In this document: positions 1-64,000 of the stretch, piece after piece
Position numbering within the stretch: position 1 is the first letter of the stretch
Layout of the letters: the number at the start of each line of letters is the position of its first letter
Assembly: GCF_910592395.1 (NCBI RefSeq)
Contig: NC_088309.1
Location: 22,705,923-22,769,922, forward strand
DNA: 64,000 nt
Reading direction: 5' to 3'
Source of the DNA: Lineus longissimus
Lineage: Eukaryota
The notes under the pieces: generated by a model
Told to the model about the DNA's origin: nothing
The model's database searches: none
Seen by the model: only the letters and a program-made list of their open reading frames with translations
Program-made: the position numbers and the translations under genes

Positions 1-314
1 GTCAAGGTACAAACATGTATATAGCTATAAAAACAGTGGCCCTTTAGTGTGATCGCTCAGTACGACAACCTCAAAGCTTCAATCCCGAGATTTCTGTCAC
101 AACGATGAAATATCTAGTGTGGGGATAATCAGAAAAACTGTCTGGCTTTGAAGCTGTATATCTGAGAGATGGGGATTATTTGGGCACATCTAGGCTCGAA
201 ACCATTCAGAGGTTTGTCATCTTCGCGAAAACCTTAGGGGTCGCACATCTGTGTTGGTCGAATGACTTCAAAGATTTTTAAAATATTCAATTTCCTTTAT
301 TTGTAAGAGTGTAC

Positions 315-506
315 CTCTGACACAAACTGGCTTCGTTTGTCTCCAGGTTCCATCATCACAGTTGAGTTTATCTCCTTTGATGTTTCGAATGAAGCCCAGA
401 ACGCACGACATCTTGACGCTCTGACCTGAACTGATGAAGTTCAGGTTTGTGTCGATCATAGTGTGATTGTCTTCCATTCGGCTGACCCGACAGCTACCTT
501 TGTTTT
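315..506 (-). CDS. Sushi/CCP-domain protein, exon (phase 1-1). The gene continues 3' beyond the window start.
   Basis: ORF 268..522(-) encodes ...GSCRVSRMEDNHTMIDTNLNFISSGQSVKMSCVLGFIRNIKGDKLNCDDGTWRQTKPVCVR. Acceptor ttacag| and donor G|gtacac. Confidence 0.65.
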
Positions 507-3143
507 CTGTAATTGGTATCACTTTTTGGTTGAAATGCCAAGAGTTTGGTTAAAATGCATTTAAGAAGGATTTCACGAACTCAAATTAAGGAGGATGGAA
601 AGGCGTTTTCACAACTAATGAACCATGCAGAACTATGAATCACGAATACTGTTGAACTATACCAATACCGTCCACTGCTCATCAACAGATAGGTATTAAA
701 CAAGGAGGTGTATCGGAGAAGCGGTGGCATGGTTTATTAGTGTAAGTATAGTGAAAGGTCGTAAAACGACTGAAAGCGAGTGAAAGGAGGGGGAGCTGTT
801 TGGAGAAGGAGGTATCAAAGGTTATATGAAAGATCAGCAAAGAAAGAAGTTATATCTATATCATGATACTATAAGGCGGCTCGATAAAGTGCCATTTGGG
901 GGTAGGGTTTCGTCTCGGAATTTTGCACGTTTGCAGGTGATATGTTATCCTGATGCAACGTCATGTTTATTTTCGGAAATTTACTTCAGCGGAGCAGTAA
1001 TGAGGGATTTCTAATCGGACACTGTCAATTCTCCTTACCACTCACAGAAGCCAAGTCATTGCTGTTTAGTTATGCAGGGGCTTAATCAATTACCTGCACT
1101 CCCTGTGGGGTGACTAACATTACCGGTTTAACAGCTGACTGTAGGGGGATGATTGGAACAGCCTGTACCTGTTGACCGCCTGAACTAAGGTTAATGTTAT
1201 TTTCAATCCACGATTGCAGGTCACCTGATCTTCAAAATTTCGCGGAGAAAGAAATTGTAAACAAACGTATGTGTGCAGTTCAAATGTAAACAAAAATGTA
1301 TTTTTGGTACTTTTGGTTGCTGGACTTGGGTTTTCCCGCAGTAAGGAGCTGGGGTTAAATTAGTGGTCTATTGTTTATAGCCCTTGATTATGAAGGGATT
1401 TTGAAGAGGCACTCTGAACTTGGCATGGCCTTATCAAGGAGCTGCTCACGGTGCTGAACTTCGAGCTTGCCTGTCGACTAAGTGCCTTGCCCGAGATCAT
1501 GCTACATGTAGGAGGAGCACGCATTTTAAAGTTATAGTACATGTAGTGATAGTGCAATTGGTTCGAGCCATTTGGAAGCCGACATGTGAAGGCCTGTCTG
1601 GGTTCTCCTTCTTCTCCATATAAAAAGGGGCACATTGCTGACTAAGGAACGAGGCATATTGACATTGCCTCATCATCTCTATGGACCAATTGATATACTT
1701 TTTATGCACGCATACAGCACGCCACAGCGAGGTCCGAGTCTGTGGACAAATGGTTGGTTTAATTTGTCTCTTCGATATTGCTCCTTTTATATTGCATTAT
1801 AATTTCATTGCAATTCAATCTATTTAAGGTATAGCCCATTTGAACCTGCCTGCGCCACGGGTACAATGCTATTATATAATAGTGCGATTTGTTCTGTCAC
1901 TGAGGTGAGTGAAATGCGAAAGATTAGTGGAAATTAAAGGCGGTGTATAAGATGAGTAAAACCATGGAAGCACCTATTGAGAAGGAGGTCACTTGTTCGT
2001 GTGGCGTGTGGAAAAGGAAACCGTTTGTATTTGAAGTAAGTAGGCTGAAAGAAGAAAAGGTGTAAGGGCAAGGGATGACACAGTTTTTATGCAGGATGAG
2101 CAAGAAGTGGAGAATCGAAGTGTAATATGTGACAGTGAATATGATATTCACGTTTCATCTCGCAAGTCCGCGAATAGAAACCAAGGACACGGTAAGTCTA
2201 GGCCAATAAGGGTCAACAGAATATACTTTACCTGGTTCACAATGGGGAAATTTAGCAGACAACGTTCCGTCCTCTCCGCACTGGATGTCCCGGTTGCCCA
2301 ACAGCCGGAAGCCATCGTGACAGATGACGGTGATATTGTCACCATATTGAATAGTGCTTGGAGCCAGGCTGCCATTGACAAGGACCTGTCCGTCGGGAAT
2401 GACAGAAACTACCTTGCAGCGGGCTAAAATATAGCATAATAGTTGTCATCAATGGTTTTGACAGTGTTTTCGAGAACTTCAATCTTTACTTCATCCTGGC
2501 TCTGTTGCGCTGAACAGGTAGCCTACAGTATCGGCCAGTCACATGGCAAAAGCATTCACTTTTCTTTTCATTGATGTATTGTTTCACGACTTTATATTAT
2601 GCGATTCCTTCACGTGGTGACCCATAAAATAGCCAAAATGCTAGTCATGTTTGCCTCGCAGCATCTCCTTGCAAACATGCTATTGATTTGTAAACATACC
2701 TATGAGACATTTCGAGACTTTCGGTAACCAGTCGCCGCTGACACCACATTTGATCACGTTTGTTGTCGTATCTACCAAATAACCTTTGTTGCAGACGATC
2801 TTTACAGTATCGAGAGACGCCAGTTTGAGTCCGGGGCGAAGGAGGGAGGATCGGCCATTTTCGATTGTTGGAATTGTGCAGAACGCTGAAGCGGCATTAG
2901 CTTATTAATATTGTCATGCAAAACGAAATCATTGTCATGAGGGAATGTTTGATTTCTCCTTATATATAAAAGAATCGTATAATAGCACTGCATGGAAGCT
3001 GCAAGAGAGAAGATTGAATCGTGAATGAATAAAAAATTTTCGTTCAAGTATTGTATACTGCAAGCGGCCAACAAAACAACATACATGTAGTTCGCAATTT
3101 CATCCAGTTAACTTGGAAAACAAGTTCGAGTTATTCTCCCTAC

Positions 3144-3338
3144 CTGTCCCGTTGAGGCACTTGGGGAAATCCTCATCGAATTCCTGTTTTTCACCGCATG
3201 TCAATCTATCGGCGCCAATGAGATGGAAGCCCTCGTCACAACTGGCGGCGAGTGTGACATTGAAATTAACTTCAGACGGCGCGACGGTATTACCCATCTT
3301 TATGGTGCCGTTTGGTAACGTCTGGACGGTGCAGCGAA
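3144..3338 (-). CDS. Sushi/CCP-domain protein, exon (phase 1-1). Encodes RCTVQTLPNGTIKMGNTVAPSEVNFNVTLAASCDEGFHLIGADRLTCGEKQEFDEDFPKCLNGT.
   Basis: CCP consensus. Acceptor tatttcag| and donor G|gtaggg. Confidence 0.7.
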
Positions 3339-4056
3339 CTGAAATACAGATCGTCAGAAATTGACAGAAAATTATAGAATGAAGTTATGATTTAGTCAAG
3401 ATAATACTTATAGGCATATTAGAAAAGAACCAACCGCAAACTCTCTTTTTAGATATACGCTCACCCAATTAAGACGCTTGGGCAAAACAGACTGCTTGTC
3501 TCTATCATATTCACATGGTGTACCAAAAATATATACAAGGCTCATCCAATAAAATAGGTCTTTATCAGTGTTAACACCGCTCCTATAGAAAGTCGCGTGC
3601 AAGGCGAATCAAATGCATGTGCAATATGCTATAAATTCCTCGGAGTGCCGTATCCCTCTGGGGGTGCGCTTATTCGTATATGTACATGTATGCGTATTAT
3701 TACGTGACTAACAATATGATAATCCGGCTTCGCATCCAAGAAAGCTCTGGATGGACTTCGGATTGTAGGTTAATGATGAGGAAGTAATACAATCTGGGGC
3801 AGAACCTTTCGTCTCTCGGGTATGGCTCATGCTGGACTTCCTCATCCACGAGATCTGTGTCACCAGATAACGTTATGAACAGGACGCGACGCGCAGCGCA
3901 TTGAACAAACAATAACGATGATATATATTCTCAGAAATAAAGTTTACTCATTGGCCTTGATACATAATACATCTTCGATAGAAGGGAGAATCATGCCTAC
4001 CTATAACAAGAAACGAACTGCATAAACCATTAGAAGGGCAAGATTTGACGACCTAC

Positions 4057-4335
4057 CCTTTTCACAAAACGGTATGGCAGACAAAGTTACGTTTTCGTAA
4101 CACCTTACAATCGGTGATCCGATGAGTTTGTAACCTGGGCTACAACGGACCGTCATATTGAGTCCACGGTGAAGTTTAGGAGGTCCGGTTGGAGCGGTAC
4201 CACCGTAGTCGGTTTGACCACCATCGCCACCATAGTCACCATAGTCGGACCCGCCGGCGCTGTCGGTCATTGCGGGACTGCTAGTAGTAGGGATTTCGTA
4301 GCCGCCATTCTCAATCTCGGGGAGGAAACATGGCG
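4057..4335 (-). CDS. Sushi/CCP-domain protein, exon with an N-terminal G/D/Y-rich stretch. Encodes PCFLPEIENGGYEIPTTSSPAMTDSAGGSDYGDYGGDGGQTDYGGTAPTGPPKLHRGLNMTVRCSPGYKLIGSPIVRCYENVTLSAIPFCEK.
   Basis: ORF 4001..4270(-) extended upstream to the acceptor ttttcag|. Donor G|gtaggt. CCP Cys pattern. Confidence 0.65.
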
Positions 4336-4600
4336 CTGAAAAGTGGGCATCAGATTACTAAAAGTGTGATGATTATAAGATCCCCCAGGTGACAAATGAG
4401 GGAACTCGAGGTGCCAGTACCTGTTCGAATTACTATACCCCGGTAATTTATTTCTGTTAACAAATAGATATATCGCGTTGATAACCGCATTCAAGTGACT
4501 TCAACTTCAAGACAGGACTATAAGACTTAGCTGTGGTAGAACAGGCGACAAAATGAATATACTGTACGATCATAATCGAACTTACAGGCCTCTTTAGCTA

Positions 4601-4640
4601 TAAATCATCATCATTATCATCATCATCATTCAGGTTTATG
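4601..4640. repeat. (ATC/ATT)n microsatellite.
   Basis: aatcatcatcattatcatcatcatcatt. Confidence 0.7.
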
Positions 4641-4779
4641 ACTCTTTTCCGGTCTTTCACGAATAAGTCGTCATTGCACAATCAGTGAACAACAGAGTAT
4701 TACGTATCACTATAAGAACCGACGGACGACGAAATCTACCCCCACACCGATTTGTCATCGCAGAGATCCTCAAACTTAC

Positions 4780-5007
4780 AGAATGGATCAATGGTCTTTT
4801 GCTTGCATACAGGGGATGGATGGTTCCAGGTGCCATTTTCCAAACATGTCAGGAGCTCTTCTCCCTCTCTGTCCATCAATATGTCACAGCCAATGGTGAT
4901 GGTCTTATTAACATCGACTGGTGTCCCCTGGGTGATGTCGTCATGAAGAAGCTTGATCCGGCCATTGATTATCTGTGGGACGTAGCACTTGCTGACTGTC
5001 CCAACAC
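4780..5007 (-). CDS. Sushi/CCP-domain protein, exon (phase 1-1). Encodes GVGTVSKCYVPQIINGRIKLLHDDITQGTPVDVNKTITIGCDILMDREGEELLTCLENGTWNHPSPVCKQKTIDPF.
   Basis: CCP consensus in ORF 4736..5026(-). Acceptor ttttttcaag| and perfect donor T|gtaagt. An alternative acceptor 12 nt downstream is possible. Confidence 0.6.
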
Positions 5008-5270
5008 CTTGAAAAAAAGAGGACATTTATCACACTGGGTCATCTCTTTCTCCATACTCGTTCTTCTCTTTTAACAGATCTAACGTAGCTAACATTCATT
5101 CTATGCCACCTGGACCCCTACATCCGCCATGCCACCTCCTTCTCCATACCTGTTACCCTCCTTTTACTTTATACAAATCTGACATGCAAACCGTGTCGCC
5201 CCTATGTCCTCCTATGTTTACCAATCATGCAAGTAATCCTTGAACTTGCACGTCATGTAAACGCACTAAC

Positions 5271-5591
5271 CTGAGTCTGCTAGACAGAACGGGACATTAG
5301 AAAGCCTTCCGTCAAGCTCACAGTTAACATGCTTTGAGCCAACAATCTCATAACCTCTGTCAGTGTCACACTTGACTTCGATGGAACCGCCGAGCGCCAG
5401 TTCCCGTATGTCAGACGCCTGACTTTTTGACTGGGTTTGGGTTGTGGGGAGACTGTCCCCCGAATCACCGTAATCGCCACCACCGTAATCGCCACCACCG
5501 TAATCGCCACCACCGTAATCGCCACCGTAATCGCCACCAGTCTCGGCAATGTAATAGGCGCCATTGGGAATGATAGGCAATTTGCATGCGG
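5271..5591 (-). CDS. Sushi/CCP-domain protein, exon with an embedded (GGDY)n low-complexity insert. Encodes ACKLPIIPNGAYYIAETGGDYGGDYGGGDYGGGDYGGGDYGDSGDS...IEVKCDTDRGYEIVGSKHVNCELDGRLSNVPFC.
   Basis: The ORF 5266..5580(-) frame has a four-Cys CCP pattern with a 15-nt repeat (caccgtaatcgccac x5) encoding GGDY units between Cys1 and Cys2. Acceptor tttcag| and donor G|gttagt. Confidence 0.65.
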
Positions 5592-6485
5592 CTGAAAGCA
5601 GAAAGTTCGTGTAAGCATGCAGACGAGTTTGTCTTCACAGCCAAAGCTAAAGTCATTTCCATAGGAAACTAGAAGCAAGTTTGTTGCCACGTTTTCACTT
5701 TAATAATTGAAAACTCTTGTTCCCTGAAAGTACAATTCGAGAAATTGATGCAATGCCAAGTCACCCACAAACAATGATGACGCTGCAAAGACTTGGTTAG
5801 TTATGAATAATCGCGAGGATTAGCAGAATTTCGACTCCCACTCCGACTAAAACTCCGAGAGCGAATAGTAGCCACCTATGGATACTCGTGAATTAAATTA
5901 TTTGATGGACGCTAGCCACTGATGACACACTGTCATAATGCGAGGAAGGATTTGGCGTCTATATCGAATGCGCGCATAAACCGCAAATACATGTATCAAA
6001 GTCGCATTCCTATTCGTGGTGATTTCTTACGAATAGGAATACGACTCCAATATTCACGATTTAAGAGCAAAATAGATTAAAGGCGCTGATTCTTTTTCCC
6101 ACGTGTGATGGTTTTCCAGGAGTGGAAAACATCCATCAAATCATTTAGTAAATCGCTGTTGTCCATTAGTAGCTCTTATTCGCTCTCGGATTTTCAGACG
6201 GAGTGGAAGTCGGAATGGTGCTAATCCTCGCTATCCGCGTGTGAGCTGCATGTGTTGCACTGAGTTGCAATGAATGCCGGTCAATTAAATTAACGTGTGA
6301 CTGGAATCAAGAACTTCGCACACTTCGTGATTTAACGTTCTGATATGATTTCCACCGGAATTGCATATCTCCATAACAACAAAGTTAAATGCCTGTGGAA
6401 ATCCTTTGTCCAAAAAAAGGAAATTCGCGACGGAAAATCCTAAGTGTGCGAGGACCTTTTAAAACATTGTCTTCTGTCAACTTAC

Positions 6486-6710
6486 TTGGTGGTGCAACCG
6501 TGAGAAAACTACTCCTACATTCAGGGATGGCGTGACTCCATGATTCATTGTTGAGACAACGGAGAAACTTGTCACCCTCTCGCTTATAGCCAGGACTACA
6601 CACCACGGATATTTCCTTCCCAGGGGATAACTCATCGCCTGCGTTGACAGTGCTGTGGAGGTACTTAATCCTACTATGGGGGATGTCAGGAACCTTGCAC
6701 TTTTGGTTAC
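6486..6710 (-). CDS. Sushi/CCP-domain protein, exon (phase 1-1). Encodes NQKCKVPDIPHSRIKY...VVCSPGYKREGDKFLRCLNNESWSHAIPEC.
   Basis: CCP consensus. Acceptor tttccag| and perfect donor A|gtaagt. Confidence 0.7.
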
Positions 6711-7139
6711 CTGGAAATTAGACGTATAGGCTGCCTCAGAGGGGATGTAGTACGTCCAACTTCCCAGAGCACGCCTTAAACCTTTCCGTTAAATGTTTAT
6801 AGACAGAAGTCGACATGCTGTCTCCAGTATTTTCTTCCGCTTTCATCACAGAAGAGAAAACTGGAAGCAGCGTGCCGATATATGTTTAGCAGATACTACG
6901 GCCGGAGCTTTTATTGTATCGATACACCAATCACCTCAGCTTGGACCTTATTTTCGTCCTATGTTGCGATCAAAATGTTCGACTAACCAGGGCTAACGTA
7001 ATGTGGCCTAAAAACGTGATTGGATGTTTTTTGCTTCAAATCACCTAAATGTCTCACTAAGAATATGCTACTATCCTTCACGTCTGTTATGTAAGGCACG
7101 TACAGCTGTCTATAGAGTAGGCCTAAACGTGTAGATGAG

Positions 7140-7178
7140 AAAGACGACGACGACGACGACGTTGATGATGATGAAGTG
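7140..7178. repeat. (GAC)n-(GAT)n microsatellite in an intron of the sushi-domain gene.
   Basis: gacgacgacgacgacgacgttgatgatgatgaag. Confidence 0.8.
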
Positions 7179-7213
7179 GGGGTGAAATAGAGTTGGTTCT
7201 TGTCTTCCCTTAC

Positions 7214-7420
7214 CTATCATAACATCAGCAGCGACACAAAACGGTATTCTACCCTTCCACTTTCCATCGACCTGACACATGAGGACGACATCCCCATCCA
7301 AGCTGAATCCAGTGTTGCAGGAGACATCCACAAATGTCGCAGATGAGATAGGCTTGCCTGAATGCAAGACAGTTTCGTCTCTTGTGACTTTACCGTTTGC
7401 TATCAGTGGTGTTGAGCAGT
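7214..7420 (-). CDS. Sushi/CCP-domain protein, exon (phase 1-1). Encodes DCSTPLIANGKV...VSCNTGFSLDGDVVLMCQVDGKWKGRIPFC.
   Basis: CCP consensus C..C..W..C. Acceptor cccctaaag| and donor G|gtaagg. Phase 1 is consistent with the flanking exons. Confidence 0.7.
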
Positions 7421-8483
7421 CTTTAGGGGAGGCTGTTGTGAGGCTATCACCTAGATGGTCAAGTAAATGAGGCCATTGAGGAACTTTATTACCGGTAGGC
7501 GGCCCAATACACCATACATTTCAAGCCAATGTCAAAACCAGACAGGTTTATTTACATCGAAGATTTTATAAGCTATGTTGTGTGTTGCAATCATTTCGGA
7601 TCACCCTGTATGTCGTACTTCCATGCATTACGGTTTTCGAGGAAGGAATAGCGAGGGAGAGGTGGGTAAAAAGGCTTTGAAGAATGTTCATATGCATCCA
7701 TATAGCATGCAGGCACATTATCGGATATATATACATGTATATAAAAAATATATATGTCGTGGTTTAGGGTTAGTAATTGGCATTTTCATAGAACCGACGT
7801 ATGATGATAAATTGCATGCAGTTTGATCATCTCTTGCTCCACCAACTCCCTCCAAAGTAACTATTGCCATTCGTCACCATTTAAAGGAATGGACTCTCTT
7901 TGTCTCAGCGAACTTGTCTGCCTCTTAGTCCACCATAATGGTCGCCATATCCTTTTTAGAGTGTTTAGAATTATAATAATGCTGACTATGGATATGTTGT
8001 ATTTATTAAGCACCTTGATTATTGTGGTTCTTGCGATTATTGCGATTATTTATTAGGAGGTGAGGTCTCAGCAATGACTTTGCCCAGTATTGCGTTTTTG
8101 GAGTCTCGTTTACCGGTACAGCGATGAGTTTTGAGTTCTAATGTTCTACGATGATAAATGAAAGGATGCAGCAATTAACATTCTACGGGACTGGACGAAT
8201 GTATCAGTTCATAGTCGATTATTCCGTACCGATCCAAGGTCCGTATAAAATCGCGGAATTCATTATTTATGTCTTATAGTAATTCTGTATGATGTCCTCG
8301 TAACCTCTTTCATACTTTAATTGATCTCGGTTTAGATTTTATCATCATATATCATATTAATCACACACTTAATAGTAATATCATTGCTATCCAACATGTC
8401 TGAGAATAAGAGGAACGTCTTGGATGACCCTGCATGATCTTGTAAAGCCTTCGGACGATCATTCATTTCAAGTTATTTCATAC

Positions 8484-8711
8484 CTTTTAGTGAGCAAGAT
8501 GAGAGAGGCGGATTCCAGCTACCGGTGTCCTGACAAATGCTGTCTCCGTCTCCACCACCGGACAGCTCGAAACCATAATCACACAAGATAGTTATAACCT
8601 CTCCTGGGTTCGACTTATCGGGGTCCGAGGCAAGGTAGTCCTCATAGTCGTAGTCTGGGCCATAGACTAACTGTCCATTAAGAACAGTTTTCGGTAGATT
8701 GCATGGCTGTC
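8484..8711 (-). CDS. Sushi/CCP-domain protein, exon (phase 1-1). Encodes ...CNLPKTVLNGQLVYGPDYDYEDYLASDPDKSNPGEVITILCDYGFELSGGGDGDSICQDTGSWNPPLSSC.
   Basis: Four-Cys plus Trp CCP pattern in the six-frame ORF 8473..8793(-). Acceptor ...attgcag| and donor |gtatga read from the sequence. The phase joins in frame to the next exon. Confidence 0.7.
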
Positions 8712-11700
8712 CTGCAATGGCAAAGAGTTGGCGGTGACAGAAGCAAGCCAGGCTCGCGTGTCTCTTTGGGGAAAATGCGTACACCCAAAGCAAGGCTTAA
8801 TTAGATCTATAATGCAAGGTCTTACTAATAACCCCGGCCGGAGATTCTGCACAATAGCGAATTCAGTGAAGACGTCCAAGAGCGTTCTTCACCCACGCCC
8901 TCCCCAAGCCGCGACCATAACGGAATGCTGCTGCTTTGATTAAATATCGCTCATATGTGCACCGTTTCGCTCACCTTGAGTTAAACACAGGGCCGTTCAA
9001 CTTATAGGAAGGCATAATTATAGGTATGCAGGCCATGCAGGGTACTAAAAGTTGTCTCTCCTATCTGATCTATTCAAGCTAGTACCAGGAAATATTTATC
9101 ACTGAATCAAAAACGAATTCGACCCCTAACTGTGCATATCACTCACTCCTGCCTATTCTCCTGAAATATATAACATCGGAGAAAAACAAGGAAGCAAATT
9201 AGGGCATAATGAGTCATATGGGCGAAGATATGCATCCAGTTTCCGCCCCTCCTTTCTATCAGCGTTAATCGGCAGAAAAGGCGGCCAATTATTACCAAGC
9301 ATGCAGAATAATTATGAAATATGATATTACAATAATACCACTTGACATGATAATTGAAGGACCGTATACTACTCAAATAGTGTATTCAAGGATACTTGGT
9401 AATACAAATTCAATGACGTACACAATATTATCTACATTCCCGCGCAACCAGTGTGATCAATGCCACACCCACGCATGACTATAGGTGGGTGCTGGAGCGT
9501 CAAATCGAAGGTCTTTATGTGCGTGGTTATGCACAGTTAAGGGTTCTTAGTTGTGTTAGATTCAGTGATACTTATATTCCTCATACAAGCGAGAATAGTT
9601 TCGATGTATTGTAAAGAGCGGAGAAGACACCTATCGGCGACGTCGTGTAACTTAATCTGACCTAACCGGCTCCTGCATGTCTCCCTTTAAGAAAGGCACT
9701 TGCATTCTCAATTCAAGATAAATTTCTGCTATCTTATAGCTTATATGACTACATCACTAAGTGTCATCCTCATGATGTCTGTTTTTCGTCGAAATTTCAT
9801 TTCAGGCCACGAAATGCACAAAACACACTTCATGTCTGCGCGACACATGTAAATAGTGAAAAAAGTGTCATCAGAATATTTAGGCTAATATCCGTTATTT
9901 AGTAATTCATTGATTATACAGAATTATCAAAAATACATCTCCTACAAATGTACTAGCCTACACAAGCAAACATTCGGTGACGAAAATCATACATTACCAG
10001 AGAACAATACAATCATAGTAGACCTAAATGTATGCATGTGGCATAGGCATGCATCAAGCATCTTGACCACCAAGGATTTTGCATCAACATGTAATCATTA
10101 TTCAAGATATAAATTGTACATGTATATTCTAGAATTAAAGGGAGTATGAGACCATGAGAGTCAGGATAAGACGAGCATGAAACTGTAAATGACGATTAAA
10201 GAATGTGGAAGCAGTATTGCAGCACCTTTTCCATCCTGAACCTCATGGTCTCACGCTCCCTTTAAAAATAAGGGTGTATCTCTTGACAGTATGCAAAAAC
10301 CTTGGTGTTCAAGGCGCATTGTTCCAAATTCTCACAAAATTAATTGGCTTCTACAATCGTAATCATAGTGCCTGTTTCTTGCTTTTTGTCTCAAACAACA
10401 CCCCTCAAAGATTTCAACTGATTTAGCACTTTGATTAGGCCCTAAATCCCCTATAAGATGTGCGAGTGCCAATATCGCGCCCTGCACGGCATATAAATCA
10501 TAACATAGAGGATTTCGCACTAGAGGCAGTATGCCCCATATTTCCTTTTGTTGAAGTTCAAAGAAAATTAGCAATTTTAACGTTCGCCTTAATTTTATCA
10601 TTGAAGCAGTGAAGTGAAGTGATAAAAAATGATTACATTGTTCCAAGAAAACTTCGGCTGGCCTTCCAAACAAAGTCAGTTTTGGCCTTCCTTTGCCTTT
10701 CGGATTATGTCACTCTGACTCCCTGATGGAACCGCCTGGGGATATGTGATTATACTCCATTTGGGATGAAATGCAAGCCTTTTTAAAAAGTTTGACTAGC
10801 CATTGGAAGTCAAGCCGAATAATGCTGAAGATACTTTAATTTCAAGTTGCGCATTGCGCCATCTTGCAGATTGTTTGTCTAAAAAAACCCAGCAATTTTA
10901 GGACATAAGGATCAAATAATGGGTCATTTAATGATTTTAAAATCAAGTCATACTTGATTCTAGCCTTTTGCGGCAATGGCTCGGGTAATGACATGCAGGA
11001 GATGTTGGTTGTAGCAACCTTTTGGGACACATGCTGCGGTGGACGAGCAAATCATAATGATCCTACCTAAGACAATTGGAACAAAAAGTAATAGAATTCT
11101 GATTAAAGAAAGGACACGCTGGCAATATCCGCTGCTAACCATCTTGATCTTCACACGCATGTACCAAGCCGAATACCAAAAGTGAATCAGTTTTGATCAA
11201 TTGCCCGGTATCTTGCTTCCGTATTCCGCAATTTTAGGCCTTTTGCGCGATATATATAACGGACGTCGCCCAATATTCTCGTCATCAACAATGACCTAGT
11301 GAAATAATGGCCTATTGTTACTGCACAAGAGATCATCATGCGCAGGAGGTCATGCCTCAACCAATCAAACATGCGCTCTTCAAGTAGGCCGTTGAATAAT
11401 ATACTCCGGAAGTCACATTCTGTTCACATCATGCTGAGAATTGATAAAATGAACTATTCTGACAAAAGCGATCATATTCGGACAAAGCCGAAAAAAGATA
11501 CACAGATATTTCAAGAACATCCTGATTATTAATGGACGACTGCACATTCTAAGCAGAGACCAGATATGAAACAAATTTAAAAACCATTCGCGAACGGACA
11601 AAGTCACAATCTTCTTTTTCTACGCTTTCACATTGTTCGTTTTTGGGACTAGGAAAGTTGCTGTGTAACGTAGCTCTGTCCTGATTCTGTTCCTCCTAGC

Positions 11701-12744
11701 TTTCCTTGGAAAGATAAGGACTCGTCAGGTTTCCCCTCAGTTGGCAATCTGGGGACAGTCTTCCAGGATGTGTTCTGGCTCTTGGTCAGAGCATGTTGTT
11801 ATTGAAGAATGTCTGAATGAACAGACTTTGGTTTAATTTGAGCTTGTTTTGGGAAAAAGAACAATCAGCCTATGTGTTATAACGCTCGAGTGCGTTTTGT
11901 TGAGGTGACTGTGTCCAGTTCTCAGTCAGAAGACGGCAACTCGTCGTTGTTATCTCTACCGTTTGTGATGTTATTTTCCTTGGAGCTGTTGTCACCTTTT
12001 ATATTGCTACTATACCAACTAGGTGTGGAATGACAAGAGACAAGATACAGGTCAAAAACGTCCCAAAGGATAGTGTCACAATCTGACCTAGCCGAGACAA
12101 GATACAAATAATAAAAAGTCTCCAAGGACAATCTCACATGAATTGACCAAGCTGCGAAAAGATACAGATCGAAAACGTCCTTACGGACAGTGCTACATTC
12201 TGACCAAGCACAGACTAGATATATATGAAAAATGTCAAAAAGGACAATTAATCTCATTTCTCGATGGAGTTGATATAAAAAAACACTCCAACAGACATGT
12301 CACATTCTGACCAAATTGAAAGAAGATACTCATCAAAAACAATTAGGACAATGTTGTATGAAGACACCACCATCAAGACATCCTCAACCTCTCCTATAGG
12401 CAGGGACCAAATCACATAGGTCCAATAGAGATGTCTTCGAATAATTTCTAGTTCTCCATTCTTTCAGCATCCTGAAGCTCAGGCAAACACTCGGCACCAT
12501 CGACCGAGCTTATGACCTGAATAAACCTAGCTTCAATTAGGATTGCCGTTTTGTTATATGGGGAAAGCAAAGTGTAGAACATGGCTATATGGGACAAAAT
12601 CTGAATTCTTTTCTCGGATCAATATTTTTGATTTTACATCCTGGACAATCCTCATCCTTTTCCCAAAAAAGATGATGGCTATGGACTCGTGATCTCCATC
12701 ATTCATAAAAGTACATTTTGGCTGTATACAGTGGAACCACTCTA

Positions 12745-12895
12745 TTTGGGACACCCTCGAGACTGACAAGTGCTGACCTTAATAGAGGTGTTTTGATTAG
12801 AGGTCTAATTGAATGGAAACAACCACTTTGGGACCAAAACTAGTGTCCTTAATAGAGAGATGCCCCGCTAAGGGAGGTTTCACTGCATATTCAAA
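12745..12895. repeat. Dispersed ~150-bp repeat (SINE/MITE-like family), copy A.
   Basis: Shares gactgacaagtgctg.ccttaatagaggtg...ttagaggtc.aattgaatggaaacaa...tttgggaccaaaac...gctaagggaggtt.cactg with copies at 33165 and 52608. Confidence 0.65.
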
Positions 12896-13023
12896 CGTGT
12901 TTATCTGGAAATGCAAACATTTCCAGTCATTCAGTTTTATCTGACCTAACAGGCCAATTGAATGAAAGAACAAACTTGTTGAGTCTTTATCATTTTCTTA
13001 TTTGTATTGATATTATTTACAGC

Positions 13024-13088
13024 TTAGTCGAAAAGACCGAAGCCCATGTCGTCATCTGACTCCTCTTCGGATTCTTCCTTCTTGGCTT
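13024..13088 (-). CDS. RPLP2: RPLP2 last coding exon (EAKKEESEEESDDDMGFGLFD, then stop).
   Basis: The canonical P-protein C-terminal SDDDMGFGLFD motif is read directly. Acceptor ctctttccag|. Confidence 0.9.
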
Positions 13089-13369
13089 CTGGAAAGAGAG
13101 GAGAAAAGGAATGAGAACGTGAACATAACTAGAAATGTCTATTACAAGGCCGTTCTTCATGATGAACTATTCGTATGCTAGTACCAATTTTAAACAAAAT
13201 TTCAATTCTGTGTCCTGCATCAACAGTGAATGGACCTAGCATGGACATGACATGATGAAATTTACACTAGAGATGCCATGTTTATAATACTCGACGTGTA
13301 GCTTGGCTCGCATGAATGAAGAACCTGTTCCAAAGTCAGATTACAACTAGATTACAATACAACACTTGC

Positions 13370-13465
13370 CTTCCTTAACTTCAGCTGGGGCATCGCCTCC
13401 TGCAGCACCAGATGCTGCAGCAGCAGCACCACCACCAGATGGTACACTTGCGAGTTTGGTACGAC
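13370..13465 (-). CDS. RPLP2: RPLP2 coding exon 2 (RTKLASVPSGGGAAAAASGAAGGDAPAEVKE, the Ala/Gly-rich hinge).
   Basis: Acceptor tacag|. The donor is the non-canonical GC type, GAAG|gcaagt. It is the only donor that keeps the frame into the last exon. Confidence 0.85.
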
Positions 13466-13709
13466 CTGTAACAAGGAAGAGATCATTATTTTATAGCTTC
13501 AATAGTTTTTAACAGCAATAGCGACTGATCCAATAAAGTCATGGGACATAGCAACTCAATTTCATCTAATCATTTCTTAAGATTTCACAAAGATGCATCA
13601 TGAAAATTACCAAAGACCTTTCCTCCACATTCTACCAAAGCAAGGACTCACTCGATAATTAGAACCTGCATCAATTCTAACTGATCAGCCTTTTCTCCCA
13701 CATATTTAC

Positions 13710-13881
13710 CTTCAGCCATTACTTCTTCAACATCCTTCCCCTTCAATTCGCTGATGATTTTGTTGATCTTTTCAGCTTCAGCCTCAATACCGACGCTGCC
13801 AAGAATCTTTTCAAGGTCAGCCTTTGTAGGACAATCATTTCCACCGAGGACGGCGAGGAGGTATGCGGCCACGTAACGCAT
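13710..13881 (-). CDS. RPLP2: 60S acidic ribosomal protein P2, coding exon 1 (MRYVAAYLLAVLGGNDCPTKADLEKILGSVGIEAEAEKINKIISELKGKDVEEVMAEG).
   Basis: Unmistakable match to the P2 N-terminus. Donor G|gtaaat. The ATG is preceded by a ...tgtctttcag|A acceptor, so there is a 5'UTR intron. Confidence 0.9.
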
Positions 13882-13893
13882 TCTGAAAGACAA

Positions 13894-14772
13894 GATGTTT
13901 TTTCATAATAACACCGGTACGTAAAGCCTAGGCTTTATCATAAATATGCAGATCAACAACTTTTCAGCCCAAGGCAAAGTTTTCTGTTGCAAACTTTTCT
14001 GCCATGGATAATACCACACTTAAGTTAGTTGGCCCGGAAGTGGTGACGGTACGTTTTCGACAATGGGAGACTGCTCAAACGTGGCATCTGGCAAAGCGAG
14101 GATGCAATCATTCCCAATACCACATTTTCAGAGCCTAAAACGTACTGCTGGCAGTGTGGACTGTCGCCACTTCCGGGACAACTTCTTTTATATGTCTTAT
14201 TTAACGGCCTTGTCCTTGATATAAAGGTATTTGGTAAGGAGTAGGACATATTGATTCCAAGTCTTTCATGATTGGGTGGCGAATAGTAGTAATGCTGAAT
14301 AAACTTTATCATTCGTACATCGTGAGGGTGATACATTTGATGATTTATCATTGTACATAACACACATAAGCCTACAATACATACATACATGCATAGCACA
14401 TGGCCACATCATATACGAATCATTCCACTGCATTGACATTGTGAAGGGGTCGATGTGCAAGTGAAGACAGAAGAGCGAAATAATTTTTAACCCACAAAAA
14501 TTTATCAACAGAATGAAATAGGGTATATGATTAGTAAAAGATTGATTTTGTTTTATTTTATCAACTATATTACGTACTTTTAAGTCTAAAAAGAGACACG
14601 AAACGGACTCGCACACAAATTAGTTTCACGTTAGAGCGTAAAGGAAGTCGGAGAGAATTGCACGGGGCGAACATCCGGCAAGGAGTCCCATTCACAGTCT
14701 CGCGCAATACTGCTGTGCGCCCATAATGAAAATTGAGAACGACAAACATATGTCACTGCGTTTGATTTAATG
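13894..14772. promoter_or_regulatory. Divergent (bidirectional) promoter region between RPLP2 (-) and MED21 (+). It holds a palindromic pair of ETS/GABP-type sites, CCGGAAGTG at ~14037 and CACTTCCGG at ~14169.
   Basis: Head-to-head start codons are ~890 bp apart. The inverted CCGGAAGT motifs were read directly. ETS/GABP sites are characteristic of ribosomal-protein promoters. Confidence 0.5.
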
Positions 14773-14814
14773 ATGGCAGACAGGTTGACTCAACTTCAAG
14801 ATTCCGTCAATCAG
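14773..14814 (+). CDS. MED21: Mediator subunit 21, exon 1 (MADRLTQLQDSVNQ).
   Basis: Identical to the MED21/Srb7 N-terminus, then CAG|gttcta. Confidence 0.9.
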
Positions 14815-15497
14815 GTTCTAAATTTCTACTAAATGTCCAATCAAAAGCAGCCAGCACTGGGCAGTATGTTATCTTGAAGAGTTGAAGTATCTTCACTCCA
14901 AAAATTGATGCCCATCCATTGCATAGACTTTGCACAGCAGCCATTTTTGTAACGAAATTTCTAACTTGTTTGTGCTGCCACCATTTGGTGAAATATGTAA
15001 CCATGTGTAACTTGGCCTGCTGTCAAAATCTGACAGAAATCTGCCATTGCTGTCTTTTATCTAACATGTATTAAGTAATGGCTGTATGTATACTGTCTTT
15101 TTAGCAGAGAGATTCCATACCCCACCTAGTGTGTGTGATTAGATTACTGGTGCACTGCCAAGTGCCATGCTTGTGTTGTGATGTTGCCAATGAATTTATA
15201 ATTGCAATGGGTACATCGGTCCACATCCATTGACCCGTCCGGTCCACAGTATGCCACCACAATGTCTAGATCTCCCACAAACACAAAAGCTCTCGCTCCA
15301 GGCCCATGTGGAGTAAAGTACCAAACAAAGTTTTAAGTATTGCTGGCCCTGTAGGCTGTACCCAAGTTCTCTACAGTTACCATTTTTTTAACATATTAAT
15401 GGGCGGTAGAATTGTCCTCGCACCCATCTTGAATATCAAGAAGATTGGCCTTTCTTTCTTATGACATACTTCTTATAATTCTCATTTTATTATGAAG

Positions 15498-15609
15498 CTT
15501 GCTGACCATTTTTGCAATGGTATTGGTGTCCTTCAACAAAGTGCAACTCCTGGGTCATTTCCAGGTTTTGAAAAGACTGGGAACAAAACACCTACAGAAT
15601 CAAGTGATG
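15498..15609 (+). CDS. MED21: MED21 exon 2 (LADHFCNGIGVLQQSATPGSFPGFEKTGNKTPTESSD).
   Basis: Matches MED21 LADQFCNAIGVLQQ. Acceptor ttatgaag| and donor G|gtgagt. Confidence 0.85.
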
Positions 15610-15838
15610 GTGAGTGTGAAATTCGTTGTCGGGAATTAGTTGTAATGCAGCTGGATTCTCCACCTTTAGAACTGTATTAATGATACTTAGAAAAGAAAAT
15701 ATTTTAATTGAAATATGCAGAATGGGAATGCAAATGTACTCGAATGCAGTTTATAATAAAACCAGTGTGCAATAAAAGATACAGTCGTCTTTGAATTTTC
15801 CGTATATCATGCCTGAACAGTGTTCTAATCCTTTTCAG

Positions 15839-15939
15839 ACTATGCTCCTCTCTTTGCCCAGTTGATAGCAAGAACAGCCAAGGATATTGATGTACTAATT
15901 GATTCATTGCCAAGTGAAGAATCCTCAACAGACTTGCAG
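15839..15939 (+). CDS. MED21: MED21 exon 3 ([34 protein letters not shown]).
   Basis: Near-identical to human MED21 ([30 protein letters not shown]). Acceptor cttttcag| and donor CAG|gtaaat. Confidence 0.9.
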
Positions 15940-16288
15940 GTAAATTGTCTGCAGTAAGATTGCTCCTGGAGTGGAAGATCAATATCGCAAATAGAGCCTG
16001 GGCTCATAACCAGTAGGTTAGGGTAGGGTTTACTCTGTGCGTGTTCTCGAGCAGGACACCCAACCACATTTCTTATTTCCATTCAGGAGAAAATGGGTGC
16101 CAGTCTTCACCGCAATTAATCTGACTAATATCCTATTCAGTAGGAGAAGTGGTCCTTGTCACTTCTAACATGACTCGAGTCGCCCACAATCGAGAATCTG
16201 AAATGTTGTTATGTTGTTATGTTGGCCAAGATTATTGTATGTTCTTCCCTTTGATACTCAATTTTAAAATGCAATTTTTGCATTCCAG

Positions 16289-16462
16289 GCAGCATGTTTG
16301 AGACGACTAGAGGCAGAGAACAATGACGCTGCCAGGCGACTGGAGGAGGTGGTAAAACGTGGAGAAACGGTCCTTGAACAGATACAACAAGCTTTACATG
16401 AGATTGCTCTATCTCAACTTGAGTCGCAAAGTCTGGAATACGAAGCTGTCCTCAACAGATGA
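16289..16462 (+). CDS. MED21: MED21 last exon (AACLRRLEAENNDAARRLEEVVKRGETVLEQIQQALHEIALSQLESQSLEYEAVLNR, then stop).
   Basis: Acceptor cattccag|. Matches the MED21 C-terminal coiled coil. TGA stop at 16460-16462. Confidence 0.85.
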   Translation, partial: AACLRRLEAENNDAARRLEEVVKRGETVLEQIQQALHEIALSQLESQSLEYEAVLNR

Positions 16463-19272
16463 TGATGATGGCCGATTTGTTTTTTTGGGAACTTTTTTGT
16501 GGTGCTGTGTGTGTTAGAAGTGCTACTGCTACTATAAGCTGGGTTAATGTTCTTCTAGGCATATTGCATTAAATGGAGGGATAAACAATCCGAGTACATG
16601 ATAAACTTGTAGAGGACGATTTTATGATGCCAGTGCAGAAATGTGAAGAAAGCCATTAGAGGGATTGTGCAAGGTCTTAAATGAAACTGTGTTCGAGAAT
16701 TAAGGTCTGATTCCTATACAACGGTGTGCAACTTTCTCCAGCTTTGTGGTCCGAGTCTGTATTTAGCATTGGAATAAAACCAGCACCTGTGAAAGCCGCA
16801 TGGTTTCTGACTTGCCCACTGTGAAACATACAAAATGTATATTTTTGCATGGTGTTCATTGGTAACATGCCTGTATGTTTTACAGCTACTGACTGCAGAA
16901 TCCCCAGTTATTTATGACAATAAAGGCTAATAAGAAAGATAAGATTTCTCTTGAACCCTTTTTTTATGTTGATGGAGAAGTTTTCAAAGCATGAACATAC
17001 TCCTGCAAAAGAAAGCATTAGTGATACCAGGTGTATAAGGTATAGTTTAAGTTATGTTTGGTGTAACAACTGCTAACTTAGTTGTTCCAACAACTGCCAC
17101 AACTTAACACTTCCCATACCTTGAGGGACTTGTGGTCTGGTCTTGTCTGATGTCGAGACAGTTGTAACATCCAGATTACACCATTTGCAGCCTGCCCTGC
17201 GAAAGACAATGGCTGTTCTTGGAAGCATTTATACATCTTTGGTTTTCCAGATGACAACCCACCCAATGCATGATCTGAAATGAACACACTGGTCCGACGA
17301 ACTCCTTCCGGTGAATGTCGAACCTATGTTGTGGTGTGTTATCTGCCCTTGGTAACATCCCTCGTATGAAATGCAAATGCCTACACAAAGGCCCTAATGA
17401 GCTCTACATCAAATATCTGGCTGGGCATAATGTGTACAAAGGGCCAATTTGATGAATCGCTAAAGGCCTTTTCAGGCAGATGCTAACACAGAAGCTGTGC
17501 TTGAATTGTCGCCCAATAATCAAGAGGATGTAGTTGAAGCTGACCATACTTCTACTACTTATAATCGGAGGAACACCTCTACCTTGTCCATGGCACTTAC
17601 TTGGTATGACTAGGAGTCGTCCTTGACATTCCCTTTATAGTTATAGTAAGACTACTATCATTAAATAAGCAGCAACTTTGCACAAGATACATAGCACTAC
17701 ACTCAAGGAAAAGTAAATATTGCTAATAAAGAAAGGAATGCAGTCAACACATTTGATTTCTATACATGAAATCTATTGCAGGTTTATTACCTTGATTATA
17801 ATGGCAAACAATATCTAAAACATTATAAATATTGCCTTAAAAAGGCAAGGCAAACTGGCTTGCAGATTTATGAATTACTTCCATACGAAACTGATGTACA
17901 CAGTTCCTGTAATGGAGCACTTCTTACTATTATGTACATGTTATTTAGAGAGGTTCCAAGCCGTCCCAATCTCACTTCCACAGCAAGAACTTGCACTCAA
18001 TCCACCAGAACAGACATGAAATGACTCAATGCATCTTGCTATGGGACAAGATGTCACTTAAAACTTGCTGTCCAGTCATTTTCATAGTACAGGAAAATCC
18101 AACATCAACTGCTATCATAATAATATGCAGAAAGGGATGAACTTGGAGTGGCAGATTCGTCAAAAATCTGTTTCTGTGGGATGTAAAAATTATACCCCCT
18201 TACTTCCTACATCCTGCAAATAGACCTAGGTAAGACAAACATGACCACTGTTGTGATGAAAACACATCATACATCCTTTGTTACTGAGTTGCACAGAGAG
18301 AGATTCTGTGGTGATAGATAGACTTCCATCCACCCTTATTGGTCTGATGCAGACAAAAACACAATTAGAAGGTTGCGATAGGATCACTTTAGCACAAGCC
18401 TAACAATACATTGTACAATACTTTAGGTACTTATTCACAGAACAGGTAAATCCAGACCAAAAGATAATGAACTGCAATACAGCTGATCACTCTGTGCAAT
18501 TTGTAACAGCAAACAAATTGACAAAAGCAATAACATTTTCAATGCGAAATAAAATCGACAGAGATAAAAATCACAATCAAACAATTTGCAAGGTACATGT
18601 ATTTCATAACCTAAAACTGAGGAACCTAATACACAACCTCACTCTTGTCAGTAACATACAACTACCTCATTCAAAACATGTTAGCAAAACTTAGTTGAAT
18701 TTCGAAAACTGTAGCACACCACACAAATTTTATATCTTCAAAATTAAGATTCAATAACAATACAAGGAAAATTTCTGGCCTTGGGCCTATGCAGTATGCA
18801 GGCCTGTTCAAACAAGTATGAGTTGGATGCCACTTTTACAATCCCAATTTTTTAGGTTGCTGCAACTTCATTCCAAGTACAAAAGTCCTACTTCTGACCT
18901 AAAACGAGGTTCACTCACATCTCCAGATTAGTATCCAGATTTAGACCTGGTAAACTACAACTCGCTGTTCCAGAACATTGTATTTTCCCATGCATTCACT
19001 GTATATTGTGCGCTTAGCCACAAATGAGAGGGAGGGGATTGTGGACGTCCTCCCAACAAAATTTTTGAATAGAGATGCTCCGAGGTGCAATTTCAATGCT
19101 ACCGGTACTTCCTTATACAAAGTTTCAGAAACTTGCAATTTTTTACACATCAAGCCAAAGACTGCACATAGCTCAATATAATAATTGTACATTTCAGCTC
19201 CTCCCGGAAGTTAACTGAAACTTCAATGTGGAAATCACTGGTATTGTCATCTACTGAAGGTTCATGATGCAC

Positions 19273-22200
19273 CTATGCAGGTTTTGAAGATATCTCAAAA
19301 TATTTGGCAAAGTCTGGATTCCTTTTGATGTCCTCTAGTTGAACAACTGGCGTCATATCCAACTTTGAGTCAACTGGAAGTGCGCTTCTCTTCTGCACAC
19401 AACTGCGTGAAGCTTTCCAATCTTCTATCATTGTTCGCATGGTCTTAAGAGCCTTCAAGTTATCCTTTTGATTCTTAATCACTGTTGAATTACCTCCGTG
19501 AATCTTGTTGCCATGTCTCTTCACTTCATAACTTTCGTGCGAGGTAAAGATGCACTTGCTGCATTTGTACGGTCTCAGCTTAGTGTGATTAAAGATGAGA
19601 TGCCTCTTTAGAGAAGTCAGATTATAAACAAAGCTTTGGCAAAGATGGCATTGGAGTTGTTCAGATGGTCGTGCAGGGGCCTTCTTTTGGCGAAGTCTTG
19701 TAGTTTTAACTGGTACATTACTCGAAGAAGTGGTCATGGACTCCGTAACAACTTTCACCTCAACAACTGGATCTGATGTCTTTGTTGTGCTGGAGACAGG
19801 AACTACACTTTTAGTAACAGGAACCTTTGGGCAAACAAGAAACTTTGGGGAAATAAGCATCTTTGAAGCAGAAACCACCACTTTACTAGATGGACTAGCC
19901 ACAGTTTTTGAAGGTGATACTGGACTTGTCTCCAGAGAAACAGCAGGTTTTCTGGCTTTTAGTCCCTTCAGCTTTTGCTTGACCTTCTTTGATGATGATT
20001 TCGGCTCTTGCTTTATCTTCTTTGATAACGGTTCATCGTCAGAATCAGGTTGAGTATCTGCATCACCCCAAGCAGGTGGAACATCGAAATCATCTAGATC
20101 ATCATCTTCTTCCTTCCGTAGTTTACTTTGATCAGTTGCAGCTCCAGTAAAGCAAAGGTCTACATCAACCATCAATTGTTTTGAGACATGCACCTCCTTA
20201 TGGTGCTTCCTTGCCTCCACTAAGCTCGAGAATTTCTCTTTACAGTGCATACATATGCATGCATATGCCGGAGTACTAGGGAAGGCTTCAGGTACTGGGT
20301 CACCTGCATTCTCTGTATGAAACATTTCATCCAGCAGCAAGACCTCTCTTGCCAAGTCTTCCATCTGAGTGACGAGCATGATGTACGCCTTTGTTTCAAC
20401 AACATCATCATACTCTTCCTTTGACCCATGTATGAAGCGAACATGGCGATAGATGTGTTTGTCATTACTGTAGTCACAGTGAGCGCAGCGGTATTGCTCA
20501 ATATTCAGATGTTCCTGCACATGCTTCTTGAAAGCATCAATACTTCTAGCTGTATAGGAACACTTACTACATTTGTAGATACACGACCTGCCCGAGCTAT
20601 TTATACAAATTGCTCTGTAATGTTCTGGGACAGAAGCTGTGCTACCTTTGAGTAGCTCTCCTCTACGGTTTTGCTTGACGTAAGATTGTGTCAAGTAGCG
20701 CTCCAGTGATTTCTTAACGGATTTTTCCTTCACCTCAGTCACAAAGACCACGTCAGTTCTCCCTCGGAGTTCAGGGTGTTTGCTATTCACATGATCTTGC
20801 ACGGACACACGAAAACCCGACTCAAATGAACAAAATGTACAGGAGTACGGCTTAATTTTTGTATGGCTCACTAAAAAGTGCTGCCTTGCCTCTTTCCTTG
20901 TGGCACACCAATATCTGCAATGGATACAAATATATTCTTTGTGTACCAGGCTAGACTTAGATTTTTCACCAGATGTGGAATGTGTTACCTCAGGTGCTGG
21001 AGCAGCAGGAGGCTTTTTTCCCTTCATTTTCTTACTCGAAGCTAGGAGTAGAGCTACATCGGTCCCCTCATTGACTGCCACCTCAACAATCATATCACCT
21101 GCAGCCTTAGCCTGTTCATCAAAAATGTCATCCAACACATTCATTGCTTTCCTTAGTGTTGTGTCTGGACCGTGGCTAGTCAGATGTTTTCCTAAAAACA
21201 TTGTCGACAGAAATCTCGCCCCACAAAGACTGCATTCGTAAGGTTTGTATGCCAAGTGCGTACAGACCACATGGTTCTTGCTATTGCTGTAGCTGGTGCT
21301 ATACATATCGCACTGCTGACAGCGAAACACTTTCTTGTAGTTAGGTTGTTTAGAGGGATACCATCTTTGGTTGGAATTTGGTGTGGATGTGGACAGATGC
21401 GGTTCTGGTGTTGCAGAATATGGAGTGTCTTGACAAGCATATGAGGTAAAGGGCGATTCGGTTCGTGTAACCGGTGCAGTGGGATCAAATTTAGGAATGG
21501 GTTTCAGGGAATACTCCGGCGCTATCCTTCCACATGTCTTTAGAGTCGCTTCAATCCACTTCAGCTGTACTTCCGCCACTGCTTCATCCTTTATAATATC
21601 ATTAGAAAGATGGACTTCCATGGCATGGGAACTTGCCACCAGTTCTTGTTTAAAATTTTGCCCACATTTGCCACATTTATATGGAAATACGCTCGAGTGA
21701 AATGCCAGGTGTATGGCAAGTCCAGCTTTTCCACACGGTCCAAAGTTACAGAGTTTACAAAGTTCCAACTCTCTGCAGACCTTGGATTCCAAAAGTGCAT
21801 CAGGGAGTTGAATGGAGTTCTCCAAAACTAAATTCTGAGCATCCTTTTTCTGTTCCACCATCGATTCGTAGTCAGTTATGATGCCAGCTATCAGCTTCTT
21901 ATCATTTCCATGGGTTTTCTTTATGTGCGATACACAACCATGCTTATACGTATAGGAGTTATCACATCTAGCAAATGGACACTTGTGCGGCTTGAATGAC
22001 AGATGAAGGAACATGTGCTGGAGGAGAGCACTTGGCGTTCTACATGCAAAATGACAAATTTGACACAAGTGTGGCAAATCCATATCTGAAGGCAAAGCCA
22101 TCCTTTCTGCATAACCATTAAAGAGCAAAATATCCTTTCGCAGCAATTCAATGTCAGCCATTTGGAGTTTCTTCAAGTAAGTGTTAATTCGGACACTGAC

Positions 22201-23661
22201 CTTTGGGTTTTCGGCACACTCTTTTGATTCCTTGATATGATTATTGGCCAACAACTGAAGCTTGAACTGGCTTGAACATACGGAGCACTGGTACGGCGTA
22301 TAGCACAGATGGCTTGCAATATGTGGAGTTAAATGATAGACATACGGCTGAGGACCTGACCCACATACCATGCACCACCATTGAGAGGATGTCACATTGT
22401 CATTTTGCAGTCCGTCTTTCAGGAAATCCTTGCATTTTCTCTCTGTTACTTCAAGCATCATTTTGCGACTGCTGCTGTTTAAAGCAAAAGACTGCGGCTC
22501 TGCCTTGTGGCGATTCTTTGAGTGCAATTCAAGACCTCGCTTGTTGAATGCCTCCTTCCCACACAATAAACACATATATGCCATACAGCTGTAAGGGTTG
22601 TGATACTTTGAAACATGGATTTTGAACTTGTCCTCAGAGTTGGATTTATATGAACATTTATGACAAGTGTACACATACAAGCCAGATTGTACAGTAATTA
22701 GTTTAAGGGTAACATCTTTACTCGTTTGATCTTCTGTTTTTTTAACTTCCTTTGGCCTTTCTACAACCTTTTGGACTGGAGTGGTGTCATCTGCTTTGCC
22801 TATGGCGTGATCTTGAACTAAATGGTCTTCAATGTGCATGTATGTCTGCGAGATGAAAGCACAGCAAGGGCAGTGATAAATGTGCATACTCTTATGAATG
22901 CGCCACATGTGCTGTTCAAGCTCCATGGGACACATTGTCTCAAAAGTACAATTCCTACAACTATACCGACCGACAATATGTTTTTGTTGACAATGTGAGC
23001 ACTGAACCTTAGAAATATTTACAGCCAATGAACCAGGAGATGGATTGGCAGAACTTTTCTTTTCAGGCAAATGAAAAGTAGCCTGATGGGCCGCAACCTC
23101 TTTTAATTCATTGTGGGTGAAAGGACACCTCGAACACCTGTAAACACGCTTGTTATTAGTACCATGCAGTAAACTCACTACATTACCCGAGCCTGCAGGG
23201 GACATCTGCTGTATGACAACAGGACTCGGTACAACACTTTTTGCAGCGATAGCTAAAGATTTTTGAAAATTGTCTCTGGAGACATCAACAGAACTTTTTA
23301 GCTTTTTTTTCTCGACCCATGAAGTGACCTCTATATTGACTGCATCAAGTTTCTGCTCTTTCAAAGCAGCTTCAGCGCACATATAACCGGTCATTTGCTC
23401 AAGGTATGAGGCACATGCACTTGCCACAGAACTATCCGACTGATTTCTCAGGATTGTTTGCACTAGATCAGAATCATCAATGTTCACAGGAACACAGGGT
23501 TTTGTTGTCAAGTCCTCGAAATCTGGATCTAGCATGACCTCAAGGCCATCAATCATCATGGTGTTGCCAATAAGCGGAATATTCTGCTCAGTCATTGCCT
23601 CCTCAAGGCAAAAATAATCTGGGTGCGACACCATCCCAGTCATCATGTCAAGAGCTGCCAT
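19273..23661 (-). CDS. Large multi-C2H2 zinc-finger protein. The 1,462-codon CDS is uninterrupted and lies in a single exon.
   Basis: A 4.4 kb ORF with more than 20 CxxC...HxxxH C2H2 units (for example YRCAHCDYSNDKHIYRHVRFIHG and YKCSKCSYTARSIDAFKKHVQEHL). The start is placed at MAALDMM (gataagaaacagaaacATGG context), 18 codons inside the ORF. A ttccag| acceptor at ~23687 upstream of the ATG implies a spliced 5'UTR. Confidence 0.8.
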   Translation of the reverse strand: MAALDMMTGMVSHPDYFCLEEAMTEQNIPLIGNTMMIDGLEVMLDPDFEDLTTKPCVPVNIDDSDLVQTILRNQSDSSVASACASYLEQMTGYMCAEAALKEQKLDAVNIEVTSWVEKKKLKSSVDVSRDNFQKSLAIAAKSVVPSPVVIQQMSPAGSGNVVSLLHGTNNKRVYRCSRCPFTHNELKEVAAHQATFHLPEKKSSANPSPGSLAVNISKVQCSHCQQKHIVGRYSCRNCTFETMCPMELEQHMWRIHKSMHIYHCPCCAFISQTYMHIEDHLVQDHAIGKADDTTPVQKVVERPKEVKKTEDQTSKDVTLKLITVQSGLYVYTCHKCSYKSNSEDKFKIHVSKYHNPYSCMAYMCLLCGKEAFNKRGLELHSKNRHKAEPQSFALNSSSRKMMLEVTERKCKDFLKDGLQNDNVTSSQWWCMVCGSGPQPYVYHLTPHIASHLCYTPYQCSVCSSQFKLQLLANNHIKESKECAENPKVSVRINTYLKKLQMADIELLRKDILLFNGYAERMALPSDMDLPHLCQICHFACRTPSALLQHMFLHLSFKPHKCPFARCDNSYTYKHGCVSHIKKTHGNDKKLIAGIITDYESMVEQKKDAQNLVLENSIQLPDALLESKVCRELELCKLCNFGPCGKAGLAIHLAFHSSVFPYKCGKCGQNFKQELVASSHAMEVHLSNDIIKDEAVAEVQLKWIEATLKTCGRIAPEYSLKPIPKFDPTAPVTRTESPFTSYACQDTPYSATPEPHLSTSTPNSNQRWYPSKQPNYKKVFRCQQCDMYSTSYSNSKNHVVCTHLAYKPYECSLCGARFLSTMFLGKHLTSHGPDTTLRKAMNVLDDIFDEQAKAAGDMIVEVAVNEGTDVALLLASSKKMKGKKPPAAPAPEVTHSTSGEKSKSSLVHKEYICIHCRYWCATRKEARQHFLVSHTKIKPYSCTFCSFESGFRVSVQDHVNSKHPELRGRTDVVFVTEVKEKSVKKSLERYLTQSYVKQNRRGELLKGSTASVPEHYRAICINSSGRSCIYKCSKCSYTARSIDAFKKHVQEHLNIEQYRCAHCDYSNDKHIYRHVRFIHGSKEEYDDVVETKAYIMLVTQMEDLAREVLLLDEMFHTENAGDPVPEAFPSTPAYACICMHCKEKFSSLVEARKHHKEVHVSKQLMVDVDLCFTGAATDQSKLRKEEDDDLDDFDVPPAWGDADTQPDSDDEPLSKKIKQEPKSSSKKVKQKLKGLKARKPAVSLETSPVSPSKTVASPSSKVVVSASKMLISPKFLVCPKVPVTKSVVPVSSTTKTSDPVVEVKVVTESMTTSSSNVPVKTTRLRQKKAPARPSEQLQCHLCQSFVYNLTSLKRHLIFNHTKLRPYKCSKCIFTSHESYEVKRHGNKIHGGNSTVIKNQKDNLKALKTMRTMIEDWKASRSCVQKRSALPVDSKLDMTPVVQLEDIKRNPDFAKYFEISSKPA

Positions 23662-26214
23662 GTTTCTGTTTCTTATCTCCCACAACCTGGAACATAAGAG
23701 TACACATGTAATCAAAGTAATCTACTTCACGTAAGTCTACCTTCAAACATTACTTTATCAAGAGGGTCAACATGTAAACCAAGAGTTAAAAGATCTATTT
23801 GGATGCCAAAATACAATGAAAATACAATATTATGGTTAAAAAAACAGCGGTCCGGCATGAAGGCGGCAACAGGTCATCGGTCATGGTTCAGAGCAATTTG
23901 AACAGAAAGATTTCTACAGGCAATACTCATGCATGCACATGCTATAATCAGGAACTTGCACTGCAGTAAGCCCCATTACTGAAGGACTTAGCTATACGAC
24001 TTACCGAAAGACAATCACCAAGATAGGGTTTTTGTTATCCGCCCTACAGTTATGCCCATTGCTTCAACTCAACTGATTACCGATTCGTGACTCTGAAATG
24101 TAAAATAAGGCGGCTTTCAACAGCCTCCTCTTTGGCCTTTGAACACTCAAAAGTGAGCATCTTTGTTGTTAACTGTAGTAGCCCAACACTCAGACAACAG
24201 GCAAGTACCAACATCAAACATGTACAACTACAACCATGAAAATTAGGCCCAAAAAAGGTCATCAATTGACGAAATAAGTGCCATCTTACCATCATTTGGA
24301 ACGAGTTTACAATCCCCGATCACACACCAAAAAAAGGTCATCGGTTGACTAACGAAGCACCACTGTTCAATGGATTTATAGTTGAATTGAATGCGATCAA
24401 ACTACGTCATTTCCGATCGGGGATTGTACATTTTAACCCATCATTTCCCCTCAAAATACATTGTTCGGTAATAATATAAAGATTTGCATTTGGGGGTTCT
24501 GCCTGGTCTGCTCGTTAGTGCTTGAGCAGTTTGTTGACACACCCTGTATGTTCACACTCAGTCCCAGAGAGCAGCACATATTCATTGGCATTTTACGCCA
24601 GTTCAGAAGGGTACAGTGATGTCAAGTTATGTTACTTCTATGGACTAATACATAAACAGCAATAAAAATACCTTTCACTCACGATTGGACAACGATAACG
24701 ACGAAAAATACGTGTTATAGGATATAAAATTATTATCTTGGCTAATTTTTTTCATTTTCAAAAGGAACGATTCGACCGATTCCACCTTTGCCGTTATCCA
24801 TCCTCAGCATTTCCAGTCTGTACTGCTGTAAAACGGTCAGTAGCCGTTGTGACTGCCAATGACTAATAATTTATGATCAATCCTTGCGGGTTGTGACGGC
24901 TCCTTTTTTTCCTTTGAGTTTGCAGCACGTTTTTTCTTATATCGTATGTTCATGCATAGTTCTGACTCTGTAGCCAAATAGGGCATGGCGCCAGCAGCCC
25001 ATCCTGAGCAAGGGCGTAGCTGAGCCTTGGTTTAGGGGGGGAGGCTCTCTAATAGGGGGAGGAGGGGGGAAAAGGCTGTCCCCTTTGGAATGTTTGGTCC
25101 GTGGTGGGAGACAGAGGATCAGGCGTAAAATCTATTCTGCTACTTATGCTATTGCTAGTGAAACACGGAGGCCCATCCTGAACATCTGAGGAATCGCTTC
25201 TCCGGCCCTGCACAATCCCGGACACAAATACTTTGATATAATGGGCGCTTTCTTATAAGCTGAGGGGAAATGTCCCCGGCCTATAGACTCTTATGCAAGT
25301 CCCTTTGGTCATCCAGATCGCTTATTCCTCTTGTATATACCGCCGTGGGCAACAAGACGAAGTCGTTCCCCTGCCTCCGGAGTGTGCAGGGCCCGATATC
25401 ATCACCGGATATGAGCGAACGTCCAAACCCTGTCAAATTAATGGACTAGGGTTCTGGCCTGTCATGAAAGACATTGTCACAACCGACTATTCGTCCCGCT
25501 TTTGAATTTGAATTTGAATTTAAAAATATTTTTTAATTTCTAAAAGGTGGGGACCAAAAGTTACCAGGGAGAGAATTTTGATCTAGGGTCAAGTAATACC
25601 CGGGCAACTATTTCGCTCACCAAATTATAATGAAAATTACGTCGATCATCCTGTCATCACGCGATCGTCTGACCACATGGAAAATTCACCACACCAGCAC
25701 ACCAACTTTCAATTCATATTCCAAACTTCTCCGTTAAATTCTTTGATTTTACCACTTTTTCGCGACTAAAGACAAATTTTAGATGGTAAGTTCATAGATT
25801 AGGTATCGCAGCTCATTCATATTCCGATATTTTTGCGTTTCTTGTCTTTTCGGGGCAATGAAATTGAAAGGAGTTTTGTGCGGTTGGCCAAAATTTTGAT
25901 GATGGCGGCGTTCCCGCTACACCTGCGCGATGAGTTTTTTCATCAAAAAAACATCCGATTCTGTGTTACATGATACTCACCAAAGTGCCGGAGCCAGGTA
26001 TTCTTGTTCTGTGTGTAATCTACATTTTGTCAACTGAATTACGTGGAGATTTTTACCATTTTTGATGGCGAAAATCATGTTGAAACTGACCAGTCCAGTA
26101 CGGCCTCTTCGGCCATGTTGCATGCACGTGTTTTCTGTGTGCATTAACAACATGCATTGACTGTGTGTTGATCGTGCACTTGATTGCGGGAACAGGGCCT
26201 AGTACATGTAGTAG

Positions 26215-26925
26215 TTATACCGGCAAATCAGACAACGGTAATTTAGACACAGTAAATTAGACAACGGTAATCTAGACAATGGTCATTTTAGACAATGGTA
26301 TTGGTAATCTAGACACAAGGATAGGTAAATAAGACAATTTGAAGAGGTTGTTCACCTCTTCAGATTAGGAAAGATCTTCATTTTGGGAGTTGGCATGATC
26401 TGCTTAGGCCTATCAGCGGAAATTTGATTAACTGACTAATTGACTGTATTGTTATTTCTCAGGTAATTAAAGCTGACACCTTCATGACAAATTTTGCTTG
26501 GTGCAATTAAACTGCAATTGTAGTCCCTATAATAAGGGCCTAGTATAATCGAATGAACGGTATATTGGCTGAGACAGTCGGATTCATCTTTGAAGTATTT
26601 TTTTCTTTTAAGTTTTATCGTCTTAAGTTTTAAGACTAGGCCTACTATGTCCCCTTAGTAATTGCCTACTCAAAAAATCCAGTGTCATTTTGTGACCAAC
26701 TTGATGTTGTTAATTACTGCCACACTTCCCCAATCTTTGATATTGGATTTGAATTGAAGAGGTGCACAACCTTGTCAGATTGTCTAATTTACTTATCCTT
26801 GTGTCTAGATTACCATTGTCTAAAATGACCATTGTCTGGATTACCATTGTCTAAAATGACCATTATCTAGATCACCATTGTCTAATTTACTTTGTCTGAA
26901 TTATCGGTGTTTTATGAAGTTGAAT
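26215..26925. mobile_element. Foldback-like inverted-repeat element. The ~150-bp terminal inverted repeats are built from tagacaa(y)ggt(a/c)at sub-repeats and flank a ~390-bp core.
   Basis: 26221-26290 (ggtaatttagacacagtaaattagacaacggtaatctagacaatggtcattttagacaatggt) is the reverse complement of 26810-26890. The sub-repeats are visible by eye. Confidence 0.6.
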
Positions 26926-29399
26926 TGTCGCTGAGACTGCCCCAAGAGAGCCTCTGCACCATACAGTAAAAGGACGAAGCAGCTTGGTTTAACCTGGGGA
27001 AATATTCACTGACTAGGTGGTGCCAACATAAAAAAACATGATAGAGGGCACTGATGATTAGATGCCCAGTTTGCCTCCTACTGGCAAGTCATAGCATGTT
27101 TGTTGTTAAGTGTGAAATAAACTGTGCTATAAGCATGCATTTTGAAATGATTCCTTTTGCCTGTGATCTGAGCCTGTGCGAGACAATAAATGCAGATCAT
27201 AGAACTCGTTATGACAGTGACTGCTAGTTAGGAAGAAGACTCGTGGCATCATTAATGCATATTTAAAAAAGACAAAATTTGGCTGCAGTCAAGACCTCCT
27301 TTCAGTGAAAAGCTTGAGGTGTTACATATTCAAGAATTCTAATAGTTTGAGTTATTTTTCAGCCTGTATGGTTTCAAGGAAGATGAGATGGAGAGATACA
27401 ACATATTTCATACATGGAGAAACAAGTAAAATTCTCTGAACCTGGCTGACATAGATTAAATCTTGATTCCTGCCCAAATTATGAACAAAAATCTGCTTGA
27501 CCTCAATCACCTCAGACAGCGGACTCGACTAACTATCTGGAGATGGTATTTAGTATTTCATCGCATTGATACACCATCCAAAGCATCTTGTGATGAAGAA
27601 CAGCAGGAGTTCCCGGTGTGGACTGTAGGTAGGTTGGCCTAAACAACGCATAAGAAACTGGACAACAACACAGACAGTTCTCAACATTTTATCTTGCTGA
27701 ATGTATGTAACATAGTTACTGACAACTATTCGCAGAGTCTGAACAAACGTGATGGTTACAAGTCTGTATTACACCTCAGACCCGAGGTCTGCTTGGCAGG
27801 TAATGGCACTGGTTTCTAAAACAGCTTCGTATTTGCCTAGTGTCTTCATATTTGGCAGATGATGATCTAGGTGCGGAAAATCCAGGAGAACCGTTCTGCA
27901 TCATTATTTATTTTGTTTGGCAATTTTTTAAAATGAAAGCTGTGGTCCTTTCCAGCTCCTCCATCTAATGGCACAGACTGGAAAAGAGAAATGCTACTGC
28001 ACCATCGTCCTCCTGGTAATCAAGACAAGATAAGTCCACATGCAGAGGGTTGCAACTCCAACACCACTAACAAGATTTCACTGTGATCAGCTGACTGGAC
28101 AAAATGATAAAGGAATCTACACTATGTCGTTGGAAGGACAAGCAATCTTAAGAATACAAGGTTGGTGTGCAATGTGAATCTATGCAGGATAGATGTACAG
28201 TAGCCTGCTTGCTGGATATCTTATCAGAAAGCAAGTATGTCCAGAATGACGAGAAGTCAAAAAGTTTGTAACAAATTTTAGTCATTGTTTAAACACTGGT
28301 CAGGTGCTGTCCTGTGGTGTTCCTTTTACATTCTAAATAGTTGTTAGTCAGCAGTGCTGGCAAGTTCCTGGCAGATAAGGTTCCAGAGTGAACTGCAATC
28401 ACCATACGATGTCCTTGTGCATTTGACAACCCCCTCTTAGTAAGCCAGAGGCCTTTCATGGCCTCCGTCTTTGTAGAAGAAGTGATTAAAATCAAAAGAA
28501 CTATTGTCTTATTTTCATCACCTCAACAGGAAAACCACTGGTGAGTGAAGCTGGTGGAGCACTGTGGCATCTCTCATTAAAAAGCTGGGTTATTTGGACA
28601 AGGATCACGTCTACCAAGTTCAAATGTCTTGAACACGATAGGGCCCCTTCCAGTCCATTCTGACTGGAAAAGACATCTATCATCTATGGTTTGTGCATGA
28701 TCAAGGGTATCCACAGTTTCTTTGCTGGGATAAATGGAAAGTACTGGACTTCAACGATTGTGCGACAGCATTTCCTGTCCTAATGCCAAGGACCTTAACA
28801 TTTGATGACATCATTCCGTCATATATTGCAATGTCCACAATCATTTTATTAGTGGCTGTCGTTAATTGAAAGTTTTTAGAATGAATAGCAGAACGTATTT
28901 GATAAGACCTGCCATTTTGGATCAAAGTCCCTGTCCCTGATTGAGAGAGGCTCAATCCTCAATCGCGTGTAGACCACTAGGCTTTACAGCATGCCTGGGT
29001 TAAACATGGCCGTGAGAAACACCACGGTTAAATGAGTGCAAGAGAAGATCATTGAAATCACTTGACAGAAAACTGTGCTGAACATCTTTTTCCTTTACTC
29101 ACGTTCAGTCCTTATCATTATTTCAGCTTTGGTTCACCAGTTACATCCTCAGAAGATGCAGGACACTGTGAATATGGGGAATATCAAGAAGAACTGAGTG
29201 GCAACGAAAACACCTGAAGATTTACTTTTCAGCTAAGAATGACTTTGTAGGCCTAAAGGTTTAGAAGTTATACCTAAATTCCTCAGGACTATGGCTCACT
29301 CCTGAGGTAGCCTGGAAAACATTTCATCCTGGATGCAGAAAAAGACTATAGTTAGATTATTTGTTAGTTAATTTTCACTGTTGAAGGATACAGACACAG

Positions 29400-32300
29400 A
29401 TGTGAATCAGCAGGGAAGGTCCTTCTCAAGCGAGGAACCAACGTCTTGGTAATTGCGGCCACTGTAGCTTAGGTAGTAGAGTGACCTAGATGTAGTTGTT
29501 TTAGTCATTAAAATTCCTGGGATTAGTCGCATTAACCTTGAGTCTGTTGGACTGGGTCCACTGAACGTGATAAAATAATTAACACTGATTTGGAAATGAA
29601 ATGAAGAGTCTGCATTTTGGTGCAACTCCATATAACGGTCGGGTGATTTCGCTCTGAACTTGTGACACTCTGATCGGTCTGAAATAAATCATTATCCCGC
29701 CCCTCTGGGAAAAATTTGCAGCCAGATTGCACCATTTCCTGTTACCGTCTGAGAGATGGCGATGTCAGGGGCGCATGGCGGTGGTTAAACCTATTGCGAA
29801 TGGGCAGCACAATTGGGTGTAGGATATTCCGAAACCATTGCACACTCCTGAATCTGCGGTGGGTTGGTACCCCACGCTACGTAAGGAGTAGGTTTCTGGG
29901 TAAGACTTGGTCCACGTGAATGGGTCGTGCCTTAAAAATGATGAGAAGTTGCGAATTGACGCCCTGTGAAGTGTCCTTCGACCAACTAGTGCTAATCCGG
30001 TCACTGTCTCCAGGTCACCATGCCTCGGTCAATGAGCGGGCGAAGCACCCAATGGCTCCGTCAGGAGTACATCGTCAACTTCAGCCCGTAGTCAAACCGG
30101 TACGTGCACAAATATCTTAGTTGAGAGTGGGGGACATCAGTAAAGTGCTTCTCATCGGGGTAATACAGTACCACTGTATACAATGACCCCATTTTTTGTT
30201 GGATTCATTTCCACTGAGGGAGTGGTCGATAATGAGAATTTCAGGCCAGTCTGATTATCACCAGTACAGAGGGCAATTATCTAATAGTTATGTGGCTTTC
30301 CCTCAAACTGTATACTCTTTCATGTCAATTGTAAATTGGTGTTGCTTGGTAGTGTTCAGGGTCTTTTTGTCGAACAGGCACATCTGCATACCAGTAATTA
30401 TGTGCAGACTTGGCTCTTTCTTTGGAGCAGTACAGTTGTAAGATAAATCCTGTTTGTAATTTTGTAAATTAGTTGCTCATTAAGGGCTTACGAAGGTTTT
30501 GATGCCTTGCTGGCATATCTGCATACCAGTAAATATGTGCAGATTCATTTCTTGCTTTGAAGCAATATTGTTGCTACACTCCTAAAGCGGTGGCAATGCT
30601 CAGGTCTTTTCTGCCTCGCGGGCAAATCTGCATTACAGTAATTATGTGCAGACTTGGCTCTTCCTGAGATTGTAGGACTGGGTCCATTGAATGTAACAAA
30701 AATAATCGATGCCTATTTACAAATGAAATGAAGAGTCTGCATTTTGGTGCAACTCCATATAACTGTCGGGTGATTTCGCTCTGAACTTGTGACACTCTGA
30801 TCAGTCTGAAATAAATCATTATCCCGCCCCTCTGGGAAAAATTTGCAGCCAGATTGCACCATTTCCTGTTACCGTCTGAGAGATGGCGATGTCAGGGGCG
30901 CATGACGGTGGTTAAACCTATTGCGAATGGGCAGCACAATTGGGTGTAGGATATTCCGAAACCATTGCACACTCCTGAATCTGCGGTGGGTTAGTACCCC
31001 ACGCTACGTAAGGAGTAGGTTTCTGGGTAAGACTTGGTCCACGTGAATGGGTCGTGCCTTAAAAATGATGAGAAGTTGCGAATTGACGCCCTGTGAAGTG
31101 TCCTTCGACCAACTAGTGCTAATCCGGTCACTGTCTCCAGGTCACCATGCCTCGGTCAATGAGCGGGCGAAGCACCCAATGGCTCCGTCAGGAGTACATC
31201 GTCAACTTCAGCCCGTAGTCAAACCGGTACGTGCACAAATATCTTAGTTGAGAGTGGGGGACATCAGTAAAGTGCTTCTCATCGGGGTAATACAGTACCA
31301 CTGTATACAATGACCCCATTTTTTGTTGGATTCATTTCCACTGAGGAGTGGTCGAAAATGAGAATTTCAGGCCAGTCTGATTATCACCAGTACAGAGGGC
31401 AATTATCTAATAGTTATGTGGCTTTCCCTCAAACTGTATACTCTTTCATGTCAATTGTAAATTAGTGTTGCTTGGTAGTGTTCAGGGTCTTTTTGTCGAA
31501 CAGGCACATCTGCATACCAGTAATTATGTGCAGACTTGGCTCTTTCTTTGGAGCAGTACAGTTGTAAGATAAATCCTGTTTGTAATTTTATAAATTAGTT
31601 GCTCATTAAGGGCTTACGAAGGATTGATGCCTTGCTGGCATATCTGCATACCAGTAAATATGTGCAGATTCATTTCTTGCTTTGAAGCAATATTGTTGCT
31701 ACACTCCTAAAGCGGTGGCAATGCTCAGGTCTTTTCTGCCTCGCGGGCAAATCTGCATACCAGTAATTATATGCAGACTTAAGTTTTGCTTTGAAGCAAT
31801 ATCAGTGCTACACTTTTGAAGCAGTGGCAGTGTTCAGGTTTTGTCTGCCTCGCTGACATATCTGCATACCAGTAGTTATGTGCAGACCTGGCTCTTTCTT
31901 TGGAGCAGTACAGTTGCAAGATAAAGCCTGTTTGTAATTTTATAAATTAGTTACTCATTAAGGGCTTACGAAGGTTTTGATGCCTTGCTGGCATATCTGC
32001 ATACCAGTAAATATGTTTTGAGGAAGTCCTGGCAGATCCAGAAAACCATCCTCCATACTCTGTAGTTAACAAGACGTTCTCTTGAAAAGCGCCAGAGCAT
32101 TTTAGATCACAATTAATTGACTTCACCCTTGGCCTTATAGTATGGCAAGATTCTTTTATATCAACTCTTGTTGATACTTTGTTGTGCACATAATTTTGTA
32201 ATGTTTCAGTGTCGGTTGTAGATAAGAAGTTAGAGTGACGTGGATAATAAATAATGTAAATATATATCTTAGTTGGTTAAGTTCGTGTTCAGAGTTGCGA

Positions 32301-32580
32301 AGTTGATACAGTGAAAAATATATAAGCCCTTTTACCGCTACACTTGCTTTGAAGCAATATTGTTGCTAAACTCCTAAAGCAGTGGCAATGTTCAGGTCTT
32401 TTCTGCCTCTCGGGCAAATCTGCATACCAGTAATTATGTGCAGACTTGGCTCTTCCAGAGATTGTAGGACTTGGTCCTTTGAATGTAACAAAAATAATCG
32501 ATGCCTATTTACAAATGAAATGAAGAGTCTGCATTTTGGTGCAACTCCATATAACTGTCAGGTGATTTCGCTCTGAAATG
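29400..32580. repeat. Complex tandem array. Two full ~1,127-bp units start at ~29590 and ~30717, followed by partial units, and ~120-bp sub-repeats each carry a near-palindromic core aTCTGCATACCAGTAAtTATGTGCAGAc.
   Basis: Identical ORFs 29920..30120 and 31047..31247 result from the duplication. Long identical blocks were read directly (for example gaaatgaagagtctgcattttggtgcaactccatataac... at 29597, 30724 and 32517). Confidence 0.8.
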
Positions 32581-33164
32581 TCCTTGTATACCTGAATATT
32601 ATGCGTAGGTGTCTAAATTTCACCTAGGGTGGCATGATGGAGACAAAGTCACAACCTATAATGGACACTAATGAATCTGATTCAGCTACATCAGTGGGTG
32701 TGAGGTGAAGATTTGCACAGAGTGTAAAATAGTGTGGTATATGCCACGGGGCATATAACGCACTATTTTTCACAAGGGTGAAATTTAATCTTGACCCGCC
32801 GGAATGCACACACTAAATAAGTAGCCCTCTCTGTTCACCATGCTGCAAACAGGTTTATAGGGACAAGGTCACAACCTGTGGGGGAGGGAAGTGAAGCTCT
32901 TAGTCCCCTCTAATGTAGTAGAAGAGCTAGTAAATCCATTTGCTTGGAGTGCTTCATTCTAATCATTAGTTTAACATGCCCCATTTACACTCCAGACCCA
33001 ATGGACAGGCCTCGTCTTTATGCCTTGTACACAGAGGATGGACAATCAGGATGTTGAAACAGATTGTATTGGAGTCCCTAGCCCTATTTGGCTCTGGAGT
33101 AGCAAGTACAGCAATGGATTGGGGAACAAAAATAACGGAGTACAGTATTACCACTCTATCAAGG

Positions 33165-33270
33165 ACACTCTTGTGGGACTGACAAGTGCTGTCCTAGAGG
33201 TGTCCTGATTAGAGAGGTCAAATTGAATGGAAACTAAAACTTTGGGACTAAACCTTGTGTTCCACTCTTA
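33165..33270. repeat. Dispersed ~150-bp repeat family, copy B (3'-truncated).
   Basis: gggactgacaagtgctgtcctagaggtgtcctgattagagaggtcaaattgaatggaaactaaaactttgggactaaacc matches copies A and C. Confidence 0.6.
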
Positions 33271-35185
33271 GTCTTAAGAAGTCTTACCGCAATTGCTTGG
33301 AGGTAGGCCTAGGTTCCAGTTCATCATCACAACCGGCATCAAAAGTTTTAAAATCATTGTTCAAGACATGAAGAGAATGAATAAAAATGGTAGATCTGTT
33401 GAGGTTCTTTGCAAGACTAGTACATTCAAATACAGCTAATAGGTCCCACCCAGTGTCTTATGTCATTGGCAATATCAAAAAGGCCTAAAAACTAAAGTTA
33501 AGAGGGCATGCTCAATTTCATAGGAAAGTGGCTTTGGCGACAGTACTGCCATCTAGCGGTAAAAAGTTGAACTGATAGTTTTGGACGAAGATTTCAGTTT
33601 CATTTGCTACCGCGAGACAGCGCCACTGTCGCCTGAGCGAATTTCACACCAGGAATTGATTGGTTTTCGAGCCAATTTCACAACTGGAATTGATTGGTTT
33701 TCATGCCAGTATCAAACTAAGGGGAAATTGATGAAAATAACATCTATCTTATCTATCTTTGTGTGCCACAAGTGAAGACACAACAATGAATAAGAAAAAA
33801 CAACATCTACTAAGTAATTGATTTTCAACTTTTATAAGTATTTACACCTTCTCTCAGGATGGAGAAGGTTGCCCTCTTTCAGGAAGGAATTATGTCAAAA
33901 TTATACTAAAGCAAAACATATCTCTCCCTGGAACCGCAGAATAACAAAGTGTCTTCTCGCATCAACAGTTCTTTATTAGTTGACGAAAATTGATTGTTTT
34001 TTGGCTTCAATATGATTTTAACATGCACCCTTGAGGTCAAGATTTTTTTTTTAATCTGCCAAAGACGCATGCATATGTATCAAAGGTACAAAACCAACTG
34101 TGAAGACATTATAAGCTTTTATGGAATCTCACCATAAAGTTTGGAGTAATACTCTGCTGACAAGTTTCCAGAGACATTGAGATAGAGGAAATGACAATGA
34201 TACATCTCATTACACTGATCTACTCCAGCAACAAGAACTCTACAAAAATCACACTAATCACACTATAAAGACCAAGTTGTAAGTCATTTGAGAGAGAAAG
34301 ACATTTACAATATAAATTAAGATTAATGCAAATTATGGCACAAACAGATATCTACAAAACTTAGCAGATGCAGACCACATTCATGATCAAATATATCCGT
34401 GATAAAACCAAAGCTTTAAAAGGGGGACTATAGGCAGGAGCTAGGTGGCCTCAAGTTGGTGGTCACTAGCTGACTTATATGAACAGTTGGAGAATTTCAT
34501 CTGGTTTACTAAGTGATAAAAACCTTTCTTGTACAAGCACAAAAAGTGCCCATGTGAGATCGTGGAGACACATTTAGGCTACTTCAGATAACTTGATCTG
34601 GTCCAGCTTGCCCCTGCCCATCCCTTGAAATTTAAAATTTTCAGTAGAGGACGAAAATTGCTATGGAGCGTTTTACACTAACGTTATTCAAATATACAAA
34701 TATTTACAAGTCACCGAAAGGAAACGACTGAGAAATAAAGACTAGCAATTTGATAATACTGATGAGCTGGAGCAGTTGTGCCTTCCAAAGAATATCCATA
34801 ATATATAATTGGCCACCGCTTGATGTACTGGTAAAATCTCTAGAGTATCCCTGGAATGTGGAATGGTGGCAGAATGTATAGCTTCGAAACTGAAAAAATA
34901 ATCTAGAGTCTTTCATTAACTGGACTTGCATAAACCGGAGCGGTCTTCCAAGTCCCAAGTTCTAAGTCTGTTAATGACAGGCATAACCCACTTCATACAT
35001 TACAGACGAAAAATGCTCATCCTGTCGAGTTTGATATACGAAAGTTTGATTGTAGTTGGGCGATCTAATTGTGTCTTCATCTAAATTAATAATCAGATTT
35101 GAACTTGTCAAATAAATGTATTTAAATAATTCTTTAACCTCTTGTACAAGGCCTACTCCAACCAGCTATCAGTAAGTCCAACACT

Positions 35186-35800
35186 TCAGAGAGGACACAT
35201 CCGCGATGTGTCAACCTCGATTTTCACAAACAACGAGTCCTCCTTCAAATAATGTCTGGTTCGTATTGTCTCATGGGGGACAAATTTTGGGTATCCAAAC
35301 CCTAATGAATTGTCTTCCTTGCCTGGCTTTTGAAAATGCTTCCAGGATGGATCAGGTACGAAACTCTCCATGATATCAGTCCGGCTGTCTAATTTGGAGG
35401 TCTGATCAATCAGGAAGAAAGACACAGGCAACTTGAACGGCCATTCCAACAAAGTGTCATACTCCCCAGGAAGAAGTTTGATATACAATGAGAAATACTT
35501 CCCCTCCCCGGATCCGTTACCGTTCAGAAATGCGGATGCGATTAATTTGTATCCATAGCGACTAGTATAGAAAGGTTCACTCATGATTTCTAATCCAAGT
35601 TTCGATCTTGCCTCAGCAAGTTTCAGTTTATAGTCTGTGACCTTCCAAATGAAGACACCGTCCGTGACCTGAGATAAATTGTTCACCTTTGCACGTAGTG
35701 CATTGATCTGTTGCTGTTGACGACGGACATGTTTGCACATCATTGTCAGATGTCCTTTCGTATTGTCATCCAGGTGGCGCTCAAGGTTAAAGCGAGGACA
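35186..35800 (-). CDS. TRAF4: TRAF4 last exon: short coiled coil plus TRAF-C/MATH domain (CPRFNLERHLDD...SAFLNGNGSGEGKYFSLYIKLLPGEYDTLLEWPF...SLGFGYPKFVPHETIRTRHYLKEDSLFVKIEVDTSRMCPL, then stop).
   Basis: The MATH domain is near-identical to human TRAF4 in its hallmark blocks (SAFLNGNGSGEG, LLEWPF, SLGFGYPKF). The short coiled coil is typical of TRAF4. Acceptor tcatttcag|. Confidence 0.9.
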   Translation of the reverse strand, partial: CPRFNLERHLDDNTKGHLTMMCKHVRRQQQQINALRAKVNNLSQVTDGVFIWKVTDYKLKLAEARSKLGLEIMSEPFYTSRYGYKLIASAFLNGNGSGEGKYFSLYIKLLPGEYDTLLEWPFKLPVSFFLIDQTSKLDSRTDIMESFVPDPSWKHFQKPGKEDNSLGFGYPKFVPHETIRTRHYLKEDSLFVKIEVDTSRMCPL

Positions 35801-36145
35801 CTGAAATGAGAGAAATCTAAGGTTACGTAGAGTTCCACAGCATTTCTTTTATATCATGGAGATTCAATTAAAGCTAGGCCTACATCTGACATCATAATGT
35901 CATAGTTTCAACCCAATTAGGTGATATGTTTGGTGGTAACTAAATTTTGGGGGCACTAAATTGTTTTTGTCCCCTTTACCTAAAGTATCTTAACACAATC
36001 CAGTGTTGCTCTTGTCATCAAGAAATCGTCTCAGTTAACCTTGTCGCTCTTAGATGGCAACTCAATCTTCTACTAAGGGTCTAATGATGTATGGCAAAAA
36101 TCGGAATATTCCGAAACAATCTATTTAAGAACGAAGTCAAGTTAC

Positions 36146-36301
36146 CTTATGTTGACAGCCATATTCTTTAAACATACAAGAAATCGTAGCCGACGGACAA
36201 CATTCGTTTATGTGAGAGTCGATTTCTTCCCGTGGGATCTTGACTGGTTCACATCGATTTGGACATGGAATAGGATACCGTGGACAAGAGTACTGATGGG
36301 T
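36146..36301 (-). CDS. TRAF4: TRAF4 exon 6, TRAF zinc finger (THQYSCPRYPIPCPNRCEPVKIPREEIDSHINECCPSATISCMFKEYGCQHK).
   Basis: Matches human SHQYQCPRLPVACPNQCGVGTVAREDLPGHLKDSCNTALVLCPFKDSGCKHR. Acceptor tcctttcag| and donor AAG|gtaact. Confidence 0.9.
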
Positions 36302-36690
36302 CTGAAAGGACAAGTGGGGTAAAGTTCACTTTGACAGAGCCAAATGATTATTTAAAGTATGTAGCGACAAAATTGGCATTGAAAATGTCATGCCAGTATG
36401 GACTGCCTTTAATAACTCAATGTTGTTCCTCCTGTACGATGGTAAATCATAAGAATGAATGACACCAAAACTAAAGTGACTCCATAGGTCAGTTTGAGTT
36501 ACTCGAAGTCATCAATAGTGGTCTATTTATGCTTGTTCGAGGATTATATTTGATGCTCAGTCAAACACAGCTTAGATTAGAGAAAACTATTCTCTCCCCA
36601 ATGTAAGTATCTACCTTAAAGGCAGTTGTTGACTAGAGAATTGCGAGAGAAATCTATATCCTATAAGGAGTCAAAAAAAGTTGTACTAAC

Positions 36691-36852
36691 CTGTAGAGTC
36701 TCATACAAGAACTCCTTTTGGCAGTATCGACAGTTGGCTAATCGCTTATGACACTCATTCTTCGTGTGATTCCCGAGAAACCGTCTCTGGAGCTTAGCAC
36801 CACATTTATTTTCACACCAGACAACCTCATATTGGCAGTTCCCTTCGTGAGT
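36691..36852 (-). CDS. TRAF4: TRAF4 exon 5, TRAF zinc finger (THEGNCQYEVVWCENKCGAKLQRRFLGNHTKNECHKRLANCRYCQKEFLYETLQ).
   Basis: Matches human SHEGMCPQESVYCENKCGARMMRRLLAQHATSECPKRTQPCTYCTKEFVFDTIQ. Acceptor ttccag| and donor CAG|gttagt. Confidence 0.9.
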
Positions 36853-38621
36853 CTGGAACAGAGATTTTGGTTCGTGATTTTGACAGATTCAAATGTTATG
36901 ACACTAAATAAGGGTGGCGGTGGCTCGAAATAGGTCTCATCCAAGATATCTCATCGAAAATCATATTTTAAAAAAGGTGTTTTCATCTTGCCGTCCTAGT
37001 CGCCAACCAATCTTCATTCACAAAAGAAGAACTAGTACATGGAAGAATGAGAACTTCAAAAGTAAAATATTTGCAATTTTGTAAAATTCAAACTGTCCTC
37101 AATTGAATGACACTTGAACATGTAATGTCTGAGAAAAACCAACATAGTTAGAGATGTTTTCTCAGTCATAAACCATCTAACTGGGAAAATTTTTCTATCA
37201 CATCAAATCTAAATGCTGGGAGAGTTTATGTTGCAATGTGCGTACTGGTACTTGTACATATACTTGTACTTGTACATATGTTTGCATGAGAACTTAAGGG
37301 TTAGCTTTGCAGTGCTTTTATACTATACCCATCATTAGGGATCATCTCACTTAGAAATGTCCCAATAAGGAAATATAAAACAGACAATTGTGCATTTCAA
37401 GCATGTCAGTCATGCTAAATGTCCAAGATAGTAAACATCGCATGACCAAACAAATCGACTATCTGCACGATCTTCAAAATAATACCTACTCAAAACTTGA
37501 AAATCGTGGCGAAGCTCTCCATGAAAACAATATTCACATGTAAATATCGAAAATGCAATGATAACCCATCACGATTCCCGAGAATCAGAATTCGATAAAA
37601 ATGATTTTTAACCTAGTACATCAAAACATGAGCACCTTTATCTAAGAAGTACACATTGTCTCATGTCTAGTGTATTTTTACTGCAGGCTTTTCTTTACCA
37701 AGGTTGTTTCTCCACAGAAAATGCACTTTTTCGCCAGATGTCAAATCATTCAATTGATCCTTCCAACAACAAAGAATTCCAAAGAGCAAGCATGACAAGA
37801 ACCAAACATGGGGTTGACTGAGGTTGATTGGCCCTTGACCAAGTATCACAAATGTTCTTGCTTACTGTTGCATTCTGAAGGGTCCTTCAGGGGTTCACAA
37901 TGTGTTCAATGTACACATTATTCCCACGTTTCGTTTGAGCCAAGCAAAAAGACTATACCCAATAGCACCCCGGACATTTTCTGAAATTTGTTCATGGAGA
38001 TTTGTTTTTCATGTTTCATTTATTCCATAGCAAGGAACCACAAAAATAAGATGAGGGATGACATTCTCTGCGGTTTTTAACCTCTGTCAACATTCTCATA
38101 GATAAGTTTACCACAGGGATGTTGTTTGTATCATTTACCAAAACAGAATAGAGATAATGTGCATGCAGGTACTTGGCAAAACAGGGAGCTGGTTAAATAT
38201 GGAGTAGTAAAAGACAGGATACCATCAACCACAATGACATACAAATATCCAAGGTTGGTTATTCATTCAAAGCATCAAAGTCAGTTTGTGATAGAACAAA
38301 GACTGCAGAAGCAAGAGCTACTTTAAAAGCATACTTGCCAACTATCCTTATGATCACTGCCGCCAAGGAAAGTACAAAAAAGCAAGAGGTATGACTGAAC
38401 ACACCTTTTGGTACATCAAATTCACCAGAGCAGAGGGATAGTTACACCACATTCGAAAGGACAGAAGCAGAAATGAAAGAGCGAAATGATAGATGACAGA
38501 ACAACATACTGAGCAAAAGAATGAAAAGTGGAAAATGTAAAATGTGAGAACTAAAGGGCAAAGTGATTGTGAGGTCATAACTACATACAGGATATAGAAA
38601 AGTATTTTCTATTTTACTTAC

Positions 38622-38783
38622 ATCATACATGTCACCTGCAAATTCCTGCCCACAAAAATCGCACAACCTCCGTCGATGACTACATGTAAATTCAAGATGG
38701 TCGTCAATGCATATCCTGGCGACCAATGTCGAGCAATCGTTGGGACAGGGGATGGGGTTGTAGGCACAGACCTCTAAGTGGGC
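38622..38783 (-). CDS. TRAF4: TRAF4 exon 4, TRAF zinc finger (AHLEVCAYNPIPCPNDCSTLVARICIDDHLEFTCSHRRRLCDFCGQEFAGDMYD).
   Basis: Matches human GHLNTCSFNVIPCPNRCPMKLSRRDLPAHLQHDCPKRRLKCEFCGCDFSGEAYE. Acceptor ctctccag| and donor GAT|gtaagt. Confidence 0.9.
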
Positions 38784-39656
38784 CTGGAGAGCAATGATAA
38801 ACAACAGTTAGAATGAACGGGTCGATAATACCAGCTGGGGCCAATAGGCGGGGCTAGAGGACCGATGACATACTCAAGTGGTATGTTTCAATTTACAGTT
38901 ACTACAAAAACATGTAAATATCGCAGCACATCAGACTTCACAACCTTTGTCTGTACAAGGTCACCATCTTTCAGGGATTTACTTTACTTTATCATATGGA
39001 TAATCTTGATAAATCTTTGCCTTTATCTATGAACTGCTTGTTTTACAACTAAAATGATGCAGATTTAGACCACGGAATTCATTGACCCTGCAAGAATCGA
39101 ATATCGGCAAATTGTATCAATCCTTTTACACTATAACTGACCATGTGTGTGTATGGCCATCATTCAGGTTGTGAAAGAGTTGTCCTGGCAACGAGGAATT
39201 GTTTACATCATCACCATGGATACCATACCTCATGGACACTTATGCAGATGTGACAAGAAAGACAAAGACATATGATAGCTTCACCAAGATTGTAAAGTTT
39301 CTTGAACGAGCTGAAGACTGCCCACTCGATTCAAATCAACATGAAGCAGTTTTGATGAAAGACAGCGAGAGACAATTTCTAACACACAGCATGCCGATTT
39401 TTTGTCAGAGAGTGTTGGTAAAGAGGGTGTTTTCAGACCATGCAATGTTCACTGATGAAAGATCGGCATGACATTCAGCAGCACAGAAACCTCGCAAAAG
39501 CCATTAATTAGGGAATAGGCTAGTTTCTGTGCTGCTGAGTGTCATGCTGATCTATCGTCAGTGTACATTTGGTAATTAAGCCCAGGCCACAACGCCTTTA
39601 CGATGACAATGAAGACGATGATGAGAAACACTCATCAGACTTGATTTCTTAGTTAC

Positions 39657-39761
39657 CTTAAGATTTGAGAGCCTGTCTGTCCATTTACACCCTTCGATGT
39701 GATAGTGGCATCTGACCATGGATGCTTGGATCTCTTCCTGAAGCTCTTTGTCGGGGTATAT
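39657..39761 (-). CDS. TRAF4: TRAF4 exon 3 (IYPDKELQEEIQASMVRCHYHIEGCKWTDRLSNLK).
   Basis: Matches human IYPDPELEVQVLGLPIRCIHSEEGCRWSGQLRHLQ. Acceptor ttctag| and donor AAG|gtaact. Confidence 0.9.
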
Positions 39762-40295
39762 CTAGAAGTAAACAAGGACAATGTGAAATCATCTGTAGCT
39801 TCCTTTTAAGAAAAGCTTCTTGTAGGACATTCGAAGGGCAGACTACCGGTAGTTCTTGCCACAATTTTAATGGGTTTTGCTCAATAACTGTTGTAGGAAG
39901 GATTACCAGAGTTGCCATGAAGTGAAACAAAACAATGGCCAATAACAACAATATCAGATCAATGATGCACTTTTGATTTGATTGAAAACCACTTCAAATA
40001 AGTTCAATAACTGCCTGTTTAGATTTTGATATGGCCTCGTGACCAAGATACACCACCTGGCCAGCCTACCCACTTATGATTAGGAAATATTGCGTCAATA
40101 GCAATGATTATCAAGTACTAAGATATTCTATCACCAAAACAAAGTGAAATAGCCTTTGGCATTCTCCTGAATGATTTACAGTTTTCAGTAGTCAGTCTAT
40201 AAACTATATTCATGACGCAATAAAAGGTCAATTATTCAGTCAGCAGAACATGAAATGCCCTCCGACAATGCTGACTACTGTTGGACATCAATTAC

Positions 40296-40347
40296 CTTTG
40301 CATAGTCAAGAGGAGTATTGTCTTCAGGACACTGAAATACCCCTTCA
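40296..40347 (-). CDS. TRAF4: TRAF4 exon 2 ((S)EGVFQCPEDNTPLDYAK).
   Basis: Matches human SEGVFKCPEDQLPLDYAK. Acceptor ctttacag| and donor AAG|gtaatt. Phase 2 in, phase 0 out. Confidence 0.9.
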
Positions 40348-40535
40348 CTGTAAAGAGACAAACAGAAAAATACAATTAGAAATTTTCAAACTATGATATA
40401 TTGCATTGACATTCATAATTAAATAGATTTCTACAGTCTGGCTGAAAGAAATAATGAACAATGTTGATCACTTTTGGCATTTTCTTGACCAACAGTTAAC
40501 ACATTGCCAAGTGTCAAGCACTGGCATATAGCCCC

Positions 40536-40560
40536 CCCTCCCCCCCCCCCCCCCCCAGCA
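40536..40560. repeat. Poly(C) homopolymer tract (~25 nt) in TRAF4 intron 1.
   Basis: cccccccctcccccccccccccccc. Confidence 0.8.
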
Positions 40561-42644
40561 TCACAAATTGAATTTCGAATCAAGGGTGAGGCAACTTGGT
40601 GGATGCATCTAGTGTATCACAGTGTCATTGTCCTCCTGCACTGGAGATTAAACTACTTGTCATGGCAACCACAGTGTCACATCCACAAGGAAACAAAGTA
40701 TCAGAAATGCGTTGAACTTGATATTTCAAAGGAAGTTGTCAATTATCCTCGAAAACTAATCCACCATGGTGGTGTTACTAAGTTTCAAATTGAATTCTTT
40801 AGAACTAATCACCATAATCATCTTAATAATGTGAAATGATCCCTTTGCATTTAGGGACATAATGTTCAGTCCATTCAAAAGCTGAACTCTAAATTTTCAA
40901 ATTTACAATGGACCGTATAGACTGAGAGTCCAATCACCAAAGGTTTACAACACCCTGTCTTTATGTTTTTACTCAGTGATCACAGATGGGTGCCAAAAGA
41001 GAAGAAAACCTGACAAAACGGTGAGAAGTTTTGATTAAAGTTGGACAAAAAGGATATGAAAGCAATTGATTGAATACAACGGTTCATGACAGGGTCACAC
41101 TTTGTTCCATCATGCAAGGACCATTCTACTCCAGGGCAAACAGGGGGAAACTTGCCGTGATAGGTCCAATCAGGCAGAACAGATTATCACATAGATAAAA
41201 GCTTCACTATTTTGGTTCCAGACTTAACCTTTCTTCCTGTGTTTTCATGTAGGGCCTACTTGAGTTAGCTGCTGCCTCTATTGTCCTAAAAGAAGGGATG
41301 ACCCACTAACTTTGAGACTTCAATATAAAGCCAACTTGAAACATCGGAATTGCAATATAATCACTCTCTTTATAAAACTGTCATATCATAATAAGTTTTG
41401 GAGTGTGTCATTGTTTGTGACCTGTGTGGGATGAATTTTGGGGTAAAATTTGAATAATGGATGAAATATCTAGCTGCAATTACTTCTTTAATACCTCAAA
41501 GTTGATATCCATTGCCCTAATTCAAATTACTCCATTTAAATTTGCATGAAAGACAGGATGTATGCTGCTTGTGGACAACAAGAATGATGTGTTTCCAAAC
41601 TGTCAATGGAATTGAGATCAAACCAATAAAATATGACTTTTACAAATAAACAACCCGAGAATGATAAAGGAAATATGGTTTAATTGAAATCTACACAATG
41701 TCATGTGGGACTGGACCATTTCGGTGACCTTTTCACCTGCTGAGAGGACAACTAGATCAGATGGAGATCAAATATTTGAAGCAAAGATCTCATTGTTTTC
41801 TACAAACCTGGATATTTCACAGAGAAGAAAAATATAGGTCAATGACGAAATTGAAGGATTTATGATCGTCATTATAAACTTTAGGCAGGACATGTTTATC
41901 CCAATGATGACCATGCTGTTGACGTCAATGCGGCCCCTGGACTATAGGCCACCATGCGATCAGGCACCTGATAGTTGATGATAAATTGTGATCCAAAAGT
42001 GGGTCCAACCTGGTTATCATAATGTCAATCGATTAGCAATTTAAATTTTCTGGATTAGAAAGATTACTAAGATAATTGATATCTAAAGCTTTTGAACCTA
42101 AAATATTCAGGTTTGCCGTCAGACTGAGAACAGGTTGCGCATAAGTTCGGCAGGCGCCCAAGTAGGCCAAGGCAATATTTTTAACGGGTCCACAACATGA
42201 GAGGTTTTCCTTATCTTTTACTTGATTTCTGGTTAGAAAATGAAACTAAACATACAACTACGTGTACTGTAAACCCCAGAAAAAGAAAGGAAAGGACACA
42301 TGGAATAATAAAACTGTATATCAATTCATGGCTTGTGACTTAAATAAAGAACAAGCAGCTGGCACCGTACACTTGAAAACTTCAAGAGCATATCGTGAAA
42401 TTTTACGAGAATTCAGGCATACATGTGCATGCAATTAGACTGCCAACACATGGCAAGCGTATGCTGTTCAGTATGTACCAAGGCTGGAAATTGATGTCTG
42501 TGGTGAAGAGCAATGTTAAAGGAGAAAAGACTCTCTATATATATATACTACCACAAACCTCATTTTCGATATATATATTCGGTTTTAGAGGTGGCCTCTA
42601 CGTGCCAACCAGTTACAATGATGTAATTCATCTACAACTGCATG

Positions 42645-42832
42645 ACTGCCCTAAGGCCGAAGTTACATAGACCTCATTCGTTCATTTCCCAGGACTCATT
42701 TTCCCCTTTTGCTTTCGTTCCCCTGTAAAAGAACGGCCTTGTGGCGTGCATTCACCGAGGAATGAAAGAAAAACCCGGAAAGTGACTCGTGGTAAATGAA
42801 CGAATGAGGTCTATGTAACTTCGGCCTAAAGA
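42645..42832. mobile_element. MITE-like element with perfect ~36-bp terminal inverted repeats (GGCCGAAGTTACATAGACCTCATTCGTTCATTT) flanked by TAA.
   Basis: 42648-42684 is the reverse complement of 42793-42829. Flanks read ...ccctaa|ggccgaag...cttcggcc|taaag. A TAA/TA target-site duplication suggests a PIF/Harbinger or Tc1/mariner class. Confidence 0.55.
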
Positions 42833-45800
42833 CCACCACATGCCAAACCTCCAGCGTATGTCATCTTTTTTATCATTCAGAGGAACAATTTATTTTTAAA
42901 TTTGTCAAGAACCTTTCCAAAAACTCAAAACAATACTGTCACCACTAATCAACAATTCGGTCGTTGTTAGAGGTGACGTGTTTGTTTCATGTTCGTAGCA
43001 GGTCACTTACGTGGTTGAATCCAATGAATAATGCACAAACTATGTACAAATATCTTTCAGATATTGATCTATGAATACACGATTGATTGATTGATACATG
43101 TCCTGAAGGTACAGATATGGCGTAGTTGATATGCCCTCCTTAACCCCTTTCACAATTGTTTGTTCTTGCCTAGCTGGCACCAGCCTGATCTCTCGACTCC
43201 TGAATTCTGATTCATGGACTCTTTTTCTGGTTCTCAACTGCTCTAAATAGTTTATACTGTGTTTGATATTCAGGTCCTTGACCATCTTGATCTGTATTCC
43301 CTTTCTATATATACGATATCAGTAAAACCAACCATAGGGAGCCTGCATGGATACTTCTTGCCATCCTCCTCGACTATCAATTTATCCCGATTCTTTAGTG
43401 ATCACACTTCATCAAAACCAATTTGTCAAATATTGATTAAAAATCTCTCAGATTCTAGTGTCAAGTAAAGTTCACAGAGATGATATTGATGAAGACATCG
43501 AAGTGCCACAAACTGAACAAATACGTATGAAATGAGCAAGTCATCTGAATCGAAGAGACAATGGGGAGGAACTGGGGAGATAGCTTAATTGTCACGCTAT
43601 AAACCACACAACAGCGTATCAGGTGGACCCTTCCTGACACTGCCCATGTACAAACAAAAGGATGCCATGAGGTGTATTACTCTGATGGTTTGCAGACTCT
43701 AATCACGTAAAATTGACCATTGTGTAGGATCTGGCAATCCTGCATGCTGTTTTCAGGATTGACATAGATTCAGCTTGGAAATAAGTGTTATACATGCACA
43801 TTGATTTACAATAATTTAGGGTGCATCTTTGTTAATACTGGACTGTCCGAATGGTGCATGCTGTGTTTCTTCCAGCCATTGAGTATTCAGCTCTTGGTCA
43901 GTAGATTCTGGTTGTTAATTTCAACATAAACCCACAACGGTAGCCAACAGCATTTCAAAAACTAATAAATTTTATTACTGGGAGGGCTACTAATATGTAT
44001 CATGAACATGATTTTTGATAAAATGCACTTTTGATAGAGTGCTGCTGAGAATCTGTCAGCTGTGTGTGTACACTGATAATAATTATCTATAACTAAAATG
44101 CAATCACCCAAAGCTAATCAATCTAATTATTGATTTTAGCCATCAACCTGACCATGATGTACAAAGAAATCATCATTACACTCTAAATGGAAAAACATTG
44201 GAAAGGAAAAACATCAAAAATACAAATTGAAGGGAGATGCATCAGATTGTCAAAGAATACAACACAGATCAAGAGAACATCATTTTTACACCGAGTACCC
44301 CCAAGGGCATATACTGCCCCATATTTGTCAGCTGAGCACACACTATCATAAAAAGATGAAAATAATGGAACTGCTAAGGAAATATCTAAAGAACTGAAAC
44401 TAAACCAATTTGTCTCTTTATATTGGCTATGAATGGATGGCTGTATTCATAAGCAGTCTTTTTTCTATGTTATTGACTGATTCTGGCATTGCTTTGTGAA
44501 CTGAGTGAAAATAATTGGTTACAACATGCAGTATCCAATATGATAAAAGCACCCCACTATATGGATCCTGTGACCGCTTGTTCCAAGTATCAATGGTGCA
44601 GAATCGAAAACCATTCCACTGACGTCCATGGAGGCTCAAGCTGAGCAATTGCCATCAACATAACATGTGATGAAAACCAGACGGTTTACAAAGAGCGCAC
44701 ATGAATTGTGAGAGGGAGCTAGCCCTGGCAGCCTTATTAGGCTTAAAATTATTGAAACATTAACGTTTTCATTTTGGCCCCATATCCCCCTTCCAAAATA
44801 TGCAAGCAGAAAATGCTGCGTTGCTGGCGATATTCTTCATAATCAATACCTCTGTTAGGTTTTTCACGATGGTCACCAAGCAAAATCATGCTTCGTCTAT
44901 TTTCAGCACAACGCTGATGATGAGAGACAATGTTATCATCAGAAGCAGACCCATAGGTGCTCACAAATTTAAGGATCAATCATACAGTTGGTCATAATTG
45001 AATAGTCGTTAAAGGAATGTATGGTGAGAAGTGTGCAAGGAGGATAATGTACCTGATGATTACTGGTCATTGCCATACACAAACAGTTGTCTCTGGCTAT
45101 GATGTGCAGAATGCAGCTTCAAAGATGCCTGGAAAAATTGACTGAACCAAGATCCCCTATCATTCCCTTCTTGAGCACACAGGTGAAGGTTCTCATTGTG
45201 TATCAAACTTACGTGTTAGTAAGCTACCTGGATGAGTCACTAATTGCCACCCCGCACTGATTCCCGCTGTTTGACCTGAAGGCACAGACCATCACACTAA
45301 AACAGGAAAAGATGCCAATAACCAGATACTTATTAAATCAAGTCACACGACTGCTACTGCTAGCACTGAATCTGCTGAGAAGACCCAAGGACACATGAAG
45401 TAAAATCATTATCAGGACAAGTTACATGTCATCAACACATGGTGGCTTATACAACAGATGACAACATGACAATCAGTTCATCCCATTGATTTGGTGATCA
45501 AAAAGACTCGGCCCGGCCAGCTGTGGGATTAAATGACATTATAGAGCATCCCCTGAAAGGTCACCAGCTGTGAGCAATAACATCGCTAAAACATTCAGAA
45601 CACCAATATTTCAATACAAGATATATTTTTCAAATCGAATATGTCAATATGCCAAATTAGAAGCCAACATATAGGATACAAGGACATTTTCGAATCAGAT
45701 TCTTCAATAGTTTTGTATCACATCTTCAAAGAAATTGTCACATGAGTATCAACGGAAGATCTTGTAAAAACAAAGACAAAACTATCGACACATCTTACCT

Positions 45801-45929
45801 ATTGGCAATCCTTGGTCCATTGATTTCAGGAATGATCACGAAGTTGCTACCATTGTGATCAGGGAACTGGAACACCAGACACTTAATCGGCATAGCGCGA
45901 GGAAGCATCTTGTGTTTCTTGCGGTATTC

Positions 45930-46200
45930 ACTTCGTCTGTGCTGAGCATTGTTGAGACTTTTCTGCACATTGTTGCAACTTTTCTGAACACTGCTGACAC
46001 TTTGCTGTGTATTGCTGACACCTTGCTGTGTGATGCTGACACTCTGTTGTGCACTGCTGACACTTAGCTGTGCATTGCTGACACCTTGCTGTGCAATGCT
46101 GACACCTTGCCATGCATTGCTGACACCTTGCCCTGCACTTCTGTCGACTCCTTGTTGAGCATTGCTGACACTATGCCATACGTGGCTGACAGCAGATGAT
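45930..46200. repeat. 21-bp minisatellite (~13 copies of tgctgacaccttgctgtgcaa and variants) in TRAF4 intron 1.
   Basis: Tandem units are visible. They give spurious repeat-driven ORFs in several frames (45795..46235-, 45855..46067+, 45928..46113-). Confidence 0.8.
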
Positions 46201-49200
46201 GGAAAATCCAGGTTACTCATCGTCATGGTAATCAAATGCTGCAGGACATTGAATATTTTAACAAAATAATGCTTTTGTCATTATGAAGCAAAATCAAAAT
46301 TGCCTGAGGCTCGGTGAGTAACCATCAATGATTGCTGCATAACATCCATTGTTGCAGATAACTAATGAGCAGAAAGTCAAACAAAAGTTGTCAGAAGTAA
46401 GCCACCGCAATTTTGCATTATATCCTTGAGAAGCCTCTGTGATGAATATCTATGAAGCAAGGATTCATAAAGTCTCAAAATCCTTGGATGTTTTGACTGA
46501 TTACCACTGTCCTTCAATTGTGATCACAAAGCAGTTCAGCGAAATAACCTGCGAGTCCTCCGTTAGAGGTGACAGAAAGCCACATATCAAGACATCCTCA
46601 TTTACCCATAATTCCAGGATCATATTCACATTCAAGCTGAACAAAAGCAGGCTAATTGATCAGAGAAATGCATCTACTTTGACAAACAGACTGCATTCGT
46701 CTGAACCCTCCAATAATGAATATCAACATTGCTTGGTTAAAAGCTGTATCTTTTATATATTCCCCGGCATGCAGGTTGTGCCGGTAAATCCCAGATGTGC
46801 TCTGTCGAGAGCGTCATGAAAAACTGTATCGAAAAAATTTTTACATTACAAAGCCTTTGCAAGTCATGCATGCATAATATCTAAAACATGACTATATGGG
46901 TCACGAATGAATGAACGAAAAGATCCACTATTGACAATCCTCTGTACCACAAGCTGTCTCCAAATAAGATCTAGCTGAGTTAACTGGTCTCTCTGTAGAT
47001 CCTGTGCAACAGGTTGTGCACCACAAAGCATGCAAAACCAAGAGACCAATAGCGGCAACCACACCAAAGTCACATATCAAGGGAGTGTTCAATATTGACT
47101 TATCCTCGCAAAGCATACATTTGCGGATAACTTTTCCTGGAAGCGCACCACACACAAAGTGAGGACAGTCTGGGACTTAAATCTTCAGGCAAGTCACATA
47201 CAGCAGCATCTCATATTTCAAGGAATCCACACAGCGATGAAATATGAACATTTTATATTGAAGAAGCACAAATCCTTAGGTATACTTGTCTTGAAGTAAA
47301 CGGATAACTCAACAAATCGGGACTTACGATAAAACGTTGCACCTTTCTTTGAATATGGAACGCTTTGTCAAAGAAGCGATCCAAATTTGACTGAAAAGTA
47401 TTTGCAAGATCATTCAGAATGATCTGCAATGGTCCCATCCTAATTCTCACCACAGGTTTACTCCACGAGTAATCCCAAGCACTGTTCGTGAGCTCATCAG
47501 GTCAAAGGAAGGTATAATCCTTAGTTCCTAGGATGGTGAAGAGATACCAAGAGCTGACGTAGTTTTTGCGATGTGGACAATCTTCAGCTGTAACCAAATG
47601 CTATGATGCTGGTCCCTCTATGTTCACTCACAGCTACAATAGTCCCTACCGAATGATGCTGAGCCACATCTGCGGCCGCCTGCAATCACAACCTGAGGTC
47701 AATGCAAATCCTAAACACTCCAATCTCTTCTCTTCTTTGACATGAGGGCACATCGATCGAGAAACATTGCATCAATAAATACCAATTACAGCAAAATAAA
47801 GCTTCTAAACAAGTCAATTGGGGGTGTGGCAATCTCGGCACGAGACTGCTTTGATCACCAGATTATTTTTCCCATTTCATCCACATCTTCATTCTTCAGT
47901 GTTTAATGAGCATGTTCTGATTTGCCTGATGAATGCATACTAACCATCTGCCTGGATCGACCAAGAGAGACAACAATAGGAGCGTTAATGACACAATGAA
48001 AGTGTTTCAGAAACTGGCAAGACAGGCAGCTATGCAAATGTATGTTCCGTTCATATGTCACAATTAAGATACCATCCATCCCTGCCTCTGAATACACAAG
48101 AAGTTCAGAAGGCAGTCCTATAGAATGTCAGTTTTATCATAAACTGCAGTTGGCATTTTATCAGCAAGCACAGCAGTAATGACAAACTTATTGATCAAAG
48201 AAGCGTCAAATCATTTCAGAAAGCCATCACACCGATATGTGCACCAGACCGAGGATTATCAAACAGGTTCAGAGTTCCAAAGCATCAAAACACCTATCAC
48301 TCTGACATGAAAAAGTAGGGACACTAAAAGACGCTGTCCTGACAATAGAAGACGCTGTCAGGACAATGAGTATTGCCATAAGACGCTTACGTTTATTCAG
48401 ACACTGACCTGCCACTTCCTGTTCAAATTGTTCAAATACAAAACTTTACACTTACCTCTTTTTAATGGCTTGCAGTGCAATGAGAAAACGATCCTCCTCA
48501 GCATTCTTCACTTGATAGACGAAGCACAACATCGGGGCATCGGGTTCCGGTCTTTTCACCACGATACTTCCACTACTACATTCGCTCATTGTCCTGGGAA
48601 AATAAGTACCGATCCCTACCCACGTTGATGGAAGTTTAGATACGGGAGCTCATTGAAGCCGAGATGTAAAAGCAATCATTCCCATTCAAATTCACATGTT
48701 ACAAGAAGATAGTTTGACCAAGAACTGCAGGAAGCGTCCATCGAAAGACCCTACACCATACATACATCAGAATACAAAATTCCATTAATAAACCTGTATG
48801 GCTGTGACCGAAATTGTTTTATTTTACTGACGTCTGGATCTGTTGGACTCGTCATTTTTGGACAGATCACTGGTTTCGAAGATACAATTGCATTTTAGCC
48901 CAAATCATTATGGAACAGCGAGGGATTTTCTGCCAAAATCAATTGGGAATAAAATTATGCCCCATATCAAAGATTTTACTCTGAAATAGTCTATCCGAAG
49001 GAGATTTCCCAACTGACAGTGGGGGTTTGCACAAGCCAGACACAGGACAAACAGATTGACAGGCCTCCCCCAGGCTATACCATGTTCCTTCATCAGTTAT
49101 AGATATGGCAGCAAAGAGATTGAACTTTAATTGGTACGCCAAACAGCGGCATTGTTCTGCACCAATAAAATCTATCAGAAATGAATGTAACTTTTTATGA

Positions 49201-52200
49201 AAGCAAGTCAACACATGTTTAAGTATGATATCACATATCAACTATCTATTGGCAAAATCAAGCATGGATTAAGTCTTTTAATCTATGCTTGGTGAAATCA
49301 AGCTCTTTTTCGAATACAACCAAAGCGTGACCAGAACACCCTGCTAATCTGCATAGACAAAACAGAGAGCATTGTCGAATTATCATGTCACTGTGTCAAC
49401 ACAATTATTTCATACATACATATTTCATACCTAATGACCCAACTGGTCCAATATTGATATTCCAATAAGAAAATCAATGCGATGTCGATAGCTGATTTGC
49501 TATCGAATCATATTTAAAGACCGGTTCTGATGGTAATTGATATAACCACATATGCACGAAAGAACATGGCTCACAATGATACAATGTTAGGAAAGCAGAT
49601 TTATAATATTGCATGTTAGCTGTACTGAAGGTTAAGTCAGCTGTATAGTGACAAAACAAAATGTGCTGCAGATAACCAATATCAATATCAACCCAAGAAC
49701 AATAGCATATGCCAGACTTCTGGCAATATAAGATTGAATAAATAACCTCAAGGCATGAAGGGAGTGTCTATCATAACACTTTCAACATGAACCAACTTGA
49801 AATTTACTTTCCCATGTAAAATGCAAATCATAATGCCTAGAAACAAAATACGTTGAGAAGGGTATGACAAGAAGATGAATTTAATTATTGAGACAACCTG
49901 AGATAAAAGATCCGTTGAGAGCTAACAATATTTGAAGACTATACTGGGGCCACATCGACTACCACGTTGTCAAGAAACAAGGCTAGAAAAGTGTTTTGAT
50001 CAAAGACATTACTGAGATCTATGGAATTGACATCCTTCTCCATGATCTATGCAATGCTGACATCCAGACAAATTGCCAAGGAAGGCTATCATTGAATTGA
50101 TGCCAAATATGATTTAAAGTTATACCCACACAACATTTCTCATCGCAAAAATTTTCCCACAGACTTATTACTTGTGTCGGTAAACAGATTTGACCTAATC
50201 TAATAATAGAATAACAGTAGATTTTAAAGATTTTCTTCCAAAGTATTTTAGTCCACTTAGCAAACAAATCATAGGGATAATTTGTACAACTCCCACAAGA
50301 CCTATTAATACCACCACCAGCAAGTCCAGGTCAATCATGTCTCCACCCCTCTGCTTTAGGCATTTGATTTGATGCCAAACAAATCAATTGTGGGAAACAT
50401 GAGAGTTTTCATGAATCTTTTGATAGTGATCTCTCAACATCTCCAAGCTAATTAGCATGATCTTGTTGCGTAAAGAGTGTGCTGGTGAAGCCTGTTATGA
50501 TGGTGATGCATGATGCTGCTGGAACAAGGATAGTCCCTTTACAAAAGAGGATCTGAGATCGCAAACCCTAGCTGTAAGTGCCTTCTTGAAAAGAAATCAC
50601 GATTAAACTGCTAAGAATACCCAAAAGTGTGCCATTATATGGGTAAGTCTGCTGATCAGGTAATTCATTTTGTTCAAAAACATTCTAGACAAGCAAATAG
50701 TTTGATTTCAGATATCATCACAGCAGGGGAAATGACGCAGCCAAAGCCGTACTACTTGGGTGACAAAGCCGCTAATCAACTAGAAAGGATTAGCAGAGGC
50801 CCAAGTTAATGGCGTGCACTCAAAGTAACACTTCCCAAACTATCCAGTTTAGTTTTTCAGCAGTATAGCACAGTGGTTAAAGGACCCAGATTATGTTATT
50901 AAATATTTTGTCCTTATAGGGGGTTGTTGGAGTGAACGTTTCTGAAAAGGAACACCTGTGTGGGGCTTCCTGGGATTAAGCCTGGGACCTTTGAAGTTGA
51001 GTAGTACCATATTGTAATTGTGCACTATTCGAACTGTGTTTTTACAATCTTTGTCCTCTGGCCGAAAAAGCTCTTATTTAGATGGAGAGCAACCCGCTCC
51101 GAGTATATGCTTCCTGATATCATCTCAAGAGTTCACTTCTTCAACTGCTCTGAGGAAACAATAAAAATTGCTTGGCAGGATCTTAACTTACATATGTGTA
51201 GTGACTCTTGCAAAAGGCAATCTCCAAGTAAATCTCTCTTTCAATTCCAATATAAACATCACCAACAAGTATTACCAAGTGTTGATTAGGGATTTGAAGA
51301 AAATCTTGGATCTCCCCCACTAAGGTTAAAGATTTCTTAGGATCAAAACAGAACATTATTTGGTACACATCAAAGAAGGTTTCCAAAATCCCATACTTAG
51401 TGCAATTCCTGGCTGATGATCCTTGGGATGCCGAAAATCAACTGCAATAATAACTTGAAGCGATGCTTTAAGAAGCTTTGATGGCTTTATAATAAATGTA
51501 CTTTTTAAAGTGTTTTTCAGGTTTTTAACTGAAACTTAAATACTTACATGGGTCAGAACACCTGAGACAGCTGGAGAGGTCAACTCTCATGAAACATTGA
51601 AAGGCCTGCAAAGTCACCAAAATGTAGAATCTGCAAGTGATTTGTTCTTTTCAAAGCAATAGCCTTGGCAAGGGGGTCATATCGGCCACAATTTCAATGA
51701 TACCCCACAGCAGCAGCTGTTCAAAACTGGTGATGAAGTGTGCCAAGATAACTTCAGACAACGAAACAGCTAAATCTGGTGAATCGACAGGTGGGCTGCC
51801 CAACACAATGGGAGATCTTGGCATGATCTAGCAATTGACAATGAGACCATGGTGGTCACCATGCAGTTGTCCAGCAGATGACCCTACTGTCTCCTGTCTA
51901 AACAATGTTGATCAACCCTCCGGAGGGTTAGGCTAATTTGATCAAAATGTCCCCATTTCAATAGATTTCGATGAAATATTAGATAAGTGGGTGTTCTCTG
52001 GCGCGTGCCATGGAACCAGGGAAGGGAATTTCCTTCCTCCCTGATGGTTATTATGCTTGACTGAGCACATCAGGATGCTATACCCAAGGAAGGCTAAATT
52101 CTTCTTCAAAAAAAGCAAGCAGGAAGCCTTGTGGTGTGGGTTGTGATTGGAATCCTGTCAGCTTTGTCCAACTCTTTGTATTCATGTCCTGGTTGTATTA

Positions 52201-52607
52201 TTGGCTTTTGTAAAAGCTCTCAGATGGCATACATTAGAGGAAAGCATTTTGATATGAATTTAGTATTTTATTATGAATGGTGTTGACCACTACATTGGAT
52301 GGATGCATGCATTTTTAATGGTGAAAATATAAGGTTGAGAAATTGCAAAATGCTGTGGAAAGTAGAACATTTCCCCAGTATTATAAAGAAAATATCAAAA
52401 GGGCTTTCAGAGATGATATCCGGCCAACTAAAATCAACAATGCCGCACTCCCTTTGTCCATTAAGAGACAATCAAGAGACCCCTTGACCCACACAGAAGG
52501 TTACCATCCCAGACCCTTGTTGACATGGTCAATAAAGGGGGAGGGTGTCATAACAAGACTAGGTAAAGATAACATTGTGGTCCTCATTAATCTGTTTATG
52601 AACATAC

Positions 52608-52790
52608 AGTAGAACCTCTCTGATTAAGGACACCCATGAGACTGACAAGCGCTGTCCTTAAATGAGAGGTGTCCTGTTTTAGAGGTCAAATTGAATGGAA
52701 ACAATCAATTGGGGACCAAAACAAATGTGAGAGGTTGTCCTTATTAGAGAGGAGCCTGCTAAGGGAGGTTCCACTGTAATTGTAATCCCA
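52608..52790. repeat. Dispersed ~150-bp repeat family, copy C. Lies in TRAF4 intron 1.
   Basis: gagactgacaagcgctgtccttaaatgagaggtgtcctgttttagaggtcaaattgaatggaaacaatcaattggggaccaaaac...gctaagggaggttccactg. Confidence 0.65.
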
Positions 52791-53356
52791 TATATCCCAC
52801 AGCAGTGTTATTACATCCCACATTTAATTTAATACAAGGGCCAATATTCAAATTTCTCTGCAGCTGCCCAACTGCTAAAGCCAAATCACTTGCCACTGGC
52901 CATTGGTGGCCAGTGGCAAGGCCCTGTTCCAAAGCCATCTTTAGCTCCCTGGGGTCCAGAAATATTTTACAGGACCATGGTGTGAGCAGAGAAGAAAGGT
53001 ACAGATAGATGGTAGCTTAATTGAACTGGTTGCCAGAAACACATATACGCTATATAAATACATATACGCATACAAACAGTAATATATACGACTTCTTAGA
53101 TTTCAGACAAGACAGAGGTGACAGCGCAGCTTTCAGTCACAAGGAAAATTGTTAAAATCAAAAATTAATCTTATATAGGCCTACTATTTAAGCCTACAAA
53201 AATATTGCCTTCACCAGCAACGTTTTTTTTTTACCTCAAAAGGGGTATCATGATGGGCTAACGAATAAACAATGATAAGACCAGACTACCAGATGAGCTG
53301 TATATCACATACATAGCCATAATGATCGCAGACGACATGTATAAAGCTTCACTAAC

Positions 53357-53499
53357 CTGAGATATTCTTGAAGGCAAGTATCACAGAACCTGTCACCACA
53401 AGTTGTGAGTTGGACCGCATCTTTCATGGGAAGGCGACAGATAGGACAGAAAAACTTGCGCCTAATCGGATCCGCGAATTTTTCAGTATATCCAGGCAT
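53357..53499 (-). CDS. TRAF4: TRAF4 exon 1, RING finger (MPGYTEKFADPIRRKFFCPICRLPMKDAVQLTTCGDRFCDTCLQEYL).
   Basis: Collinear with the human TRAF4 N-terminus (MPGFDYKF...CPLCGKPMREPVQVSTCGHRFCDTCLQEFL). Donor AG|gttagt, phase 2. Confidence 0.9.
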
Positions 53500-53970
53500 T
53501 TTGACGGACGCGCACGTGCCAAACTACAAACGGCGGGAAGCCCAGCCAAGGCAGCATTGAGCGACACGTGGTTTCTGCTTGTCTGCGTTGAACGGGACGA
53601 ATTCATTATTTGTCGAGGGGTATTAGTTTGAGGATATTTTCGCTTTGTGGATAGATCGTGGCAATAGTTTGAACAATGAATGATAAGTTGAGAAAGTCTT
53701 CATAGTATATGATATTAATAAATGTTGATATTTGTATTGATTTACCATAACAAACATATCTTTTTGATTATATAAAATATATGTGCATCCCCACTCAAAT
53801 AATGGAAAGATCCAATTCCCAGATGATAGACGATAGGCGCCGCCACTGTGCGGCCCGGAAGTGTTCTGACTGTCAGATTGTCAACATTGGAGAAGAAATG
53901 ACATTTCTCTCAAATAAATCTCATTATAACTGCGTGTTCGAGTTTGTGATTTTGGAATCTTGGTATTAAG
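53500..53970. promoter_or_regulatory. CpG-rich divergent promoter between TRAF4 (-) and CDIPT (+). Two CACGTG E-boxes at ~53513 and ~53566.
   Basis: The start codons are 471 bp apart and the local CpG density is high (gacgcgcacgtgcc...cggcgggaagccc...cgacacgtgg...gcgttgaacgggacg). Confidence 0.5.
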
Positions 53971-54010
53971 ATGGGAACTGAAGTACTCCTCTATGTTCCC
54001 AACATCATCG
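53971..54010 (+). CDS. CDIPT: CDP-diacylglycerol--inositol 3-phosphatidyltransferase (PI synthase), exon 1 (MGTEVLLYVPNII-).
   Basis: Matches human CDIPT (MPDENIFLFVPNLIGYARIV...). Donor G|gtaagt. Confidence 0.8.
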
Positions 54011-54163
54011 GTAAGTCCGTTTTTCTTGATTCTGTGCGTATGCAGTGAATATATTCATGCTGTTTTCCCAACTTTTCTGTCTCCTAAAAATTTACATGCA
54101 TCATTGCTTAATAGCTGTTCATGACAGTCTTATGCATGAAATAACATTTGCTGTTGTTTTCAG

Positions 54164-54259
54164 GTTATGTGCGGCTCATCCTGTTAGTAGTGGCTTATTT
54201 CACATTCCATTCACCAAGTTACTTTCTGGCAGCTTACATTGTATCTGCTACACTTGATT
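54164..54259 (+). CDS. CDIPT: CDIPT exon 2 (GYVRLILLVVAYFTFHSPSYFLAAYIVSATLD).
   Basis: Acceptor ttttcag| and donor T|gtaagt. Matches the first CDIPT transmembrane segment. Confidence 0.8.
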
Positions 54260-54488
54260 GTAAGTAATACGTAATATCACCAAGTATCATGCTTCACTAG
54301 AAAACCAGGCTACCAATGATATATAATGATTTCTCATAAATGTGATCAATTCATTTTAGTCTAATTATAGTTATGGACTAGCTGGAGTACATACCCAGAG
54401 GGTTCTTTGAGCTAAATAGTATACGGTATTCCTGGTTTGATCAGTAATGAAGTCATGTACTTTCTGAGATAATGATTTTCTATTACAG

Positions 54489-54544
54489 ATTTTGATGGAC
54501 TGTTTGCAAGGAAACTTGGGCAGACTTCTGCGTTTGGAGCATGG
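54489..54544 (+). CDS. CDIPT: CDIPT exon 3 (YFDGLFARKLGQTSAFGAW), part of the CDP-alcohol phosphatidyltransferase catalytic motif.
   Basis: Together with the next exon it gives D-G-x2-A-R-x8-G-x3-D-x3-D (DGLFARKLGQTSAFGAWFDIVID). Human reads DAFDGHAARALNQGTRFGAMLDMLTD. Confidence 0.85.
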
Positions 54545-54824
54545 GTAAACATTCATTCAAGTTTATTTAATACATGTAGTCACCAGTAGGGATCTCCTCT
54601 CTCACAATACAAAAACAATGTATATGATTGTATGAGAAATATAATTATTGCTGAATCAAACACAAGACCCCAAAACTGTACATACTCTTCACCTGAAGAT
54701 GATTACTAGTTGGAACAACCAGCCCCTGCCCAATAGTTCCCCTTTAACTGTTCCTGAGGGTAATAATTAGATAACTACTGTATTGTTGCTTTTCTTTTCT
54801 ATTCAAATTCCTCCTTCATTGCAG

Positions 54825-54881
54825 TTTGATATTGTGATAGACAATCTTGGTAGGGGAATGCTGTGGTGTCGAATGTACGAG
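54825..54881 (+). CDS. CDIPT: CDIPT exon 4 (FDIVIDNLGRGMLWCRMYE).
   Basis: Acceptor cattgcag| and donor GAG|gtaaga. Completes the catalytic motif. Confidence 0.8.
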
Positions 54882-55153
54882 GTAAGAGTACTCTCGACTG
54901 GATAATATTTGTGAGAATTTTATTCACGTGATTTACGAGACAAAATGGAACATTAAACTCATGATATTTCCACGCTGATGCATAAACCATTATATTAAAT
55001 TTAGGCAGCAAATACTAGTCTATGGAGCCATCACCCCATGCTCATCAGAGAGGAAGCTGATGAATGTTATGAATGAAAGGGTGAAATAACATCTGTTGAC
55101 CACCCAAACCTCAATTTTAATTGCTGATTTAGATGAAGCATTTTTATTTTCAG

Positions 55154-55274
55154 TGGGGTTATTTTGTTGCGGCTACTGAATGGCTTGTATTTGTCTGTAC
55201 GCATACAAAGGGGACTGATTGGAAGAGTGCCTTTGCAGAGGCACCACCACTTGTGAAAGGAGTCATGAGTGCAG
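55154..55274 (+). CDS. CDIPT: CDIPT exon 5 (WGYFVAATEWLVFVCTHTKGTDWKSAFAEAPPLVKGVMSA-).
   Basis: Acceptor tttattttcag| and donor G|gtaagc. Aligns with human DVASHWLHLHSSVVRGSESHK. Confidence 0.7.
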
Positions 55275-55510
55275 GTAAGCAGAGCATTAACACTTTCTCA
55301 GACCCCCAGCGACAAAATTCTATAAGAAACAGCTGCACAAGGTATTTTGTAATTGCTTCTTCAAGGCCACAGCATCCCAAATCAATAGAAAATAGATAAA
55401 TATCAAGGGGAGGGGAGACAACAGCCAGTGTTCCCTGGTCAGAATCACAAAATTTTCATCTTTTGCTCGATGTACTCAGTATTTATTTGTCTTTTGACTC
55501 TTGTTTCAGG

Positions 55511-55683
55511 CTTCAAGAGTCCTCTAGGATTCTTTGCAATAGCTGGAATCCATGTGCTACCCATCTGGCTGTATGCACACAGCAGCCGATTCTTAGCCAA
55601 AGCTATAGGAATTCCAGTAGCCATAGACTACCTCATCATAGCATTACTAAGTTCTGGCAGGGCACTTTGCTTTCTTGTTGAGG
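55511..55683 (+). CDS. CDIPT: CDIPT exon 6 (GFKSPLGFFAIAGIHVLPIWLYAHSSRFLAKAIGIPVAIDYLIIALLSSGRALCFLVE), hydrophobic transmembrane region.
   Basis: Acceptor cttgtttcag| and donor GAG|gtaaat. The frame is continuous. The alignment to human is weaker here. Confidence 0.65.
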
Positions 55684-55941
55684 TAAATTTTGAGCTAAAG
55701 AAATCTTCTGGCATAATCTGTACCCAACCAGATGCCACTCTTGAATCACCTTCATAGAATGCCAATGTATCAAGCATGGATCATAAAGGAAGATTATTGA
55801 TGAACGTTACCATAGCTTTCTGTTAAGCATTGCTGGCGTTCTTTATTTCATGCTAGCTCTTAAAGAATTTGAAAATTGAACTTAAATTTAATATGATAAT
55901 ACAGGTTTGATTTTTCTGAATAGTGCACGATTCCTTTTCAG

Positions 55942-56034
55942 CTGTTCTGCCTTTACACCCACATCTCCTATCTACTGTCTCAAGACACAGCAGAATCTAC
56001 CAAAGCAAAGGCTGCCACAACACAGCAAACTTGA
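55942..56034 (+). CDS. CDIPT: CDIPT last exon (LFCLYTHISYLLSQDTAESTKAKAATTQQT, then stop).
   Basis: Acceptor ccttttcag| and TGA at 56032-56034. The basic C-terminal tail resembles human ...AADRAKKK. An AATAAA lies ~610 nt downstream (~56648). Confidence 0.6.
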   Translation: MFCLYTHISYLLSQDTAESTKAKAATTQQT

Positions 56035-57587
56035 AGGACACTTACTTCTGAATGCAGCCAGGAACTTGTCTCAAGATTAAGTATAGTACATGCTGGCTTA
56101 CCATCTGATTCACGTCTCCAGATAATTTATTCTTTGTAGAAAGACGAGACACAAACCCCAGGTACATGTAGGCCTGGATGGTTAAAGCAGTGAACAGAAA
56201 TATAATTCATCATGGTTTACAGTGTCTTTCGTCTTTGGAATGAAACCGTTTAGGACTGATATTATCCAATACCAAAACATTCAGTGTACACTATCATGTA
56301 TAATTTTTTTGTAATTGTTCCACTTATCAGAAACCATTCCATTTGAAGAGGATGCACAATATATTTTCTGTTGCATTTTAGTTGTTCTACATTTATATAG
56401 ACTCTATTGTGATTATTTACCTTATTATCAGATGAACACAATGTTACTGTGTTGGAAGACTCGAACAACCTAGTTTTTCAGTATTATTGAAAACTGTCTC
56501 TTTCCTAGAAAAGGCCAGTTGGAAGGCTTGCCAGATTCTCAGTTAGCTGCGGAAATTTTTTTTCAGTAAGCTGCTAAATTGATTATCCTGGGTGACAATC
56601 TCGCCATTATCTGTAGCATGGCTTAGCTGCTTTCTAAAGCTTCTTTTAAATAAACGCAAACAGTACATTCATCTCATTCGATCATTGCTCATACATTAAG
56701 GGCCTTTAATTAAGCAATACCTATACATGTTTTACAAATTTTATAGGAATGTAGGCTTAGACATGACAAAACGGTGATACTGTATAGATATTACTACTGT
56801 TATTGTTTCTAGGCAATTGTTGCAAATAAAAGAGTAAATAGATCATTTATAGATGTTGTTGTCATTATGTGTAGAAGAGGACATCATCCAATATTTTATC
56901 TTGACCTGCATTTTGGCTGTCATCTGCCAAGTCACGATTTCACAACAGATAATTGCCCACTGTAACTGGTATCTGAACAAGATAACACCAAATCACATGT
57001 TCTATTTTACAATTTATTATGAAGTCATACAAATCTCAAGTTGATGTAATTTTTTAATACACAGCACAAAATATGGTGTAATCAGTGATGATCCAAATGG
57101 GCCTCAATTAAGTTCACAGATGCCTTGGGGAAAATGCATCGATTAACTAAAGCCATATGTTGGAAATCGAGGAGCATAGAAATTGAAATCATGGTGTGCC
57201 ACAAAAATGAAAGTCTCATTAAAGTGACAATGTAACCTCTTAATAGCGGACCCCTCTGTAAGCAGGAACCCTCTATTGACACCGTTTTTGTTCCCAAATT
57301 GGTCATTTCTATATGAGCTGACCGTAGCTATCAGGACACTTCCCTATCAGGACCAGCATTTTCAGTCCCAAGGGCGTCCTTAATAGAGAGATTCTACTGT
57401 AGTACATATACAGGGATGTCAGCACTGAATCAAAACTATACCAAAGTCTCAATTTTATAAAATGCTATGTTTTATGATAGCCGCAAATATCTCTTGGTTA
57501 ACAGTATTTGATAAATCAACACCAGAACATATAAAGAACTTGATACACTACGAGAATGGTACTTGCACCAATTTCATAAGAACACTT

Positions 57588-58030
57588 AACACCTTCAGCG
57601 CCGAACCACGTAGATCTACGCGGCCCAACCCCCCCCCCCCCCTCCCCTTTGAGCTGGTTTTCGGAGTCTCATGGACTTCATGAAAGAACTTGCGCCATCG
57701 CCATCTTCAGGGCAAGGTAAGAACTGTGTCTGAACTACGCCATCGCCATCTTCAGGGCAAGGTAGGAACTGAAAACTGAAAGACACAGTTCCTACCTTGC
57801 CCTGAAGATGGCGATGGCGTAGTTCTTTCATGAAGTCATAAAGTTCTGAACTACGCCATCGCCATCTTCAGGGCACGAGAGGCACTGAAAAGACCCGTTT
57901 GGTCTCTTCAGTCGCTACCTTGCCCTGAAGATGGCGATGGCGTAGTTCTTCCATGAAGTCCATGAGATTCCGATAACCAGCTCAAAGAGGGGGGATTTGG
58001 GCCACGTAGATCTACGTGGTTCGGCGCCGA
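57588..58030. mobile_element. Palindromic ~440-bp element with ~30-bp terminal inverted repeats (CACCTTCAGCGCCGAACCACGTAGATCTACG) and nested internal hairpins (GAACTACGCCATCGCCATCTTCAGGGCAAGGTAGGAACTG and its complement). Flanked by TTAA.
   Basis: The 5' end ...cttaa|caccttcagcgccgaaccacgtagatctacg and the 3' end cgtagatctacgtggttcggcgccgaggtg|ttaatgg were read directly. Poly-C tracts lie inside each TIR-proximal segment. Confidence 0.55.
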
Positions 58031-58699
58031 GGTGTTAATGGTAAATATAAACTCTTAACAATCACAGTAACATGCACTCTGGTTCATGATACAGCTGGCA
58101 CCACAGATCAACATCATCTCTATATCAGTATGCCGACTCAACCAAGAACCACCACCTTCTGCTGTGTCCAAACATGGAGGTATTATTAAGAAGGAGAGAG
58201 AACGGAGCCCGCTTCAAAGGATACAATCATCCTTCCGATGTTTGGACAACAATCCCTTCCAATACCCCGGCCGGCCGAGCGCGTTATGTCGGAAAGTATC
58301 GGAAACTGCCGAGCTAGTTTCCGAGTCGCGATCGGCAACTTCCGTGACTAATCGGCCATAGAAAGTAGCTAGAGAGAGGGGTGTGGCCATACTGCTTTTC
58401 CATACCTCCATGGTCCAAACAATTTACAAATGCTATAAAAGATTTTCCTCCCCGACCACACAGATGGGCATTCTCTGACAGGGGATTGTTATCCAGCTGC
58501 CTGTGCGAGAAGTTCAAGAGCTATGTACTACATGTAAGTACACAGAGTACATATACAATGTGAGTCCAAAGTTAATAGCAACCTGCTGAAGCGAAAGTCT
58601 AACTTACATTCATTGGACCAAGAAAATATTGCAAAAATCAGGGTGCTATTTTCTTCTGACCCAGACTGTATCGAATGTACTTTTGTACATAACTGTCAA

Positions 58700-58946
58700 T
58701 TACTTAGCAAACATCTGCATCTGATAAGGTTTCCTGAACCAAGTTCCAAAATTGGCATCAGCAAGATGTTGATGGAATACCTTCTTTGCCTGTTGATAAG
58801 GTTCATTCATTGTCTTTGCACTGGCATAAGTTTTTGCATCGTAAAGCTGCCGAACCTTTGCAGCTTTTGCTAACTCACGGAATCTGAACAAGAATCCTGC
58901 TTTGCTAATGCGACTTGCTCCAAATGCACTCGTCCTGAATGGAGAA
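58700..58946 (-). CDS. ADAR-family last exon (...FRFRELAKAAKVRQLYDAKTYASAKTMNEPYQQAKKVFHQHLADANFGTWFRKPYQMQMFAK, then stop).
   Basis: Matches the ADAR2 C-terminus ...[37 protein letters not shown]. Acceptor tttgcag|. Confidence 0.8.
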
Positions 58947-59168
58947 CTGCAAAAACAAAAGGTTCACGTTTTATATGGTCTTAAGAATCTACGGATATCT
59001 GTTCAATATACCGTTGTTTCATTACCCTTACAAATGCATCTGTCACGACTGACCTTGGGTGAGTCACTTACCCCAATTGCATTGTTCTTTGGATGAAACA
59101 TAACATTTCTTTGCCTAAGTGTCGGTTAAGTTAAAATCCAATTGCCAGAAGAAGAAAGATTTACTCAC

Positions 59169-59406
59169 GTTTCAACACTTTTACCAGTGCTGGTATCGAC
59201 TACTTCAATCTGGTTGTCACCATCTCCATGCATCCAGTTCACGCTAATTGTATTCACGATGGGACATTTCCAAGATTCGTCATATTTATTAATGGTGTCA
59301 AGTCGTGGGTGGTTCAGCCTAAAACCTGCTGGTAACGAGTCATTAATCTTGTCATCAACACGGCAGCAAAAAGCACGCGCCTGGTGTCCATGGTCAAAAT
59401 TCTGGC
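59169..59406 (-). CDS. ADAR-family exon 10 (GQNFDHGHQARAFCCRVDDKINDSLPAGFRLNHPRLDTINKYDESWKCPIVNTISVNWMHGDGDNQIEVVDTSTGKSVET-).
   Basis: Matches ADAR2 ...KAPNFSVNWTVGDSAIEVINATTGK. Acceptor cttttcag| and donor AC|gtgagt. Confidence 0.75.
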
Positions 59407-59542
59407 CTGAAAAGAGAAAACAAAATAAGATTATAGTGAGAACAATCAGGAGAGGAACAAAGATAACATAAGTATTGCATAGGAAAAGGATTGAGATAGA
59501 TGAATAGATACAGTAACAGAAATGAGATAATCTGTTACCTAC

Positions 59543-59728
59543 CAATAGTAACTGTCGACAAGTAGACAGGTTCAAGGAAGCAGCCAATGAGAGCCCCCTG
59601 GAGACCAAGTATGTTCCAGCTGAGGATCTTATCACTTGTTGACATCACAGTAATAGATTGACCGGCTTGGATGCTCTCCATGGTCGGACTAGGAATATCA
59701 CTCATACACACAGGTGAGGCCATTTGTT
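59543..59728 (-). CDS. ADAR-family exon 9 (EQMASPVCMSDIPSPTMESIQAGQSITVMSTSDKILSWNILGLQGALIGCFLEPVYLSTVTI-). STSDK replaces the conserved SCSDK.
   Basis: Matches ADAR2 [38 protein letters not shown]. ACA (Thr) occupies the second zinc-ligand Cys position. Acceptor ctttccag| and donor G|gtaggt. Confidence 0.8.
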
Positions 59729-59977
59729 CTGGAAAGTAAACAAATACGTTCTCAATGACTGAGTCAACACAATCAAGCAATCGACTTCATTGGAAAGAAA
59801 GGCAAAATGTGGCAATTTTCTCTTTTTGTTTTGGAGCCTCCAGTATCTCTCCCTCTTCTTGTACAACAACGAAACATATTTTGAGCCTATGAAAATAGGT
59901 CAACTTCAAATGTATGCTTCAGTAACCATTCAGACAGCTCAGGACTACGTGGTCCATGCCCAATGAAAAGCACTTAC

Positions 59978-60093
59978 CATTTTCAGACTTCAAAGACAGC
60001 AAGCCCATGAATTCCTCTCCTTCAGTAAAGTTGGGAAAGTGGGCACCTCCTTTGATCAGTTCCTCTTGCTTTTCATCCAGTGGGGCACTTGGT
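59978..60093 (-). CDS. ADAR-family exon 8 (EPSAPLDEKQEELIKGGAHFPNFTEGEEFMGLLSLKSEN-).
   Basis: Frame continuity from exon 7. Acceptor cattttag| and donor G|gtaagt. Corresponds to the variable loop region of the deaminase domain. Confidence 0.65.
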
Positions 60094-60337
60094 CTAAAAT
60101 GAACCGAGAAATTATCAGGATCTGGCTATGAATAAGTTTCAGCACATATTTCAGAGCCAAAAATGCCTTTATATTTGACCTGGACCCCTGCAGTTATATC
60201 TGCTTCACAAGAGATAGCGGATCAAAGATGAGTTCCAGAGCTCAGATAGTTTCAGAGAAGTCCAATCACATTTAGGCAACAAGATCAACATCAGTCTTTC
60301 TAAGATTAAAAAGTTTAAAAGCAGGAAAAAAACTCAC

Positions 60338-60508
60338 TCGTCGAGAAAAGCTGAAGCGTCTCCATACGGTGCATCGCTGATATATAGATGAATGGAGATG
60401 TTTGGTTTCAGGACAAGTTTAAAGCTGCCGGGTTTCTGATTGAACAAACTCGCTGACTTGCAAGCAGGTGGGCTCTCATAATACTCCTTGATCTTACGGT
60501 GGAAGTAT
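60338..60508 (-). CDS. ADAR-family exon 7 (RYFHRKIKEYYESPPACKSASLFNQKPGSFKLVLKPNISIHLYISDAPYGDASAFLD-). PYG replaces the conserved zinc-ligand PCG.
   Basis: Matches ADAR2 RFLYTQLELY...[24 protein letters not shown]. The codon TAT (Tyr) sits where Cys is expected, read on both strands. Acceptor gcttgcag| and donor GA|gtgagt. Confidence 0.8.
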
Positions 60509-60850
60509 CTGCAAGCAAATGTAACACTCAAATTGCAGGAAGGTTTTGAGAATGGAGACAAGACAATCCATGAACATAACACTCAAATTGCAGGAAGGTT
60601 TTGAGAATGGAGACAAGACAATCCATGAACATAACACTCAAATTGCAGGAAGGTTTTGAGAATGGAGACAAGACAATCCATGAACACAACACTCAAATTG
60701 CAGGAAGGTTTTGAGAATGGAGGCAAGACAATCCATGAACATAACACTCAAATTGCAGGAAGGTTTTGAGAATGGAGGCAAGACAATCCATGAACACAAC
60801 ACTCAAATTGCAGGAAGGTTTTGAGAATGGAGGCAAGACAATCCATGAAC
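60509..60850. repeat. ~60-bp tandem repeat, ~6 copies of aacactcaaattgcaggaaggttttgagaatggagacaagacaatccatgaacat. It abuts the acceptor of ADAR-family exon 7.
   Basis: Read directly. The last copy overlaps the intron 3' end (...tgtaacactcaaattgcagga), immediately adjacent to the exon start. Confidence 0.8.
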
Positions 60851-61021
60851 ACAACACAGAGAAGAGAAGATTATCTCATCAGTGTGTGACCCCTTCTTTC
60901 AATCGGGGTCTCCATCAATGCAAGCATACTCAAGCACTAGAAACTGAGAACAATGATATGCTGAGCTAACACCGATACCAACTAAAACAGCCATGAACTT
61001 GCCCACAATAAAGCTTCATAC

Positions 61022-61154
61022 CTTAGGAGTCCTCTCCTGGCAACAACCTCTGCATGACCATCTGTCAGACTTCTACCATCCGCACCCAGCCTGCCAGCAA
61101 ATAGACTTGAGCACCCCGTACCTAACGAGACAACATGGCCTCCATCTTTGTCAC
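61022..61154 (-). CDS. ADAR-family exon 6 (SDKDGGHVVSLGTGCSSLFAGRLGADGRSLTDGHAEVVARRGLL-), containing an intact HAE motif.
   Basis: Matches ADAR2 [37 protein letters not shown]. Acceptor ccattaag| and donor AG|gtatga. Confidence 0.8.
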
Positions 61155-61381
61155 CTTAATGGAAAAATCAAGATACTGAATTAAAGCGCAAGGGTTTTTA
61201 TAGATTTTAAACACATCACCATGACGAAACACTGCAAGCAATGTCTCCACAAAAGAAATTGACATGGCTAAGGGAGCAAGTCAACATTTTAAAGGGCTAT
61301 ATGTAAAGCTGTCCATTCCACAAAACTTGGACTTTTGGACTTACTGCCTTCTGTGTTTTCATGGCAGTATAGTGAACTTAC

Positions 61382-61523
61382 TCAGTTTCAACACAAATGC
61401 TGCCATAATTTTTCCACCCCAGAAATGGTTGGGACACTTTTTCAGAAGTTTTATATGTGTTTTGTGGCACATCAAAGCAATACTGTCGTGAAAGGTGACC
61501 TCCTCATCATCTCCAAATTGAAT
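61382..61523 (-). CDS. ADAR-family exon 5, start of the deaminase domain (IQFGDDEEVTFHDSIALMCHKTHIKLLKKCPNHFWGGKIMAAFVLKL-).
   Basis: Aligns with ADAR2 ...ADAVSRLVLGKFGDLTDNFSSPHARRKVLAGVVMTTG. Acceptor ttccttccag| and donor A|gtaagt. Confidence 0.75.
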
Positions 61524-61679
61524 CTGGAAGGAAAAATAAATAACTATGTCATTCCATCATAGTTGAAAGAAAATGAAAGAGATGTTATGTTCTAATCGGG
61601 ATCCATTTTTTAAATGTTACTTTGCTGCAGCAAATACCTGATGAAATACAGCTGCTGATACAAAAGCGCATATTCTCAC

Positions 61680-61806
61680 CTGGCCAGTTTGTAGTACAAC
61701 CAATGCTTGGCTGCAAGCAAGTTTCTTTGCATCTTTCTTGCTCTTACCGACACCAGACGCAATGGGTTTCTCTCTGATGATAATGGCAGCTGTGTACTGA
61801 GGCCTC
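61680..61806 (-). CDS. ADAR-family exon 4: C-terminal half of dsRBD2 (RPQYTAAIIIREKPIASGVGKSKKDAKKLACSQALVVLQTGQ).
   Basis: GxG.SKKDAK..A...AL dsRBM C-terminal motif. Acceptor ctcttgtag| and donor CAG|gtgaga. Confidence 0.85.
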
Positions 61807-62171
61807 CTACAAGAGGAATACAAATTTGGTTAGTCAGTTACCTGGATTCAATGAGATTATAGTCGTCAGATGTAATTTTTACATTGTTTTGTGCATTGCC
61901 GACTTCATTTGGAACCGTCAGTCTAGGAATAATAGATTTCAGAGCTCCTGTTGTAAGGAAAAATCTAAGAAAATACCAAAAAAAATCCCTTTAACTATGT
62001 GGCGGATGTTCTCATGTTCTTTTTTTCAAGCTCCAATGCTGACATGTACTGGTTCAGTGGAATTTTTGTTTTAATTCAGTTGGTGAATGGTGACAGTTGG
62101 CACTGGCCCTGAATTTGTTTCTCCAAGTTTCATGCAAACTGAGTCACTGAATGTTTCAGAACCATACTTAC

Positions 62172-62388
62172 TTATTTTCATCCCAACCATCATTTACTGT
62201 CAGAATATATGGCAAGTGGATCTTCTGACAATATTCCGATAACTTGCTGACAGGATTTGCCAACATTTCCATGGGAAGCGTCGCCAAATTCTGAGCTGTT
62301 ACTGGAGGTGGTAGAGGCCCAGTTATCGGAGTCTTTGAATCTAGTTGAACACACCGACCAAATGAATCGTATATCATAGTGTCACTCT
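62172..62388 (-). CDS. ADAR-family exon 3: N-terminal half of dsRBD2 (...NPVSKLSEYCQKIHLPYILTVNDGWDENK).
   Basis: Acceptor tatcacag| and donor AA|gtaagt (phase 2). Confidence 0.8.
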
Positions 62389-62739
62389 CTGTGATAAAGA
62401 CAACCCAAAGATATTAAACAAATAAGATGAGTCTAGAGTCTGCTTCTCAACAATATGACAAAGAAACCAATTTGTGGGAAGTTTTTAAGTTTGATATCAT
62501 GTAAATCAGAAGCAATTTATTACTTGGGATAAGATTCATACATCAGTTACATCTAGTTGGCTGCTGCCTTTTGTAAGCAAGCTATCAAGAGAAGACTGTC
62601 GCATTCAACCATCACTAGAAAGACATTAACATTACTGTGATTACAGGCAGGCTATATTTCTGACCAACAGAATTAGCTAGGGATGGGGAATTGCTCTTGG
62701 TATTGAAAGAAAGTTCAACGAAAAACCAATCAGACTTAC

Positions 62740-63087
62740 CCCCTTCATCTATATCATCATCTTCAATGCCCAAAATGGCTGTGAAAGCCAACTTTGCTGC
62801 CTCAGTCTTGGCATCTTTCTTAGTAGGACCAGTGCCCTGAGGGTATGAGACACCATTCACTGTACAAACGCTAGCAAACTTGGCTTTAAATGAGGGCCTC
62901 TCCACACAGACTTCACGAAACGATGTTTCTGCTCTCACCATGGACGAATATTCCATGATTGCACTGACTGGGTGCTTGGCTCCATTGAGAAATGCTTTAA
63001 TGAGCTCTGGTGGCACTTTCTTTGGGGTATTTCCCTTCTCAATCAAGCCTGGTGGCGGTTCCATTTCCACAGGACGTGGGGTAAGAC
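62740..63087 (-). CDS. ADAR-family exon 2: complete dsRBD1 (PVSAIMEYSSMVRAETSFREVCVERPSFKAKFASVCTVNGVSYPQGTGPTKKDAKTEAAKLAFTAIL).
   Basis: dsRBM consensus (PVS.L.EY...GP.H...F.....V.G..Y..G.G.SKK.AK..AA..AL..L). Acceptor ccccatag| and donor G|gtaagt. Confidence 0.85.
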
Positions 63088-63340
63088 CTATGGGGAATAG
63101 GAGGTTAAGAAATATTACAGCTTTGAACCCCCAATTCAATATACTGACATGAACAATGTAAATATTAAAGCTTAGACAAAACTACATCTTGAGGCAAGGT
63201 AATTTGTCCACTAGGCCCAACTCATCTAATTACCCATCTCTATAACACTACAGAGTAAGTAAGTAATTACCTAAACTTTACTGATTCTTTATAATGATGC
63301 CCGATGTCAACAAGAAAGTACGGGTAGTTTAACTAAGTAC

Positions 63341-63737
63341 CTGGAATATATTTTTGTTCGGCTCTCCTTCTCTCCGCCTCCCTCTTAGCATCTCTATGTT
63401 CCTTGAAAGGCACCTGTGCCTGTCGTACAGCAGTAGCCAAAGGATCAGTATCATGTCTCCGCAGACCCTCAGTCCTGGCAGCCAAGGCATACTGGAACGC
63501 CATGTTTGACTGCTTGGGCTGGGCTGGCTCTGGTGTTGTCTGAGCTGATCTTTGCTCCAAGATTGGAAATTGCCGATATTGTGGTCCAGCTTCTGCAACT
63601 GGGTCTTCTCGTGCCTGTCCCCTTCCTCTTCCACGACCAACGGCTGTCAAAACTTTCGGTTGCGACTGAGGCAAGCGGATCCCACTGCTTTCATTGGTGT
63701 ACTGGTAAACGTCTTCTTTACCAAAACCTCCCGACAT
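63341..63737 (-). CDS. ADAR-family (adenosine deaminase domain / dsRBD) protein, exon 1. The N-terminus has an RG repeat (MSGGFGKEDVYQYTNESSGIRLPQSQPKVLTAVGRGRGRGQ...).
   Basis: ORF 63333..63737(-). Donor CCA G|gtactt (phase 1) joins in frame to the dsRBD exon. Confidence 0.75.
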
Positions 63738-64000
63738 TTTCAGATCTCTTCACCTTAGACCTAGGAGTAGGACAAACAATACCAGAGCATAAATATTCCG
63801 ATTCGATCGCTGCAGGCTTAGGCTATTTGTTATCAACGAGATTTTTGGTTGTTGCATATTTTTATTTTTTGTGGCCACTTTGAAAGAACACTTCGGCTTT
63901 GCCGCAATATCTGCACGTTGTCGTTGCAAGTAGTGTGCAGACCGAGACCGGGGACGAGAGGGGAAACAGGAAAATTCAAATTGTGTATGACGATTTCACG

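Follow-up and report, generated by a model that had tools for sequence, protein, structure and literature searches.

Membrane-bound regulators and receptors of complement, such as CR1, CR2, CD46 and CD55, combine a signal peptide, an unbroken array of CCP (sushi) modules, one transmembrane helix and a short tail. Their CCP modules are encoded by phase-1 exons. The gene described here shares this layout; it is located in a window of 64,000 nucleotides that most probably comes from chromosome 2 of the ribbon worm (nemertean) Lineus longissimus. However, three modules of the Lineus protein carry acidic, Tyr-rich loop inserts that are missing in CR1, CR2, CD46 and CD55, and the similarity to these proteins, which are not orthologous to it, is a generic CCP identity of about 30%. 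Many CCP modules are also present in SVEP1 (polydom), and the gene is already annotated under this name: its spliced translation is RefSeq XP_064619683, a product called 'SVEP1-like' from best-match similarity. The name is nominal because Sushi is the sole Pfam family detected in the full 1091 aa (E<=0.01). We accordingly rejected an SVEP1 orthologue, given the lack of matches to VWA, EGF, pentraxin and HYR; SVEP1 itself is about 3500 aa long. A selectin was rejected as well, with no Lectin_C or EGF match and with the first CCP directly after the signal peptide.

With respect to the inserts themselves, the closest described segments are the N-terminus of PSGL-1, the anionic region of GPIb-alpha, the N-termini of chemokine receptors, the complement C4 alpha chain and fibromodulin, all of which, like the Lineus inserts, place 2-5 Tyr beside Asp/Glu within a flexible stretch that lacks basic residues, in a protein of the secretory pathway. 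The sulfotyrosines of PSGL-1 adjoin Ser/Thr/Pro stretches, and such stretches are also found beside the Lineus inserts. The known sulfotyrosine clusters are terminal tails, whereas the Tyr clusters of Lineus, whose sulfation is putative, are internal loops of folded CCPs. We know of no description of Gly-rich repeats of the GGDY/GGGDY type as a sulfation motif.

Long inserts in the hypervariable loop of a CCP have precedents in helminth and arthropod proteins. In particular, the TGM, HpARI and HpBARI proteins of H. polygyrus carry a long hypervariable-loop insertion on a CCP scaffold, and in TGM-D3 the inserted loop belongs to the ligand-binding surface (PMC9163516). Unlike the Lineus loops, the TGM-D3 insert (23 residues) is structurally ordered and neither low-complexity nor acidic, and these secreted parasite effectors are unrelated in sequence to the Lineus protein. 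Two arthropod SVEP1-like proteins, P0004 (Armadillidium) and P0064, have one CCP with a 168- or 215-residue insert in the Cys1-Cys2 loop, made of acidic, aromatic, Gly/Gln/Ser-rich repeats (GQxSSDY..., GFDFDYGGQT...). These inserts are far longer than those of Lineus, are rich in both Phe and Tyr and contain basic RRRR/RRKR sites, and the proteins differ in architecture, with an HRM domain and thousands of residues. The arthropod and Lineus inserts are probably of independent origin.

Gene structure and protein architecture

On the minus strand of the window, a signal-peptide exon (11067-11160) is followed by ten exons, from 8711 down to 315, each encoding a single CCP/sushi module. The first-pass annotation had counted eight CCP exons in this interval; its description of one module per symmetric phase 1-1 exon applies to all ten. 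The first coding exon, located by tblastn of XP_064619683 against the window, starts with an ATG at 11160, ends in phase 1 at a GT donor (11066-11065) and encodes MRVKIKMVSSGYCQRVLSLIRILLLFVPIVLG, with the predicted signal peptide MRVKIKMVSSGYCQRVLSLIRILLLFVPIVL(G) and a hydrophobic segment at residues 13-35. The exons that follow encode CCP1 (8484-8711, 228 nt), CCP2 (7214-7450, 237 nt), CCP3 (6486-6710, 225 nt), CCP4 (5271-5591, 321 nt), CCP5 (4780-5007, 228 nt), CCP6 (4057-4335, 279 nt), CCP7 (3144-3338, 195 nt), CCP8 (2700-2885, 186 nt), CCP9 (2232-2423, 192 nt) and CCP10 (315-506, 192 nt). Every one of them is flanked by AG...GT, is open in phase 1-1, contains one four-Cys module and has a length divisible by 3, which for ten exons would occur by chance with a probability of (1/3)^10, about 2e-5. 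Thus, all ten are class 1-1 exon-shuffled modules, and the signal-peptide exon likewise ends in phase 1.

The translation of this 11-exon model is identical to residues 1-792 of XP_064619683, so that the exons belong to one gene and not to separate ones. A signal peptide upstream of 8711 and additional CCP modules encoded below 315, both anticipated earlier, are now accounted for: beyond the start of the window, XP_064619683 continues for 299 residues with CCP11, CCP12, a transmembrane helix and a cytoplasmic tail. The window thus holds the 5' three-quarters of one protein-coding gene. The full product of 1091 aa, a predicted type-I membrane glycoprotein, consists of a signal peptide, 12 CCPs, one transmembrane helix (residues 946-970) and a Tyr-rich tail, about 120 residues long, in which several Tyr motifs occur.

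The assignment to the CCP family is strongly supported by sequence and moderately by the predicted fold. The Pfam Sushi family (PF00084) matches the 760 aa encoded in the window in 7 stretches (E=4.2e-62, 206.8 bits versus a cut-off of 20.7) and the full protein in 9 stretches (E=9.6e-68). The four Cys are invariant in the ten in-window modules, two Gly are nearly so, and the Cys spacing is canonical in the CCP modules with the exception of the three inserts. The Trp between Cys3 and Cys4 is found in six of the ten, being absent from CCP4, CCP6, CCP7 and CCP9; loss of this residue from some modules fits the known variation of the family. The support from the predicted CCP beta-sandwich is only moderate because the best Foldseek E-value, obtained with CCP4, is 4.7e-3; the best matches are CCPs of factor H, CR2, CD46 and beta2-GPI, superposed at 1.5 A across some 43 columns.

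By sequence, the nearest solved structures are those of CR1 (E=2e-53), CR2 (9e-48) and factor H (1e-28). Together with the signal peptide, CCP array, transmembrane helix and short tail typical of membrane-bound regulators of complement activation, these matches could indicate a homologue of CR1, CR2 or CD46 that would bind a C3-like opsonin via its ordinary CCPs, the inserts being incidental. We consider this improbable. The database matches show about 30% generic identity to CCP arrays, with alignments mostly over the plain modules CCP7-10; no orthologue was found in database searches with the protein, nor was one signaled by the tail; CCP arrays have many roles outside complement; and C3b binding is not a property that sequence can reveal.

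Asp-Tyr inserts in the hypervariable loops

The three Tyr-rich inserts reported in the first-pass annotation are all present, and the boundaries that it quoted for the respective exons are exact. They are found in CCP1, CCP4 and CCP6, where the distance from Cys1 to Cys2 is 39, 71 and 61 residues, respectively, versus 28-33 in the nine other modules. Cys spacing and alignment place each of them in the Cys1-Cys2 hypervariable loop, which lies between the 'NG' strand and the strand leading into Cys2. AlphaFold models of the inserts, which cover CCP1 and CCP4, predict flexible loops devoid of structure on confident CCP cores: in CCP4, pLDDT is 90-94 in the core and 47-52 in the insert, and in CCP1 (mean pLDDT 84.8) it is 58 in the loop block versus about 90 outside.

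The three inserts differ at the DNA level. The acidic Tyr cluster of CCP1, VYGPDYDYEDYLASDPD (8617-8667, minus strand), shows no DNA repeat; its core, DYDYEDY, is free of Gly and packs three Asp-Tyr into six residues, about 20 residues into the predicted mature protein. The insert of CCP4 (about 40 residues) includes an in-frame coding tandem repeat (exact unit positions 5470-5538, minus strand) that consists of two copies of GGTGGCGATTAC and three of GGTGGTGGCGATTAC. Instead of the (GGDY)5 from a perfect 15-nt tandem that had been described, these are two 12-nt and three 15-nt units, perfect as originally noted and identical at synonymous sites, which encode (GGDY)2(GGGDY)3; TRF reports the array at 5466-5539 with period 15 and 5.1 copies, at a match rate of 90% and an indel rate of 9%. 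The array, being perfect at the DNA level, is young. The insert of CCP6 (about 30 residues) contains a degenerate Asp-Tyr/Gly sequence with Ser/Thr/Pro-rich flanks, AGGSDYGDYGGDGGQTDYGGTAP (4190-4258, minus strand), which has kept three Asp-Tyr on a decayed 9-nt periodicity (TRF 4219-4246, period 9). The segment SDYGDYGGDGGQTDYGG, originally placed ahead of the 4057-4335 module, lies inside it, between Cys1 and Cys2.

The perfect units of CCP4 with their identical synonymous sites point to a recent expansion, and a neutral origin of the inserts, through slippage of a GGTGGCGATTAC-type unit in a loop that tolerates length changes, has to be taken seriously even if we do not favor it. Under this scenario, the loops would lack a specific modification or ligand, and the gene would merely encode another lineage-specific multi-CCP membrane protein. 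No part of a CCP tolerates indels better than the hypervariable loop, other CCP proteins tolerate long inserts between Cys1 and Cys2, the modeled loops of CCP1 and CCP4 are of low confidence, and there is no orthologue from database searches to show conservation. In contrast, slippage does not readily account for the same Asp-Tyr chemistry in CCP1, which has neither a DNA repeat nor Gly, or for the retention of three Asp-Tyr in CCP6 despite the decay of the repeat, in an insert shared with its paralogue CCP4. Such loops are also rare: among about 2500 CCP-like modules from the 150 best database matches, approximately 20 (<1%) have a Cys1-Cys2 loop of at least 48 residues, several of these resemble HYR rather than CCP, and none of the long loops is Asp-Tyr-rich and base-free.

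The composition of the CCP4 loop (Gly 17/52, Tyr 5/52, Asp+Glu 9/52) is compatible with other kinds of chemistry, namely oxidative cross-linking of Tyr (dityrosine/DOPA), binding of Ca2+ or mineral by Asp, or extracellular phosphorylation of Tyr/Ser. Gly/Tyr-rich repeats are frequent in matrix and adhesive proteins of marine invertebrates. Nevertheless, such functions appear unlikely for a protein that is anchored in the membrane and has a signaling-type tail, as opposed to a secreted matrix protein; furthermore, the loops are short, with 3-5 Tyr each, and acidic, whereas the known DOPA adhesives are Lys-rich, and the CCP1 cluster is free of Gly.

Asp-Tyr enrichment and the context of tyrosine sulfation

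Tyr is preceded by Asp at 12 of the 30 ectodomain positions versus 7.4% expected (binomial p=7e-7), and the enrichment persists when the five repeat units are collapsed to one (p=4e-4). It is confined almost entirely to the loops, a base-free environment rich in Gly, Asp and Ser, where Asp precedes 11 of 12 Tyr, compared to 1 of 18 elsewhere in the ectodomain (Fisher p=2.5e-6), a distribution that speaks against neutral low-complexity expansion.

Sulfated tyrosines are expected to have acidic residues at positions -5 to +5, especially at -1, no basic residues, a flexible or turn-prone environment and no nearby disulfide or N-glycan (PMC6272617). These sequence rules are permissive, with a known tendency to over-call. 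Each of the 11 insert Tyr is directly preceded by Asp (-1); K/R/H are absent from the five positions on either side, in agreement with the original description of Asp-flanked Tyr lacking nearby basic residues, and there is neither a Cys nor a sequon within seven. At least three acidic residues are found within five positions of 7 of the 11; for Tyr292 and Tyr297, both in GGGDY units, the number is two. Judged from sequence, all 11 thus lie in a classical context of tyrosine sulfation, and the full set of rules holds for none of the 18 ectodomain Tyr outside the inserts. Known sulfotyrosines cluster as 2-3 within six residues, an arrangement matched by the three Tyr of DYDYEDY near the mature N-terminus (PMC9372746).

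The hydrophobic N-terminal signal predicts entry into the secretory pathway, and the loops are predicted to be luminal or extracellular, on the side where the sulfotransferase TPST acts, because the transmembrane helix is downstream of all of them. TPST is reported from Drosophila and C. elegans (PMC6272617) and is therefore expected in a nemertean. Taken together, sulfation of the loops is plausible.

Cassette exons and paralogous modules

Two isoforms, both RefSeq computational models, differ from the full model by a single exon: XP_064619684 lacks exactly 8484-8711 (CCP1) and XP_064619685 lacks exactly 5271-5591 (CCP4). The GGDY segment, for which an intronic nature had been considered, is hence part of a coding exon that is skipped as a cassette in XP_064619685. 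An annotated isoform devoid of this exon is compatible with neutral expansion; on the other hand, both annotated cassette events hit Asp-Tyr modules, for which the chance is 3/12 x 2/11, about 0.045.

CCP4 and CCP6, which both contain an insert, are mutual best paralogues (score 127 versus a background of 21-86), and CCP3 is the nearest paralogue of CCP5; CCP3-CCP4 and CCP5-CCP6 look like a tandem duplication of two modules. The Asp-Tyr chemistry is common to the three loops, with different codons and with a DNA repeat in CCP4 only. The differing codons, the CCP4/CCP6 pairing and the placement of the cassettes are signs that favor selection over one slippage event.

A possible role of the loops

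The earlier observation is confirmed and was slightly understated, and its interpretation is supported in part. The architecture is an ordinary one for a gene, and the low-complexity twist makes it modestly interesting. As the best explanation, we tentatively propose, with a confidence that stops short of even, a type-I multi-CCP receptor whose acidic Asp-Tyr loops would be sulfated docking sites. Tyrosylprotein sulfotransferase would modify the flexible acidic loops in the Golgi, and the resulting sulfotyrosine clusters would form polyanionic docking sites that project from a rigid CCP stalk, with a possible contribution of O-glycans on the adjoining Ser/Thr/Pro stretches. Docking would be analogous to that of PSGL-1, GPIb-alpha or chemokine receptors through their sulfated segments at the N-terminus. 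Exon skipping, along with in-frame slippage of the repeat, might then tune the number of docking sites that the receptor displays.

Gene Structure and Domain Architecture

Reading of positions 1-9600, with all frames scanned for four-cysteine modules, identified ten CCP (sushi)-like open segments on the minus strand, from 8711 to 315. The corresponding exons, each anchored on its own splice sites, are located at 8484-8711 (CCP1), 7214-7450, 6486-6710, 5271-5591 (CCP4), 4780-5007, 4057-4335 (CCP6), 3144-3338, 2700-2885, 2232-2423 and 315-506. All ten are flanked by AG on the acceptor side and GT on the donor side, have a length divisible by 3 (a chance of about 1 in 59,000) and open in phase 1-1, with the first two bases completing a split codon. 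The first-pass annotation had described eight consecutive CCP exons; the count between 315 and 8711 is ten, whereas the organization of one module per exon with phase 1-1 boundaries holds, and the coordinates of the three exons that it quoted (8484-8711, 5271-5591 and 4057-4335) are exact. Sushi (PF00084; E = 4.2e-62) is the only Pfam family detected in the window-encoded protein. The architecture of this gene is textbook CCP exon shuffling.

A database search retrieved three RefSeq proteins identical to the model, XP_064619683 (1091 aa), XP_064619684 (1015 aa) and XP_064619685 (984 aa), all of which carry the product name 'sushi, von Willebrand factor type A, EGF and pentraxin domain-containing protein 1-like'. 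The N-terminus of XP_064619683 maps to 11160-11067 (tblastn against the window), where the first coding exon (11067-11160, minus strand) reads ATG...MRVKIKMVSSGYCQRVLSLIRILLLFVPIVL(G) and is followed by a phase-1 GT donor. Translation of the 11 exons exactly reproduces residues 1-792 of XP_064619683, and omission of exon 8484-8711 or exon 5271-5591 from the model yields XP_064619684 or XP_064619685, respectively. Past the start of the window, the gene encodes another 299 residues of XP_064619683: two further CCPs and a tail, separated by a transmembrane helix at residues 946-970 whose mean Kyte-Doolittle hydropathy reaches 3.0. These findings show that the CCP gene is a single, already annotated gene whose product is a type I membrane protein with 12 CCPs encoded by phase-1-1 single-module exons.

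The expectation that the gene model could be extended in both directions was borne out, with a signal peptide upstream of 8711 and further CCPs, the helix and the tail below 315. The refuting conditions set by the first-pass annotation do not apply: a signal-peptide exon is present, the GGDY-encoding segment is exonic, albeit in a cassette exon, and the exact match to the RefSeq protein argues against separate genes for the CCP exons. Because Pfam finds Sushi alone in the full XP_064619683 sequence as well, the 'SVEP1' name reflects a best hit and not orthology. Assignments as an SVEP1 orthologue or a selectin were rejected given the absence of the required domains in the full protein, and that as a secreted Gly/Tyr matrix or adhesive protein given the presence of the transmembrane helix and the tail.

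The tail (residues 971-1091 of XP_064619683) contains the tyrosine motifs YNTM (YxxM-like), YENEN (YxN-like), YMPPYM and ITYKPAY, which suggest phosphotyrosine signalling. A TATATATA motif (11240-11260, minus strand), located approximately 90 nt before the start codon at 11160, could plausibly serve as a core promoter element of the CCP gene.

Other Genes and Repeats in the Window

The GC content of the window is about 0.41. One unbroken ORF of 1482 aa (19276-23721, minus strand), for which Pfam gives only weak C2H2 matches (zf-H2C2_2, 1.3e-6, under the curated threshold), probably represents a zinc-finger gene that lacks introns or has a large exon and that lies just upstream of the CCP gene; when its C-terminal 574 aa were searched by word index, neither a close homologue nor the protein itself was retrieved. 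Also on the minus strand, a RING finger exon (53308-53523) and two TRAF-type zinc-finger exons (38445-38807 and 36664-36888) belong to a TRAF-like gene; the concatenated exons match zf-TRAF (E = 1.3e-18) and zf-C3HC4 (6.8e-7), and the word-index search returned no protein with shared words. The 55-bp tandem repeat at 60522-60857 (6.1 copies, 98% identical), which yields similar-looking ORFs ('VLCSWIVLPPFSKPSCNLSV...') in every frame of the minus strand, is a non-coding satellite. A 21-bp (63-bp higher-order) tandem repeat at 45992-46171 (8.4 copies, 77% matches) gives rise to a spurious ORF, rich in Cys and Gln, on each strand, and other tandem repeats are present at 31628-31887 (109 bp, 2.4 copies) and 26802-26885 (31 bp, 2.7 copies). 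Neither Rfam families at the gathering threshold nor tRNA genes were detected in positions 1-64000.

Asp-Tyr-Rich Inserts in the Hypervariable Loop

Three modules of the CCP gene are distinguished by the spacing between the first two cysteines, which is 39 residues in CCP1, 71 in CCP4 and 61 in CCP6, compared to 28-33 in the other nine. In the alignments, the additional residues are located between the 'NG' strand and the strand leading to Cys2, that is, in the hypervariable loop. The DNA behind the three inserts differs. The CCP4 array (5470-5538, minus strand) contains GGTGGCGATTAC twice and then GGTGGTGGCGATTAC three times, with every copy perfect, and encodes (GGDY)2(GGGDY)3, so that the earlier description of a perfect 15-nt tandem applies to the last three units and not to the first two. 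Because the units carry no synonymous differences, this array must be of recent origin. In CCP6, the insert AGGSDYGDYGGDGGQTDYGGTAP (4190-4258, minus strand) retains only a decayed 9-nt periodicity, and the CCP1 insert VYGPDYDYEDYLASDPD (8617-8667, minus strand) contains no DNA repeat and uses different codons.

The CCP4 and CCP1 exons were modelled with AlphaFold, in each case from an alignment of the ten modules in the window, and both inserts are predicted to be flexible. In the CCP4 model, the core has a pLDDT of 90-94, and residues 15-60 have a pLDDT of 47-52 with no secondary structure; in the CCP1 model (mean pLDDT 84.8), the value drops to 58 over DYEDYLASDP. The best Foldseek matches of the CCP4 model in the PDB are CCPs of factor H, CR2, CD46 and beta2-glycoprotein, with weak E-values (at least 4.7e-3) because only about 43 core residues align.

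Aspartate precedes 12 of the 30 ectodomain tyrosines, against an expectation of 7.4% (p = 7e-7, or 4e-4 if the repeat is counted as a single unit), and this association is concentrated in the loops (11 of 12 loop tyrosines vs 1 of 18 elsewhere in the ectodomain). The mutual best paralogues among the modules are CCP3/CCP5 (score 129) and CCP4/CCP6 (score 127), over a background of 21-86, which implies a two-module duplication with the Asp-Tyr insert present in both copies. Each of the two annotated skipping isoforms lacks one Asp-Tyr module, either CCP1 or CCP4. The main rival to the sulfation proposal discussed below, which we consider a serious possibility although short of an even chance, is neutral low-complexity growth in the CCP loop that is most tolerant to indels. 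That three loops share the same chemistry reached by different DNA routes is an argument, though not proof, that they are under selection or, at a minimum, a common constraint.

Relatives and Analogous Loops

Apart from its own isoforms, the word-index search retrieved no orthologues, only generic CCP proteins at no more than 30% identity. Exhaustive phmmer search yielded 2772 matches, all generic CCP arrays with about 30% identity that aligned mainly to the plain modules CCP7-10; among the best 150 of these, BLAST detected no significant match to the cytoplasmic tail (best E = 0.05). Among solved structures, CR1, CR2 and factor H are the closest in sequence. A minor alternative is a role of the complement-receptor type, with the Asp-Tyr loops being incidental. 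In a windowed composition scan of 2497 CCP-like modules from the same best 150 matches, a Cys1-Cys2 loop of at least 48 residues was found in about 20, several of them HYR-like rather than CCP, and none of these 20 or so loops was both Asp-Tyr-rich and free of basic residues.

The search for homologues with the same insert position produced no orthologue but did reveal a single analogue in the same Cys1-Cys2 loop, in an arthropod SVEP1-like family. Two SVEP1-like proteins, P0004 of Armadillidium (residues 77-246) and P0064 (2120-2336), contain a repeat of 168 or 215 residues, respectively, in this loop of one CCP. The repeat is acidic, aromatic and rich in Gly, Gln and Ser, of the GQxSSDY/GFD type (GQASSDYENFGQSSNGFEFSQST..., GFDFDYGGQT...), and is a probably independent analogue of the CCP1, CCP4 and CCP6 inserts; no description of it was found in the literature searched. 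Large insertions in CCP-like domains are known in the helminth proteins TGM, HpARI and HpBARI, and in TGM-D3 an insertion of 23 ordered residues in the hypervariable loop is part of receptor binding (PMC9163516). The literature searches found nothing that links sushi domains to internal sulfotyrosine loops, no GGDY peptide strings and, for Nemertea, sushi and complement, nothing on such loops.

Potential Tyrosine Sulfation of the Loops

The classical context of a sulfated tyrosine is turn-prone, with acidic residues up to five positions away and above all at -1, and lacks basic neighbors as well as cysteines and N-glycans nearby (PMC6272617). When every tyrosine of the CCP protein was examined in these terms, all 11 insert tyrosines were found to have Asp at -1, no K, R or H within five positions and no cysteine or sequon within seven, and 7 of the 11 have at least three acidic neighbors; no ectodomain tyrosine outside the inserts shows such a context. 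In CCP1, a stretch of six residues contains all three insert tyrosines, roughly 20 residues from the N-terminus predicted for the mature protein; sulfotyrosine clusters of cell-surface proteins have been described with this arrangement (PMC9372746). The inserts are on the luminal side, and tyrosylprotein sulfotransferase (TPST) has been reported from Drosophila and C. elegans (PMC6272617).

The sulfation interpretation of the first-pass annotation, which derives from sequence, is reasonable but unproven. Tentatively, and at slightly less than even probability, we propose that the loops are TPST substrates which, once sulfated, would become polyanionic docking sites carried on a rigid CCP stalk, their number being set by splicing and repeat slippage. 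Other tyrosine chemistry or Ca2+ binding by these acidic loops is a minor alternative. The four sulfotyrosine contexts catalogued in a 2022 review do not include internal loops of folded CCP modules (PMC9372746). A more specific version of the sulfation proposal, which we regard as rather unlikely, is that sulfotyrosine clusters form internal CCP loops whose count is regulated by CCP1/CCP4 cassette skipping and in-frame GGDY/GGGDY slippage, so that the protein might function as a tunable PSGL-1-like ligand on a complement-receptor-like stalk.

If the loops are not sulfated, the gene would still be a well-behaved example of CCP exon shuffling with added low-complexity expansion of the hypervariable loop, and of a RefSeq 'SVEP1-like' name that is no real orthology call. 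If they are, it would be a clean invertebrate case of sulfotyrosine clusters that sit within a folded adhesion module and not in a terminal tail, with the copy number set through alternative splicing and repeat slippage, and would add to the settings known for a modification that is difficult to detect and has received little attention beyond vertebrates and blood-feeding invertebrates.

Follow-up and report, generated by a model that had tools for sequence, protein, structure and literature searches.

An ADAD-like gene of Lineus longissimus predicted to encode a catalytically inactive dsRNA-binding protein of the ADAR family

In this study, we found that the minus strand of the window (the whole 64-kb stretch of L. 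longissimus DNA that was analysed) carries a functional, intron-containing animal gene of the ADAD/ADAD1-like branch of the ADAR family, a real but ordinary one. The best explanation of its product, which the sequence makes probable, is that of a catalytically dead dsRNA-binding pseudo-enzyme that would act as a competitor or a scaffold. The gene was rebuilt manually from the raw sequence and has 11 exons between 63737 and 58700 (exon 1, 63737-63341; exon 2, 63087-62740; exon 3, 62388-62172; exon 4, 61806-61680; exon 5, 61523-61382; exon 6, 61154-61022; exon 7, 60508-60338; exon 8, 60093-59978; exon 9, 59728-59543; exon 10, 59406-59169; exon 11, 58946-58700), with 773 codons followed by a TAA stop at 58702-58700. 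All introns are of the GT-AG type, the 20 splice sites are all canonical, and the frame of 2,322 nt is open throughout. The exon blocks were recovered independently by tblastn with the ADAD1-like protein of Gigantopelta. A preliminary description of this DNA had also given a product of 773 aa, and the three exons that it listed (61022-61154, 60338-60508 and 59543-59728) match the rebuilt model exactly.

Of the three side chains expected to coordinate the catalytic zinc, two are replaced. The HAE motif (61048-61056, minus strand) is retained within DGHAEVVARR, and its H444 and E446, the zinc-ligand histidine and the proton-shuttle glutamate, align to H910/E912 of ADAR1 and H394/E396 of ADAR2. 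The first catalytic-zinc cysteine (C451 in ADAR2, C966 in ADAR1) is replaced by Y503 in APYGDA, with the codon TAT at 60366-60364, and the second (C516 in ADAR2, C1036 in ADAR1) by T581 in MSTSDK, with the codon ACA at 59639-59637. In a HMMER alignment to solved structures, Y503 stands under the cysteine of 'APCGD' in ADAR1 and 'SPCGD' in ADAR2, and T581 under that of 'MSCSDK', both within highly conserved blocks. In an alignment of 147 sequences, the flanking columns of P502, G504, S580 and D583 are conserved at 90% or more and K584 is invariant. The intact HAE and both substitutions with their codons had been read in the preliminary description, which on this ground proposed an RNA-binding pseudo-enzyme of the ADAD/TENR type; our reading of the letters bears it out. 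As two dsRNA-binding domains (dsRBDs) are present and HAE is kept while both catalytic-zinc cysteines are replaced, the protein is predicted to be an RNA-binding pseudo-enzyme, and we infer that it would be unable to deaminate adenosine. Since HAE persists here, whereas most mollusc relatives lack it, the inactivation may be recent, or the site may have kept some non-canonical role.

The decay extends beyond the zinc ligands. The base-flipping loop G487-E488-G489 of ADAR2 corresponds to a degenerate E551-Q552-M553 (59721-59978, the E551 codon spanning intron 8), and residues 549-558 of this loop have a pLDDT below 50 in the AF2 model. In the alignment to ADAR2, the RNA contact R510 is changed to S, and T375/K376 to C425/S426. 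The TWD motif, which we take to be part of the ADAR2 dimerisation helix, reads TME in the same alignment; given this role, the change would argue against inhibition through heterodimers of the ADAR type.

The fold that carries this site is well preserved. The adenosine-deaminase-like domain (aa 373-773, exons 5-11, 58703-61496) was delimited by Pfam, PDB match and AF2, and the Pfam family A_deamin (PF02137) covers aa 420-765 with an E-value of 4e-79 over profile positions 1-329 of 329. The AF2 model, which is confident for both dsRBDs and the deaminase domain, fits the ADAR1 deaminase domain 9b83_A at a TM-score of 0.91 (normalised to the ADAR1 chain) and an rmsd of 3.0 Å. Among PDB matches, human ADAR1 (E 8e-80, 34% identity) is ahead of ADAR2 (E 2e-39). 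In the alignment to ADAR2, the positions of 11 ligands of IP6, as listed in PMC10278661, are conserved (R400, R401, K519, W523, K629, Y658, K662, Y668, K672, W687 and K690), while R522 is changed to S and S531 to A. The domain also has the residues of a second, structural zinc site as defined for ADAR1 (PMC7550611): H530 (60041-60039), C626 and C627 (59368-59363) and H645 (59311-59309) align to H988, C1081, C1082 and H1103, forming a putative metal site. This HCCH site is absent from ADAR2-like sequences. The fold had earlier been called ADAR2-like; the ADAR-family fold stands, but the PDB E-values and the second zinc site bring the domain nearer to ADAR1.

The order of parts is a disordered N-terminus with GRGRGRG, dsRBD1, a linker, dsRBD2 and the deaminase domain. 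Residues 1-150 are predicted to be disordered, with a pLDDT below 50 at residues 1-101, and the GRGRGRG repeat, already noted in the preliminary description, lies at aa 34-40 (63618-63638). The repeat is identical in a related species (contig L001), in which the surrounding N-terminal motif is conserved too, and its counterparts are GRGIGRG in Lingula and RGG in fish ADAD1. A YIPGLTPRP motif (aa 130-138, 63071-63350), split by intron 1, stands just 5' of dsRBD1, and a sequence like YIPGLTxRP occurs also in brachiopod and mollusc ADAD1-likes. By Pfam dsrm and AF2, dsRBD1 spans about aa 157-240 (62765-63016) with a KKDAK RNA-binding motif; it has the alpha-beta-beta-beta-alpha fold at a pLDDT of about 90, and the region matches the dsRBDs of TARBP2, PKR and E3. 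In exons 3-4, dsRBD2 (aa 292-361, 61686-62260), with a SKKDAK motif, consists of helix 294-304, three strands and helix 344-360 and matches the third dsRBD of ADAR1 in Foldseek. Pfam dsrm reported two stretches (E 7e-23), of which the best is 294-356, together with DSRM_2, and the KKxAK RNA-binding motif is kept in both domains. Two dsrm matches were also found in the lophotrochozoan ADAD1-likes of Lingula, Haliotis, Gigantopelta and Potamilus. The two-dsRBD layout and the RG repeat had been presented as distinctive of this gene, but both also occur in ADAD relatives.

Tree and profile comparisons place the protein inside the ADAD/'ADAD1-like' clade, which goes further than a likeness to ADADs. 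In a neighbour-joining (NJ) tree it falls into a clade of 36 sequences with a bootstrap of 72, with vertebrate, tunicate, echinoderm, hemichordate, amphioxus and mollusc members; inside this clade the tree is weakly resolved (bootstrap 21-31). The domain scores 413-424 bits against ADAD profiles, versus 332 for ADAR1 and 298 for ADAR2, an advantage of about 90 bits over the ADAR1 profile, and the ADAD profile was built without this protein. The invertebrate ADAD profile gives 424 bits, against 304 bits for the profile of vertebrates and tunicates. The best full-length relatives, with 40-45% identity, are annotated at NCBI as 'adenosine deaminase domain-containing protein 1(-like)' from Lingula, Haliotis, Gigantopelta and others. 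Over the full length, nothing in the protein libraries searched exceeded 45% identity, and therefore the lineage is not yet represented there. Lingula ADAD1, the closest by score, retains an intact active site and is placed by the NJ tree, without support, outside the ADAD clade. The features are those of an ADAD-like protein, with two of three ligands lost, two N-terminal dsrm matches and, at E ≤ 0.01 in Pfam, no Z-alpha family; the full ligand set, the Gly-Glu-Gly loop and the RNA contacts of an active ADAR are missing, and of the ADAR1 features the second zinc site is present and Z-alpha is not. The ADAD clade was described by Rosani et al. 2019 (PMC6651903) and Zhang et al. 2023 (PMC9989829), in which ADAD is reported as catalytically inactivated and found in protostomes and deuterostomes. 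The Lineus gene is a further member of this already described invertebrate ADAD-like family.

The invertebrate ADAD1-likes of Lingula anatina (XP_023931666), Haliotis rubra (XP_046583472) and Gigantopelta aegis have the same order of parts as the Lineus protein, an N-terminal RG and/or YIPGL motif and likewise the ADAR1-type second zinc site, while their catalytic residues are lost in varying ways. The catalytic triplets are HAE/PYG/STS in Lineus, YAV/PEG/SCS in Haliotis, TAI/PDG/SAS in Gigantopelta and HAE/PCG/SCS, that is intact, in Lingula; the ADAD1-like of the tunicate Styela, with HAE/PKG/SGT, resembles the Lineus protein in keeping HAE and losing both cysteines. Vertebrate ADAD1 (TENR) and ADAD2, members of the same NJ clade, combine an N-terminal dsRBD with an inactive deaminase domain, from which both catalytic cysteines are likewise gone (PKG and SAS-SAT). 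They differ in having one dsRBD instead of two, in the loss of the second zinc site (SNQQ or SKQK against HCCH) and in the loss of the glutamate of HAE (HAV, HAI), and their expression is germline-restricted with a role in fertility. Human ADAR1 (PDB 9b83) is the closest solved structure to the domain, but its Z-alpha domains, its three dsRBDs and its complete catalytic site set it apart: the Lineus protein has no Z-alpha match and lacks C966, C1036 and the GEG loop. To the decay patterns of the group, the Lineus protein adds one in which HAE is kept and the two cysteines have become Tyr and Thr.

Inactive ADAR-family regulators are also known outside ADADs. ADAR3 (ADARB2) and ADR-1 of C. elegans have two dsRBDs and modulate editing through substrate or partner binding (PMC7360552). 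ADAR3 is of the ADAR2 lineage, with all catalytic residues in place and an N-terminal arginine-rich R-domain. The Lineus domain, by contrast, has its lowest score with the ADAR2 profile, has lost the catalytic cysteines and carries the HCCH site of ADAR1; the RG repeat of the protein is shared with ADAD relatives. An identity with ADAR3 was rejected on the profile score and the lost cysteines; of the earlier comparison to ADAD1, ADAD2 and ADAR3, the ADAD part is strengthened to membership. A squid member of the ADAD-like family itself, the sqADAR/D-like protein of Doryteuthis pealeii, with two dsRBMs and the changes C451S, C516A and E396A, was shown experimentally to have no deaminase activity and to inhibit sqADAR2 (PMC10278661). 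By its published description, it has lost the proton-shuttle glutamate, while the Lineus protein keeps HAE.

As a working mechanism for the ADAD-like product, the dsRBDs would bind structured RNA, and the dead deaminase module may serve as a stable interaction platform. One outcome would be that the protein competes for substrates with active ADARs, as shown for squid sqADAR/D-like and ADAR3; another would be scaffolding of RNP complexes, as with vertebrate ADAD2 and RNF17. For mouse ADAD2, the authors proposed a scaffold that brings RNF17 to P-bodies, an interaction for which the dsRBD is dispensable (PMC10040813).

A narrower version of this reading can be put forward tentatively, in which the protein would be expressed mainly in the gonad and have no part in editing regulation, with the dead deaminase domain organising RNA granules or the piRNA or translation machinery. 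In it, GRGRGRG would be a methyl-arginine ligand for Tudor-domain partners. The grouping with ADADs in the NJ tree and profiles, the proposed recruitment of the Tudor protein RNF17 by ADAD2 and the conservation of the RG repeat with its surrounding motif in the related species, where exon 1 alone has a dN/dS of 0.14, are all consistent with it; against this, the link between RG and Tudor is our own proposal and is not known for any ADAD.

The locus is very unlikely to be a unitary pseudogene in decay, derived from an ADAR1-like or ADAD-like enzyme, with the active-site changes as the first signs of neutral decay. The loss of catalytic and RNA-contact residues while HAE survives could mean a recent loss of constraint, but dN/dS against the related species is about 0.13 at a dS of about 1 for exons 1-2, and as measured on these exons the gene is under purifying selection. 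The frame, open across 11 exons with every splice site canonical, the confident AF2 model and the selective retention of the buried IP6 and second-zinc ligands and of the dsRBD KKxAK motifs argue against it too. Least credible of all is an active ADAR, whose Tyr and Thr codons would be errors of sequencing or assembly, or whose real transcript would draw on other, cysteine-bearing exons. In its favour, TAT is one base away from TGT, HAE is intact and Lingula has all the catalytic residues. However, T581 is not a single-base error, since no base of ACA agrees with the Cys codons TGY. Both exons are flanked by canonical splice sites and correspond to the exon blocks of relatives, and a tblastn search with relatives in all six frames of the 64-kb window found neither alternative copies of these exons nor a second ADAR gene. 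The EQM loop, R510 to S, T375/K376 to C/S and TWD to TME are independent decay not explicable as a point error, and losses of this kind are seen in other members of the clade.

Within the 'ADAD' orthogroup, a fully intact active site is found in Lingula, Branchiostoma and several unnamed transcripts, and many lineage-specific decay patterns are found elsewhere. Perhaps the orthogroup was not ancestrally dead; we would give an even chance to a history of repeated, independent inactivation, with selection in invertebrates maintaining the ADAR1-type structural zinc site as well as the IP6 core. If this is true, the Lineus locus would show a pseudo-enzyme at an early-to-middle stage of its evolution, and the label 'ADAD1-like' may be wrong for some invertebrate proteins that are still active editases.

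The ADAD-like gene of Lineus longissimus occupies the minus strand from 63737 to 58700. The raw sequence was read at 58000-64000 and the exons were assembled, giving 11 exons (63737-63341, 63087-62740, 62388-62172, 61806-61680, 61523-61382, 61154-61022, 60508-60338, 60093-59978, 59728-59543, 59406-59169 and 58946-58700) with GT-AG at all introns and an open frame. The product, here called the window protein, has 773 aa; this length and three exon coordinates in the preliminary description matched the rebuilt gene exactly. The motifs listed there were all located as well, namely GRGRGRG at the N-terminus (aa 34-40), an intact HAE in DGHAEVVARR (H444, E446), PYG in APYGDAS (Y503, codon TAT at 60366-60364, minus strand) and STSDK in VMSTSDKILSW (T581, codon ACA at 59639-59637, minus strand). 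Pfam returned the claimed domains, with two dsrm stretches for the two dsRBDs and a full-length A_deamin match (aa 420-765, E 4e-79).

HMMER alignments to solved structures placed both substitutions under Cys ligands of the zinc, as had been claimed: Y503 shares a column with the Cys of ADAR1 'APCGD' and ADAR2 'SPCGD', and T581 with the Cys of 'MSCSDK', and by residue count their equivalents are C966 and C1036 in ADAR1 and C451 and C516 in ADAR2. The catalytic zinc has three protein ligands in ADARs, and the window protein has thus lost two of them. The TAT codon differs from TGT at one base, and ACA shares no base with TGY. Alternative or mutually exclusive cysteine exons, an objection that the preliminary description had raised against itself, were ruled out, as tblastn of four relatives, covering the whole window in six frames, gave no matches outside the 11 exon blocks of the model; the same search found no tandem ADAR paralogue or second ADAR gene in the window. 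It is confirmed that the feature is real and had been read correctly.

The family set came from searching 1.84 billion cluster representatives exhaustively, and no full-length relative in it was more than 45% identical; the word-index protein searches gave just 4 and 15 matches and missed close fragments. The best relatives were Lingula anatina ADAD1 (44%), Haliotis rubra ADAD1-like (43%) and Potamilus (42%), and a word-index search added Gigantopelta ADAD1-like at 40%. Further ADAD1-like relatives came from molluscs (Tegillarca, Pinctada, Aplysia, Physella, Littorina) and deuterostomes (Branchiostoma, Acanthaster, Lytechinus, Saccoglossus, Styela). The relatives from the hemichordates Ptychodera and Glandiceps carry the NCBI name 'double-stranded RNA-specific adenosine deaminase-like'. 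Vertebrate ADAD1 was also among the relatives, and ADAR1 orthologues ranked after the ADADs.

When 158 deaminase domains were placed in a neighbour-joining tree, the window protein fell inside a 36-member ADAD clade (bootstrap 72) together with vertebrate, tunicate, echinoderm, hemichordate, amphioxus and mollusc ADADs; within this clade resolution was weak (bootstrap 31 for the window protein with molluscs). The window protein was left out when the profile HMMs were built; it scored 413-424 bits for ADAD, 332 for ADAR1 and 298 for ADAR2, and leave-one-out controls on known ADADs gave the same pattern. The position of Lingula ADAD1 among the ADAR1s in the tree was not counted against orthology, since its bootstrap was 5 or less and the N-terminal motifs and dsRBD1-linker sequence are shared; its ADAD profile score was slightly above its ADAR1 profile score. 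Rosani et al. (2019, PMC6651903) described ADAD, ADAR1 and ADAR2 clades in lophotrochozoan phyla and followed 4 ADAR homologs through 14 genomes, so that ADAR1 and ADAR2 paralogues with the canonical catalytic residues would be expected elsewhere in the present genome. Zhang et al. (2023, PMC9989829) reported that the ADAD of both protostomes and deuterostomes is 'catalytically inactivated' and the sister of ADAR1. These phylogenies agree with the ADAD placement found in our comparisons, and the sister relationship explains the ADAR1-like features of the window protein. A reading of GRGRGRG as an ADAR3-type R-domain was ruled out by the clade, the protein being an ADAD with the ADAR2 profile lowest.

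AlphaFold2, run on a 20-sequence alignment, gave confident models of dsRBD1 (about 159-238), dsRBD2 (294-360) and the deaminase domain (373-765). The first 150 residues were predicted to be disordered, and outside them confidence was low only at 536-558, the 5'-binding and flipping-loop region. The deaminase fold had been called ADAR2-like, but it is closer to ADAR1, because ADAR1 leads both in Foldseek (against human ADAR1 9b83_A the rmsd was 3.0 A and the TM-score 0.91 when normalised to that chain, versus a TM-score of about 0.86 for ADAR2) and in sequence (E 8e-80 versus 2e-39). ADAR2 residues from the list in PMC10278661 were transferred through the 5ed1 alignment. The IP6 ligands were kept at R400/R401 (R450/R451 in the window protein), K519 (K584), W523 (W588), K629 (K707), Y658 (Y732), K662 (K736), Y668 (Y742), K672 (K746), W687 (W761) and K690 (K764), and were altered at R522 (S587) and S531 (A596, Ala in ADAR1 as well). 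Park et al. (2020, PMC7550611) described a second, ADAR1-specific zinc site formed by H988, C1081, C1082 and H1103; in our alignment all four residues are kept, as H530, C626, C627 and H645. The KKxAK motif is present in both dsRBDs (TKKDAK and SKKDAK). Elements on which catalysis on RNA depends have decayed: the flipping loop G487-E488-G489 of ADAR2 is E551-Q552-M553, R510 is replaced by Ser, and T375/K376 by C425/S426. The TWD motif, which we take to be part of the ADAR2 dimerisation helix, reads TME; if that role is right, ADAR-type heterodimerisation would be disfavoured and substrate competition would be the likelier inhibitory route. The predicted picture is that of a pseudo-deaminase that still folds, with IP6 and the second zinc as stabilisers, unlike a broken gene.

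The active sites of the ADAD-like members were compared at the HAE, PCG and SCS positions, in this order. The window protein reads HAE, PYG, STS, whereas all three elements are intact in Lingula anatina ADAD1 (P0020/P0169; HAE, PCG, SCS, with TWD also present) and Branchiostoma lanceolatum ADAD1-like (P0025/P0172; HAE, PCG, SCS, with SWD instead of TWD). The other members read HGL, PCG, SCS (Ptychodera), NGL, PCG, STS (Acanthaster), HGV, PVG, SAS (Lytechinus), YAV, PEG, SCS (Haliotis), TAI, PDG, SAS (Gigantopelta), TCL, PDG, SQS (Aplysia), HAE, PKG, SGT (Styela), HAV, PKG, SAS (fish ADAD1, Osmerus) and HAI, PKG, SAT (frog ADAD1, Mantella). The tunicate Styela thus shows the same pattern as the window protein, HAE with both Cys gone, and Acanthaster and Littorina share its Thr at the second Cys position. 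Intact sites stand beside many independent decay patterns in the clade, and the Lingula and Branchiostoma lanceolatum proteins may be catalytically competent; the ADAD label is thus no guarantee of inactivity. The window protein, together with the intact Lingula and amphioxus members, supports a stepwise and repeated inactivation within the clade. Across the 158-domain alignment, the H-C-C-H of the second zinc site is kept in nearly all invertebrate ADAD-like proteins, lost in vertebrate ADAD1, tunicate and sea urchin, and absent in ADAR2-like sequences.

The two-dsRBD layout and the N-terminal RG repeat had been regarded as distinctive, but both are known in relatives. Two dsrm stretches were also found by Pfam in the Gigantopelta, Lingula, Haliotis and Potamilus proteins, while heterobranch gastropods and deuterostomes have one. 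The squid sqADAR/D-like combines two dsRBMs with a dead domain (C451S, C516A, E396A), and experiments showed that it lacks deaminase activity and inhibits sqADAR2 (PMC10278661). RG or RGG also occurs at the N-terminus of Lingula and fish ADAD1. Judged by these sequences, none of the flagged features (active-site pattern, two dsRBDs, RG) is new for the ADAD family. The N-termini of the window protein and the relatives P0169, P0172, P0028, P0029, P0021 and P0022 share motifs outside the known domains, which may be docking motifs. The first, '(D)xFYQxS...(L)RLPxSxPxV' (aa 7-30, 63719-63648), is also found in amphioxus and hemichordates and more weakly in Lingula. The second, 'YIPGLTxRP' (aa 130-138, 63350-63071), stands directly ahead of dsRBD1 in lophotrochozoans, whereas in hemichordates 'IPGL' is placed after it.

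The only close relative found was an environmental contig, L001 (JGI metagenome 3300040954, Ga0451425_044040, 3830 bp), carrying exons 1-2 of the orthologue of a related species, which a prokaryote-style method had called as two 'hypothetical proteins' reading through into introns. The exons are 82% (exon 2) and 72% identical in nucleotides, and the introns are not alignable. Over the 246 codons of exons 1-2, to which the comparison is limited, the Nei-Gojobori dN/dS was 0.13 at a dS of about 1, which shows purifying selection on the N-terminal third of the window protein. A pseudogene is argued against and is unlikely, because this low ratio is joined by conservation of GRGRGRG and the neighbouring motif in the L001 species, an open frame and canonical splice sites. 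No deaminase exons of that species were recovered; the full-protein metagenome scan was empty, though it also missed the IEDDDIDE-bearing L001.

Several other features were observed in the window. In intron 6 (60522-60857), a tandem array holds 6.1 copies of a 55-bp unit with 98% identity (TRF score 630); on the minus strand it directly precedes exon 7, ending about 14 bp from the acceptor of that exon. Some 650 bp beyond the stop codon, at 57573-58051, nested inverted repeats (arms of 22-51 nt, 73-100% complementarity), with a perfect 40-nt hairpin at 57732-57825, look like a MITE/foldback-type element or palindromic satellite. On the minus strand, an unbroken 1,480-aa ORF at 19273-23715 with many C2H2-like zinc-finger motifs probably represents a large zinc-finger gene with a single exon, its Pfam matches (zf-H2C2_2 and the seventh C2H2 finger of ZNF462) being weak and below curated cut-offs. 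A 185-aa ORF at 35186-35743, also minus, matches the TRAF/meprin MATH domain strongly (E 5.5e-43) and is probably the exon that codes for the C-terminus of a TRAF-family protein.

We presume that the window protein would lack A-to-I activity, that its dsRBDs would bind structured RNA, and that the dead deaminase domain would serve as a stable platform. It could compete with or regulate active ADARs, as do the squid ADAR/D-like (PMC10278661) and ADAR3 and ADR-1 (PMC7360552). It could also scaffold germ-cell RNPs, the two modes being non-exclusive; ADAD2 has been proposed as an RNF17 scaffold, with the dsRBD dispensable for the interaction (PMC10040813). It is speculative that GRGRGRG serves Tudor domains as a ligand through methylated arginines.

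This is not a new kind of system, as the class, the two-dsRBD form and the inactivity are already published. It adds a lineage of dead ADAR relative with no full-length match above 45% in the protein libraries searched, and one pseudo-deaminase in which the kept (IP6 and second zinc sites) and the lost (catalytic zinc and flipping loop) are clearly split. It shows which parts of the fold are still selected after catalysis is gone, namely the core that binds IP6, the structural zinc site of ADAR1 type and the RNA-binding motifs of the dsRBDs, and it bears on the origins of pseudo-enzymes and on whether an invertebrate 'ADAD-like' annotation can mean 'inactive'.
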